DNA of 64,000 nucleotides, taken from Podarcis filfolensis (lineage: Eukaryota). The translations under genes and the position numbers were made by a program. Each line of letters opens with the position of its first letter. Within the stretch, counting starts at the first letter, position 1. The notes under the pieces are model-generated. The model saw nothing but the letters and a program-made list of their open reading frames with translations. It made no database searches and was not told the origin of the DNA. Below, piece by piece: positions 1-64,000 of the stretch. The stretch lies in the NCBI GenBank assembly GCA_964270895.1, contig OZ185435.1; one strand, 5' to 3'.

Positions 1-3000
1 GGATGGCGATCGCGAGGACATTAAGAGCATCCAGGCATCGGGCGGTACCATCTGCGATCACCCTCAAAAGGTGGAGTGCAGAGGAGTGGACTACAAAGAG
101 CTCAGCGCATCTGAACTTGGACAGAACATGATCTGCGATATCAACACTGGACTCCTTTGTGAGAATGCCAAACAGAAAGGGAAGTACAAGATCTGTTACG
201 ACTATGAGATGAGAGCACTGTGTTGCGACTACAAGCACTGTGAAACCACCCCAGCGCCACTGGTCACAACAAGTGCCACCACCACAGAAGCCCCAGGTAG
301 CACAGTGGGCAAGAGCACGGCTCCAGTATCCTCCACGGGCTCGACACCACCTCCTGTTGTTCCCACCACCACCGAAAGCACCACCCTTGTTTCCACAACA
401 CCAGGAGAAACCACAGGAAAGCCAACAACCACAGAAATACCAGGCAGCACGGCAGGCAAGAGCACGCCTCCAGCATCCTCCACGGGCTCCACGCCACCTC
501 CCGTTGTATTCACCACCACCGAAAGCACCACCCTTGTTCCGACAACTCCAGGAGTTACAACAAGAAAGCCAACCACCACCACCCACTCAACGCCGCTTTC
601 CACCCTCCCTCTCACAACACCAGGCTCAGTCAGCACTGCTGCCGTCTCCACTGGAGTGGTCCCCACGGTGACAGCCACAACACTCCAGTCCACTCCTGTT
701 TCCAAGCCTTCCTCAACAATACCCACCACCGGGACCACTGCACAAACCCCTCCAGGCCTGCTGACCACAACAACCACCCTGGCTCCCCTTGTTACCACTA
801 CACCAGGAAGCACCACTACCGGTTGCCAACCCAAATGCCAGTGGACCTCTTGGTTCAGTTTTCACACTCCAAGCTCCGACCCTGGGGATGGCGATCGCGA
901 GGACATTAAGAGCATCCAGGCATCGGGCGGTACCATCTGCGATCACCCTCAAAAGGTGGAGTGCAGAGGAGTGGACTACAAAGAGCTCAGCGCATCTGAA
1001 CTTGGACAGAACATGATCTGCGATATCAACACTGGACTCCTTTGTGAGAATGCCAAACAGAAAGGGAAGTACAAGATCTGTTACGACTATGAGATGAGAG
1101 CACTGTGTTGCGACTACAAGCACTGTGAAACCACCCCAGCGCCACTGGTCACAACAAGTGCCACCACCACAGAAGCCCCAGGTAGCACAGTGGGCAAGAA
1201 CACGGCTCCAGTATCCTCCACGGGCTCGACACCACCTCCTGTTGTTCCCACCACCACCGAAAGCACCACCCTTGTTTCCACAACACCAGGAGAAACCACA
1301 GGAAAGCCAACAACCACAGAAACACCAGGCAGCACGGCAGGCAAGAGCACGCCTCCAGCATCCTCCACGGGCTCCACGCCACCTCCCGTTGTATTCACCA
1401 CCACCGAAAGCACCACCCTTGTTCCGACAACTCCAGGAGTTACAACAAGAAAGCCAACCACCACCACCCACTCAACGCCGCTTTCCACCCTCCCTCTCAC
1501 AACACCAGGCTCAGTCAGCACTGCTGCCGTCTCCACTGGAGTGGTCCCCACGGTGACAGCCACAACACTCCAGTCCACTCCTGTTTCCAAGCCTTCCTCA
1601 ACAATACCCACCACCGGGACCACTGCACAAACCCCTCCAGGCCTGCTGACCACAACAACCACCCTGGCTCCCCTTGTTACCACTACACCAGGAAGCACCA
1701 CTACCGGTTGCCAACCCAAATGCCAGTGGACCTCTTGGTTCAGTTTTCACACTCCAAGCTCTGACCCTGGGGATGGCGATCGCGAGGACATTAAGAGCAT
1801 CCAGGCATCGGGCGGTACCATCTGCGATCACCCTCAAAAGGTGGAGTGCAGAGGAGTGGACTACAAAGAGCTCAGCGCATCTGAACTTGGACAGAACATG
1901 ATCTGCGATATCAACACTGGACTCCTTTGTGAGAATGCCAAACAGAAAGGGAAGTACAAGATCTGTTACGACTATGAGATGAGAGCACTGTGTTGCGACT
2001 ACAAGCACTGTGAAACCACCCCAGCGCCACTGGTCACAACAAGTGCCACCACCACAGAAGCCCCAGGTAGCACAGTGGGCAAGAGCACGGCTCCAGTATC
2101 CTCCACGGGCTCTACACCACCTCCTGTTGTTCCCACCACCACCGAAAGCACCACCCTTGTTTCCACAACACCAGGAGAAACCACAGGAAAGCCAACAACC
2201 ACAGAAACACCAGGCAGCACGGCAGGCAAGAGCACGCCTCCAGCATCCTCCACGGGCTCCACGCCACCTCCCGTTGTATTCACCACCACCGAAAGCACCA
2301 CCCTTGTTCCGACAACTCCAGGAGTTACAACAAGAAAGCCAACCACCACCACCCACTCAACGCCGCTTTCCACCCTCCCTCTCACAACACCAGGCTCAGT
2401 CAGCACTGCTGCCGTCTCCACTGGAGTGGTCCCCACGGTGACAGCCACAACACTCCAGTCCACTCCTGTTTCCAAGCCTTCCTCAACAATACCCACCACC
2501 GGGACCACTGCACAAACCCCTCCAGGCCTGCTGACCACAACAACCACCCTGGCTCCCCTTGTTACCACTACACCAGGAAGCACCACTACCGGTTGCCAAC
2601 CCAAATGCCAGTGGACCTCTTGGTTCAGTTTTCACACTCCAAGCTCCGACCCTGGGGATGGCGATCACGAGGACATTAAGAGCATCCAGGCATCGGGCGG
2701 TACCATCTGCGATCACCCTCAAAAAGTGGAGTGCAGAGGAGTGGACTACAAAGAGCTCAGCGCATCTGAACTTGGACAGAACATGATCTGCGATATCAAC
2801 ACTGGACTCCTTTGTGAGAATGCCAAACAGAAAGGGAAGTACAAGATCTGTTACGACTATGAGATGAGAGCACTGTGTTGCGACTACAAGCACTGTGAAA
2901 CCACCCCAGCGCCACTGGTCACAACAAGTGCCACCACCACAGAAGCCCCAGGTAGCACAGTGGGCAAGAGCACGGCTCCAGCATCCTCCACGGGCTCTAC

Positions 3001-6000
3001 ACCACCTCCTGTTGTTCCCACCACCACCGAAAGCACCACCCTTGTTTCCACAACACCAGGAGAAACCACAGGAAAGCCAACAACCACAGAAACACCAGGC
3101 AGCACGGCAGGCAAGAGCACGCCTCCAGCATCCTCCACGGGCTCTACGCCACCTCCCGTTGTATTCACCACCACCGAAAGCACCACCCTTGTTCCGACAA
3201 CTCCAGGAGTTACAACAAGAAAGCCAACCACCACCACCCACTCAACGCCGCTTTCCACCCTCCCTCTCACAACACCAGGCTCAGTCAGCACTGCTGCCCT
3301 CTCCACTGGAGTGGTCCCCACGGTGACAGCCACAACACTCCAGTCCACTCCTGTTTCCAAGCCTTCCTCAACAATACCCACCACCGGGACCACTGCACAA
3401 ACCCCTCCAGGCCTGCTGACCACAACAACCACCCTGGCTCCCCTTGTTACCACTACACCAGGAAGCACCACTACCGGTTGCCAACCCAAATGCCAGTGGA
3501 CCTCTTGGTTCAGTTTTCACACTCCAAGCTCCGACCCTGGGGATGGCGATCGCGAGGACATTAAGAGCATCCAGGCATCGGGCGGTACCATCTGCGATCA
3601 CCCTCAAAAGGTGGAGTGCAGAGGAGTGGACTACAAAGAGCTCAGCGCATCTGAACTTGGACAGAACATGATCTGCGATATCAACACTGGACTCCTTTGT
3701 GAGAATGCCAAACAGAAAGGGAAGTACAAGATCTGTTACGACTATGAGATGAGAGCACTGTGTTGCGACTACAAGCACTGTGAAACCACCCCAGCGCCAC
3801 TGGTCACAACAAGTGCCACCACCACAGAAGCCCCAGGTAGCACAGTGGGCAAGAGCACGGCTCCAGTATCCTCCACGGGCTCGACACCACCTCCTGTTGT
3901 TCCCACCACCACCGAAAGCACCACCCTTGTTTCCACAACACCAGGAGAAACCACAGGAAAGCCAACAACCACAGAAACACCAGGCAGCACGGCAGGCAAG
4001 AGCACGCCTCCAGCATCCTCCACGGGCTCTACGCCACCTCCCGTTGTATTCACCACCACCGAAAGCACCACCCTTGTTCCGACAACTCCAGGAGTTACAA
4101 CAAGAAAGCCAACCACCACCACCCACTCAACGCCGCTTTCCACCCTCCCTCTCACAACACCAGGCTCAGTCAGCACTGCTGCCCTCTCCACTGGAGTGGT
4201 CCCCACGGTGACAGCCACAACACTCCAGTCCACTCCTGTTTCCAAGCCTTCCTCAACAATACCCACCACCGGGACCACTGCACAAACCCCTCCAGGCCTG
4301 CTGACCACAACAACCACCCTGGCTCCCCTTGTTACCACTACACCAGGAAGCACCACTACCGGTTGCCAACCCAAATGCCAGTGGACCTCTTGGTTCAGTT
4401 TTCACACTCCAAGCTCCGACCCTGGGGATGGCGATCGCGAGGACATTAAGAGCATCCAGGCATCGGGCGGTACCATCTGCGATCACCCTCAAAAGGTGGA
4501 GTGCAGAGGAGTGGACTACAAAGAGCTCAGCGCATCTGAACTTGGACAGAACATGATCTGCGATATCAACACTGGACTCCTTTGTGAGAATGCCAAACAG
4601 AAAGGGAAGTACAAGATCTGTTACGACTATGAGATGAGAGCACTGTGTTGCGACTACAAGCACTGTGAAACCACCCCAGCGCCACTGGTCACAACAAGTG
4701 CCACCACCACAGAAGCCCCAGGTAGCACAGTGGGCAAGAGCACGGCTCCAGCATCCTCCACGGGCTCTACACCACCTCCTGTTGTTCCCACCACCACCGA
4801 AAGCACCACCCTTGTTTCCACAACACCAGGAGAAACCACAGGAAAGCCAACAACCACAGAAACACCAGGCAGCACGGCAGGCAAGAGCACGCCTCCAGCT
4901 TCCTCCACGGGCTCCACGCCACCTCCCGTTGTATTCACCACCACCGAAAGCACCACCCTTGTTCCGACAACTCCAGGAGTTACAACAAGAAAGCCAACCA
5001 CCACCACCCACTCAACGCCGCTTTCCACCCTCCCTCTCACAACACCAGGCTCAGTCAGCACTGCTGCCGTCTCCACTGGAGTGGTCCCCACGGTGACAGC
5101 CACAACACTCCAGTCCACTCCTGTTTCCAAGCCTTCCTCAACAATACCCACCACCGGGACCACTGCACAAACCCCTCCAGGCCTGCTGACCACAACAACC
5201 ACCCTGGCTCCCCTTGTTACCACTACACCAGGAAGCACCACTACCGGTTGCCAACCCAAATGCCAGTGGACCTCTTGGTTCAGTTTTCACACTCCAAGCT
5301 CCGACCCTGGGGATGGCGATCGCGAGGACATTAAGAGCATCCAGGCATCGGGCGGTACCATCTGCGATCACCCTCAAAAGGTGGAGTGCAGAGGAGTGGA
5401 CTACAAAGAGCTCAGCGCATCTGAACTTGGACAGAACATGATCTGCGATATCAACACTGGACTCCTTTGTGAGAATGCCAAACAGAAAGGGAAGTACAAG
5501 ATCTGTTACGACTATGAGATGAGAGCACTGTGTTGCGACTACAAGCACTGTGAAACCACCCCAGCGCCACTGGTCACAACAAGTGCCACCACCACAGAAG
5601 CCCCAGGTAGCACAGTGGGCAAGAGCACGGCTCCAGCATCCTCCACGGGCTCTACACCACCTCCTGTTGTTCCCACCACCACCGAAAGCACCACCCTTGT
5701 TTCCACAACACCAGGAGAAACCACAGGAAAGCCAACAACCACAGAAACACCAGGCAGCACGGCAGGCAAGAGCACGGCTCCAGCTTCCTCCACGGGCTCC
5801 ACGCCACCTCCCGTTGTATTCACCACCACCGAAAGCACCACCCTTGTTCCGACAACTCCAGGAGTTACAACAAGAAAGCCAACCGCCACCACCCACTCAA
5901 CGCCGCTTTCCACCCTCCCTCTCACAACACCAGGCTCAGTCAGCACTGCTGCCGTCTCCACTGGAGTGGTCCCCACGGTGACAGCCACAACACTCCAGTC

Positions 6001-7018
6001 CACTCCTGTTTCCAAGCCTTCCTCAACAATACCCACCACAGGGACCACTGCACAAACCCCTCCAGGCCTGCTGACCACAACAACCACCCTGGCTCCCCTT
6101 GTTACCACTACACCAGGAAGCACCACTACCGGTTGCCAACCGAAATGCCAGTGGACCTCTTGGTTCAGTTTTCACACTCCAAGCTCCGACCCTGGGGATG
6201 GCGATCGCGAGGACATTAAGAGCATCCAGGCATCGGGCGGTACCATCTGCGATCACCCTCAAAAGGTGGAGTGCAGAGGAGTGGACTACAAAGAGCTCAG
6301 CGCATCTGAACTTGGACAGAACATGATCTGCGATATCAACACTGGACTCCTTTGTGAGAATGCCAAACAGAAAGGGAAGTACAAGATCTGTTACGACTAT
6401 GAGATGAGAGCACTGTGTTGCGACTACAAGCACTGTGAAACCACCCCAGCGCCACTGGTCACAACAAGTGCCACCACCACAGAAGCCCCAGGTAGCACAG
6501 TGGGCAAGAGCACGGCTCCAGTATCCTCCACGGGCTCGACACCACCTCCTGTTGTTCCCACCACCACCGAAAGCACCACCCTTGTTTCCACAACACCAGG
6601 AGAAACCACAGGAAAGCCAACAACCACAGAAACACCAGGCAGCACGGCAGGCAAGAGCACGGCTCCAGCTTCCTCCACAGGCCCTACACCACCTCCTGTT
6701 GTTCACACCACCACTGAAAGCACCACCCTTGTTCCGACAACTCCAGGAGTTACAACAAGAAAGCCAACCACCACCACCCACTCAACGCCGCTTTCCACCC
6801 TCCCTCTCACAACACCAGGCTCAGTCAGCACTGCTGCCGTCTCCACTGGAGTGGTCCCCACGGTGACAGCCACAACACTCCAGTCCACTCCTGTTTCCAA
6901 GCCTTCCTCAACAATACCCACCACCGGGACCACTGCACAAACCCCTCCAGGCCTGCTGACCACAACAACCACCCTGGCTCCCCTTGTTACCACTACGCTA
7001 GAAATTACCTCTACTGTG
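1..7018 (+). repeat. 885-bp (295-aa) coding tandem repeat, ~8 units in window
   Basis: CysD start codons recur at 824, 1709, 2594, 3479, 4364, 5249, 6134 and, diverged, at 7019. Only scattered single-base differences separate the units. Confidence 0.97.
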
Positions 7019-8003
7019 TGCCTCCCTAAGTGTAACTGGACCTCCTGGTATGATTTGCACCGTCCTACCAGCAGTCCAGATGATGGCGATATAGAGAATT
7101 TTGAGACCATTCGAAAAGCTGGAGGAAATATTTGCAAACATCCACAAGACATTGAATGCAGAGCTGAGAATCACCCTGATGTCAGCCTGTATCTGCTTGG
7201 TCAGGAAGTGCAATGTAACCTCCATGTTGGACTTTTGTGCGAAAATTCAAAGCAAACCGACAAAATGTGTTATAACTTCCAGGTTAGATACCAGTGCTGT
7301 GAATACAAGCCCTGCCATCCTAGCACAACACCACTGAGCACACCTGCTGCTTCTACCACAGAAAAACCTGGCAGCACCGCTGGCAAAAGCACAACTCCAG
7401 CATCCTCCACGGGTTCTACGCCACCTCCCATTGTATTTACCACCACCCAAAGCTCCACTCTTGTTTCCACAACTCCAGGAGTAACCACAGGAAAGCCAAC
7501 GACCACAGAAACACCAGGCAGCACTGCTGGCAAGAGTACAGCTCCAGCATCCTCCACAGGTTCTACGCCACCTCCCATTGTATTCACCACCACCGAAAGC
7601 ACCACCCTTGTTTCTACAACACCAGGAGTAACCACAGGAAAGCCAACAACCACAGAAACACCAGGCAGCACTGCTGGCAAGAGTACAGCTCCAGTATCCT
7701 CCACAGCTTCTACACCACCTCCCATTGTAGTCACTACCACCCAAAGCACCACCCTTCTTTCCACCACTCCTGGAATTACAACAGGAAACCCCATGACCAC
7801 CATCCCTTTCTCAACCCCTGGCTCCGTCAGCACACCTTCCATCACTTCTGGAGTGGCTTCCACCGTTTCAACCACATCTCTTCCATCTACCCATGTTTCC
7901 ATACCTGTGTCGACGATATCCACTACTGGGATTACTGTAGAAACAGCAACTGTCCCTACCAGAGTGCCATTTTCCACTAAGCCTTTGGTCGTTGTTACAA
8001 CAG
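1..8003 (+). CDS. MUC5B: Mucin giant central exon, 3' part (5' end outside window): CysD + PTS tandem array
   Basis: Stop-free frame from base 2 (DGDREDIKS...). Ten-Cys CysD domains with WxxW alternate with Thr/Ser/Pro-rich tracts. Donor ACAG|GTAATT at 8003/8004, phase 1. MUC5B call rests on downstream exon similarity and adjacency to TOLLIP. Confidence 0.85.
7367..7807 (+). repeat. Three 147-bp (49-aa) PTS subrepeats after the terminal CysD
   Basis: PGSTAGKST... units start at 7367, 7514 and 7661. The same 147-bp module occurs twice in each 885-bp unit (e.g. 293 and 440). Confidence 0.9.
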
Positions 8004-8697
8004 GTAATTACAGAATGAATCTGCATATCCTGGTATGAAAATCTTGTTACCTTTGGTAAATATTCCAACGGTTAAATTTATTACATGTTACTCAATTACA
8101 GGTGTCATGCCAAATGTTAGCAAATTGTTTCATATTAATGGGGGCTTGGTGATCTTATTTCATATACCACCCTTTTCAAAAATTGGTATCTATCCCAATT
8201 ATGAAACCTAGTGTCTATCAGCTAGCAACTTATCAAAAATGTTTGCCTAGATCTCAGTGTGCATTTTTCAAAGAAGTTTTCAATGCTATTACAAGTAGTA
8301 GATAGCTCTCTGGCTAGATATTTGGAATTTTATTAACAGCACCTTTGGACTGGAGGGGTGTGTTTCTTGATACTGGGAGGAATATAGCTGGATTCCCCTG
8401 TTTCTTGATAGTATTGTAGGTGTATAATAAGAAAAGCAAGTAAGCAAAGTATTGATCTGATCCATTAAACTGGTTTTTGTAGTACAATTATCAAGTTAAA
8501 TTCTCCAGCCCTAAAGATACATGTAAGTCCGGTTGAGCTCAGTTGGAATTCTGAATTGTTATGCTTCAGTTGGTGCTTTGGAAGTGTACACTGAAGTCTT
8601 AAGTATCTACAGTGTTTAGCATCCATTTCCAGCAGTATGTCTTCAAGCAGTACGTAACAACTGTTATACATTTATTTCTTTTCTATTGTGTCTTCAG

Positions 8698-8811
8698 CAG
8701 CAACAAGTACTTCCATACCTTCTACAACAGGAACTACAACAGTCACTTTGAGCAGAACAACTCCATGTTTCTGCCGTGTGCCCGGATTTAGTAAGGGCTT
8801 GTTTTCTCCTG
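8698..8811 (+). CDS. MUC5B: Mucin exon: end of PTS + PCFC motif
   Basis: TTCAG|CAG acceptor, |GTGAG donor, 114 nt, phase 1-1. Encodes ...TTPCFCRVPGFSKGLFSPG, compared with human MUC5B PCFCRAFGQFFSPG. Confidence 0.9.
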
Positions 8812-9659
8812 GTGAGTTTCTCTTAATGAATTTGAAAAGCAGCTGAAGCAATGTTTTCATTCACATATTGCTTTGATTGTACATATGCTCAACATACGTC
8901 CTTCCTTATACCTACATCATGATTGTGCACCACTCTCCACAGGGGAGTCTACTTTGGTGCTCTGCTGTATAGTTTGAGGAGGAGTAGAAACCTTTTTACT
9001 TACTTTTTACATTTACATTTAAATCATTTTATTAATCCTGCTTTATCTGGGTTTTTTGTTTGTTTTTTGCAAGTTTGGGGCTGATATTTTCAATGCTTTA
9101 TTGAATTTATGTATCTGTGTTTTACTCTACACTGCTTTACATGTTTTAACAACCTAGGGAACAAAAGTATTAGCTGAGATGAATTCTGTAATTCTCTCAT
9201 GCCATAAATTCTTTGAACAGTATTGAACCACAGAGATGTCAATAGATCCATCTCTCACCTATCCCCTATCCCCTTTTACAACTGACTCATATTCATGTAC
9301 ATCTACTACTATCTGCCAGCCATTACTTTTAACAGGTGGCCAACATGTCCTTTTACTCCCTAGGATTGTGAGTCACAAGTTATACTTGTATATGATTTAC
9401 TGGCTAAGGACCAACTGGGGAAAAGGCCTTGGCTGAACCTCCTGCTGATCTCCCATGGTGGTGTGGGGTTGGAGCTTGCCCACTACAAATTACACAATCC
9501 AATGCATGCTTTCTCAGACTTGCTGCTGAGAGTTGCACTGCATGTCAGTAGACAAATTCATCTGAACTTTATTTGCATTTTAGAACGTTATGACATGTTT
9601 TGTTTTATAATTTTCGTACATGGTGCTTTATGATAAATTCCCTCCTTTTTTTAAAATAG

Positions 9660-9925
9660 GGGAAGTAATATACAATAGAACTGATAGTTCCGGATGCAGT
9701 TTTTATGCAGTTTGCAACAGAAGCTGTGAAATTGAGGTGTTCCAGGGACCATGTCCTTCAACAACTCCTTCCCACCCATCAACACCATCAGTTACAACTG
9801 CAGGAACCCAGCCTTCTCCGTCACCCACTACTGTTGTTCCATCAACCAGAGTATACACTACTGCAGCTGTATCAACCCCCACAACTCCTGTAACAGGTTG
9901 CCCTGATATTGATCCACCAAGAAAG
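9660..9925 (+). CDS. MUC5B: Mucin exon: pre-D4 Cys-rich segment + short PTS
   Basis: ATAG| ... AAG|GTGAT. Encodes GEVIYNRTDSSGCSFYAVCNRSCEIEVFQGPC...GCPDIDPPRK, compared with human GEVIYNKTDRAGCHFYAVCNQHC. Confidence 0.93.
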
Positions 9926-10463
9926 GTGATTAGCATTGTTTTCATACATACATTGGGGATAGCTTTTGCTAGCTGATGAGAGGCTGTAGCCCTAAACATC
10001 AAAAGGGCTCCATGTTGGGGAAAGCTGTTGGCTACCAAATGCCTCTCTCACTCCATTTTCACCCATCTTAAAAACCATCAAATGAATCCTCTCTTGGTGA
10101 ACGAGGTGTCTATGTTGAAAAGAAAATCCTGACTACCCCAGGGACTTTTGCCCACAATTCATGCTGTATGAGCACCACTGTTTTGGGTGGTATGAGGAGC
10201 TGTTATGTGAACATGCACTTGGTCACAATCAACTCTCTTGTTATAGATCTTATTTGTGCTATTGATCTCACTGAAAATGGATGGGGATCTTGATGTTACT
10301 GCATTCAAAGTCTCATTATCCCTGACCACTGGTGGTTGGAACTGGTGGGAACTGGAATCCAACAACTTTGGGTAGGCTACAGGTTGCCTACCCCTGCCAC
10401 AGAGTCATATATGGAGAAATCTCAAGTCCATTCCGAATGTTCTTGTTTGCCTCACTTTTCTAA

Positions 10464-10650
10464 AACATAGCAAGCTGGCTTATACCAAGGCAGACTATGG
10501 GTCTATCTATCTCACTCTTGTCCTTGTTGACTGCTAATGACTCCTCAGGGTTTCATATAGGAGTCTTCCCTGGGGCTATCTGGAGTTGCTAAGGATTAAA
10601 CATGGGACCTTTTGCATGCACACCATGTGCTCTACCATTGAGAAACAGCC
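10464..10650 (-). mobile_element. tRNA-derived SINE with CR1-type tail, degenerate
   Basis: The reverse strand begins with a tRNA-like head (GGCTGTTTCTCAATGGTAGAGCAC...AAGGTCCCATGTTTAATCC) and ends ...CCAGCTTGCTATGTT, resembling an abundant squamate SINE. Family assignment is from memory. Confidence 0.55.
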
Positions 10651-10784
10651 TCTCCCCCTAACACCCCATTTTGCCTCCAGATGGGTTTTCCTCTTCCAGT
10701 AGGACAAGAACCCTTGGTAGTGGAGATGGTGTCTTTCTAAGAGTATGACACTTGTAGAATATTTTCTCTCTGGTTTCCCTCTAG

Positions 10785-10953
10785 ACCAATGAAACTTGGA
10801 TGTTTAACAACTGCACTGTGGCAACTTGTGAAGGAAACAACAAAATAGTTCTGAAGCCGCAACCACCTGTAGAGAAGACAGTATGTGTGAGTGGACTCCC
10901 ACCGATAAAAATAGTAGATAAGGATGGCTGTGTCGAACGCTATGAATGTGAAT
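10785..10953 (+). CDS. MUC5B: Mucin exon: Cys-rich module preceding VWD4
   Basis: CTAG| ... T|GTAAG, 169 nt. Encodes TNETWMFNNCTVATCEGNNK...DGCVERYECE. Confidence 0.93.
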
Positions 10954-11518
10954 GTAAGTATAACTGAGCATTCAGAAAAAGTACATATATCTTTATGATA
11001 TGGAATGAGAGATTAAGATATTTAACTTACAGGACTGTATCATACAAAGCTCAGGGGGTGTAATGTCATGCAGTTGCAATTCCATTTATTGAGGGAGGTG
11101 AGACTTTTGAGGGTCTTTCAGGGAAGGCTATGGATTTGCAGAAGCCTAAACCTCTTGTTTCTCTAGCATACTCCTAAAAAAGTCAATGGGTGGCTTTTCG
11201 TATTTCAATGGAAAGGAGTAAGGGAGAAAATGCTGTGATTCAACCAATTCCTGTCCTGGCTGTCACTAGTCATCAGGACTCTGGCTATGGCAGTTGTTTC
11301 ACCACAAAATCTGCACCATCAACATTGCTCTCCTAGAATTCTCTTATTATTCCCACTTTCTAATTGGTGTACCAAACTAGGACCTAGGCCATCAAAGTTA
11401 ATACAAGCAACAGCATAATAACCAATGATTTCACAGTGTATATTTACTTTGGTTACTCTGGTTCGCTCAAGACTACACTCCAGGTGAACCTTATTTGATC
11501 TTTTGATTTCTGTTACAG

Positions 11519-11766
11519 GTATTTGCACTGGTTGGGATGCTAACTATCTGACATTTGATGGCACTTATTACACTTTCTATGACAACTGCACTTACATCTT
11601 GGTGAAAGAGATTGTGAATATACATGGAAACCTCAGTGTTTTGCTTGACAATTATTTCTGTGATGTCACTAACAATCAGCCCTGTTCCAGAGCCATCATT
11701 GTAAATTACAACTCAATGGAAGTTGTGCTAAGCAGCGAAGTGCATGAAGGAGTGAGAATTAACAAG
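11519..11766 (+). CDS. MUC5B: Mucin exon: VWD4 first half
   Basis: ACAG| ... AAG|GTAC, 248 nt. Encodes CICTGWDANYLTFDGTYYTFYDNCTYILVKEI...LDNYFC. Confidence 0.95.
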
Positions 11767-12058
11767 GTACTGTGTGCCACAGATTTCTCAAACTGTGTCA
11801 GCTTCCTACAATAATTATTTTTTACCAAAACAAAAATGTCAAAATGACATTTATAAACCAGCTAATGGGTTGTAAAATTTACATAACAATCATGGCAAAG
11901 TGCCTGTTTGAGGAATGCTACTTAATCCCATGATGTAGATTATGTTTAGGATTGAGATGCTGTTCCTCAAACTGTGCATCTCTATAATGACTACTCAGAA
12001 GAAAGCCCCCACTGAGTTTAATGCACTTTACTTCCAGTTAATGGTTATAGAATCAATG

Positions 12059-12110
12059 ACATATGCGCACACACACATATATATGCATGTGTGTGTGTGT
12101 GTGTGTGTGT
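12059..12110. repeat. Alternating purine-pyrimidine compound microsatellite
   Basis: (CA)n(TA)n(TG)n run, 52 bp of unbroken R/Y alternation. Confidence 0.9.
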
Positions 12111-12310
12111 TTTCAGTTAAAAACTATGGCTTACTGTTTTTAATTAAATACAATAACACAGTAAAATCATCATTGCAGTATTAAAAGTAGTATAAAAACA
12201 GGCAGCTAGGAAATATCAGCATGGCCAGGACTGATTGCCCTCAAGTGCTCTGGAAGACTCTGAATCCTCCAGATTTATATTCTTTTGCCTCTTTTGTGCT
12301 GCTGTTTCAG

Positions 12311-12494
12311 ATTTTTTTCAACCATGAGCCGGTCAATGGAGATTTCACCAAATATGGTATTTCTGTCACCAGTACTGGAACTGTCATGAGTGTCGAAATC
12401 CCTGCACTCCAAGCTTTTATATCTTTCAACGGGCTCACTTTCTCAATAAAACTCCCCTTTGACCTATTTCAGCATAACACAGAGGGGCAATGTG
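12311..12494 (+). CDS. MUC5B: Mucin exon: VWD4 second half
   Basis: TCAG| ... G|GTAAG, 184 nt. Encodes IFFNHEPV...FNGLTFSIKLPFDLFQHNTEGQCG. Confidence 0.95.
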
Positions 12495-12630
12495 GTAAGT
12501 AAAGGGATCAAAACATCCCCAACCATTCAAATCCTTTTTCACAATGTTATTCCTTCAAAACAAATTTCTTTGCATAGGAAGATGTGGAGCATTAGAAAAG
12601 CAATAAAGAAAAATTAACCATTGGGGGGAG

Positions 12631-12940
12631 GGGCCACAGCTCCATGGCCGAACACATGTGTGTGGTGTTAGACCATCCCAGGTCCAGTTCCTGGTATCTA
12701 CATCTGAAAGTTCTTGGGATGAAGAAAGAACTGCTGCCCATCAGAGTAGACCTAATTGGGCTTAGTGGACCTATGGTTTGACCAGGCTTCCTCAACCTTG
12801 GCCCTCCAGATGTTTTTGGCCTACAACTCCCATGATCCCTAGCTAGCAGGACCAGTGGTCAGGGGTGATGGGAATTGTAGTCTCAAAACATCTGGAGAGC
12901 TGAGGTTGAGGAAGCCTAGGTTTGACTAATATATCCATAC
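12631..12940 (+). mobile_element. Degenerate copy of the same SINE, split by a hAT MITE
   Basis: GGGCCACAGCTCC...TCCCAGGTCCAGTTCCTGG head, then CTGCTGCCCATCAGAGTAGAC...TGGACCTATGGTTTGAC; the sequence resumes after the MITE. Confidence 0.45.
12783..12918. mobile_element. hAT hairpin MITE (136 bp)
   Basis: TIRs CAGGCTTCCTCAACCT / AGGTTGAGGAAGCCTA; perfect 8-bp TSD GGTTTGAC. Confidence 0.92.
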
Positions 12941-13103
12941 TGAAGAGTAGGAAACAGAATATGCATATAAGGTACACTTTATGATAGCAACAATGGCTTT
13001 TTCAATTAGGAAGTCCGCTTCGTTATTTCAATGTCATTCAGAGTGACACTAATGTATACTGCATATTCAGCACACTTATGATGTGACCCTTTCTCTCTCC
13101 TAG

Positions 13104-13335
13104 GGGTATGTTCAAATGACAAGACAGATGACTGCCGCCTCCCCAACGGCCATGAAGCTTCCTCTTGCTCAGAAATGGCCAGCTACTGGAAGACCTACGA
13201 TAAAAACAAGCCCCATTGCTATGGAGTACCAACAACATCACCTCCGACAACAACACCGCATGAGCCAAGAACGACAACACCAGCACCAACACCCTGCACC
13301 ACTCCATCTCCTCTGTGTGAGCTGATTGTGAGCGA
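13104..13335 (+). CDS. MUC5B: Mucin exon: VWD4 end, Pro/Thr linker, start of C8
   Basis: CTAG| ... GA|GTAAG, 232 nt. Encodes GVCSNDKTDDCRLPNG...SCSEMASYW...PCTTPSPLCELIVS. Confidence 0.93.
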
Positions 13336-13675
13336 GTAAGTTCAACACAGCCTTTACAAATGCTTCGGCTGTTAGATCCTGCAGAGCAAGCTATCGCTTT
13401 GACAACGTTATTTTTTAAAAAAACCCACTTCTGATGAACACATAGGAACATAAAATCATCACCAAGACATTGTGCACATGACCTCATCTGTCCAGCTTGT
13501 GGGCAGGACATAAGCCACTGGTTGACCACAGGACTAGAAAGATAAAGCTTTGGTCTGCTCCAGCAGAGCTTTTCACCTTATATTCTTATGTTTTTATCTA
13601 CTGCTAGGACATGAGGAATGTTTTCTAGGGATAGATAACACCCTTTTCCTTTATTGTTCTTATATTTCACAGATG

Positions 13676-13677
<2 letters not shown>

Positions 13678-13726
<49 letters not shown>

Positions 13727-13790
13727 TTATTTGTACCCCGCCCTCCCCAGCCGGAGCCAGGCTCAGGGTGGCTAACATCATAAAACTAAC
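13678..13790 (-). mobile_element. LINE (L2-like) 3' tail with (AAT)15 microsatellite
   Basis: The reverse strand reads GTTAGCCACCCTGAGCC...GGGGAGGGCGGGGTACAAATAAATTTATTATT..., a typical squamate LINE 3' end. (AAT)15 spans 13678-13722. Confidence 0.6.
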
Positions 13791-14093
13791 ACAGTACACA
13801 AAGAACATAAGATCCATCCAACAATAAGCATGGCATTGTTTTAGTATCTTCAAGGCATCTCGGCTACCTTATATACCATAAAGAGCTATAACATTGCAAC
13901 ACTGTAGGATTTTTAATTCCATAGTAATACAAAGCTGATCTTTCTAGAATTGATATCATTGTGAAATGTACTGTACATATTTGCTAAGAATATTATCCTT
14001 TCAGTCGCAGTTTCATACTGAAAATGGGGTGGCAAGGGGACATTGCAATATTTATGAGCCATAGTTCAACCATGTATTCTTTTGTATTTGAAG

Positions 14094-14272
14094 TGTCTTT
14101 GAAGAATGCCATAAGGTTCTGCCTCCCAGAATATACTATGAAGACTGCCTCCTTGAAGCCTGTCAGTCTTCCAATGATTCTGTGCCTTGCTACAATTTGG
14201 AGATATATGCTTCCCTCTGCATAGCTAAAGGGGTTTGTACTGACTGGAGGAACATGACGCTAGGAAAATGCC
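14094..14272 (+). CDS. MUC5B: Mucin exon: C8 domain
   Basis: GAAG| ... C|GTAAG, 179 nt. Encodes DVFEECHKVLPPRIYYEDCLLEAC...AKGVCTDWRNMTLGKC. Confidence 0.93.
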
Positions 14273-14995
14273 GTAAGTGGAAGACAACGTATTTTCGCTT
14301 ATCCTAAAGTGAGCAGCAATTTATCGTAGAGCAATAATAGCTGGGTGAACCAATCAATCAACCATTCAAAACGGTGTCAGCAGATGAATAGTAATCAATG
14401 CAAACTGAACAATAGCATGTTCTAACTGCAGTTGCATGTTTGTTTCCCTCAGTCTTTGTCTTTTTTTCACAAGAATTAAGATTTCAGCTTCTGCACTTCA
14501 TAGTGGATTGAATCCAGAAGGGAAGGGAAGTTGACTTTTGCTAATTGCTCCATCTCCCTGAAGCCCATTGCAACCTCTGAAACTACTCCAGAGGGTTGGA
14601 GGATCCTCCAGATCAACATGGGAGGTGGCACTGCAAGAGGATGGGGGAATTGGCAAACGTTGCCTCCTTCTCTTTCCACCAACAGGTTTTCTCCACTGGA
14701 TTAGAATCCATCTGTGGATGTCTGTATTGAATCCATGTTCTCAGCTATGGATATTTCCATTTGTCAGTCAGGATTGAGCATGCACTGGGGCTTACAACAG
14801 TCCTCTGGGTGTGGGTGTGCCTTGCCTTGGCAAACGCCACTCCTTCATTCAATCTGATGCCAACCATAGATGCTTTATGTGATTTTTTAAAAAGCTAATG
14901 GGAAAAACATAAGATGGCAACATGTAATACATAGTTCTGCCTCATGTTGGAGTCTTTCTGCTTTTTAATGACACATTTTATTCTCTTATATACAG

Positions 14996-15065
14996 CATAC
15001 CACTGCCCCAAAGACAAGGTGTACAATGCATGTGGCCCCATTCACCCTGTCACCTGTGATGATGG
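14996..15065 (+). CDS. MUC5B: Mucin exon: TIL first half
   Basis: ACAG| ... GG|GTATG, 70 nt. Encodes PYHCPKDKVYNACGPIHPVTCDD. Confidence 0.92.
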
Positions 15066-15960
15066 GTATGTATTAACTAAATAATTAGCTCTCTGAATGC
15101 TAATGGCTGCACTTTTGTATCTTTGAATAAGAGACAAATATGAAATACGTATATGACTTGCTAGAAAATGGTGAATGTATAAAGGTCATATCAAGATCTT
15201 TATATGAAGATCTTTAATTAGTTAGTATCATCCCAAGTATGGCAGCAGCGGATAGTTGATGTGTTAATTATTAGGGGAATGTTGCATTAATTAATAGGAT
15301 TTGTTTAAAAAAATGCATTATCTATTTATATGGTCATTAATTCCATGTCAATTCCTCCCCAAATAATTATGATTGCCAGCTTCAGGTTTTTAACCCTGGT
15401 TAAACTGCATTCTTTGCTGGTAGATACTTTAAACCTGCCAGAGCCTGAGCAGTTCCCACCACAGAAGTCCCTGCCTTGGTCTTTCAACTCTACTCATTTT
15501 ACAAGGATGTTTTCAAGATCCAGTCAGTCCTCCAGGGCACCATAAACCTTTTCAGGTTCTCCAGGCCCTATCCCTATGGCTAATCCAGGGCATGGTAATT
15601 CTAATGTTTGGTGCTAAACACGTCTACCCTGGAATCACATACTTGCTTGTACTCTGCACAAATTAATGAGGCAAGAGTACAAATACTGTATAGGCCACAT
15701 AAATGGATTAGCATGCTTACCTGATACCATAAATCATGGTAATGTTGAATAGTTATTCTAGCTTTAATTCTCTCTATTCAGCTTGGTTACCTTAAGTCAA
15801 GGGTGTTAAAAGGTGGGGTCCGTCCCAAATTAAGTAAAGCAGAGCAGGTGAAAAGAGTTTAAAGCCAGGATAACTATTCCGCATTACCTTGTTCTTAGCT
15901 CAAAAAAGGGATTCTGTTTCAACCCTGATCCCATGCATAGTAAAATTGGATAGCATTGTA

Positions 15961-16173
15961 CAGTGGTACCTCGGGTTAAGTACTTAATTTGTTCCGGAGG
16001 TCCGTTCTTAACCTGAAACCGTTCTTAACCTGAAGCACCACTTTAGCTAATGGGGCCTCCTGCTGCTGCCGCGCCGCCGGAGCATGATTTCTGTTCTTAT
16101 CCTTAACCCGAGTTACTATTTCTGGGTTAGCGGAGTCTGTAACCTGAAGCGTATGTAACCCAAAGTACCACTG
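15961..16173. mobile_element. Tc1/mariner (Tigger-like) MITE, 213 bp
   Basis: TA|CAGTGGTACCTCGGGTTA ... TAACCCAAAGTACCACTG|TA; internal GTTCTTAACCTGAA repeats. Confidence 0.92.
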
Positions 16174-16357
16174 TAAATAGATTAAGAAAGATCCTTTCAA
16201 AGATTTCTTCCTTCTAGTGTAGTGTTTGCAGCTTGAGCACAGTGGCCTGGCAGACTAGCTTTCACTGGTTTAAATTGGGGGTGGAGAAGTGACAGCCCAT
16301 AGGCCAGATTCAGCCTACAGCACTTTTGACCTGAGTGGTTCAGTGTGCACTGTTAAT

Positions 16358-16443
16358 CTGCAACCATATGCACACTTACTTGAGAGTAAGTGCCATTGAC
16401 CTGAAAAACTTATTTCTGAGTAGACATGCAAATAATTGTGCTG
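16358..16443. mobile_element. ~86-bp short dispersed element (MITE-like)
   Basis: Aligns end to end with 62878-62963 (GAGTAAGT.CCATT...ACTTATTTCTG.GTAGACATGCA...ATTGTGCTG). Confidence 0.55.
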
Positions 16444-16695
16444 ACCGGATTCCCAACACACAATTCTTACTCTTAACATAAACTGTTGCAATTAACCTGT
16501 TGTCTCTTATTATGCCATCTATAGTGAATGGCTCCAGTATTTATTTACTTCTTAGGAAAGCGCCAATTTTCTTTTGCATTTAAATACTGTAATCCCTTAG
16601 AAAAATAGTGTTTTTACGAAGGTGAGCATTGAAGCTATTAAACTGTTTGATTACAGAACTGGAAATAATATTATCTGCTCTTCTTTTCCTTGCAG

Positions 16696-16796
16696 ACCAA
16701 CCAAAGATACAAGTGAGCATGTTGCTGAAGGATGCTTCTGCCCAGAGGACAAAATCCTCTTCAATACATACACGGATATCTGTGTCAAAACATGTG
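16696..16796 (+). CDS. MUC5B: Mucin exon: TIL second half
   Basis: GCAG| ... G|GTAAG, 101 nt. Encodes PTKDTSEHVAEGCFCPEDKILFNTYTDICVKTC. Confidence 0.93.
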
Positions 16797-17728
16797 GTAA
16801 GTTTCTCTATTCCTGATCGGCTAATTATGTCAATTTAAACCAAAAGCAGATGCATAATTAAAGGTATTGGAGTTCATCAGCAAATGATTGGCCCTTTACT
16901 GGCCAAATTACCAGGAAGGTCAACTCAATTCTATGTTAAACATTTGCTGGGAGATAAAATCCCACAAGTTTTAAAGACAGCAGTCAAATTTCTGTTGGTG
17001 GCTGTGACAATAAGAAGTCAGTTAACCACCTAAAGCTGGAAGGATTATTTCCAGGGCTTACCTGAAGCTATTTGCTATTTTGTATATTTGCTAGTTTTTA
17101 TTTTCTAAGCTGCTGTTACTATGCTACGCTTGTCCTGTATGGTTTATTTCTGGTCTGTTGCCCCTAATAAACAGCTTATGAAGATCATTAGAGGTGGTAT
17201 GTGGAAGGGCAATCCTCTACTTATCTGCTTAGAGGTGTGTGCATGTGTATAATTAGGGCCTAAATAACACAAGGATAACTTTAGCTTTTTCTAACATTTG
17301 CATGTCTTTCTGTAATTTCAAATTATGTCTGTAAACTCAAAATGAGCAGCTGACCTGCAAGGGGCATGACACAAGTGGTGAAGAATAGCAGGATGCTATG
17401 GCATCCTCAGCATCCATTTCCTTCTGTGGTTACACATAAATGCTCCGTTCCATGTGATGAAATTAAGTTTTACTACTATGTGGTTAATACAGTATTGTTA
17501 TGCCTGTATTTTTATTATACTGCATGGAGGTATGTTTTTAAAGAACAACCCAGGAAGAATCCTGTAAAAATTCAGCATGTGGTGAAATTCTCTGTATAAA
17601 CTGGTTACTTAGCTGGGAAAAGCTGCATAATAATGGCTACAGGAAACTTGTGTTAAAGTTAAGGCAGTTTACATGTTTATGGAATATAAGGGATCTGTAT
17701 GAATTCTTATGCCTTTATTTATTTCCAG

Positions 17729-17760
17729 GCTGCGTGGGACCAGACGGATTGCCCAAACCA
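17729..17760 (+). CDS. MUC5B: Mucin 32-nt micro-exon
   Basis: CCAG| ... CCA|GTGAG. Encodes GCVGPDGLPKP, compared with human CVGPDGFPK; a 32-nt exon is characteristic of these mucins. Confidence 0.92.
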
Positions 17761-18079
17761 GTGAGTATTTCACTTGGAAAGATTATGCCTAGACCATTGC
17801 CTATACACAGGCAACATAGAGAATCATCCAGAACTGACAAGGGACTAATAATTGGACCCACTATGACTGCAATACCCTGCACCCCTGCACATACATTCAC
17901 AAGGCGGCAAACTGTTATTATTAGTGCTAAACTTCTGCTTTACCAGACAAGGGCATCATTTTATATTGTAGTAGGAGTCGGAGATCATTTCAGATTTTAG
18001 GAGGGAGGGTAAAGTCATGTGGGGAGGGAGAGAATTCACAATATTTTATTTTATTTAGTTTCTTGCTATTGTTATACAC

Positions 18080-18081
<2 letters not shown>

Positions 18082-18120
<39 letters not shown>
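18082..18120. repeat. (TG)19 microsatellite
   Basis: Read directly from the sequence. Confidence 0.95.
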
Positions 18121-18121
<1 letters not shown>

Positions 18122-19028
18122 GGAGAATAACCAAAAGAAAGCAATAGAAGTCATTGAAACTTTTCTTTGTAGCTTTGTAGTTTTGTAGCTTTGTAGATTT
18201 GTAGTTTTGGTATGCATAACTGGCATGTACCAGTAGATCCAGATAATTATTATCAACATGCAGAAATAGTGAGCTGGTCAGAAACATAGAAGTGCTTCTG
18301 AAGGAGAAGCAGACATAGTCTGAAATACCAGCCTCTCCTGGGCTCTATAGCTGTCAGATGGATTGTACAGCACACTTTCCAGCCCCCTTTGGATTGAGAG
18401 GTACACCAGTTGTCCCCTGAAGCCTTTGAAACATCAGATTAGACACGCTAATATTAATGGGCCAAACTTAGTCATGTCCATCAATTTCAATGGGTCTATT
18501 CTGAGTAGGACTAACATCTAATGCAACACTTTGTGATCTCAAAGAAAGACTTTGCATGGAAGTGATGGAAATTAAAATAGCAGCTGGTAGAGGTTGTGGT
18601 CTCCATCGTAAGTACTTTGCTTGGGTTTCAGAAGAAGACCAACAAGACTTTCAGAGGACTCAGAAGGCCATGCCTAAGGCACATATAGAACCAATGCTAT
18701 ATATGTGCATCTCCCTGAAACAGCCTAGAAGGAAATTTAACCTGGTTCAGCATAACTTTCTGTATCTTATAATTTAAGGAAGTCTTTTTATAGCCATTTG
18801 TGGGGTGGTGGAAACAATCCTTAAGAAGCACCTTCAAGTTGTATTGTATGGCTCTGGTCCAAAGCTTATTGCACAGTTACCGTAAGTTTGATATTACAGG
18901 AAACTTAAGATCAACTAGGTGCCCCTTCTAAAGAAAGCTTAAGGTCTAATAATTGACAAGTAAGCAGATGATGATAGGTTTCATTGCTGCCATACAGTGT
19001 TAAATGATTTGCTTTCTTTTTCATATAG

Positions 19029-19206
19029 CCTGGCTCCTCATGGAAGAGCAACTGTCAAGAGTGTATTTGTGACCCATTGACTGAGAGCGTCCAGTGCAAG
19101 CCACAGACCTGTGTGTCATCGGAACCACCCAAATGTGAGAAAGAAGGGTTTGTGCCCGTCCCTGTGCTGACACCAAAAGACCCGTGCTGTCCAGAACTTC
19201 AATGCA
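19029..19206 (+). CDS. MUC5B: Mucin exon: VWC-like module
   Basis: ATAG| ... A|GTACG, 178 nt. Encodes PGSSWKSNCQECICD...DPCCPELQC. Confidence 0.93.
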
Positions 19207-19724
19207 GTACGTATTTGCATGTATTATTTATTGATGGCCAATGCCAATCAATCCAATTCGGCCCTCTGTTGATGAAACAATTTGTGCTATTATGGTTACT
19301 GTTGCTTTGGTTGAGGGGGAAACACAGACATCCAGACAGCATTACATGTTGGCAGGTAATATCAGTTGCACAATTCTATCCCAACTTAATTATCTCTATA
19401 GTAAATAACCACACAGAGGAATCTGTAAAAAATACAAAAAACAAACAAACCATTTTCTCTTGTCATATGGGGACTGACAGGCAGATAAAGAGTTAAATCT
19501 CTGGGTTTGGATGCTTTGCTCACCATATAGTCAAAAGAGCTTTACTACAATTAACCTGCAATTCTACATACATTAACTTGGCAGTATGTCCTTCAACCTT
19601 AGTAGGAATTTTTGACAGAAATCTGCTTAGGACTGGAGGACTTGTCAGAAACAGGAGATTTGCTAGTCTCCTTTCCCTCCTTTACAATATGATCTGAAGG
19701 CAAGCTAAGTCAATTCTGAAATGT

Positions 19725-19870
19725 ATTTATTTATTTAATGCATTTTTAGTCCACCTGTTAGCCAGAAAAAGGCTTGCAGCAAAACTTACAATGATCAGTA
19801 ATAAGACAGTCCCTGCCCCAGGTCTTGACATATAACAGACCTGGCATGAGAGGGAAAGGAAGCGGTGGGC
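19725..19870 (-). mobile_element. L2-like LINE 3' fragment
   Basis: TTTATTTATTTA tail, then AAGACAGTCCCTGCCCCAGG, resembling the amniote L2 3' motif AGACAxxGTCCCTGCCCTC. Confidence 0.5.
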
Positions 19871-20338
19871 GGGGGGGGGGGGGTAGGCATACTCAGACCT
19901 TGGATCTTACTGTTCTTTTTAGCCTGGAGGGGTGAAACAAGCTTATTGTGGATGGTGGATGGGTGGGGATTGGCTAGGTCTCCCACTTGCCACAATGGCC
20001 AGCTTGGGAGGCAAGGGGAGTAAACTGCTAGCAGCTTTTAATGCCCTGGAGTATGCTGTCCTTCAGCTCTACAATACTAGCGTGTGACGTGTTGGGCGGT
20101 GAGTGGGTATGTATGTGTCAAACCTCCTTCAGCTGTTTTTTCTCTGGCTGATGGAGGGAGCCATGCTGGTCTTCCTTGTGCATACCTACGCAACCCCAGT
20201 ACACTCTCACCCACCAGTCATGATACTGAATAGGATTATTGTCCTAGCACCACAGGAATATTTGCTGGTCTAAACATTTAAGGCTGGGGTGCTAGACTTG
20301 CTTCTTCAGCTCTGTTATGTTTTCTGATTATTCCACAG

Positions 20339-20443
20339 AATGCAATACTACTACCTGCTCCAACGAAAAGAAACCTTGTGAACTTGGATACGAGGCAACC
20401 CCAGTCCTGCTTGAAGGAGACTGCTGTGTCAGCTTTCCCTGTA
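20339..20443 (+). CDS. MUC5B: Mucin exon: VWC-like module
   Basis: ACAG| ... A|GTAAG, 105 nt. Encodes KCNTTTCSNEKKPCELGYE...EGDCCVSFPC. Confidence 0.93.
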
Positions 20444-20639
20444 GTAAGTGCTAGCATTCTGACATGTAGAGAGAGAAAGTAGATGAGAGAGATTAAAACA
20501 TCAAGTTAGGCTGAACCCAGACATAATTTACGTACAGTGGAAGCATTCCACACTCCCCTCCTTAAAACAAACAAACAAAAATGTTGCCATTAAAACATTT
20601 TAGAAACTGAAGACACATTCTGGAGTGCAGCGTCAAACA

Positions 20640-20958
20640 GTATGAACTACACTTCAAAGCCACCTTGGACTAGTGTCAGACTAAAAGCTGGAGAAACTCA
20701 TCTTCAAAATTCCACTAGGCCGCAAAGCTCATTGAGTAACTTCGGGCCAGTCACTGTGTACACAAAATACCTTTAAAGCACATTATTTCCTCCAAAAGAA
20801 TTCTGGCCACTGTAGTTTACCCCTCGCAGTTAAAATTCCTGGCAACCTTTAACAAACCACAGTGCCTAACATTCCCTGAGGGAAAGAACATGTTTCAAAT
20901 GTGCTTTACAGTTTTATCTCTCACCTGAATCCATTTCACAGGATTGTTGTGATGGTAA

Positions 20959-20996
<38 letters not shown>

Positions 20997-21055
20997 TGGG
21001 AGGGACTATATACATTGCCTTAAGCAATAAATAAATACACACGCAGCTGTGAAAC
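20640..21055 (+). mobile_element. MIR-like SINE interrupted by a ~160-bp MITE and a (GT)17 run
   Basis: GGGCCAGTCACTGT is followed by an insert (~20757-20917, ends TTTAAAGCACATT / AATGTGCTTTA), then CTCTCACC...CACAGGATTGTTGTG and an AATAAATAAA tail. (GT)17 spans 20961-20994. Confidence 0.5.
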
Positions 21056-21200
21056 AATAGCAACATCAAATTGATCCCCCACCCACTTAATTTAGGCAGG
21101 TGAAATGAAGAAAGCCTAGGGGGATGAGGATCCAGGAATGGACCTTATAAACATAATTTCCCCACCATATTTTAAAGTAATTGTCTGTTTCTGTTTTCAG

Positions 21201-21244
21201 TACCAATCCCAGATGTCTGTCTTGTCAATGGAACACTTTACAGG
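21201..21244 (+). CDS. MUC5B: Mucin 44-nt exon
   Basis: TCAG| ... AGG|GTAAG. Encodes IPIPDVCLVNGTLYR; phases fit both neighbouring exons. Confidence 0.9.
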
Positions 21245-21479
21245 GTAAGAATGCGAGTTTTATGTCTACATATACTATGTACACAGATTAAAATCCTTCT
21301 TTTCTATTGTTCCCTATTCAGTCGTAGGCAGAGACTGTAGCAACAGCAGTAGCAGCAGCCGGACTTTGAAATTAATTTCAAGGGGTACCTGTCAAGTCAA
21401 AGCAATGCTGTTTGAGCATGCTTTTTTTTATATACTGATTTTCAGACATATTTATTATACCTTTCAACTGTGCAGGTTC

Positions 21480-21840
21480 TCAAGAGTAGCTAAAAACAAC
21501 CAAAAAGGAACGTGAAATGGCAGAACCGCCAAACTATAAGAACAGATGTTAAAACCACATAATATAAAACACCATAAGGTTCTGGGGAGATAAAAGAAGG
21601 TTATTTTGGCTTCGTACCAAAAAGACATTGAAGTCAGTGCTAGGTGAGCTTTCCTGAGGAGGGTGTTCCAGAGGAGGAAAATGGCAATGGCACCCACCTG
21701 AGAGGAGCTAGAACGGAGTTCCGGCAAGTTCCAGCTGAAAAAAATCCTTGCCTGTCACCCTTACTGGCCATTGGGCATGCTGACTGGGGCTGGGGGAAGT
21801 TGGAGCCCAACACCTAGAGGGCCACGGCTTGCACCTCCCT
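21480..21840. mobile_element. Cluster of fragments: L2-like piece plus two half hAT MITEs
   Basis: L2-like ~21590-21670. 21675-21750 ends CCAGCTGAAAAAAATCCTTG (TIR-like). 21762-21840 ends GAGGGCCACGGCTTGCACCTCCCTG, the right half of the hairpin hAT family. Confidence 0.4.
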
Positions 21841-22149
21841 GCCTAAACCATGCAATGATTTGCATGTGCAAATCTTCACTGACTGCTGTGCTGTTGAGTT
21901 GGCTGCATCATCCCAAAAGCAGCCATTTTTCCAGTCAAACTTCTGCTTACAAAGTATGCAGCGCTCAGGGAGACTGATGTATCCAGTAGGCCTTCATCAC
22001 CAGCATAATGCCAGTGAGATGAACAATAACCGGTTTTATTTGGGGGTTTTGCCGTTTTTGGCCTGTGACATCTTGGAACCGCTCTCCAGAACACAGGCCT
22101 CAAAACGGGCTCAGTTCCAATTTTCCCCTCAAGAAACCCTTTCAACTTT

Positions 22150-22168
22150 TGGCCACTAGGGGGCCAAA
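22150..22168 (+). promoter_or_regulatory. Predicted CTCF-binding site
   Basis: TGGCCACTAGGGGGCCAAA matches the consensus TGGCCACCAGGGGGCGCTA at 15/19 positions, with an intact core CCACTAGGGGGC. Confidence 0.6.
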
Positions 22169-23013
22169 CAAATCAACTTACTGTACTGTTTTATTGGCTT
22201 TTTTATGATTATGACCGTTTAAAATGTTCCTTCGTAAGCCGCTTTGAGCACTCTAGTAGATTGGGGAAGGTGCAAAATAAAATGTAAACTTTAAAGTTAT
22301 GAATTTGAACTTGAGGCCATATTAGAATACTACAGAGGGTGGGGGAGGGGGACTTCCCAAGCAAGCATTTTTTGAGTAAAAGTGCAAATCATACTAAATT
22401 ATTTAAACCACCTACACTTAAGTGTCCAGACAGTGAAGTTTTTAAATGGCCATTTCAAATGGACACCTGCTTCATTAACTATGGAAAATGTTTGACAATG
22501 GGCAGATACTTCTGCCAGATGAAAAGCAATTCACTGAGGCAACTCAAGCCACTGTTTTCTGCCTTCTAATAATGGGTAGTTTTGGGATGCATTTAGACAG
22601 GAGCTTAATATTAGAAACGGGTTGTTGAGATATCGCAAATGGGTCATTGGCAACATTTTTTTAACCTAGCAGAGTTTCTCTGGAAAAAGTAAATCTGAAT
22701 TAAAGATGGGGGGAATACGGGTTGATATGTTGATGACAATGTCATGTGGATCCTGTGTACGGCTGCGCAATATATAAATATATCATCCAAAACTGGCTTG
22801 AAATCCATGTCATGATATTGTTTCATAATTTTTGACCTCGTAATATATCATGAATCATGATATGAGTGTGCTGCTTCACAATCATATTTTTCTTGGGTTG
22901 CATTGTGACTATATCAACATTTCCCACAGTAAACATCTCACATGTGAAAGTCAGAACCACATTACAAAATACTCAAGGATGCATGCCAAGGAATGGCCAC
23001 TGCAAGTTTAGGT

Positions 23014-23250
23014 TAGGGTTGCCAGATATCTAAAAGAACACCTGACCTGCTCTGGTGCAGCAGCTTGACTTTCAAAAATTAACAGCAGCTTGACTTTAGA
23101 AAATTAACAGCTGAAACTTTTCACAGCGTGGAAATTAGAGAGATAAGAAGGTATAATGTTCATTTCCATGCTGTGAAAAGTTTCAGCTGTTAATTTTCAC
23201 ATGGCTGTTAAACACAGCAGCTGAGATTGGTTAAGAAGCTGGCAACCATA
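23014..23250. mobile_element. hAT (Tip100-like) MITE with internal inverted repeat
   Basis: Ends TAGGGTTGCCAG / CTGGCAACCATA; 25-bp tandem duplication at 23058-23107; 37-bp stem at 23099-23198. No clean TSD. Confidence 0.6.
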
Positions 23251-23662
23251 TTAGACATATATTTCTTCTTACACTTTACATGTTTACTTAGGAAAATGCA
23301 AATATAATATTGGTGTAACCATGGCAAACACAGCTGCAATATAAAACAGGAAATAATACTCAGTTTAAAAATCAAGGATGTTTCCACTGAAGTATCTTGG
23401 ATTCTTAGAAACGTGGCTTCAAATATTTGCTCATTTCTGAATCCACTTGGTGGCCTTGGATATGTTGCTATCATTCATCATTTTTCTGTTCCCTGATTGC
23501 TTATTTAGAATATTAATGGAGTTCTTATAAAGTGAAATAAAAGCAAGAGTTGAAAACATTTTGTATGTTAGAAATCTTTAAAAAGAATTTGATATTTGGT
23601 TCACAAAGTTGCTTTATACACTCTGTTTATAAATACAATTGCTATTCTTTGACTTTTCCCAG

Positions 23663-23785
23663 GCTGAAATGCCTGTTCCTAGCAAGCCATGTGAAACATG
23701 TGTCTGCAGCTCTGAAAAGGACCCAGACTCCAATACAAATCTTGTAAAATGTCAACCAGTTACATGTGATAAGGATTGCCAAGAG
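23663..23785 (+). CDS. MUC5B: Mucin exon: VWC
   Basis: CCAG| ... GAG|GTAAG, 123 nt. Encodes AEMPVPSKPCETCVCSSEK...KCQPVTCDKDCQE. Confidence 0.93.
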
Positions 23786-23990
23786 GTAAGCACAAATCTT
23801 TATTTCCCCTATTACTGCTTCTTTCCCAACAGAACAATCCTAACTTATGTCTGTACACAAGTAAGTGCTATTGAATTCAGTGGGTCTTTTCCCAAGGTAA
23901 GTGGGGTTAGGATTGCAGCCTTAACCACTGCAGGTGGCTGCCTCTTCCACATGTATCATTCATGGTTAACTTTTCCTGTCTGCCAAACAG

Positions 23991-24086
23991 GGTTACGAGT
24001 ACCAGGTAGAAGCTGGGGAGTGTTGTGGAAAGTGTGTCCAGAATGCATGCATAATCAACATGAATGAAACCACTGAGATACTACAG
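23991..24086 (+). CDS. MUC5B: Mucin exon: VWC
   Basis: ACAG| ... CAG|GTAAT, 96 nt. Encodes GYEYQVEAGECCGKCVQNAC...EILQ. Confidence 0.94.
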
Positions 24087-24592
24087 GTAATTATGTATTC
24101 TCACTCTTCTTCTCCTTTCTTTACCCAACTGACAATGATGATTGTAGGCGTTCTCAAGCATACTTTTTGCTCATTCTTGGCCTTCTTTTCAAATTGGGAC
24201 ACATGAATTTAGAGAAGCAAAGTCTACACTGCATACACAAATGAACACTGAACAATCTATTTATGATGTATTGGATTTGGATGCCAGGTGATGCAAGTTC
24301 AAATGTCGTCTTGGTAATGTGGCAATATATCTCACATGCGATATCTCTCACATGCAAAGCCAAAGCCCACTTACCTGCGTCTAAGAAAAAAAAGACCAAT
24401 TTCCAACAAGTGTGTTTAGGATTATAACTACAGAGTTGCTATGGAAAATGAGGGTTAGAATAAATTGTGACATGTCCTGAATCAATGAGATGTGATTGTG
24501 GGGAGTGGCAATCTAGCTAATTTTAGCGTATATTTGGTATGCTAAAACTTGCAAACAAAACGAATAATGCTATGTTTTATTCATGACAACAG

Positions 24593-24721
24593 CCTGGTGA
24601 TATTTGGCCACCAGGAGGAAATAACTGCAGCTACTACGAATGTGAGCAAATGAATGATACATTCATTCTGGTCCAGTCTAAAAGGAAATGTCCCATCATT
24701 CATCCAGAGGAGTGTGAATCT
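24593..24721 (+). CDS. MUC5B: Mucin exon: VWC-like
   Basis: ACAG| ... TCT|GTAAG, 129 nt. Encodes PGDIWPPGGNNCSYYECEQ...KCPIIHPEECES. Confidence 0.92.
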
Positions 24722-25013
24722 GTAAGTTTTCTTTTTCCCATTCTTAATTTATAATCATTTCTGCTCTACTTATGTTAAAGCTCAGACAATAAGTTCTCAA
24801 GACGTTTTTGAGTAAGATATCATGTGCAATCACTGTCACCAGTTTTAAAATAATAAACAATACTCAGACTTATCCTGGACAATGGATATAGGGAAACTTG
24901 GGGGGTCTGTAAGGGCACAGTGCAAATCCAGTACTAGAAAGTTCCCACTTTTGCATGCAGCAGTAGTGTTTTGTTTTTTAAAACAACAACAACCTTCTTT
25001 TCCTGTTCTATAG

Positions 25014-25065
25014 CATGAACTTGAACTGACTCCTGATGGCTGCTGTGAAACATGTAAACCTAAAA
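25014..25065 (+). CDS. MUC5B: Mucin exon: linker to cystine knot
   Basis: ATAG| ... A|GTAAG, 52 nt. Encodes HELELTPDGCCETCKPK. Confidence 0.92.
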
Positions 25066-25289
25066 GTAAGTGAAATTTTTGCTTACCTTGTTGATTACTA
25101 GGGCATTTTACAACAAATGACTGAACAATACTGTGCCTAGGTCCAGGTTAACTCTTTTTAGATTAAGAACCATCTCCTGTTATCTAACCTTCATATATTG
25201 TTTGAGATGGAGAGAAACCTATTCTGAAACCTGCAGCTGTAGTTTGTCCTACTTATTTTTGCTGAAAGTCTTGTTTTGCACTGAGTCTT

Positions 25290-25385
25290 CATAAGAACAT
25301 AAGATGAGTCTGTTGGATCAAGCTTATGGCCTATCTAGTCCCGCAGCCTTTTCTCACAGTAGCCAATCAGATGCCTGAGGCAAGC
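25290..25385 (-). mobile_element. CR1-type 3' terminal fragment
   Basis: CATAAGAACATAAGA tail followed by TGTTGGATCAAG...CTATCTAGTCC...TCTCACAGTAGCCAATCAGATGCC. A weaker relative lies at ~31475-31560. Confidence 0.6.
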
Positions 25386-25640
25386 AGTACAGCAAGCAAG
25401 TAGCAAACTATGGTTGCTTTGCAAAACAGACCTACCTACAAGAAACTTTCTATAAATAGCATTTAGCAGAATGCTATCTATTACTAAAGACCTAAATTAA
25501 CCCTACTCTTTGATGCCATATGTCTATATGCCTCTTTTGTTCTGTAGCTCATCTGTAGCCAGAGGTAGAAATCCACATCAGTGAAAATTATGACATATTT
25601 ATTGATTTCCTCCCCCCCCCCCCACACCTCTTTCTTTCAG

Positions 25641-25752
25641 CAAATGACTGCAAGGTTCACAAGAACCAAACTCTTATACGTCAGAGTGAATGCATATCTT
25701 CTGAAGTTGTGGAACTGACCTACTGTGAAGGGGCTTGTCCAAGCTCTTCAAA
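25641..25752 (+). CDS. MUC5B: Mucin exon: cystine knot first half
   Basis: TCAG| ... AA|GTAAG, 112 nt. Encodes TNDCKVHKNQ...SECISSEVVELTYCEGACPSSS. Confidence 0.94.
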
Positions 25753-27204
25753 GTAAGTGACAAAAAGTCCTATCCATTTATCCACTTCATTTTGGGATAT
25801 TCAAATCATACCAAGCAGAAAATTACAAAGGTCCTCACAGTGAATTTCATATGCATTTTGAAGCAGGAGCACTCTCAGCTCTTGTATGTGAATACACCAG
25901 TACGCTGATTACATTCTGTCATTATGACAATGTACACAGAACCCTAGTTTGTTAAGGGTGCTGGAAATAGCTCTGGGAGGAGAATATAAACCAACCCCAG
26001 GATTGTTTTTGGGATGAAAATTTGCTTTAAATGTATGGTGTGTATGTAGCATCTATCAGTACCATTATTTCCCTTCAGCTTGCTGCTTGGGCTCTCAAAA
26101 TTGCATTGTGTCCCTAATATAAAAAACCAGGGGAGAAATCCAGTGTCACAGCAGTGGATGCAACAGGACTTCCCCTTCCTCTCGTCCTCCCTGTGCCCCC
26201 TCAAATTTGTTCTTTAGGGCCCCCAAGCCCTCTGGAACAGACTTTAGGAGTGCACAGGAGACTGGAGTGGGGAGCAGCGGAATGGGAAGCCCCGTTTGCA
26301 GAAGTGAAAGTCCATTGCACAACAGGATGCTGAATTTGGTTTAGTCCCAGATTCAGAAGTAATTTTCACCAGAGCTGGAACATGAAGTGTTGTACATGTG
26401 ATCATTTTCTGCCATTTTCTGCTAATCATTGAATAAAAGACTGTCATCCTGATTCTACACTTTACACAACTATATACAAGAGAAATGTTGTATTCTTTAT
26501 TATTATTATTTTTACATTTGGGACAAACTGTACTAATTTTAGTGTGCTTTATTCAAAATATTAGAAGCAAAATGAATATACAACAGTATTTTAATCATTC
26601 TTATTAAACAACAGACAAATTGTAAGTGGGTTGGTTCACTATTCCAGTTTAGACACTGCAGCATTCAGGTGCATTAATTTCAAACACCCAGACTCACAAA
26701 GTATCTTGTTTCCATGTACGTGGTACCCTGATTTTCCATCTATCCATGTGGCAGAACTAGAGAAACGTTGGTGTGTTCCTACAGGAATATTGGAGGGGCA
26801 ATCCCAATCCATAACACACTTTTATTTCCCCAGATCTGTTTCCCTTCCCATATTCTGGTTTGGAAGTAGAACTTGAATCATGCGAAAGGAAAGTGTTTTA
26901 TGTAGACGTAGCCTTTTGCATCCCCACTCCTCCACTCCTCATGTTGCTTTGGTTGCTCCCCTTCATTTGGTAGCATGTTGAGGACCAAATTGCTCATGAA
27001 ACAAAAACTATAAATAGAAGCTTTGAAAGCAAATACACCTAAGCCTGTTTTGATAGGCAAAAACCTCCTGCTCTTAAAGCCAATCATTGGGATTTGGTAA
27101 ATCTAAGCTGGAATAGTGAGATCTAGCAGTCAGCCTAGACTGCTAAATGTGGTAGAGTCACATTTTCAGGAAAACTTCTAATCTAATATATTTCACTTGG
27201 ACAG

Positions 27205-27379
27205 GTATTCCAGTGAGGCAAATGCAATGCAACGTGAGTGTACCTGCTGCCAGGAGCTCAAGAGCCATAGGAGAAAGGTGACCTTGACATGCCAGGATGG
27301 CAAAATCATTGACTATGACTACATCTACGTGGACGAATGTCAGTGCATGACTGCGTGCATTCCACAATCCAAAATTTAG
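27205..27379 (+). CDS. MUC5B: Mucin last coding exon: cystine knot second half + stop
   Basis: ACAG| then KYSSEANAMQRECTCCQE...VDECQCMTACIPQSKI-TAG. With the previous exon it supplies the 11 CK cysteines. Confidence 0.95.
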
Positions 27380-27646
27380 TTACGGGAAGAGGAAAAGTAG
27401 TGACTTTGCATTCGTCACAGGAAAAAGAACCCAACATGTTCCAAAGCAGCTAAAACCAGTCGCCATCTAAATGCTACTTCATGTCTCTCAATATGTCCCT
27501 GAAAAGGTCAATAGTAGCCTTTTTCTTGGTCAGCTGCCTAACCAAATTAATGTTCTATTTCCTGCATGATCATTTTTGGTCATTTTGGCTAGCTATTTAC
27601 AAAAACAAGTGCATTTAGAAAAGCTTCCAAGGATCCCTATAAATAT

Positions 27647-27652
27647 AATAAA
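27647..27652 (+). terminator. Probable mucin polyadenylation signal AATAAA
   Basis: First AATAAA after the stop (~270 nt), followed by T-rich sequence. A second AATAAA lies at 27856-27861. Confidence 0.6.
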
Positions 27653-28539
27653 ATGATGATAGAAATGTATAACATTGTACTGTAAACTAAACTTATGCTT
27701 CAAATTTTCTCTGCAATGCTGTTTATTTTTGGCAACTATCTTTTAAATTACTGAGCAACCTTTGCTACAGAAGGAGTGTTTTGTATAGTGTCAGCAGGCA
27801 TGAGATTTTGACAAAGATAAAGCTGCTTTCCTTTTTACTCTTGTTTCTTAAGATTAATAAAAAATTTAAGCATGTTTCAACTTTGACATCTGCCGATTTC
27901 ATTCACTGGGCATTGACATCCCTTAAGTCACATCACACAGGGCTATGGTTCTGTTGTTTGGGACACCAAAAAGGATGGGGCCCAGCTGTAGTCTCTCAGG
28001 ATGCTTTTGGGCTTTGTATGGATGTTTCTTCTACCCAATTGCAAAGTGCAAAGCAATAGCTAAATCTTCTTTATTATTACATTACAATGTTGTTTTACAA
28101 TTGTTTTTATGCCATTTTTTTCTCGAGCCATCCTAGGCTCCCTTTGCGGAAGAAGGGCAGGTTATAAAACTCAAATAATAAATGATTAATGATTGGGATT
28201 TTTATACCATCAGTTCAATCCTATTTCATTCAAAGTAAGAAATTTATCATTTCAGTAAATTCAGTATATACACCAAATTCGGTACAGACCATCCTCAAAC
28301 CTTCCTCTCCTATGCTACCGAGCTTCAAACCAATCTCTTGAGCTGCTTTCTAAACATAAGCCATAGAACCTCCAATCTCCCTACCCTGCATTTCTCATTT
28401 TAATGGTGGAATGTGATTCGGCTGATTCATTCTACTTAATACTCTTCAGGTCAAATGTAAAAGCCTTTGGTGAAACCTATTTTTAACAACTCTAAAGCAT
28501 TGCTGAGCCCTGCAGCATAGGGAAAGACACTCTGTAGAG

Positions 28540-28816
28540 CAGGGGTCGGCAAGGTTTACCTCGCTTGGGCCGGTTTACTCCAGCAGAGATCCCTCCGTGG
28601 GCCGGATCGTGAGTGCATGCACCTGCATTTTGCAGCGTCTGCACAGACGCGATTTTCGGAGCTGCAAAAGCGAGTCCCCGCACTGTGCTGTGCTAGTTTA
28701 GCGCAGCGTGCGGGGACTTGCCAAGCAGGCGGCTTGGTTCAGGGGCGGCTCGTGGGCCGGTTAAACGACCCCCATAGGCCGCTTGTAGCCCATGGGCCTT
28801 AGGTTGCCGACTCCTG
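28540..28816. mobile_element. hAT (Charlie-like) MITE, 277 bp, CpG-rich
   Basis: TIRs CAGGGGTCGGCAA / TTGCCGACTCCTG; perfect TSD CTGTAGAG; subterminal GGGCCG repeats. Confidence 0.93.
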
Positions 28817-30963
28817 CTGTAGAGCAAGGAAACACTGTCCTCTCTCTACCAGCATGTTATTCTTCACACTGGATTGCAGCCTTTAACAGATTCAGCTTGC
28901 TGTTCCCCTGCTGTTAAAAGCAGTAGAATGCAGAGCAGGGGCAGTCCATCCTGTTTTGCTGCCTAAGGCACCCCCCCTTTCGCTGAAGCTCAGTAAGAGT
29001 GGAGATATTACGCAAGGCCTTGCCATTCATCTTCCCTGCACTTCTTGCACCGCCTGTGAAGAGTGCAGCCACTGTCGCCTGCTGCTCTCCTATCTCCTAT
29101 GTTTAACCTCAACTTCTGCACATCAGGGTTTCCCTGGTCCGCCTCCAGTTGCCTCAGGCGGCAGTGGTGTGAAGGAGGGAGTGCAACTCGCCTCCCTTGT
29201 GGCTGCTGAAAAACTAAAAAGGGAAATGCCTTTTCACAGCCACTGCAGCCATCAAGTGACAAGGAGGAGGAAGCTAGCACTGGCAGAAGAAAGGCCTGGA
29301 AGAGGCAGAACCATGCACAGCAACAGCAAAAAAAGTGCTGGGGAAGCAACAGCAGCATTTTCTGTTTTGCCTCAGGTGGCAAAATGTCTTTGTCCACTCC
29401 TGCCTTCTGGATTCAATGATGTTTCAGGGTTTTTCTGATCCATGGGAGAGTGTCAAATACATTCAAAACTGAAGGTATGGAACTCACAAGGAAATGTTTT
29501 TTATACTCTGTTCCATACTGCAGCAACCATCCACCTAGCACTGACTACATGTTCACAGAGAATTTAAAAGCAATATCCACTTCATTAGTCAACAAAAAAA
29601 ATCTCAGTGGTGTGCAAGCTTCTAGAGTGAGTGAAATGCTTTAGGTTAGAAGAAGACAAGATGGAAACCCCATTCTATAGCTTTTTAACAGTCTTAAGAG
29701 GATGGAGAATTGTGGACTTAAAATACAATTCTAAGAATTTTTACTCGGGAATAATTCCAACTAAACTGAATTTAATTTGCTTCCTAGTGACAGGTGTACA
29801 TAGGGCTACAGCCTCAATGGGGTTAGATTGTGCTTGATGCATTGGCCATATGCTTTGTTCAGTTTCCTGGATAGGGAATGGCCAGAATTATACGATAGGA
29901 GTAAAGACCGATGGAGACTCGAGAGTTGCATATTAATGTGCAGTGTCTCATGCACTTTTTAAACAACAATGGAAAGCCTTCCAAAAGCAGAGAAAGCCCA
30001 AATCGGGTATTATTTCATATTCACAGTAAAGATATTCTGATCCACTTTCTCTTTTAACCAATGGTACAAAATCAGCATTCTTCCTGAAAGCCTCAAAGCA
30101 ACAAAAGTTGCTATGTTCTAGCATCCTGTATCTCTGAATCGAAGGGTGTTTTTATGGAGATCCAGACACACTGGAGCCCTTGTTGTGGCCATGTTGTTCG
30201 CTTACAGCCAACTGTGTTGCAACGCTATATTAATTAAGTTCTCCCGATTTTCTCAGCTGGTGTAACGATTATATTCAGTGAGTGGTGGTGACAGCAGCAA
30301 GCCTTCAATCTGAAAGCACAATTCTGGTGCCTTTGACTGAGCTAATTGGTTATGATGTTCATTTAATATAAGGAAAGCACGAGGATTCATGTTTCCTTGC
30401 CTAGCTTATAATGAAACATGCAGGCCTTGAAATGACATCTAGATTACATTACAAGAGGCGATGCCCTGAGGTCAACAACAAGGAACACAGCTCTTTTGCC
30501 TCCATGCTGAGCAACACTGCTCAAACTCTTAAGTGCCACATAAAACAATCTCCTACTTCTTTTGAAGTAAAACACACCCATGAGAGATAACGAGATTGCA
30601 GTTTCCCACAAAAGGGGTAGGACTTAGGGGAGCTGAGACGAGACTCCTGTTTGCTTGTATCCATCCATCTCTGCCTGTTAGTCCTAGCAGATGGGCGAGT
30701 TTTAATACTATGCAACAGTGGGCTCCAGTGCAACTGCTGCACTTGTTGCACTTGTTTTTGAGTTGCACTTGTTTTTGAGTTCATTTTCTGCATTTTGAAA
30801 TTATTTTCATCAAAGAATTAGAAAAACATTAACACAGAACTTAATACTTAATCCAACTGTCTTATTTTTTATTTCTTAAAAAGAAGCTGCAAGAGTCATT
30901 AAGATGTCAAAGGTACCACCAGGACGATGAGCTTCTGCAGTTATTGTAAACAGGACAAAAGAC

Positions 30964-31211
30964 CAGGGCCATAGCTAGGGTGTGGTGAGGTGGGCCCATG
31001 CCAGGGGTGAAGGTGTTTGGGGGATGCAAAAATATGTCCATAAACATAAATATTGATTATTGCCTCTTTAAAAAAATGGTTTTAAATAGAGGATGACTTG
31101 AATGGGTGGAGGGGGGGGTGGAGGAGAGGCGGAAGAGCTAACTTGTCCATGGCTAAGGGGCGCAATCTGGAGGGTTCTGCCAGGGCGCAAGATCACCTAG
31201 CTATGGCTCTG
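30964..31211. mobile_element. hAT MITE, 248 bp
   Basis: TIRs CAGGGCCATAGCTAGG / CCTAGCTATGGCTCTG; perfect TSD CAAAAGAC. Confidence 0.92.
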
Positions 31212-32533
31212 CAAAAGACTTCCAAGTTAGTAATTATGCTTCAAGGCATAATCAGATTTATCACTTCAGTTACCAAAAATATTCACTCACCTCATCAAAA
31301 ATGTTCACTGAGGACTTTTTCCTTTTAGTTTCAACCTATGGCACCCTAGGCTATTATTATTTTTCCTGTGTAGAAATTGTTTCAATTTAATTTACAGCAG
31401 AGGAATATCGGGTAACATGAAGGAAAACATTACCATTTTGGAATGTAGTGGATGACTGGGGGGGGGGGGGGAGCTTAGGAAGAGTCCTGCTGGATTACAC
31501 CAAAGGCCTTTCCAGTCCAGAATCCTGTTTTCCACAGAGCCCATACAAATGCCCTTGAGAAGTTAGTCACCACACAGCTCACCCCTACTAACTCTATATT
31601 GTTTATAAGCCTATTACCAAAGCAAAGATCCCAATACTAATCCTTGGGGAGCTCTACTTTCCACATCCCTATAGTTAGAGATCAATTTATTTCCAAAACT
31701 TTGAATACTGCTACTTAAAACAATTCCTGATCCATAACAGAACCTCTTCTGTTATTTCCAGATTCTGTCCTGAATTCTGTCCATTCAATTTTCCCCCTTC
31801 TCATTTTTGGAACTTGTTATTGAAGGAAAAACAAGTCACTATTGATTATCTAAAAGTAAAAATAAAATAAAATGGAAGTATAATTTATGGACTCCCTTCA
31901 GAAAGTAGCTCCTTTCCTCTTCCTCCTCACCATTTTGCCCATATTATTTTGCTTCAAAAGATGGCAAACTCTTCTGGCCCAGGGAATATCAGAAAGCCAT
32001 TTAAGCATCGTTTGCATTGCGCCACTATTAATCTTGACAGGATATTGTGTCATTTACTGGAACCACTTCAGGCTTGATTAGAGCAAAACAATATGCTTTG
32101 GGAGACTACCACATGAGGGAGGGGAGATATAATTTTCTTCCCATGTAGCGAGCTTGTAATCACTACCAAGGAAGCTCTATAGGGCTCTTGGGATTATAAT
32201 GTGGCATAGGTAGTTTCAAATATTTTACCATCATGAAGCTCTGCTAAGAGCCATCTACACAACTCAATTAAACTGAATTACTAATGTAATTACCACCAAA
32301 GGCTTGCCTGAAGCACTAAGTGCACAAGGACAACTTGTGGTGTTGTTTGCTTCTCAAAGCTCAGGAGCAAAACAAAGTGCATGTCAGATGACTGAGGATG
32401 TCTCCATGTAACTGCTCACACTAGTTTCACCATGTGGTTTAGTACCTGAGTATACAATCTTGCAATAATATATGCCTGATTGTGCAAACTGTTCAAAAAT
32501 TGAGATGTGACAGATGTTACTCATGCAATTTGC

Positions 32534-32706
32534 NNNNNNNNNNNNNNNNNNNNNNNNNNNNNNNNNNNNNNNNNNNNNNNNNNNNNNNNNNNNNNNNNNN
32601 NNNNNNNNNNNNNNNNNNNNNNNNNNNNNNNNNNNNNNNNNNNNNNNNNNNNNNNNNNNNNNNNNNNNNNNNNNNNNNNNNNNNNNNNNNNNNNNNNNNN
32701 NNNNNN
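32534..32706. other. Assembly gap (173 N)
   Basis: Run of N in the sequence. Confidence 0.99.
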
Positions 32707-33264
32707 TGCTTTTCCGGGAAACAGGTATTTAAATTAATGTACTAATGAAAATACCTGGAGGTGTTAATTTAAAACAACTCTGATTTCATCGGATATCCTA
32801 CCAACATATAGACTATAACTGAAAAAATAAAACCAATGTTTCAGCAATATCTGGATAGGCAACCTTTTATGGAGTAAATTCATCGTGTAGTCCAGTACTA
32901 ATCATCCCTTTTCAGATATGTACAATTAATTTCAATGCATTATCTTCTCAATTATGCATGCTTAGCATTGCAGTCATAAATCTGTCTATTTCATCCACTT
33001 TTCCACATTTGCACACAATTGCACTTAGGACACACTATTCCCCGAACGAGATCGTTTGAGTGGAGTATCACAAACAAAGATATACAAACAGTGCTGTAAG
33101 ACACTCCAGCTCATCAGCAGCAGAGAGAGGTAATGTATAAAGTGTTAAGGGTTGTAACACAGGCACATGCAGCCTACAAATTATATTAAATTGCATAATG
33201 ACTACTAGACAATAGTAATCAAAGTTTAATTTTATAAAATACCCCTTTCCTGAGTACTGCAATT

Positions 33265-33450
33265 TCACTTCATTTTATTTGCCCCACAAAACCACCCTGT
33301 GTGGCAAATCCCTCTTATTCCTGTTGTATTAACCAAGAAACTGAGGGAGAAAATACGACTAAGCAAGAAAAGCAGTGTGACTGAAAGCAAGAATGGACTC
33401 AAACCTCTATCTCCTGGGTTCATCTGCCAACACCCACCAGCCACTTCACC
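33265..33450 (-). mobile_element. MIR/CORE-SINE-like fragment
   Basis: CCCACAAAACCACCCTGTG...ATTCCTGTTGTA...GAAACTGAGG matches the reverse MIR pattern CCTCACAACAACCCT...GAAACTGAGGC. Confidence 0.5.
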
Positions 33451-33728
33451 ACACAGATTCTTAAATGATTCACTCTCCTCCAAACAAACTATCCTTGCAG
33501 TATGGATATTCCACTAAGTATAAACAAATACCAGGAAAGCCTCTTTGGCCTACAATATTTTGGGTTGTGTTTTACTCAATGTAGCAACAGACTTAGGTTA
33601 GTCCTATTAGCTTCAGTGAGTAATAGCTGGATTTAAAAATTGTCTACATTTCACTTAATATAATTCCTAGCCTCTGGAACATAATGTCGCCTAATAAAAA
33701 CAAACACTTTCCCATGGTTTGGTACACA

Positions 33729-36700
33729 TTTATTAAATTAGATAGAATGGGATAAAATATTTTACAATGCAAGAGACAAACATCTGAACCTCAATACAGT
33801 AAAAAACAATGTCTTCAGAATTATTACAGCAAAACATCCTCTATACAGTATTACAGGTCAGTCAACACAAGCAATAATATCTGCAAAGGGAAACACTTGG
33901 AACCATCAGCACACACTCACACAGCAGTAGAGAAGAAGGTGGCAAGCATCTAGCTAGACAAAAATATTCCTGTATTTAACCCACTCACAGGTCCTTGGCA
34001 GGTTTGAAGCTAGTGCGAATACCAGTTCAGTCTTCAGCAGAGTTCTTCCGGCTGTGGAGGAATGCTGTGCCAGATGCACAAAGCTGAACATGCTGTTCAT
34101 TTAAACGGAGCATATGAGAAATTGTATTGAGAATTGTGCGTTGCACAGCATTTCTTTTACTTGACAGGTGATGTTCCCACATCAGCAATTTGCACCCCAA
34201 TCTTATTCCCATTGATCTGGAGGCAAATTTCATTAAAATCCATGGGGATTACTTCCAAACACATGTTTGAAGGATCGGGGGAAATCCCGGTAGTTATCAA
34301 GAAAAGATATGCATATAACTGTAGCCATGCTTGCAATTACCCCTTTCAACTTTAATGATACATAGTAGTCATTGAATGCAGGACATTAATTTAATACAGG
34401 ACTGTGTGTTGTCATTGTTTTCTTCATGATAGAGGAACATGTTAATAGCAATCTATCATATTTACTACCCATGTTCTTCAATTGTTCTCTCTGCTCTATT
34501 GTTTAAAAATGCAGCTTAACAACCACTACTAAAGCTTCCCAGACTTTCCACAGGTCTCATATCCTTGTACCTTCCAGAAACTGAATTTAGTCATAACACT
34601 CCCATTCCTATTTATGTCTTTATTGTGAAAGTGCATTCTCAACTGTTTGCACTGCGTTTACAATTCAGGATCTTCCCTAAACTAAAAGAAACCCTTTAAA
34701 ACCATCTCCAGAATAATCTTAATAATTATTCTATTTTAAGTACTTGGATGTCGTTTTCTAGAACTACACAGTCCATTTTATTCTATGGGTATAATGCTAC
34801 AGCAGATTTTTCCAAACATCAAATTGTTATTCCAGACTTTCCGCTGAGTACGTCTGAGTTCTCAAAATATATTAGTTCACAAATACCACAAGACTTACCT
34901 GTACTATGATGCTACTGACAATGTATGCCATTAGATAAAAGTTTGATCTGAAAGTATTGTAAAATATGAAGAAAGTATCCAAGCTAATTTTCTGATGGAC
35001 ACACAAGCTTCTTCGGTCTAGAGCAGCCCTTGCCAGTCTGGTGCCCTTTAGATGTTTTGGACTACAACTGCCCAAAGCCATGCTGGCTGGGAGCTATACA
35101 AAGCAGCTGGAGGGCATCAAGTTGTTAAAGACTGATCTATAGGATGTTGTAAAATACACACATTGCAGCAGATTGTATTCATGTATTTAAAAAGCAACAG
35201 AAGGACAGGAAGGCGGAGGAGGGAATAAATGCTCACAGATGCAAGTCTGCTAGCTAGATGGAAGGATACATACGTTTTAAGCAACAAACAGAAAGAAAAC
35301 ACACAAATTTTTGGTACTGTATTTAAAAATCATTTCCTCCCCTATATTTTAATCATTAAAAAAATAAATATTTGAACTATAAGCTGGCTGTGCCAGGAGT
35401 ACTTATGATGATATGATGAAGTATTCTAGTGGACAATTTTTTGAATGCTTGAAGGAGCGGAGCAGGAATTGGGGGGGTGGGGCGGGGGAGAGACAAAAAA
35501 CATGCACACTTTTTTCCAAAGTGATAAAAGTCACAACCAATGTGAGAGTCTGAACTGTGTTCAAACACTTGAGAAAGTACAAAGTATGACTGGCAATTAC
35601 AGAAAGTAATTAAAATGTTTTAAACCCATCAATAAGCCAAATAGCACATTTAGAAAAAATGTGCATATTAAAGTGCATTACTTTGCTTTTTTGCCAAACA
35701 AGAAAGGAACTGATTAAACAGATAAAAAATTGTCCTCTTCTACAGTTCTGCAGGTCTAACAATACACAATGAATATGTACAATTCCCCTCTTCCAACATA
35801 CTGGGATTGTATTTTAAATTTGGTTTGCCTCATTTGTGACAATGGATTCTTTCACAGGCCTCAGTTTTGATGGAATTAAGGCCAACTGGTACTCAATGAG
35901 TAATGACTGTGTATATCGTACTGGTATTATGCCTTGAATTTTTTTTTCTTAAAAGGGAAAAATAGAAGATTTCATCCATAACAAATGATTATGGATGAAA
36001 AATGAAAAAAAAAATTAAAGCATTATTATTCTTTTATGGTAACTGATCATAAGGACATTTATTAAAATGTGATGCCAAATTTTCCCAAGTATAAAATCTT
36101 CTCACCTTTATCTTTTTGAATGTCTCACAAATGTAGAAGCAAGGACAGTGCAAGTAAACACAATAGCATATTAGGAAATAACCCTGTTCCTCCAGTCTTT
36201 GCTACTGTGGCCCGAGAAATAATTAACTTCAGATTTCAGATGCACAGCAGCACATCTGATAAGAGTAGCTATCTCTAAACAAACAAAACTCAACAAATAT
36301 ATTGCATTGGTGCCCGATTAATAGGTTAAGCAATGGAATCTCTCATTAGAAAGATCACAAAAGTTACAGGAAAGCCAGTTTGTCTATACTAAGAATTGTT
36401 ATAAATTGCTGAACCTGCTGAAGGGCACTGTGTAATCACTTTTCAGACAAATATTATTTTGATAGGAGGGAACTTTTAAGAGAACTCCCTGTTGAACAGC
36501 AGTCTGCTGTGATCACTCAACCTCTTATGACAACAGAATGCATAGTGTCAAAACTAGGTGAATAAGCTTGTGTGTGTTTGTTTTCCAAAATGGGGAAAGG
36601 AAAAAAAGCGGCATAGATGCTCCAACTCCACCTCTCGAACCAATGCAGCCATACATGACAGAACTGATATATTAATAAAAATGGCTGAGATTTCTATAGA

Positions 36701-36869
36701 ACATATGTAAAAACAAAATGTGCAAATGTCCAACAACCACCACCAACAAAATGGGAACATAATCTCTCAGACAGGATGCTTTCTCAGGAAATTCTTCCTA
36801 TACCTAAATCCCTGGGCTTGGCAAATCAAAAGTAAGGGTAACAATGAAGATGGAAAATGAGCAGATGGT
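33729..36869 (-). other. TOLLIP: Probable TOLLIP 3' UTR (up to ~3.1 kb)
   Basis: Follows the TAG stop. Minus-strand AATAAA at 36058-36063, 34777-34782, 34619-34624 and 33729-33734; the true 3' end cannot be fixed without RNA data. Confidence 0.5.
35024..35134. mobile_element. Older hAT MITE
   Basis: CAGCCCTTGCCAGTCTGGTGCCC ... GGGCATCAAGTTGTTAAAGACTG; contains GATGTTTTGGACTACAACT; degenerate TSD GTCTAGAG/ATCTATAG. Confidence 0.7.
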
Positions 36870-37084
36870 CTAAGATTCCTCTGCAATTTGAAGCAAGGAA
36901 TTGATAGCAGCATCCTTGTTCCCTCTCTGGGCTTCTAGCACTGAACGGATTACTTCTCTGTCCATGTTGGGGAACATGTCCTGGATAGATTTTAAATCCT
37001 CTTCATTACATACATGCTGAGGGTTGACAGCGGGAGGTGGAACTGCCACAGGTACCATGCCTGGGTTACAAACGGTAGGCATTC
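36870..37084 (-). CDS. TOLLIP: TOLLIP last exon (CUE domain + stop)
   Basis: TTCCAG| acceptor. Encodes GMPTVC...[47 protein letters not shown]. Confidence 0.97.
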
Positions 37085-40000
37085 CTGGAAAATAGAGAGA
37101 GACAGTTGAGGAAGACTGGCAAGTATTTTTTAAAAATGATGAAATAGCTTTCAAATACCATCAAACTCATGGAGTTAAAGCACAGTTAAGACAGAGATAG
37201 GGAACCAGTGGCATTTCAGATGCTGTTCAAGTCCCAGTCAGCAGCATCAATGACCAGAGATGATGGAAATTACAGTTCAACAACATCAGGAGGACCAAAC
37301 ATTCCCCATCCCTAGGTTAATACGACTCTTAGGCCTAACTTTCCACAAGTTCAAAGTGTTTAGTGGGTAAAATCTTCCTGTTTAGTAATGGTATTATGTT
37401 CTAGATGTAAAATCACAGACAAACAAACGCAAGAATGAACTATTTTAATTAAAGAGCCCATTTGCTATTTTGGAAAATTAGCTATTTACAAGACTGGAAG
37501 TTGCCAAGCACCTAAAAACTGGCTACTAATGCCAAAAATCTGAAAAGCCTGGTTAGTCCCATGCAGTCCTTGTGCTTAAACAGAAAATACTGCCTCCTAA
37601 ATATTTCACGCTGGATCCTATTAATACAATTCCTGCCCCTAACCTTAAGTTTAGATAGTGAACAGGATTTTGCTATAAAAAGGTAACCTTGAACCACAGA
37701 TAAATGCATCAGTATCAGCCACAATTTGCACTACTGGAGAAGTAATAATGATATTGAAGACACAAGATGTTAATGATTCCACTAGCTGATATTGTTAGCA
37801 AGAGGTGTTCCTACCATCTTGACATTACAGCCAGTAAAAGCAAAAATCAGAACAAATGTTTTTGATTGGAAATCAAATGTATAAATTAATTGATTTGTTT
37901 TTAGTCACTATATAGAGTAGGTGATAACTCCATCGTTGACAAAATGCAATATAACTATCAGGACTGTGAGAAGAGGTCATTGCGAAAACTATTTGGGAGA
38001 AGCTGTTGAAGTATAATATAATATTCAAATTAGCTGCAATCCAGACTGCCAAAAGTCCATGCTGAATTCTTCAGATTATTCTGTGACCTCATCCAAAGTT
38101 GCACAAGCCTGTAGATCAGCAGTGAGGAATCCGTGGCCTGCAGGCCTAGGCCACATATATGACATCAAGTGTGGGTCAGGAAGACACAGTTAGGCAAAAA
38201 TGGTTTTTTGCAAGTGCTAACCATTATGGGTTCGCCAGAGCTTCTGTATACATCATTATGCAAGGCACAATGACCCATTGATCCTCCCCACTTCTGTGCA
38301 CAGTTATGCAAGTACCAACAATCAGCAGTTCCTCAAAGGGGTGCGTCAACAGCATTATGCAAAAATGTATCACCTGACATTAAGTGATTGACAAGTGGGT
38401 AAGCTCGTCTCTCATACTTTGCCCATGGTGGGTAGGGGAAATAAGGAGCATCGGCTGCCAGCTGGCTCCAGTTTCCCAACCCAGCTCTAAATAGTTGTAT
38501 ACTCTTGTCTGGCACAACTCAGCTCTTAAGAATACACTTGTGTGAGTCTAAAAGCTTTCTTCTATTATTTAAGACATTTGATTAAGCTAATGATAGTAGT
38601 ATACCAGAATTTGTTGTGATTTTCATTCTGTGCAAGAAACAAAGCTCCTAATAATCTGACAATCAATGTTGCCAATTAAAATAAAAGTAACATTAAAATT
38701 ATTTTCTTATCACAAGACAGACAGTTCAATTATTTATGAAATAACCTACCTGAATTAAAACTGATCAACACTAGTACTGAATAATACGTATTTCAATGTA
38801 CACAGAGTTGTTCATGGGATGTTATTTCCTACTTACAAAGGATGTATTTCAAATTTTATGAAACAGGTTTGGTCTCAATGCACCAGCATGGCTGCAGCAA
38901 GAAGCATTCAGGCATAAGCACTGGCATTTAATAAAACATAAATGCAAAAATGGCAATGTGTTTGATAATGCACACTGGCTATTTACAAACAAGCAATGAA
39001 AACTGACTTGAAAATAAATGTATTCAAGTTGTACAGAAAATCCTGCAGAATTGAAAACAAAATTCTAGTACAGTCAAGTGCCTTCATATCCCAGTACCCT
39101 AACCCCCTCAAAATTTCCTAAGCAAAAGTCAAAGCTATCAATGTTTATCAGTGGAACACATTCAAATGTCACAAACAGGAGGGGTGGAATCTAACTTTCA
39201 TGAGCATCTCTGTATCTTACTTAAAATGCTGCTCCATACTTTCTTTATCTTTTAGACACTTTCTTCTGTCAATACCTATGATGGAGGTCAGAAATAATTC
39301 CGGGACAGATAAAAATGCTAACAGTTGCATTATATCCCCCAACTCCACCCTGTGCCTGCTCCAAATTTTGGACATTGAACATTTTACTAAATGAGAAAAG
39401 AGACACTTGACTGGACATTTTTATACTGCAGTTAACAGTGAGGATGTCACAATACTCCTTCTGATTTCAAGTCATACGGTGTTGCACTATGGGCCACAAC
39501 ATTTTACAAAGGAGAAAGGGGGAATGCAGCCTAAGTAGCTTTCATTCCTCCCCCCCCCCCCATTTTTACGGCAACATGACAAATAGGACTTGCAAATCAC
39601 TGCTGCAATAAGCCAGATAGTTACTGGAGCTTAGGAACTCCTCAGAGGCAATTGACAAGTCCCATATTATAGTCAGTGTTGGGTAGCCCTGATGAAATTG
39701 ACTTCAAAGTAGTTATTTTTAAAGAAGCAAATTAGCAGGTTCCATCCCTGCCCACAAGTTGATAAAAAACTAATCTGTCACTGAAGAATATTGACCAAGT
39801 GTGTACGTTCCAGATCACAGTCAAATGGGCATTAAGTACCCAGTAGCAGTTTTGTGAGTGCAATCTGTCTTTAGGCGGCTTGGAAAAGCCAGGTTGATAA
39901 CACTGCAAAACTGATCTTATCTGTGGAGCAACTGATCAAAAGCAAAGATGAAAGCAGATGATTTAAAATCTAATAGGCAAGCAAATTAATGACAAGATGG

Positions 40001-42003
40001 TTTACTGGAGAACCCAATGGGATATGATTTTTGCCCTTCCGCAGCTTTACAACTTTTAATTTTAAGATTGTTTGGTGTTGTAGCGCAACCACCATCCTCC
40101 TCAGCACAGAAATCCAGAACCAAGGTAAAATGGTTGAAAATGGAAACAGTTAAGCTTGGGCATTAAATTGGCCATGCTCTCTCTTGAACTAGGCCCAGAT
40201 TTAGCATAGGAGCAATGTAAGAAATTCATGGTTTGACAACTCTGTGCCAATGCCATGCCTGCTCAGGAAAAGCCTTTTCTGCAACCGAAACAGAAGTCAT
40301 CTTTGAAAACAGCATAGGGCAGGTCCTGAACATAGAACGTGTACTGAAACATATAAAAATGGTACAGACTAGTGGAAGACAAGGTACTATTTGACACTCC
40401 TTTCTTTTGTTATTATGTTCAAAAGGAACTAAGACATGCTAGAGGTACCACCTCTTAGTTCACAAAGTCCTTTCTCCAGCCCAGAGTAGGAAAATGAACA
40501 TTCAGGCACTAGCCCTCCTTTCAAAGAGTGACTACAAGCATGGAAAAGCTACTTTAATTTATTTCAAGGATTATTTGTACTGTGTGTCCTCTGACAGCAG
40601 CTATCTCTTCCCTAAGGTAGAAACAATTCTGCTAGGTTCACCCCTTTCCTACTCAAAAGTGCACAAGTTCAGATTCCTTCAAATTCACAAGACAAGTGAT
40701 AAATAACTTTTAAACTTTGGAGCCTTATTGCAAATGCAAGCAATTTCTTTTATTAAAAATAAGTGAAGTCATACAAATTTCCAGGGGGAGGTCTGTCAGG
40801 GGATGGAGTGATAAATGAGTATGGAAAAAGTGACAACACAAAACTTAATGCTAATATATATATTAATGTCATCAAGAACACTAATGGAAAGTTTGGAGAG
40901 AAACTTCTGCCAACTTTAAGATAAATAAACCTACTATTTGTAATAACAAAATTTGTTATTGTATGAAGAACTACCTTCCATTTTTCTAACACATTTTTGT
41001 TTCCCACTGAAATCACATAGGATAAAATAAATAATTCTGAAATTGGTGTATTGTGACATCCACCTGCAATTTCTTGTATTGCAACATATTGCATACAAAT
41101 AAAAAGCAGTTTGCATGATCTCATGCATAATTCTTGTTCCTGTTGAATGGGATGCAAAAAGAATTAAGAAGACTTACCCAGAGCCAAGTATTCAAGCCCT
41201 GAGGACAGGTGAAAGTGTGGGAAAGGAATAAAACATGGAAAACAGGCATTATTCTACTTAATGCTAGGAAATTTCCTCCAAGGAGACTGAATTCGGACAT
41301 ACTACAGATTTTAGATGCCAGGATTTTGCCTGCTGTTTCAAACAGCAACATGCAATCCTATGGATATTTTTACTAACACATCTAGTGATCTACACTTACC
41401 CCATGTCATTACATCCTATGAAATGATTAAGTAATGTCCACCATTTCCATTTTATTGACACCATACTGTCCCAAATTGTCTATTTCTCTTCTTGCCCATA
41501 TCATCAGAGTTCCTGTCGTCCTAGTTCCTGCCACACATAAGCACACTTCTATACATCTAGCCACCCTTATATTTCACGTGGTAAAAGGAATGGGGGAAGT
41601 AAGATTCCAACAATGCCAAACATGAAGAATAAGTTTCATAATTCAAGTTGATTACTTTGATGGGTGGGTAGAGATCAAAAAAATAATTCCAGTTTATAAA
41701 ATTTGTTAGAAGAATACCATTTCTACTATCCAAGAATAAAGACTTCTTAGACTTCCTCCTGTGAATGTGGAAAACCTAACTTCTACAAATAACATAACTA
41801 AATACATATTACAATTTAGGTATTGCTGTCTACAGCTGGAAGATCATGATAACACCTGGTGTCCAACCTTTTTACTGCATATGTACTACAGAATTTTAGA
41901 AGATGCATTTTATCTAATTAATTGCTAAAACCTTTGAAAATGATGAGTCAATGGGACTGAATAGATGACATTCTGTACTTCATCCATCACATATACTGTT
42001 TTT

Positions 42004-42005
<2 letters not shown>

Positions 42006-42043
<38 letters not shown>

Positions 42044-42064
42044 CACACACACACACACACACAC
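42006..42064. repeat. (TG)17-TATA-(CA)n compound microsatellite
   Basis: Contains a perfect 46-bp palindrome at 42019-42064. Confidence 0.95.
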
Positions 42065-44003
42065 CAGAGAGGGTGGACAACAGGGTATCCTTCACTTCTT
42101 TACAAATATTTAATGGCATCACAGGCTGTTTTGCACAGCCCCTTTTCAGTCCATCTCTGTTTACTTTTCCTGCCAAGGTACAACTAATCCTAACCCCTTT
42201 GTGCCTATATCCCCCCTGCTAAGTATCTGTTTCCTCAGCATGATAGCATCTTATCCTGTTCCTAGATCACAAACACCCTGTTAATTGATGGCAACTGCAA
42301 AGCCACACATTTGCAGTTCACAGCTATGAGTGAAATGTCCCTCATCAGCAAAAGCCTTTGGCTCTCTACAGAATCTGATCTTTAGGTCCAGTCTCTAAGT
42401 CTGCAGTCACACAGATCAGTCAGCATCAAGACTGTTTCAAATCAATTTAAGACTTCTCACTCACCACTGGTATCTCTTTCTTCCTTATTTTAGAACCTAA
42501 GCCAAACCTCAATCACTCTGCATGCTTTATCTATCACATCTTCCCAGCAATCAAGCAGAGTACCATCCAATCTTGCAATATGGTTTAAGTGACAACTTGT
42601 CATAATGGCTGGAGCCAATAGGTGTTGTTGTCTATGGTGTTATATATGGAAGGCATCACACTATCTACCCATGGCCTAGGTTAAAAGGCTAAATGCTGTG
42701 AAAGTGCCAGAAATTTTTACACTTCTCAGTCCTTTCAACAGACCATGCAAAGGCTGAATGAAGTTGTACATCATACTAAGAACTAGACAGCAATGAACCA
42801 TTCTTCTCAAATATGGACTGCATGATTCTGATACATACTACATTATTCGCTGTAATAAGACACCCAGAGGAGGAATATCACCAATGCATAAGCTGAATAA
42901 AGATTGCAGAGCTATTAACAGGACATCTGGATCTCAGTCATAACTGAGGCTTGAAGAAGCACACTACTGAAGCTTTGTAAGTATGATAAAATACATGCTA
43001 CTGGCAATGTAATATTTATTCATTCACTGCAGAAACACTCCATGCACATATGCAAGACAATGTACATACCCTGTTCTTCAATTCATCAAAATATAGGGTA
43101 ACTGAGTTTTGCAATACTACAAAGTTATGCCCTTGTTTTTACAATACTGCAAGTTGCTAAGTAGAAGTAAGAGGGAGACATTCTCTATCACATCTGGCAG
43201 ACTGAATAATTTGGGTTTACAGTCAAATTCAAACGACCAGTTTGTTTTTGAAAGTAAGATTTATTATTGAAGGGGTTCTAAAGACTGGGTAGAATATGCC
43301 ATAGATATTTAAAGGCTTGAAGCCAATTGTTCAGTATTTAAAAACTTTTTAAACAAAATATATATTAGTTGCTGGAGCTAAGGCCTTCATTTAAGAACAA
43401 GTACAATGAAAAAGGTATTTCCTTCTAGAGATCAATAAAAAAGATTTTCCTAATTAATTGCTCCACAATGGACTAATCATTTTAATGACCAGAGACGATA
43501 TCCAATGTTAGTCATACTCAAGAGTAGCTCCACTGAAATACATGGACAAGTCATTTAAGGCTAATGATTTCAATGGGTCAAGTTTGTGTATTACCAGCAT
43601 TGAGTGCCACCCCATATTTTTAAGTGAAAAGTGAAACTATGAATGAAAGATATCCACCAGTTAAAAGCAATATGATGTATCTGATTAGTAATGAAGCCAG
43701 AGATGACTTAACTTCTTCAGCTAGGGTTGTTCAGTCTTCCCACCCCTGCCCCCAAATTGCTTAGTGGGATAAAGGAGCAAGGGCCCAAATCAGCCCATGG
43801 GCCATTTCCTTCCCTGGTTTAAGTGAATTTAAAAGGCATTTTGCTAAATGAACCAACAAAAAGTTGAATGCTATGGTATGAAATATTCAAAGTGTTTTAT
43901 TCCATCATAATATATAGACATATAACCATGCAAATACACAGGTAGATTACAGTGTAGCATAGCATCAAACTGACAGTCTTAGAGACTGTCTAGCACCTTA
44001 GAG

Positions 44004-44138
44004 CAGGCATCCCAAACTTGGCTCTCCAGCTGTTTTGGGACTACAACTCCCATCATCCCTAGCTAACAGGACCAGTGGTCAGGGATGATGGGAGTTGTAG
44101 TCCCAAAACAGCTGGAGGGCTGAGTTTGGGGATGCCTG
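44004..44138. mobile_element. hAT hairpin MITE (135 bp)
   Basis: TIRs CAGGCATCCCAAACT / AGTTTGGGGATGCCTG; perfect TSD CCTTAGAG; 37-bp perfect internal stem. Confidence 0.94.
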
Positions 44139-45575
44139 CCTTAGAGACTAACATATGTACTGTCACATAAGCTTCAATTGTGACAATATCCCTGATAAAC
44201 TAAAAGTGATCAGCAAATTTGGAATTATTTCATAGTACAGGTGCTAGGCTAGCGTAGCTAGAAAGATAGCATGACTGATTTAAATTGATCACTATTATTA
44301 CCGTGTACAGTAAGCTCGCAACTCACATGTATTTATCTTGTGTGCATTCACTTGATACTTAAAAAAAGTAGAAAGGGGGCAGAAAGGCGGTAGGCAGAGA
44401 GGCTATAAAGTCTCAACTATCAGAAGTTTGGTAAATGTTTGAATATACAAATCATGCCCAACAAAAACATTTTAGGAAAAAATGGTGAAATATGCACTTC
44501 AGTCTGATCCTTAGTCACAAATTTTTGTCGAACATCATCATATTGGTGCGACATGTCATAAGCCTTCAGCCTTTGAAGAAGCTGACATCTTGCCATCCCA
44601 ACTCCATAATGGATACTGAGTTGAAAATTTGTTTTTATAGAAGGCTAAATATTCTTATGTACAGTAGCACCAGAAAACAGGGAATGCAAGATAAGGAGAG
44701 ATTTGCAGGGAGAAATAATTTTTGAAGAGCAATAGGAGAAAACTCACTATGGAGGTACAAGTCCAAATGGCATGGCAAGAACTTTGGTGCACGAGGGATA
44801 GGAGAGCTTGTGTTCACACAGTTTTCCTGTACCCTAAACACAGCCCACTACTTCCACATAATTTTAAATACTAGGAAAATCAATAGACCAGAAGGCAAGC
44901 TGCTGGTTTAATCCATTTTACTCCTGGAGTTGTTCTCACTGTTGATCACCAACCCTGTATATGTGCAGATATGGAGCAATGCAGATAAACATCCATTCTT
45001 TCACATAAAGAGGAAATAAATGTTTTATACATTTCTAAACTTGTTCCAGTCAAAGGAGAGGGAGAGGATGTGAAACTTTTCATGAATACAAGCCAACAGG
45101 AGGCCTGTGACATTCACATAAAAATTATACATGCTTCTAACACAGCAGTACTTATTGCACTGAAAACAAATTATTTTGGCTTTTACTTGATACTGTTTGA
45201 AGCACTACATAAACCTGTATAAGTAGTCTGGCCAAAAATAGTGTGTACCACATACTGGGCCAATTCAGATACTATGGTAGACCAGAGGTGGGGGGAACCT
45301 CTGGCTGCTGGGCCTACATAGGCCAGGATGGGTCCAACTTGGACAGCAATGCCACCCTCCACAAACCACACTAGGTGTGGGCAGGTACAGCCCTGGCAGC
45401 AAAGGACCAATCAAGAGCTCCCAAGTAATCCTCTGCAAGCAGGGCTCCTTGTCAGTGCTGATCACCTAATCTGAGTCAACAGGGAGCCCTGCATCCAAAC
45501 AACTTCCCTTAAACAGACTTCAGAGGCGTTACCTGTAACCGCTGGTCAGCTAGCTGATGGTGGTTACAGCAAGAA

Positions 45576-45902
45576 CCGTATATACTTGAGTATAAGCCGA
45601 CTTTTCAGCACATTTATAATGCTGAAAAAGCCCCCCTTGGCTTATACTCAAGTGAGGGTCCTTTCAGGTTGCTCCTTCCTCCTCCTCCGCCTTTGCTGCT
45701 ATTGGCAGCGGTGGAGGAAGAATGAGCAGCCCGAAATCAGCCCTTTCGGGCTGCTTGTTCTTCCTCCGCTGCTGCTGCCACCACCAGGTTTGTGGTGTGG
45801 TGAACCGGCTTATACTTGAGTCAATAAGTTTTCCCAGCTTTTTGTGGTGAAATTAGGTGCCTCGGCTTATATTTGGGTTGGCTTATACTTAAGTATATAT
45901 GG
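45576..45902. mobile_element. Tc2/pogo-like MITE with internal GC-rich hairpin
   Basis: TIRs CCGTATATACTTGAGTATAAGCC / GGCTTATACTTAAGTATATATGG; TA on the right flank; internal GGCTTATA repeats. Confidence 0.85.
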
Positions 45903-46419
45903 TACTTTAGATTAAATGTAGATTCCTGTGTTCTCTGATGCCAAACAACTGTTGCTAATTTTAGCTATGGTTAGTGGAAACAAGTCAACTTCAAACCCCA
46001 GTTAATGAAGCTGGCTTGTTACCACTAACCATAACTAAGATTAACCACAGATTGGGTCTCGACAACACACTAAACTGTGGTTCATTTAAAGAGAGAATTT
46101 GAAGTGTTGTTTTTTTTTAATCTCTTCTCAGTCATTGCCTGGGGTGGGTGGGTTGTAAACCCAAGGCTCGCTAAGGCTTGTTCAAAATGTAGCCACGCTG
46201 ACAGCTGTATAAATCCTTCAGTTCTGTGAAAATCTGTAAACAGCTTGAGCATGCAAGTGCCTTATTAGTCTCCAAATTATAGTTTCATACTGAATGTTTG
46301 ATTTTAAATGCTGGGTACTTCAAAGAACAGAGCTTGTCTCTGCCTCTGGTTTTAAATTAGCAATTTCTAAGAGACTTGTTTTTCAAAGCTCAAATTAAAA
46401 AGAAAAAGGAGTTACATAC

Positions 46420-46510
46420 CTGCTATAGGCACATATCCAACTCCTTGCTGATACACTGTGGGCATCAGGACCACTGGCTGAGGCTGCATCATCATGGCAG
46501 CTGGTAAGGA
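46420..46510 (-). CDS. TOLLIP: TOLLIP exon 5
   Basis: CCAG| ... G|GTATG, 91 nt. Encodes [30 protein letters not shown]. Confidence 0.96.
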
Positions 46511-47841
46511 CTGGATATCAAAAGACAGCAAAACTAATGAGTATTTGAAAATTATTCTAGGAACAAAACAAAGCAGCAAGAAAATGCACAAAAACCACTT
46601 AAGTCCTGCCATACAAAGGCTAGGAAGCAACTTTTTGGCACAAGTCAGTAAATGCCAACACATCCCAGGAAAATTAAATGAGTTCCATTGAATTAAAAGA
46701 CATTTCAAAGGAACTATAATAACCTATAAATAGAGAGTTCCATCTGCTCAAATCAAGTTATGCTTTTATGATAAATTGCAGGCAGTTTAGGCACTGTTTC
46801 ACTCAGAGTACAATACTGAGCTTCAGAATAATTTCTGTGGCCCGGATCCGGAAATGTGAAAGTAGAAGAAATTCTGCTAGTGCTGATGCTTTGTGAATTG
46901 GTGCACAAGAGCTAACAGAAGACACTGTGCTACATTATGCAAGTACTTGCACAATGAATTGCACGGACAAACCACTTCTGGATAAAACCCTGCTTTTTGT
47001 ACACTGTTACTTCTCACAATGTGAGAAACTGGAATAAGCTTCATTTACAAATTTTCCTGTAGAAAAATATCATTCCCCAGTTTAGAAACAAAACATGAAG
47101 ACCATCAGCAAAATTCTCGTCAGTGCCATTCATCATTAATAATTGTTCTCTCTCATAAAAAATTACCTTATATATTCATATTCCCAAAGGTTTATCCATA
47201 ACACACACAGTATTTTTAGTAGGACACAATGGGTCATTCTATATCAAGTGATCCAACTTTTTTACCTCATATCATCCAATTTTCTTAATATTTTGTACAC
47301 TTGTTGAATGATCAAAACTAAGTTTAAATATCATTTTTTTTATCTCATCCCATTTTCACGTTATGAGGGTTTGAAATTTCTGAAAAATTGCAATTGTTTT
47401 GGTTTTGCTGGACTACACAAAAACCTTAAAGACTCAGCCCAGGTTTGAGATACATCAAAACTAAAAACACCAATCTCTTCAGAACTACATGGGCTTTAAT
47501 ATGATATGTTACATTTGCTCTGAATTTCAAATGTAAGTTACAAAATTTCCAAAAGTGATTAAAAAAAATTAATATGATTCAAAATTTCCAGGTAATTTGG
47601 AGATTTTGTGGAAGGAGATTCTGTTAATCTTGGCTTTCAATATGCAGTTCTGTTAATTCTGATACACCTTTACATGTTATCTACTCACTTCTCTATTCTC
47701 TTCATGTATCAAACAGACTTTGAGTAGTTCAATATAGCAAGTTTCAGAAGTTCACTGCCTCGGGTTCCAACAAAGCCTCTTTCCGCCCCATTTCGTCAGC
47801 AAACTCATTGCCTCCTGCACTAAAGCAACTATTGTCAATTA

Positions 47842-48015
<174 letters not shown>

Positions 48016-48969
48016 TTAGGTAATTATGAGGAGAAGAATTTAAAGGGACAGAAATGTAAGTGTCACTATCAGTTTTAAAATTTTGCTATTTCACATTAAA
48101 GTTAAAATAATTGTGCTTTCAATGGAATCAAGTTCTCATCTGTTCTTCAAAAGTAGGCTAATTGTCCTTCCTAATCCACTCATAAGGAGAAACACCATGG
48201 TTCATGGATAACTTGGAGCACTAAGATTAACAGAAAAATAAACACAAGAACTGGAAAGTAACATTTCTTCAAACCTAGTGGATTTAATATAAAATTAAAG
48301 GGATCAATTCAAGTTATTGCTGAGCAGATAGGCCTAGGTCCATCAGCACAAGCATTTTTGCTTGTTTGATGAAACAATCTGCCCTCTCTCCACCAGTGTG
48401 CTGTTCTAGGGATTCTCCCAAGTCAATTTGGGGCAAGGAGGCAGGGAGAAAGCCCTGTTGCACCAGCAGAAATCCTTCTGTGGTTTTCCGCTGACAGGAT
48501 TAGTTAGCTGAATTTGGCCCAAAGACTCTTACCAGTGCCAAACTTTTTCTATTGTCATTATAAGTTAAAGAGACAAACAGGAACTGAACAAGGAGATTTT
48601 AAAATGGTGTGGAATTCCAAGCACTGTATCCAATGATTACAAAGCAAAAAGCAACTACTCCCCTTCCCCCTCTTACTATAGCTTTGTGCAACACCGTTCA
48701 CAAACGTTTAGTAGTTCTGCCAACTTTCGAGAGTGGTTTTTGGGGAGGTACAGGGAGAAGAAGGATAAGGGAAAATATTGGATGTGTGAATTGCCATAGG
48801 CTTTTTCAACCACTGGCTGCAACCTCAAGATTTTGTTTTAGAAACATTACAATAATGCACACAGATGGCTACTTAAAGCCTCTAAAGAAGAGTGGAAACA
48901 GGTCAGATCAAATTATGGCCAACCCCCTGTAGACCACATTTGACAGATGGACAGAGCTACAGAGGAATA

Positions 48970-49221
48970 CAGTCATACCTCATGTTACGTTTGCTTCAGG
49001 TTGCGTGTTTTCAAGTTGTGTCCTGGTGCGGCCCGGAAGTACCGAAAAGGGTTACTTCCAGGTTTCGCCGCTCGTGCATGCACAGACACGCAAAATGACG
49101 TCACACGCATGCAAAGAAGCGGTGAATCGCAACCCGCGTGTGCGCAGACATGGGTTGCGTTCCTTTCAGGTTGCGAAGGGGGCTCTAGAACAGATCCCGT
49201 TCGCAACCAGAGGTACCACTG
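48970..49221. mobile_element. Tigger-like MITE, 252 bp, CpG-rich
   Basis: TA|CAGTCATACCTCATGTTACG ... CGCAACCAGAGGTACCACTG|TA. Confidence 0.85.
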
Positions 49222-49839
49222 TAATCAAAAAACCACTCTATGGCTCCTGGTTGTTTCTTTGCAGCTCCAGTTTTCTGTCCCACTCAAAGTCAACGATGTC
49301 AGGTGAGTGACATGTGTGTGTGGTGTGGCCAAGGGAGAACAGCCTTGTGGGGCTACACTTGGAAGGCGAGACAAGCCTAACTTGGCAAGAGGCTTCTCAC
49401 CCATGCTCTAAAGTAAATAAACCTAATTCATGCAAGTGAAACATTGCCTTGGAGAATTACCAGCATGAGAACTAGGAGCTACCTAGTTTGGGAGAAAAAA
49501 GTAACTGCCAGATGGATGCATGAACTGATTTTTATGTTTAAGAAAACATTATATTTTTGCACTGATAATATGAAGTGTTTGCATTTATAGCGAAAGGGGA
49601 ATAATTTCTGTGAGAGTTGCTATCTGGAGCTAATTTTGGGAGGCACAGGAGGCTGCATGGGGGAATTGGAATTGGAAGCAATTGCCTGCCCTCCTTTCCC
49701 CATTAGCAGAGGCACTGAAGAGATCAAAAGCCCTTCCATAAGCACAACGATACAGATTTCATAGTGTTTTGCCAATTTTGCTTAAGGAAGCAGACAAAGG
49801 TTCTGTATTTTTTTTAGGCTCAGCTCTCAATACAGACTA

Positions 49840-50181
<342 letters not shown>

Positions 50182-51120
50182 CTAAGGAAGTAGACAAAGG
50201 AAATGAATAATGTTGTTATTAGCTTTCCATGCACCTTCCTAGACTGAAGTGTCTACATTTTTTAGTTGCAATCAGCATATTAATGGTGATATCAACCACT
50301 GAGAAGTAAAATTCTGTAAACAGAGTAGATTTGAATAAAGATTCAAATTAAGGCATTCTGCTCAATGAGTTACAATGCCTCAATTCAAATGAAATCTGCA
50401 ATGATTCCATTTAAATACACTCTGCCCACAACACTACAGATCTACTTTGTCCAAGTAGAAATGCTAGCCATAATAAAAAGATGTTCATATTGATTTATTT
50501 GTACAAGTTTAGTTTAGGGCTTTTTTGTAATCTGTTAGCAACTGATTTACGTGTTCATAGGGTTTATTTGCTGTGAGAACAAAGTCTGCATTCATTTTCA
50601 AGGTATATATAGACAAAAATAGCATAACCTTAGATAATGAATCTCCAAAATGTTTGAAGTTTTTTCATTTAAATATTTTCCAGTTACATTGAACCAGTTA
50701 TTCCAAAATCACCACAGAGCTACTAAAACTTTTCATGTTCTAAATAAGCACTTCAAAACCACCACAAAAATGTTAAATGTCTGAAGTTAGATGATGAAAA
50801 ACCTACTGATGGAGAGCACATGTTCTCTCAGTTCCTATATACTGCCTTCACAGTAGATGCTGATGAGTGGTTTCATAGGAAGATTACACTAATATGCACT
50901 GAAATCATGCAATTCTGAACATAAATAGCAAGTGAAAACTGTATGCAGTTAGTTGTACCCTGCAAGATCAATGCAAACTGCTTATTAGCCAGGAACCAGT
51001 GATACTCTTTTTAAAGCTACTGTCAGCGTCTGTGCATAACTATGACAACACTGTATTTAGCACTACATCCCAGGAATCTACAAAATGTAAACATGTGCCA
51101 CATCTAACATGTACATTTCA

Positions 51121-51372
<252 letters not shown>

Positions 51373-51697
51373 CTAGTATCCCCCTATCTACTTTGTAACC
51401 CCACTTCAACATAAGCTGCCAAGAAGAACTGGGTGCATTATGAGACACGTACAACTAATGCAAAACTGACTCTTTTAGACATCTGAAACGGAAATCCTTA
51501 ATAATAAATATTGTGAAAATTGACACCACTATGATTAGGACTCCCAAGCCCCAGGTAAAAAGGACATCAATGAAACAGGGAAATACCTGATTTGAGAATT
51601 TGAAGAGCTAAAGCAGGGTTGAGCTTTTTGGGCAAGATCACATATTTGATATTTTCGAACTATTTTTAAAGGAAATCGGCAAAAATGACTCTGCTGA

Positions 51698-51814
51698 CAT
51701 GGGTTGCCATACATCTGGATTTTCCTGGACATGTTGCTGATTTCCACCCGGACACTGCTTCCGACTGTAGTATTCCGGGTATGTCCAGGAAAGTCTGGAC
51801 GTATAGCAACCTTA
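51698..51814. mobile_element. hAT (Tip100-like) MITE
   Basis: Arms GGGTTGCCATACATCTGGATTTTCCTGGACAT / ATGTCCAGGAAAGTCTGGACGTATAGCAACC; degenerate TSD TCTGCTGA/ACTGCTAA. Confidence 0.75.
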
Positions 51815-51883
51815 ACTGCTAAAGATAAAGTTTAGTTGATTTTATTATTTATCTAATCGTGGCTAGTGACTGTTAGCTATCTC

Positions 51884-52030
51884 CAGTACTTTTTTTCTAA
51901 AAAAATGTTTAAGGGTACTCTCATTTTCCTACTCATATTGAAATACTGCCCCTCAATGAGGCCAAACGTAGATTCACAAAATGTTTAGGGGTATGCGTAC
52001 CCCTGCGTACTCCCAGAAGAAAAAGCACTG
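51884..52030. mobile_element. hAT MITE, 147 bp
   Basis: TIRs CAGTACTTTTTTTCT / AGAAGAAAAAGCACTG; TSD GCTATCTC/GCTATGCC (6/8). Confidence 0.78.
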
Positions 52031-52113
52031 GCTATGCCTCTTTAGGATTGGAAGAAAGAAAAATGAGATGAATTTTTATAAGTCATCCAATAAAAAACCC
52101 AGATACAAAATTT

Positions 52114-52514
52114 TGTGGAGTATTTGAGGAGATTTCACCCCTCCCATACCCAAGAATCTCATGATGATCTCTGCTGATTCTCCAGAGGAGGAGGCGTGTT
52201 CTGCTCTCTACTTATTCTGCTCCAGCACCACATCAGTCAGTTAGTCAGTGTGTTGGAGAGAGAAAGACTAAGTGTTAGAGATCGTGTGTATAGATAAGGT
52301 TGCTGCTACGAGCAGCTGCAGACACTCAGTGCAGTGCAGCATTCTTTATGCTTAGACCTCATTTAGCTCTGTATATAGTTTGTATGATAGTTGTAGATAG
52401 AATAAAGAAGTTATTCTACAGAGCTGCTCTCCAAGTCGTTTATACTCTGCTGTACTCTGCTATACTCTGCTGTGCGACGACTGTCTTCTTGTGGGAGTGA
52501 ATCCGGTGCTCACA
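52114..52514 (+). mobile_element. Probable solo LTR (~400 bp)
   Basis: TGTG...CACA termini, TATATA-like box (52353), AATAAAG (52401) and three 10-bp TATACTCTGC-type repeats. TSD is poor (AATTT/ACTCT). Confidence 0.45.
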
Positions 52515-55057
52515 ACTCTAAGCTGTGAGTCCACAGCACTTTGACCTGTTCCTGTGCAGAAGGTGGTCTCTGGAAGTGCTACCCAGCTCGCCTGGCCCAG
52601 TCGGGGCTGAAGTGTATGAGTCCAGTTGGTGACACTGGCTCAAGGGCGATGCTGACAGTATTTTCTAACAAAGTGTGCCTACAATGTAGCTTGGGCCTCA
52701 AAAAAAGGTACATGTGTTTTGCGACAGGAGCAGAGTACTATAATCTGCTTGTTTCAACAAGTTTGCACTTTTTACCCCAACATGGTAAACAGAAACTAAG
52801 AAAGTAATGTAAGAAAACTTTAGGGGGTATTTTTCTACCCCAAGCCAAATTCAAATGCTTCTTGAGGCAGTAAAATGTCCCCAAAATAAAGCTATGTGTG
52901 GTATATTTCAAAAGAAAAGTAGCTACCTACTTCTCTGGGTCAGTTCTCCCATTTGTAATATTCAGTTGGTTTACTTGGTACTGTAGGGTTTTTTTGCCCC
53001 AACCATTTTCATTTATTTATAGAAAGGAATCTGTAAATGGTAAGTGGCTGCAATTTGGGGACAGTGTTTACTTTGGGGGGGGGGAATACAGTGAAGGATT
53101 ACAGTATATGTTTACTTTTGTGAAAATTATGCAAACAAATGTGCACCAGAATTTCAACCCCTTTTTTCATATGAAACTTTAGTCTGCAATACTCCTGCTC
53201 ATTAGCATACCAACATTTATGAAATTCAAGATTCTGATTACAGAGTAAATTTAGAAACAAGGGTTGAAGTAGCCACATGAGCAAGATTCTTACATAAAGG
53301 AAAGGTAGAAAACTGTGCTTATTTAATATTCCACAATGCAAAGAGTTCTAAAACTGTAGATCATAGGTAAAGCCTACTTTAACACTGTACCAGTCTTTTG
53401 CTATACTAAATGAGGTAACATGTTACGGATTCTAACAAAAGACAATCATAACAGGCAAGCTCAACAACCTTCGGTGCCCTGGTTTTTACTTTCTGAAATA
53501 TGGCAACCCTACCCTAGAATTCTCAACTCAAATACATGTCTTCATAAATAGCATCGTTTCCAGGGATATATAGGCCTTGGGCTACAGTTTTTTAATATGG
53601 CAGAGAGCTACTCATGTTCTCCAAGATAACATCTTTGAAGTGTAGGAGTTAACACAAAATTTAATTAGCAGAAGCAGCAGCTCCTGCTTCTGCCTCCGGA
53701 CCGCAGCAAAATTAAATGCAGCTGGTAGGAGCTGAAATGCATTGAAGAAGTTTCAAGAGGAGGAATACTGCTGTCCTACAAAGACTAGTTTAGGGCTCCT
53801 TCAAGAGTATCAAGAATATCACAGCTAAGCATGAAAAACCCCCAAGTAACATACAAAGACATCTCCATATGTTGTGGATTCTGTAATGGAAAAAGTATTC
53901 TTGCCTTTAAAAGGAAACATTTTTGCAAGTGATTTTCCTCAACTTCCCCGTGGCAGCTAACATTGACACTATGACCAACTATATCACTAGCAGCATAGTA
54001 TTGAATTCCTCATCCATTACTAGTATGCCTTTCATTGTCCCTAGAAAAGTGTCTGAAAAACTAAAGTTTATCTGAACATATGTATTTTTTAATCCAGAGA
54101 ATTCCCAGAGCAACTCATTTACAAAACCAGTTAAAATTTGCAAGCAGTAAAATCAGTTTAGAACACAATAACAAAATAAGACATAATGCAAGAACTGCAA
54201 ACATCATAACCAGGAAAGGAGTTTTTCTGTGCTAAATAAACCTTCACCAAGGACAAAATCAAAAGTCAGGACAGCACTACTGAAATGGCCATATCTCCAG
54301 TCACCATCTCTCTTACCTATGGTATCCAGAGAAGAGCCTCCAAGACAGATCTTAATGCATGGGGAGGCTTGTGGGGGGAGGGGGGATTGGTACTTAAGAT
54401 ATCCAGGCCTCAAGGTCCTTGGGCTTTAAAAGTTAAAATCACCACTTTGAATCATTCTTGGAAACAGACCACTGACAAATTGTCCTGCATTAACTCCGTA
54501 TCACTCTTTACTGCCTGCCAAACAGCTGGATCTAGAACATCTTGTTTTCTGATGATTCTGCTAAAGAAGAATACTGTCCTACAATATGCAAATGCTTCAG
54601 ACTAGAAACTAATGTTAAGAATAAAGATGAAGAAAAATGTCTATCAATTTAAAATAAAATGAACATTTATTTTTAAAAACATATTGTAAAGTTGTGTAAG
54701 GAAAGACCTATTCTGGTTACAAACTTGTAAAATAAGACAGTCTTATCTTAGTTACACAGTATACCAAAATTATCACCTTAAGTTATATAAATAACAAGTC
54801 CAAATCGCTCTATATGATCATTTGCTCTGCAGAAAAGTCTACTTTAAAAACACTTTCATCCTTTGTTTCATGTTACTCACCTCTCAGTTCAGTTTCAGAG
54901 AGAGGACAGAAGTAACTTGTAAAACCTCTGTACGATACTGCAGACATTTAAGCAGTATGCAGGAGGGAAACTTGTATTTATGCTTGAGAACCAGAATGAA
55001 ATGCACACTCAATTGGTTTTACACACAAGGCAGAAAAACAAATTATAGGTCACAACT

Positions 55058-56222
55058 ATCACAGAATCTTAGAGTTGGAAGGGACATCAAGGGACATCTA
55101 GTCCAACCCCCTGCAATGCAGGAATCTCAGCTAAAGCATCCATGACAGATGGCCATCCAATCTCTGTTTAAAAACCTCCAAGGAAGGAGAGTCCACCACC
55201 TCTTGTGGGAGTCTGTTCCACCGATGAACAGCTCTTAGTGTCAGAAAGTTTTTCAGAATGTTTAGTCAGAATCTCCTTTCATGCAACTTGAAGCCATTGG
55301 TTTGAGTCCTACCTTCCTGAGCAGGAGAAAACAAGCATGATCCCCCTTCATGTGACAGCCCTTAAGCTATTTGAACATGGCTATCATATCTCCTCTTAGT
55401 TTCCTCTTTTTCAGGCTAAACATACCCAGCTCCTTCAAGTGTTCCTCATAAGGTTTAGTTTCCAGACCCTTGATCATCTTGGTTGCCCTCATCTGTACAT
55501 GTTCCAGCTTGTCAACATCCTTCTTAAATTGTGGTGCCCAGAACTGGACACAGTATTCCAAGTGTGGTCTGACTAAGGCAGAATGCAGTGGTACTATTAC
55601 TTCCCTTGATCTGGACACTATACTTCTGTTGATGCAGCCCAGAACAGCATTAGCTTTTTTTTGCTGCTGCATCACACTATTGACCCATGGTAAGCTTGTG
55701 GTCCACCAAGACCCCTAGATCCTTTTCACATGTACTGCTAGTAAGCCAGGTGTCCCCCATCCTATATTAGTGCATCTGGTTCTTCCGTCCAAAGTTACAT
55801 CTGTCCCTACTGAAATTCATTTTGTTAGCTTGCGCTCAGTTCTCCAATCTGTTAAGGTCATTTTGAATTCTGATTCTGTCTTCTGCTGCTTTAGCTACCC
55901 TTCCCCCCAGTTTAGTGTCATCAGCAAATGACACTAATGACATCAGCAAATGACACCCTCAATTCCTTCATCCAAGTTGAACAACAGACCCAGGACAGAA
56001 TGCTGCAGCACCCCACTTTTCACTTTTTTCCAGGATGACGAGGAACCATTAATGAGTTCTCTTTGGGTTTGGTCAGTCAACCAGCTATAAATCCACCTAA
56101 CAGTTACCTTGTTCAACCCACATTTTACCAGCTTCCTCACAAGAATATCATGGGGGACTTTTGCAAAAGCCTTACTGAAATCAAGATACACTATGTCCAC
56201 AGCATTTCTCTGATCCACCAAG
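55058..56222 (-). mobile_element. 5'-truncated CR1 LINE (RT C-terminal part + 3' tail), decayed
   Basis: Fragments VDIVYLDFSKAF.KVPH and [55 protein letters not shown]; 3' end TCTAAGATTCTGTGAT; frame broken. Confidence 0.95.
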
Positions 56223-56794
56223 TTTTTAATTCCACCAAAAAATGGTAATACCAATGGTGTTACCCCCGTCCAGCAGTCCAAATAGTCTTTAACACACACA
56301 CTGATTTTCCTAATAAGCAAAAACAAGCTAGCCAACTTAAGAAATTGGCTTCTACATAAGATTCATAGACTAGATGCTGTTTGTCAAAAACTGCAGTTTG
56401 GAAGTTGTACCACAAAAGTCTATCAAAGTTAAGATTCTTCAATATTGACAATGTATAACATAATTAATTTACAATTATGAAAAATACAATGGAAAAAGTA
56501 AAGATCCATATTAAAAGGTGGGGGGGGGGAACCCTATCAAAAATGAGAACCGGGAATTCAACAAAAGGCCCAAAAAGTACACAGTGCTGTAGAGTTGGTA
56601 CAGTACACTGGGTAAGAGACAAAGGGTGGAAACCAATATTGTGCCAGCAAAATGTTGGTTGGGGGGTTGCTGACGGCTGCAGGGTGAAGAAGTTTGTACG
56701 AGCTTAAGTCCATTCTGGAAGCAGGACACCACAACTGCATAGCTCCCTGAGCTATGAGTTAACCTTTGGATCAAACTTTACCCCTGCAATTACC

Positions 56795-56860
56795 TTTAGG
56801 CAAGTCACTATCTCTCGATCTCAGTTCCTTACCTGCAAGCTTGGGGTGATACTAACTTAT
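56795..56860 (+). mobile_element. MIR core fragment
   Basis: AGGCAAGTCACTATCTCTCGATCTCAGTTCCTTACCTGCAAG resembles MIR GGCAAGTCACTT..CTCTCTGAGCCTCAGTTTCCTCATCTGTAAA. Confidence 0.45.
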
Positions 56861-59800
56861 ATTATAGGATAAATAAAGTAAGTGGAGTGTTGTCAACATT
56901 ATGTAACTGGTTTAAGGTTCAATTCTTTCTTTTACTGCTCTCTTAATGTTGTTCTGTGATTTATAATGTTTTTAAAACTGTAAATAGCTTTGAAGTCACT
57001 TGTGACATGAAGTGGTATATAAGCGTATTTTTAATGATAATAATGGGCTACTGTTAAAGTGCACAAAATCTGAACATCACAATATCTTTGATTATAACCA
57101 AAACTGAATCTTCTGAATTTGACAACTGATATAGGATACAACTTAGGAGAATCCTTTATTTATTTATTTATTTATAAAACTTTCACTTGTTTTTGCATAA
57201 CACTAAAGAAACATGATATTTGAACACAGTAAGATCATTCAAGACAACAACAACAGCTTGGATCCTAAACAGCCTAATGTTAAGTTAATTGAAGGAGGCT
57301 GCTGAAGGAGGGGGAAATTGTCCAAAATCAGGCAGACTTCTATCTGATTTGGACCATCCTTCCTGAATAGCACCTCTTCAGCCCCAACCATCATTACCCA
57401 GATGGCTGCCCAGGTTAGGGATGGGGGTAGGATAGAACAGGTAGGAAAATATGCTTCTGTAAAGTTGCTTTAGTTAACTTGTATTATGATCCAAACTATT
57501 TTCATACTGATTGTTTGTGCACACATTCAAAACCGGATCTATGATGCACAAAAGAAGTCCTCTTCTGTACACTACAACTCTTTCCTTATTATCTCAAAAC
57601 CACCCTATTCTGTATTTTGAGAGGGTTCTGTTTATTGGATTGAGTGCCCCAACTGCATTGCTAGTATTATGTAAAATATAAATCCTATTAATACTTATTG
57701 AATGTGCCTGTAACACAGACTACTAATACATCCCCCGAGCCACATACCTCTACTATTTTCTAAACTTACAATTTACTTATTATCCTAAAAAGCTGAGTGC
57801 CTTCTCACTCCACTAGCTGAACACAAGAGCACAGCAGGATATTTTTTTGAAGTTCTAAATACGAGCAATGAACTTTGTTTTTAAAGAGCTTTCAAGCCAA
57901 GTTTTTTCTAAGCTCCAACTGAAGCATGCATACATGCTTAAAAAAACAAAACACCAAACAGTAACTTCAACCAAAAAGCAGCAGGGATTATACAGAGTGT
58001 ACCTGTCTAGCAACGCACAGAGATAAAAACTAGAAAAGCAGACTTTACAAGTCTTTTCAGTTTAAGCCTCCATAAATCTACTCCCCAGGCGAAACTGTCC
58101 CTGTCCCTCTGGCACAGCAGGGCGCACAGCAGCAGAGAGATTCCCCAGAGTTCTCTGAAAATTGCAGAGAACTGAAAGCAGCACCTTATATCAAGGTGGG
58201 CAGAAGATAGATGAGGCTCTATTACCTAACATGTGGGTGACTGGCAGCGTAAGTATAAAAGCTTAATCTCCCATCACTTTAAACAACTGCAACAAAAAAG
58301 GAACCCCCTTAAATTTGTTTGCTGAAGTGAAGAAATCTTGGGCAAGGAGGAGGACAAACTAGGAATGGATTTTTATGTGTAATGGCTCAGTTCTGCTACT
58401 AAAAACAACTTCCTTGATTGAGAATGGGCTTCGATACACTCTAGCTCAGTTCTAAGTGTATGTCCCCCACCCTGCCACAAATCTGCACCCGGCTCCAGTT
58501 GGTGAATGTAGGGTTTTGAGTAGACATTTATAGATTAGTACTAAGGCTCCAAACCTGCAGTCTACGTTGGATGTCTCCAATCTCATACTTTAAATGCATG
58601 AGGGAACTATGTTTTTTTCAAAGCTATGTTACTTGAGTTGTAAAAATAGCATTTGTGCTGTCTGTCATTTACATGAAAGGCATTTCCCTCACCTATTAGT
58701 TAGAACTAGAAACATCTTGTATGTATTTCCATCTCTTACGTTTGTTGAACTGGGTTATCTGTAATACATGTAATTGTTAGATTGTTAATGAAGCCACAAA
58801 GTACAAGTATTTATTTTAAGAACAGTTTAGAAAGGCACGTAAAGGAGTATATCCATCTCAAAATCTGTTTGGTATGCTAATTAGAGCCAGTTCATGAGAA
58901 CCGCAAAGCTCAACTATTTATTCACTCACAGCTGCAGAGAAGTGCAAACATAGTCTTGTTATTTAAACGTACTGTACAAGATTTTAAAAAATCTTTTGAC
59001 CATATTATTTCTTCTAAAATAAGCCTTTTTATGGGTAGTTTTGCACTGTCAACCCCCACATACTTTCTGAAATAAGCTAAAATCCACATGAAATAGTATA
59101 GTGCCATTACAGATAAGCAAACTGATCTCAAAGAATTCTGAACTCCCACACAACGCATTTCCAAAGCAGACTGTCCTTGCCTAGCAATGGGGAAAAGTAT
59201 CATTACAGTAGAGGAAAAATGGTTGTCGGATTAACTGCCTTTGAAGGCAATATACCTTCAAAGGCCCTATTGGCTGTGGGTCTTGGGGGACCTGCTCCCT
59301 GCCTTGCAGGCCTCTTCTGCCAAGCCTAGGAGGGTATGGCCCAGACTAACTGCAGTACAAAAGCTGAGACACCTGAATGGGCTCTTGGGTTGGGTATTGC
59401 TTAGTGGGTCTTGTTGTTATTATTATTACTCAAGTTGTTTTAAATGGTTTTCAACTTCTTTTTAACTTGGTTTAAATTTGGGGTTTTGTTGCTTTTAACT
59501 GAAAGACATGGGATGTGCCTGGGAAGAGATTAGTTGGGAAGAATGGGGCGGGGGGGGGCAATCACAGTGGTTCAGGGTAGGGGTTGTGGGAGACAGGACA
59601 GGCTAGGTAATAGACACGTGGCAATTAGTGACTGTGCCATGTGCCAGTCCCCTCTTCTAACCAGGGGAGTTGTCCTCTCAGTCAGTCCTCGGGTCTGCAG
59701 CTGCTGTTGCTGAATGCCAGGTCAACGGAGTAAGATCTCATTTACACATGATTTGACTGTGGATGAGGAGGCTGATCTGGTCTGTATGACTGTGACCTGC

Positions 59801-60951
59801 GTGGGTGAGCAGAGTTGAGTTGGTCTCATGCAGCTGTGCCCACCTGGATAGTCAGTGCAGCATCAGGGCAGACTTGAGGGTCGAGGAGGGGGAGCTGCTG
59901 TGGTCTATTCCACTTGTCCGGAACACCTACATTCCATGGCTTTTTATATGTGTTTGTGGGAAGGGGAGTTCTTGGTTTGGTTTTTGTTTTAATATGTTTC
60001 TGGTATTCTCATTTTTTTGATTTTCTGTTGTGAACTGCACTGGGATCTTCAGATGAAGGGCAGTATACAAATTGAATAAATAATAACCACAACAATAAAA
60101 CAAAATGAGAAAAACTAAGAGTTAACATGAAGTGAAATGCTACACTTGCACAGGAATACCATTTGAATGAATGAATACCTTGTATTGACATTGTTATTTC
60201 CTTGAAGGTGGCAGCTGCTAAAGCACCATCACTGGTGGCTGCATGTACAGCTATGAGAAGGTACCAGCTAAGGCAAACAGCACCCTCTCTGCAAGCCCAC
60301 CATAGCCTGAAGGAAGTCCTACACACTCCAAAACTGACTGTCCTGTGTGAACTGGTCCTAAGGTTCAAACTGTGTGTATGTGAAATGTATGAATATTCTC
60401 TAGATTTACTTCAAATGCATTAGTTACATAAAGAATAAGGCTTAGGGCAGTGAAGTTTCCAGTACAACAATTTGCTTTACCTTTTTGATATCTTAAGATA
60501 TGCTTTTTGTCCATTAAGACATTATCTATGCTACAGAAGAGATGCAACAGATTTTGCAAAGGCCCCCAGGCTACAAAAGTGTCTGACATTTATTGGGGGT
60601 TTCAATGTTCGATTTAATTTATGGCATTTGGGGACAAATTTCACTACTTTCTCTGAGTATAGGATACATTTTAAATCGCTTTCAAAATGAAAGTTGAAGT
60701 TATAGTTACAGTGGTTGAGTTAGAACAAATAATGTAACAGTCTGCAAGTAAACAAAGTAATTCTCTTGCTCACTGCTAGAAACTAAATCACTACAAGGCT
60801 AAAGGATGTAAGCGAAGATACTTCACAATCCACAAGGGTATCAACAAGAAATTCATAACCCATCCCTGTTACCAAAACAGAACAGCTTATACTGTACTAT
60901 AAACAAGCCTAGACAGGTACACTTGATTTTAAGTGTGAAAACTGTAAAATA

Positions 60952-61136
60952 ATAGAATCATAGAATTGTAGATTTGGAAGGGACTCCCCACAGGCAATCT
61001 GCCAAAGTGTAGGGCCTTACATTTGTCCCTACTGAAATTCATTTTGTTAGTTTTGGCCCAGTTCTCCAATTTGTTATGGCAATCGTGAATCCCTATTCTG
61101 TGGCAATAGCTATCCCTCCCAATTTGGTGTGGTCTG
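60952..61136 (-). mobile_element. Internally deleted CR1 fragment
   Basis: ATAGAATCATAGAAT tail abuts a segment matching 55789-55925 of the longer CR1 copy. Confidence 0.8.
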
Positions 61137-61501
61137 AAAGAGACAGGAGTGCTGCTCTATTGGCATTTCACCAAAATAAGAACAAAGACACAAGACAAAC
61201 AAATTACAATACCCCCAGGGGCACGCCAACGGATACTTAGTTATAGTGGGCAATGATCAACAGTAGGAAATACAAATAGAAAAATTTGAAGGAGTTCTTG
61301 AAGTCAATTATGTCCTTTTCACAAAATGCAAGTGCAGGTTGAGCTGATGTATATTTTATGAGTTGAGGACCAGAACTAACAGTGTATGCAACAACACCAT
61401 GAGAAAATGCACAAAAGGGTACATAATTGTGAACTCCATCCCTACAGGCCACTCAATAAAGCCTTACCTCTGCTATGAACTGTCTAGACTAGAACCTAGA
61501 G

Positions 61502-61638
61502 CAGGCATAGGCAAACTCGACCCTCCAGATGTTTTGGAACTATAACTCCCATCATCCCTGACCACTGGTCCTGTTAGCTAGGGATGATGGGAGTTGTAGG
61601 CCAAAAAACATCTGGAGGGCCAAGTTTGCCTATGCCTG
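61502..61638. mobile_element. hAT hairpin MITE (137 bp)
   Basis: TIRs CAGGCATAGGCAAACT / AGTTTGCCTATGCCTG; perfect TSD ACCTAGAG; loop inverted relative to the 44004 copy. Confidence 0.94.
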
Positions 61639-61689
61639 ACCTAGAGTGTAGATGGGCTAAGGAATGGATATGATCCCAGGAGAAGTCCC

Positions 61690-61810
61690 TCTCCCACCCT
61701 ACAATATGGTAGGGATAGTTACAGTGACTTACCCGTTGTAAGGATAACTAGATAATGCATATGAAGTGCTATGAACACAAGGAACACTATGCAAATGTTA
61801 TGTATTATTT
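61690..61810 (+). mobile_element. MIR 3' fragment
   Basis: TTGTAAGGATAACTAGATAATGCATATGAAGTGCT...AAATGTTATGTATTATT resembles MIR GTTGTGAGGATTAAATGAGATAATGCATGTAAAGCGCTT...AAATGTTAGCTATTATT. Confidence 0.55.
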
Positions 61811-62161
61811 ATGAAGGAGGCCTCTCATGCTTTTGTCAAATGATCAAGAGAAAAAATGGAGGTGGGAGAAGCTTTTTCTGCAATGTCATTAGGCCATTTG
61901 ATGAGCAACCAAGAAGTAAATGGAAGATACCTGAATGAAGCAGGTAATCTAATCTTGAAGAAGAATGCATAGCAGTTATTTTGCTATGAATATTCTAAAC
62001 AATTCTGGATAGGTCTCCCCATCCCTTGCCTACTGAAATCCTGTGAAGTTCAGGTGAGGTGGAGTAGATGGTCCAAAAATAAATTAATGCTATATATCCA
62101 TATTGGAAGGTGGCACAAGATTAAGGTCAAATGCAAGTGAAGGTTAGCCAATTGACTAGAG

Positions 62162-62862
62162 CAGAGGTTTTCAACCTTTTTGAGTTCACGGCTCCCTTTA
62201 CCAAGTACATTCTTTCTGCGGCACCCTTGTGGGGCTCAGGAGCCCAGTTATGTCACCCCTTGCCTGCAGGGCTATCAGCCTTTCATCATTTTTCAAACAC
62301 CCTACCTTGTGGACTGTTCCCTCAGCTTCCTCTCCTCTTCCCTTGGTCTCTGAGCTGCCCCCACCCCAACCAGAGACTGGCCAAAGTTGAACGTGAGGCC
62401 AACACCTTACCTTGGGAGGCAGCAACAGGTGCTGCCAGACCTGCGTGGCAAAAAGGCTCCCCTTCAGCACCAGGCACTCAGCTCCAAGGCAGGCCTTTCA
62501 CACAGCAAACAAATAAAAGGCCAGCACAGTGCCTGCCTGTCTCCCACTTGTCTGTCCATTCCCAACAGCAAGGGCTGGTGGGCTAGGTGGCTGGGCTCCC
62601 TTGCCCACTTGCCTGCTTACTCCGAGGCCGCCTCAGCTCCTGGCAACCAGCACCTCCTGGCCAGCCCCAGAGGCACCATTAACCCGTGGAGCTTGTAGTC
62701 AGGGCTGCTGCAACAAACAGCTGTGCAAGCCTTTGGGAGGCAGAGACACAAGAGGGCATCAGAGGGAAGGAAAGAGGGAAAGAGGCCAGTGTTGCTCGCA
62801 ACACCTCTGACCATCATTCAAGGCACCCCAGAGTGCCATGGCACACTGGTTGAAAAACACTG
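62162..62862. mobile_element. Non-autonomous hAT (Charlie-like), 701 bp
   Basis: TIRs CAGAGGTTTTCAACC / GGTTGAAAAACACTG; TSD GACTAGAG/GACTAACG (6/8); no transposase ORF. Confidence 0.82.
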
Positions 62863-62877
62863 GACTAACGATTTAGT

Positions 62878-62963
62878 CTGCAATCCTTTACACACTTTTG
62901 GGAGTAAGTCCCATTTAATTCACTAAGACTTATTTCTGTGTAGACATGCATAGGATTGTGCTG
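62878..62963. mobile_element. ~86-bp short dispersed element (MITE-like)
   Basis: Homologous to 16358-16443. Confidence 0.55.
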
Positions 62964-64000
62964 TTAAGGTAATTCTGAGTTGATTTAGTGTATTGTTCAT
63001 AGGAATAGCAAATACCTTCCTCCAGTTAAGAAAGAATAGACTTACATGTTCAATAAGGTTTTATTAAATTCCCCCAGTGATGCTTTGAAAGGATATAAAA
63101 TGGAATCTTCCAGTTAGTGTTAAGTCAGTGCAAATCTCAAGACTTACTCATACTGAGGCATGCCTCATTCGTTTATGCATTATTCAGTTGTCCATCACTT
63201 TCCGGTGGTAATTTTGCAAGCAATAAAGCTAAAACCTCACACTTATTTGAATGCAACCCCCACTGAACTCTGGCTTATTTCTCCCAGATAATTGAGTATA
63301 AACCTTTGCTGTCACTGTAACTGCACTACTGGTTTTAAAAGGAGCTGCTATGATCAGATGTATCATACTTTACACCTTCTGAAATGGCACCAATTCAAAT
63401 TCTATAAAATAGCATTTTTATTACATTTGCAGGTCATCCCACAGCATACTCAGGATGGCGCACAATAAAGAAGGTAAAAACTGAAACACAAAGTTATGAT
63501 GTAAAGAAAGGGAGGTACAAAAATAAAACAGAACTCAAAACACTGCCCCCCTAGCCAAGAGCAAGATTTTTAAAAGATGGCCAGACTATTCACGTTATTT
63601 ATTAAAACAAAAATTAAAAAATAACCTGTGTAAAAAGTAGGGCTGGGTGATATCTGCTTTTCAGTATCATGATATATCACCAGATAAACACTGTGATTCT
63701 GAGATATCACAATGTCTTAAGTAAGGATGGAACTACAGTATATAGAGATGAGAAGGGAGACAGACACAAGGGAGATGCAGACACAGAAGGGGAGATGGGA
63801 GGAAAGAGGCTTAAACAACAGGGCAAAGTTTATTTTTATGTCATGGCCGATGGTATCAAAGGCCACTGAGAGATCCAGCAGAACTAGGAAACAGCTTTCA
63901 CCTCTGTCCCTAGCCTGGGGGCCCGTCAGAGATTATCGACCAGCGCGACCAAGGCAGTTTCAGTCCCATAATGAGTCCTGAATCCATACTGGAAGGGATC

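Follow-up and report, generated by a model that had tools for sequence, protein, structure and literature searches.

Positions 1-8003 of the 64,000-nt stretch of Podarcis filfolensis DNA that was analysed, referred to here as the window, very probably represent the 3' part of the single large central exon of a wall-lizard gene for MUC5B, an airway-type mucin, and encode a block polymer whose repeat units are homogenised by concerted evolution and whose architecture is normal in squamates.

Structure of the repeat array

The repeat period is 885 nt, and 7.9 in-register units extend across positions 1-6996 in one open frame (eight in-register copies, with starts at 1, 886, ... 6196). Frame 2 is the only one open, from 2 to 8035 (2678 codons). 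A unit codes for one CysD of 101 aa (Pfam PF13330) together with a PTS spacer of 194 aa that contains 47% S+T and 15.5% P. The features of the exon are listed below.

1..6996, plus strand: homogenised tandem array of 7.9 units of 885 nt (295 aa) in the central mucin exon, from the exact 885-nt spacing
2..241, plus strand: residues 22-101 (3' part) of a CysD of array type, truncated at the start of the window
824..6436, plus strand: span of seven full array-type CysDs, each of 303 nt (101 aa), starting at 824, 1709, 2594, 3479, 4364, 5249 and 6134 (PF13330)
after each full array CysD, plus strand: PTS spacer of 582 nt (194 aa) with two 147-nt (49-aa) subrepeats, from repeat analysis
6997..7018, plus strand: diverged lead-in in place of the end of unit 8, the array boundary, from variable columns private to unit 8
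7019..7315, plus strand: terminal CysD of 99 aa, outside the homogenisation (PF13330, E 2.2e-25)
7316..8003, plus strand: last PTS region, containing three subrepeats of 147 nt (7355-7800; 3.0 copies, 89% matches), from repeat analysis and a relative's model

Units 1-7 differ pairwise at 2-9 of 885 nt (0.2-1.0%) and show no indels. Unit 8 differs from the others at 44-48 nt, nearly all beyond column 484 and above all beyond column 802; of the 54 variable columns, 33 are specific to this unit and fall between columns 802 and 885. Because the divergence of unit 8 is concentrated late, the array homology stops at about 6996, and not at 7018 or 7080. The high-depth collapsed contigs of two short-read samples, X1 and X2, also stop at 6996, and their loose ends are array-type. 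The variants among the window units form a mosaic of 20, of which 10 are synonymous and 10 non-synonymous, numbers too small for inference on selection. The central exon ends at CAG/GTAAT (8003/8004), and a relative's model departs from the open reading frame after ...VVVTT. A contig from X1, a sample of the same species, omits 147 nt between 7548 and 7696, possibly through de Bruijn graph collapse.

These results bear out the preliminary description of this DNA in its claim of at least eight uniform 885-bp units without indels, with the refinement that unit 8 diverges late, and in its claim of at least nine CysDs including the terminal copy: the window contains nine, one partial, seven full array-type and one terminal. 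It had also proposed that the array extends upstream, and it does; the window opens inside a CysD, and the full-length models of close relatives have 8-13 units. Since the window starts in mid-array, the units counted in it are a lower bound for this genome.

PF13330 (Mucin2_WxxW, which is CysD) matched the array-type copies with an E value of 1.2e-23 over profile positions 1-88 of 88, and both array-type and terminal copies score well above the cut-off of 22.4 bits. Ten cysteines and a WTSW motif were found in 8 of 8 complete copies. The array CysD also matched solved structures, the MUC5AC CysD 8ov0 (7e-24) and the MUC5B CysD 8oer (3e-21), and the cysteines align. The human MUC2 CysD has five intradomain disulfides and self-associates non-covalently (PMC3195396); by analogy, the lizard CysD would also contain five internal disulfides. 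The terminal units of six taxa formed one clade with a support of 100, which shows that the terminal CysD is orthologous to the last CysD in the other lacertid MUC5B models.

Identity of the gene

Judging from its position and sequence, the gene is the positional orthologue of Muc5b, a gel-forming mucin of the MUC6-MUC2-MUC5AC-MUC5B cluster. It lies tail-to-tail with TOLLIP, its VWD4 lacks GDPH, and its best matches are the Podarcis and Zootoca "mucin-5B" models; the mucin central exon of MUC5B type named in the preliminary description is thus upheld on the same three observations. The features downstream of the central exon are as follows.

8709..27376, plus strand: about 18 C-terminal exons of the mucin gene, collinear with lacertid models; the stop codon follows
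11521-11772, plus strand: VWD4 (Pfam VWD, 3e-12)
14095-14271, plus strand: C8 (Pfam, 9e-14)
19029-19205, plus strand: VWC-like exon
25640-25753 and 27203-27376, plus strand: cystine knot (Pfam Cys_knot/DAN)
36873..51372, minus strand: TOLLIP, tail-to-tail with the mucin gene (Pfam CUE, translations)
36873-37160, minus strand: last exon of TOLLIP with the CUE domain (Pfam CUE, 7e-15)
within 46415-46723, minus strand: TOLLIP linker exon (translation)
within 51121-51372, minus strand: TOLLIP early exon (translation)

The C-terminal exons were searched singly, and they matched P. muralis Mucin 5B at 95-100%, exon by exon. Pfam gave no match for several short C-terminal exons, whose positions come from aligning them with the lacertid models, and TIL and VWC were recognised solely through such alignment. 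The VWD4 starts with CTGWDANY, and thus without GDPH, in both the window and the lacertid models. In mammalian MUC5B the motif is G(D/N)xH, where x is not P, in 7 of the 7 models in which it was found. MUC5AC and MUC2 models retain GDPH, with the exception of one Otolemur model named "MUC5AC", which has the same motif as Otolemur MUC5B. GDPH is the autocleavage site (Lidell and Hansson).

The TOLLIP CUE exon lies beyond the mucin stop at 27376; TOLLIP exon 1 was not found in the window. A run of N occupies 32534-32706. Tollip is arranged tail-to-tail with Muc5b in most vertebrates (PMC4948705). Because the Muc5 genes of birds and reptiles cluster together in trees (Lang 2016), the MUC5B naming rests on synteny; the N-terminal part of the protein is encoded outside the window. 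The database names of sauropsid MUC5 models are inconsistent and include 5B-like, 5AC and 5AC-like.

Five lacertid MUC5B models were used for comparison, namely those of Podarcis muralis (XP_077781284.1), P. lilfordi (CAI5763235.1), Lacerta agilis (XP_032992005.1) and Zootoca vivipara (XP_060132378.1), and a 6229-aa model, P0120, which is the closest. No exact match to the window translation was found among the five. P0120 was considered as this genome's own model but taken instead as that of a close relative, as it differs at 2 of 329 residues of the terminal module and at 3 of 58 residues of the last exon, and has one 246-aa unit.

Origin of the uniformity of the units

The patterns of substitution support concerted evolution as the probable cause of unit uniformity, through species-specific array-wide substitutions, lagging edge units and mosaic variants. 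CysD positions 40 and 53 are D and K (codon AAA) in 8 of 8 window units, and E and P throughout the arrays of P. muralis, P. lilfordi, Lacerta and Zootoca, with the exception of the last array unit of Zootoca, which has D40. A third sample, X13 (organism D), with an intron divergence of ~1.1% from the window, shows 13 substitutions at full collapsed depth, 7 of them synonymous, for which the eight units of the window are uniform for the other state. Unit divergence between species (~2%) is greater than that within an array. At the edges, an array-wide K>E change in P. lilfordi leaves the last array unit alone unaffected, and the first array unit of the closest model retains the ancestral E. 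In the tree, array units cluster by species, except that the closing units of the P. muralis and P. lilfordi arrays do not join the group of their own species. Moreover, 10 of the 15 informative site pairs failed the four-gamete test. A pattern similar to that of ongoing homogenisation would also arise if the array had repeatedly been re-expanded from single units in recent times.

The preliminary description had left open a recent expansion or strong concerted evolution. It is quite improbable that one very recent duplication burst in this lineage, and not the continued homogenisation of an old array, produced the units. The differences among them (0.2-1.0%) do fall below the 1.1% intron divergence from organism D, as a burst would have it. 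However, the 294/295-aa unit is present in at least five copies in Zootoca, Lacerta and three Podarcis lineages, and since the unit is common to these genera, the array must be older than their split. Each lineage has its own private array-wide substitutions, the related samples retain ~8-12 copies each, and ancestral residues persist in edge units, as they should if conversion or unequal exchange operated on a pre-existing array; the failed four-gamete pairs likewise speak against a burst. Of the earlier alternative, the concerted-evolution half is the one supported.

Near-identical 885-nt repeats are difficult to assemble, and the array could in principle be an artefact in which a few real units were over-copied into many or a longer array was collapsed. 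Several observations would fit an artefact: the old P. muralis model has a 388-aa unit, and all units of the new one are of 295 aa; Zootoca models of different age have 7 and 8 CysDs; and the X1 contig lacks one 147-nt subrepeat. The gene models of other species are products of automatic annotation, and their underlying assemblies may mis-resolve the array. The preliminary description had itself proposed a comparison of read depth with that of single-copy exons. Short-read k-mer depth was taken from three related samples (Logan runs X1, X2 and X13), comparing the unit with the single-copy flank. The collapsed unit contigs reached 7.9-9.8 times (X1), 11.3 times (X2) and 10-11.5 times (X13) the depth of the flank, ratios that are rough, as contig depth is not copy number and the array has a GC content of 55% against ~40% in the flanks. 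In the raw reads of X24, unit depth was ~8x. Short-read depth in the three related samples (8-12x) thus gives no sign of gross inflation or collapse and agrees with the at least eight units in the window. In addition, the units are not blind copies but a mosaic of 20 real variants, and the same 294/295-aa array is found in six lacertid gene models from five species. An assembly artefact is consequently very improbable.

That purifying selection on each unit alone, without DNA exchange, keeps the units alike is scarcely conceivable: the CysD cysteines and WxxW are invariant and PTS composition is constrained, but selection at the protein level cannot spread silent changes, such as the seven synonymous differences that are array-wide between species, and unit divergence between species is above that within the array.

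Proposed mechanism and significance

The exon product would be a block polymer in which compact 101-aa CysDs (WTSW) alternate with 194-aa Pro/Thr/Ser spacers, the latter predicted to carry dense O-glycosylation and to be extended. If the CysD knobs behave like the homologous CysD/CYS domains that have been studied, they may form weak, reversible contacts between mucin chains, and because the knobs would link chains, CysD number and spacing may help to determine the stiffness of the gel and its mesh size. This part of the picture is drawn from the literature. CysDs form non-covalent dimers and have been proposed to set pore size (PMC3195396), and a poly-CYS protein reduces mucus mesh size (PMC6861317); the idea of the preliminary description that a sticker-spacer polymer could set mesh size accords with both reports. 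Within the array, unequal crossing-over and gene conversion would spread variants to all units, and would also change how many units there are and add or remove 147-nt subrepeats, with array-edge units and the terminal CysD module probably remaining largely exempt from homogenisation.

Unit number and length turn over rapidly. Squamate MUC5B arrays have unit lengths of 212-385 aa and 6-13 array units, and congeneric Podarcis species have 8, 12 and 13. CysD surface residues also change array-wide, with 3 replacements per 101 aa at ~1% neutral divergence. The array had been described as probably a VNTR; array unit number does range from 6 to 13, and close relatives are set apart by an indel of one 147-nt subrepeat, differences that are seen between species only. 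It is rather unlikely that this turnover represents an adaptive adjustment of the mesh or adhesion of mucus, or a within-population polymorphism with a phenotypic effect. If it did, lizards would provide a natural set of sticker-spacer mucins with exact periodicity, on which polymer models of mucus could be tested.

As a discovery the array counts for little: the gene with its domain plan, like near-identical models of sister species, was public before, and both the concerted evolution of mucin CYS domains and the part these play in mesh size have been published. The array is nevertheless a clean, teaching-grade case of homogenisation within a coding exon, with exact periodicity, silent array-wide substitutions between congeners and edge lag. 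It also carries two practical warnings: unit counts in such exons vary with assembly and annotation release, and the automatic names of sauropsid MUC5 genes are unreliable.

Comparison with known mucin arrays

The lacertid models represent the same gene as the window, with the same 294/295-aa CysD+PTS unit, the same VWD4 start CTGWDANY and C-terminal exons 95-100% identical to those of the window. They have a non-array CysD1 at the front and a diverged terminal CysD at the end, and contain 6 (Zootoca), 8 (P. muralis, Lacerta), 12, or 13 (P. lilfordi) array units. They differ from the window in that each species has its own array-wide substitutions (D40 and K53 in the window). P0120 and the window share 99.4% identity in the terminal module, and one unit of P0120 is of 246 aa where the window has 295 aa, so that exactly one 49-aa subrepeat is missing.

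In the models of Gekko, Euleptes, Elgaria, Tiliqua, Rhineura, Anolis, Lacerta, Zootoca and further Podarcis, 5-13 one-CysD units, mostly near-identical, follow one another with strict periodicity. The MUC5B-type arrays comprise 13 units of 250 aa in Gekko kuhli, 13 of 247 in Euleptes, 12 of 236 in Elgaria, 8 of 212 plus 4 of 334 in Tiliqua and 8 of 266 in Anolis sagrei, with units of 246/385 aa in Rhineura; MUC5AC-type arrays comprise 12 units of ~206 aa in Pogona, 10 of 181-182 in the hummingbird Heliangelus and 4 of 230 in the turtle Caretta. Like the window, the non-lacertid arrays show strict one-CysD-per-unit periodicity, and adjacent units are 94-100% identical (81-96% in Anolis). Unlike it, they have lineage-specific unit lengths, the PTS is not alignable across families, and some have two unit classes or higher-order patterns. 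Judging from these models, a uniform CysD+PTS architecture is the normal state of the MUC5B gene in squamates. The novelty implied by the preliminary description, which had named an already standard uniform architecture as grounds for withdrawing it, therefore does not hold for squamates; periodic arrays of MUC5B type occur in gecko, skink, anguid and lacertid models, and of MUC5AC type in those of Pogona, a hummingbird and a turtle.

Concerted evolution of mucin domains has a precedent. The CYS domains of a mucin reportedly evolve in concert, a claim made in the title of Desseyn 2009 (Mol Phylogenet Evol 52:284, cited in PMC6861317). Compared with what that title covers, the lizard evidence concerns whole CysD+PTS units between congeneric species, with silent sites and edge effects.

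As the preliminary description had stated, human MUC5B has seven CysDs in a less uniform arrangement (PMC9712336, PMC11912381). Its central exon has been described in terms of a "super-repeat" (Desseyn 1997, as cited in PMC9712336), and human haplotypes differ in CysD and PTS-domain copy number (PMC9712336; PMC11344006). Human MUC5B and MUC5AC resemble the lizard gene in having a single large exon, alternation of CysD and PTS, and nearly identical internal CysDs. In contrast, the human units are longer and uneven, with PTS bodies made of 10-22 short repeats and with 7 (MUC5B) or 9 (MUC5AC) CysDs, whereas the lizard units do not differ in length by even one residue and contain two 49-aa subrepeats in place of a short-repeat body.

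The central exon contains a periodic CysD array

Tandem Repeats Finder and a repeat finder identified an 885-nt unit repeated eight times in register, with copies beginning at positions 1, 886 and so on to 6196. Units 1–7 differ pairwise at 2–9 nt and contain no indels. Unit 8 differs from the others at 44–48 nt, in a small cluster at columns 484–520 and then densely from column 802, and therefore the homology of the array ends at ~6996. Frame 2 alone is open, spanning 2–8035. Each unit encodes a CysD of 101 aa that contains ten cysteines and the motif WTSW; this domain matched Pfam PF13330 (Mucin2_WxxW) across the full profile (E 1e-23) and also the solved human CysDs of MUC5AC (8ov0, 7e-24) and MUC5B (8oer, 3e-21). 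The accompanying 194-aa PTS spacer (Ser+Thr 47%, Pro 15.5%, no Cys) includes two 49-aa subrepeats. The periodic array of CysD and PTS claimed in the preliminary description is present, and the pattern cannot have arisen by chance. The exon closes with two further elements:

7019-7315: ninth CysD, diverged
up to the exon end, CAG/GTAAT at 8003/8004: last PTS, three 147-nt subrepeats

A 5-kb contig (4993 nt) from X1, a sample of the same species, differs from the window at 2 letters and omits exactly 147 nt (7548-7696), corresponding to one of the three subrepeats of the last PTS. The omission reflects either length polymorphism or collapse of the short-read graph.

Read depth supports an approximate copy number of the array

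We compared depth over window 6196-12195, which comprises one unit and single-copy intron. The k-mer depth was 99–124 in the collapsed unit contigs of X1 versus 12.6 in the flank (7.9–9.8x), 119.9 versus 10.6 in sample X2 (11.3x) and 90–104 versus 9.1 in X13, from a related organism (10–11.5x); raw Hi-C reads from sample X24 numbered ~8 in the unit versus ~1 in the flank. These ratios are rough, since contig depth does not equal copy number, the array and the flank differ in GC content, and means are lowered by bubbles; they nevertheless fit an array of ~8–12 units and exclude its gross inflation or collapse in the assembly. Furthermore, the units hold a mosaic of real variants and hence are not blind copies of each other. 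In three runs, a short interspersed repeat within the intron at 10594-10642 reached a depth of 150–225, compared with ~10–13 for the sequence flanking it, and numerous distinct loose ends occurred on either side.

The gene models contain 6 array units in Zootoca, 8 in P. muralis, 8 in Lacerta agilis, 12 in P0120 (the closest lacertid model, 6229 aa) and 13 in P. lilfordi; one unit of P0120 is short by exactly one 49-aa subrepeat. Changes in length were thus seen between species (6–13 units in gene models), and the array is a probable VNTR, as was originally proposed.

The mucin is a Muc5b positional orthologue by synteny and motifs

Approximately 18 short exons follow the central exon on the same strand. 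The C-terminal exons were searched individually rather than as one spliced model. The following exons of the mucin and of TOLLIP were recognized:

11521-11772, same strand as the array: VWD exon
14095-14271, same strand as the array: C8 exon
25640-25753 and 27203-27376, same strand as the array: cystine-knot exons, then stop
36873-37160, minus strand: TOLLIP last exon, CUE domain (E 7e-15)
within 46415-46723, minus strand: TOLLIP linker exon, recognizable
within 51121-51372, minus strand: further protein-coding exon of TOLLIP

Exon 1 of TOLLIP was not located; the recognizable exons span 36873-51372 on the minus strand. A GC-rich stretch at ~62–63 kb may be the TOLLIP promoter region. Tollip lies tail-to-tail with Muc5b in most vertebrates (Lang et al. 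2016, PMC4948705).

The start of VWD4 (window 11533-11547) reads CTGWDANY, not C.GWGDPHY, and is without GDPH. This motif is kept in all retrieved MUC5AC- and MUC2-named models in which it was found, except for one “MUC5AC”-named Otolemur model, whose motif is identical to that of Otolemur MUC5B. GDPH is absent from 7/7 mammalian MUC5B models with the motif found, which read G(D/N)xH (x not P), and from all squamate relatives of the window mucin (GWD...). Because it is common to these two groups, the loss seems to be a trait of the MUC5B type rather than something peculiar to the P. filfolensis genome. The best protein matches were “Mucin 5B” of Podarcis muralis (94% for the unit, 95–100% for the C-terminal exons) and “mucin-5B-like” of Zootoca vivipara. 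Taken together, the C-terminal domains, the tail-to-tail TOLLIP, the absence of GDPH and the lacertid matches identify the mucin, as judged by synteny and motifs, as the Muc5b positional orthologue of a Podarcis-type lacertid.

The automatic names of its relatives are inconsistent (5B-like, 5AC, 5AC-like). P0120 differs from the window's translation, and its cluster mate P0154 (P. lilfordi, CAI5763235.1) is named “mucin-5AC”, although this gene lies on the side of TOLLIP and lacks GDPH. For sauropsid MUC5 genes, automatic names cannot be relied upon.

Other features of the window are as follows:

28500-29450, just 3' of the mucin stop: GC-richer (~45%), long open stretches on both strands with no recognizable domain
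32534-32706: 173 N in a row, an assembly gap or masked stretch
55370-55714, minus strand: 115-aa open stretch resembling the C-terminal part of a LINE (CR1/L2-type) ORF2; no match in a Pfam search

Substitution patterns among units point to concerted evolution

The likeness of the units had been attributed to recent expansion or strong concerted evolution. A single recent burst of duplication does not account for the 294/295-aa unit common to Zootoca, Lacerta and Podarcis, which implies that the array predates their split and has been continually homogenized; the second explanation is favoured. CysD positions 40 and 53 are D and K (codon AAA) in 8/8 window units, and the array units of P. muralis, P. 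lilfordi, Lacerta agilis and Zootoca all carry E and P, with the single exception of D at position 40 in the last array unit of Zootoca. The related organism sampled as X13 diverges from the window by 1.1% in the intron. Its collapsed contigs carry 13 differences at full depth, and at these sites 8/8 window units agree on the alternative nucleotide. Seven differences are synonymous and therefore not explicable by selection on the protein.

An array-wide K>E change in P. lilfordi is present in all array units but the last, and the first array unit of P0120 retains the ancestral E. In unit trees, interior units cluster by species (SH-aLRT 85–98), the last array unit of P. muralis and that of P. 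lilfordi do not group with their own species, and the terminal CysD modules of 6/6 taxa form one clade (support 100). All four combinations occur at 10/15 informative site pairs among the window units, as expected if units undergo unequal exchange or conversion with one another. The array-wide substitutions, edge effects and mosaic variants point to concerted evolution as the cause of unit likeness, with edge units and the terminal module largely escaping homogenization. Mucin CYS domains reportedly “evolved in concert”, according to the title of Desseyn 2009, which PMC6861317 cites.

Comparison with other mucins

Human MUC5B has seven CysDs, one ahead of each PTS domain, and MUC5AC has nine; CysDs 2–6 of MUC5B are almost identical, and its PTS bodies are uneven (PMC9712336, PMC11912381). 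Human haplotypes vary in CysD and PTS-domain copy number (PMC11344006). The notion that CysDs serve as non-covalent cross-links and set pore size goes back to 2011 (PMC3195396), and a poly-CYS protein shrinks mucus mesh size (PMC6861317). By homology, the CysDs of the array would share the disulfide pattern and self-association of studied CysDs, and their number and spacing may affect the gel; the PTS spacers are presumably O-glycosylated.

One-CysD arrays in other squamates, a bird and a turtle
Gekko kuhli, MUC5B type: 13 x 250 aa, 98–100% identical
Euleptes, MUC5B type: 13 x 247 aa
Elgaria, MUC5B type: 12 x 236 aa
Tiliqua, MUC5B type: 8 x 212 + 4 x 334 aa
Rhineura, MUC5B type: 246- and 385-aa units
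Hemicordylus, MUC5B type: 273/286/394-aa units
Anolis sagrei, MUC5B type: 8 x 266 aa, 81–96% identical
Pogona, MUC5AC type: 12 x ~206 aa
Heliangelus (hummingbird), MUC5AC type: 10 x 181–182 aa
Caretta (turtle), MUC5AC type: 4 x 230 aa

Judging from these gene models, squamate MUC5B-type mucins are as a rule built from one-CysD units that are near-identical and strictly periodic, and the novelty that the preliminary description implied for a uniform array is not upheld. The array is real and was well described, but it is ordinary for its clade.
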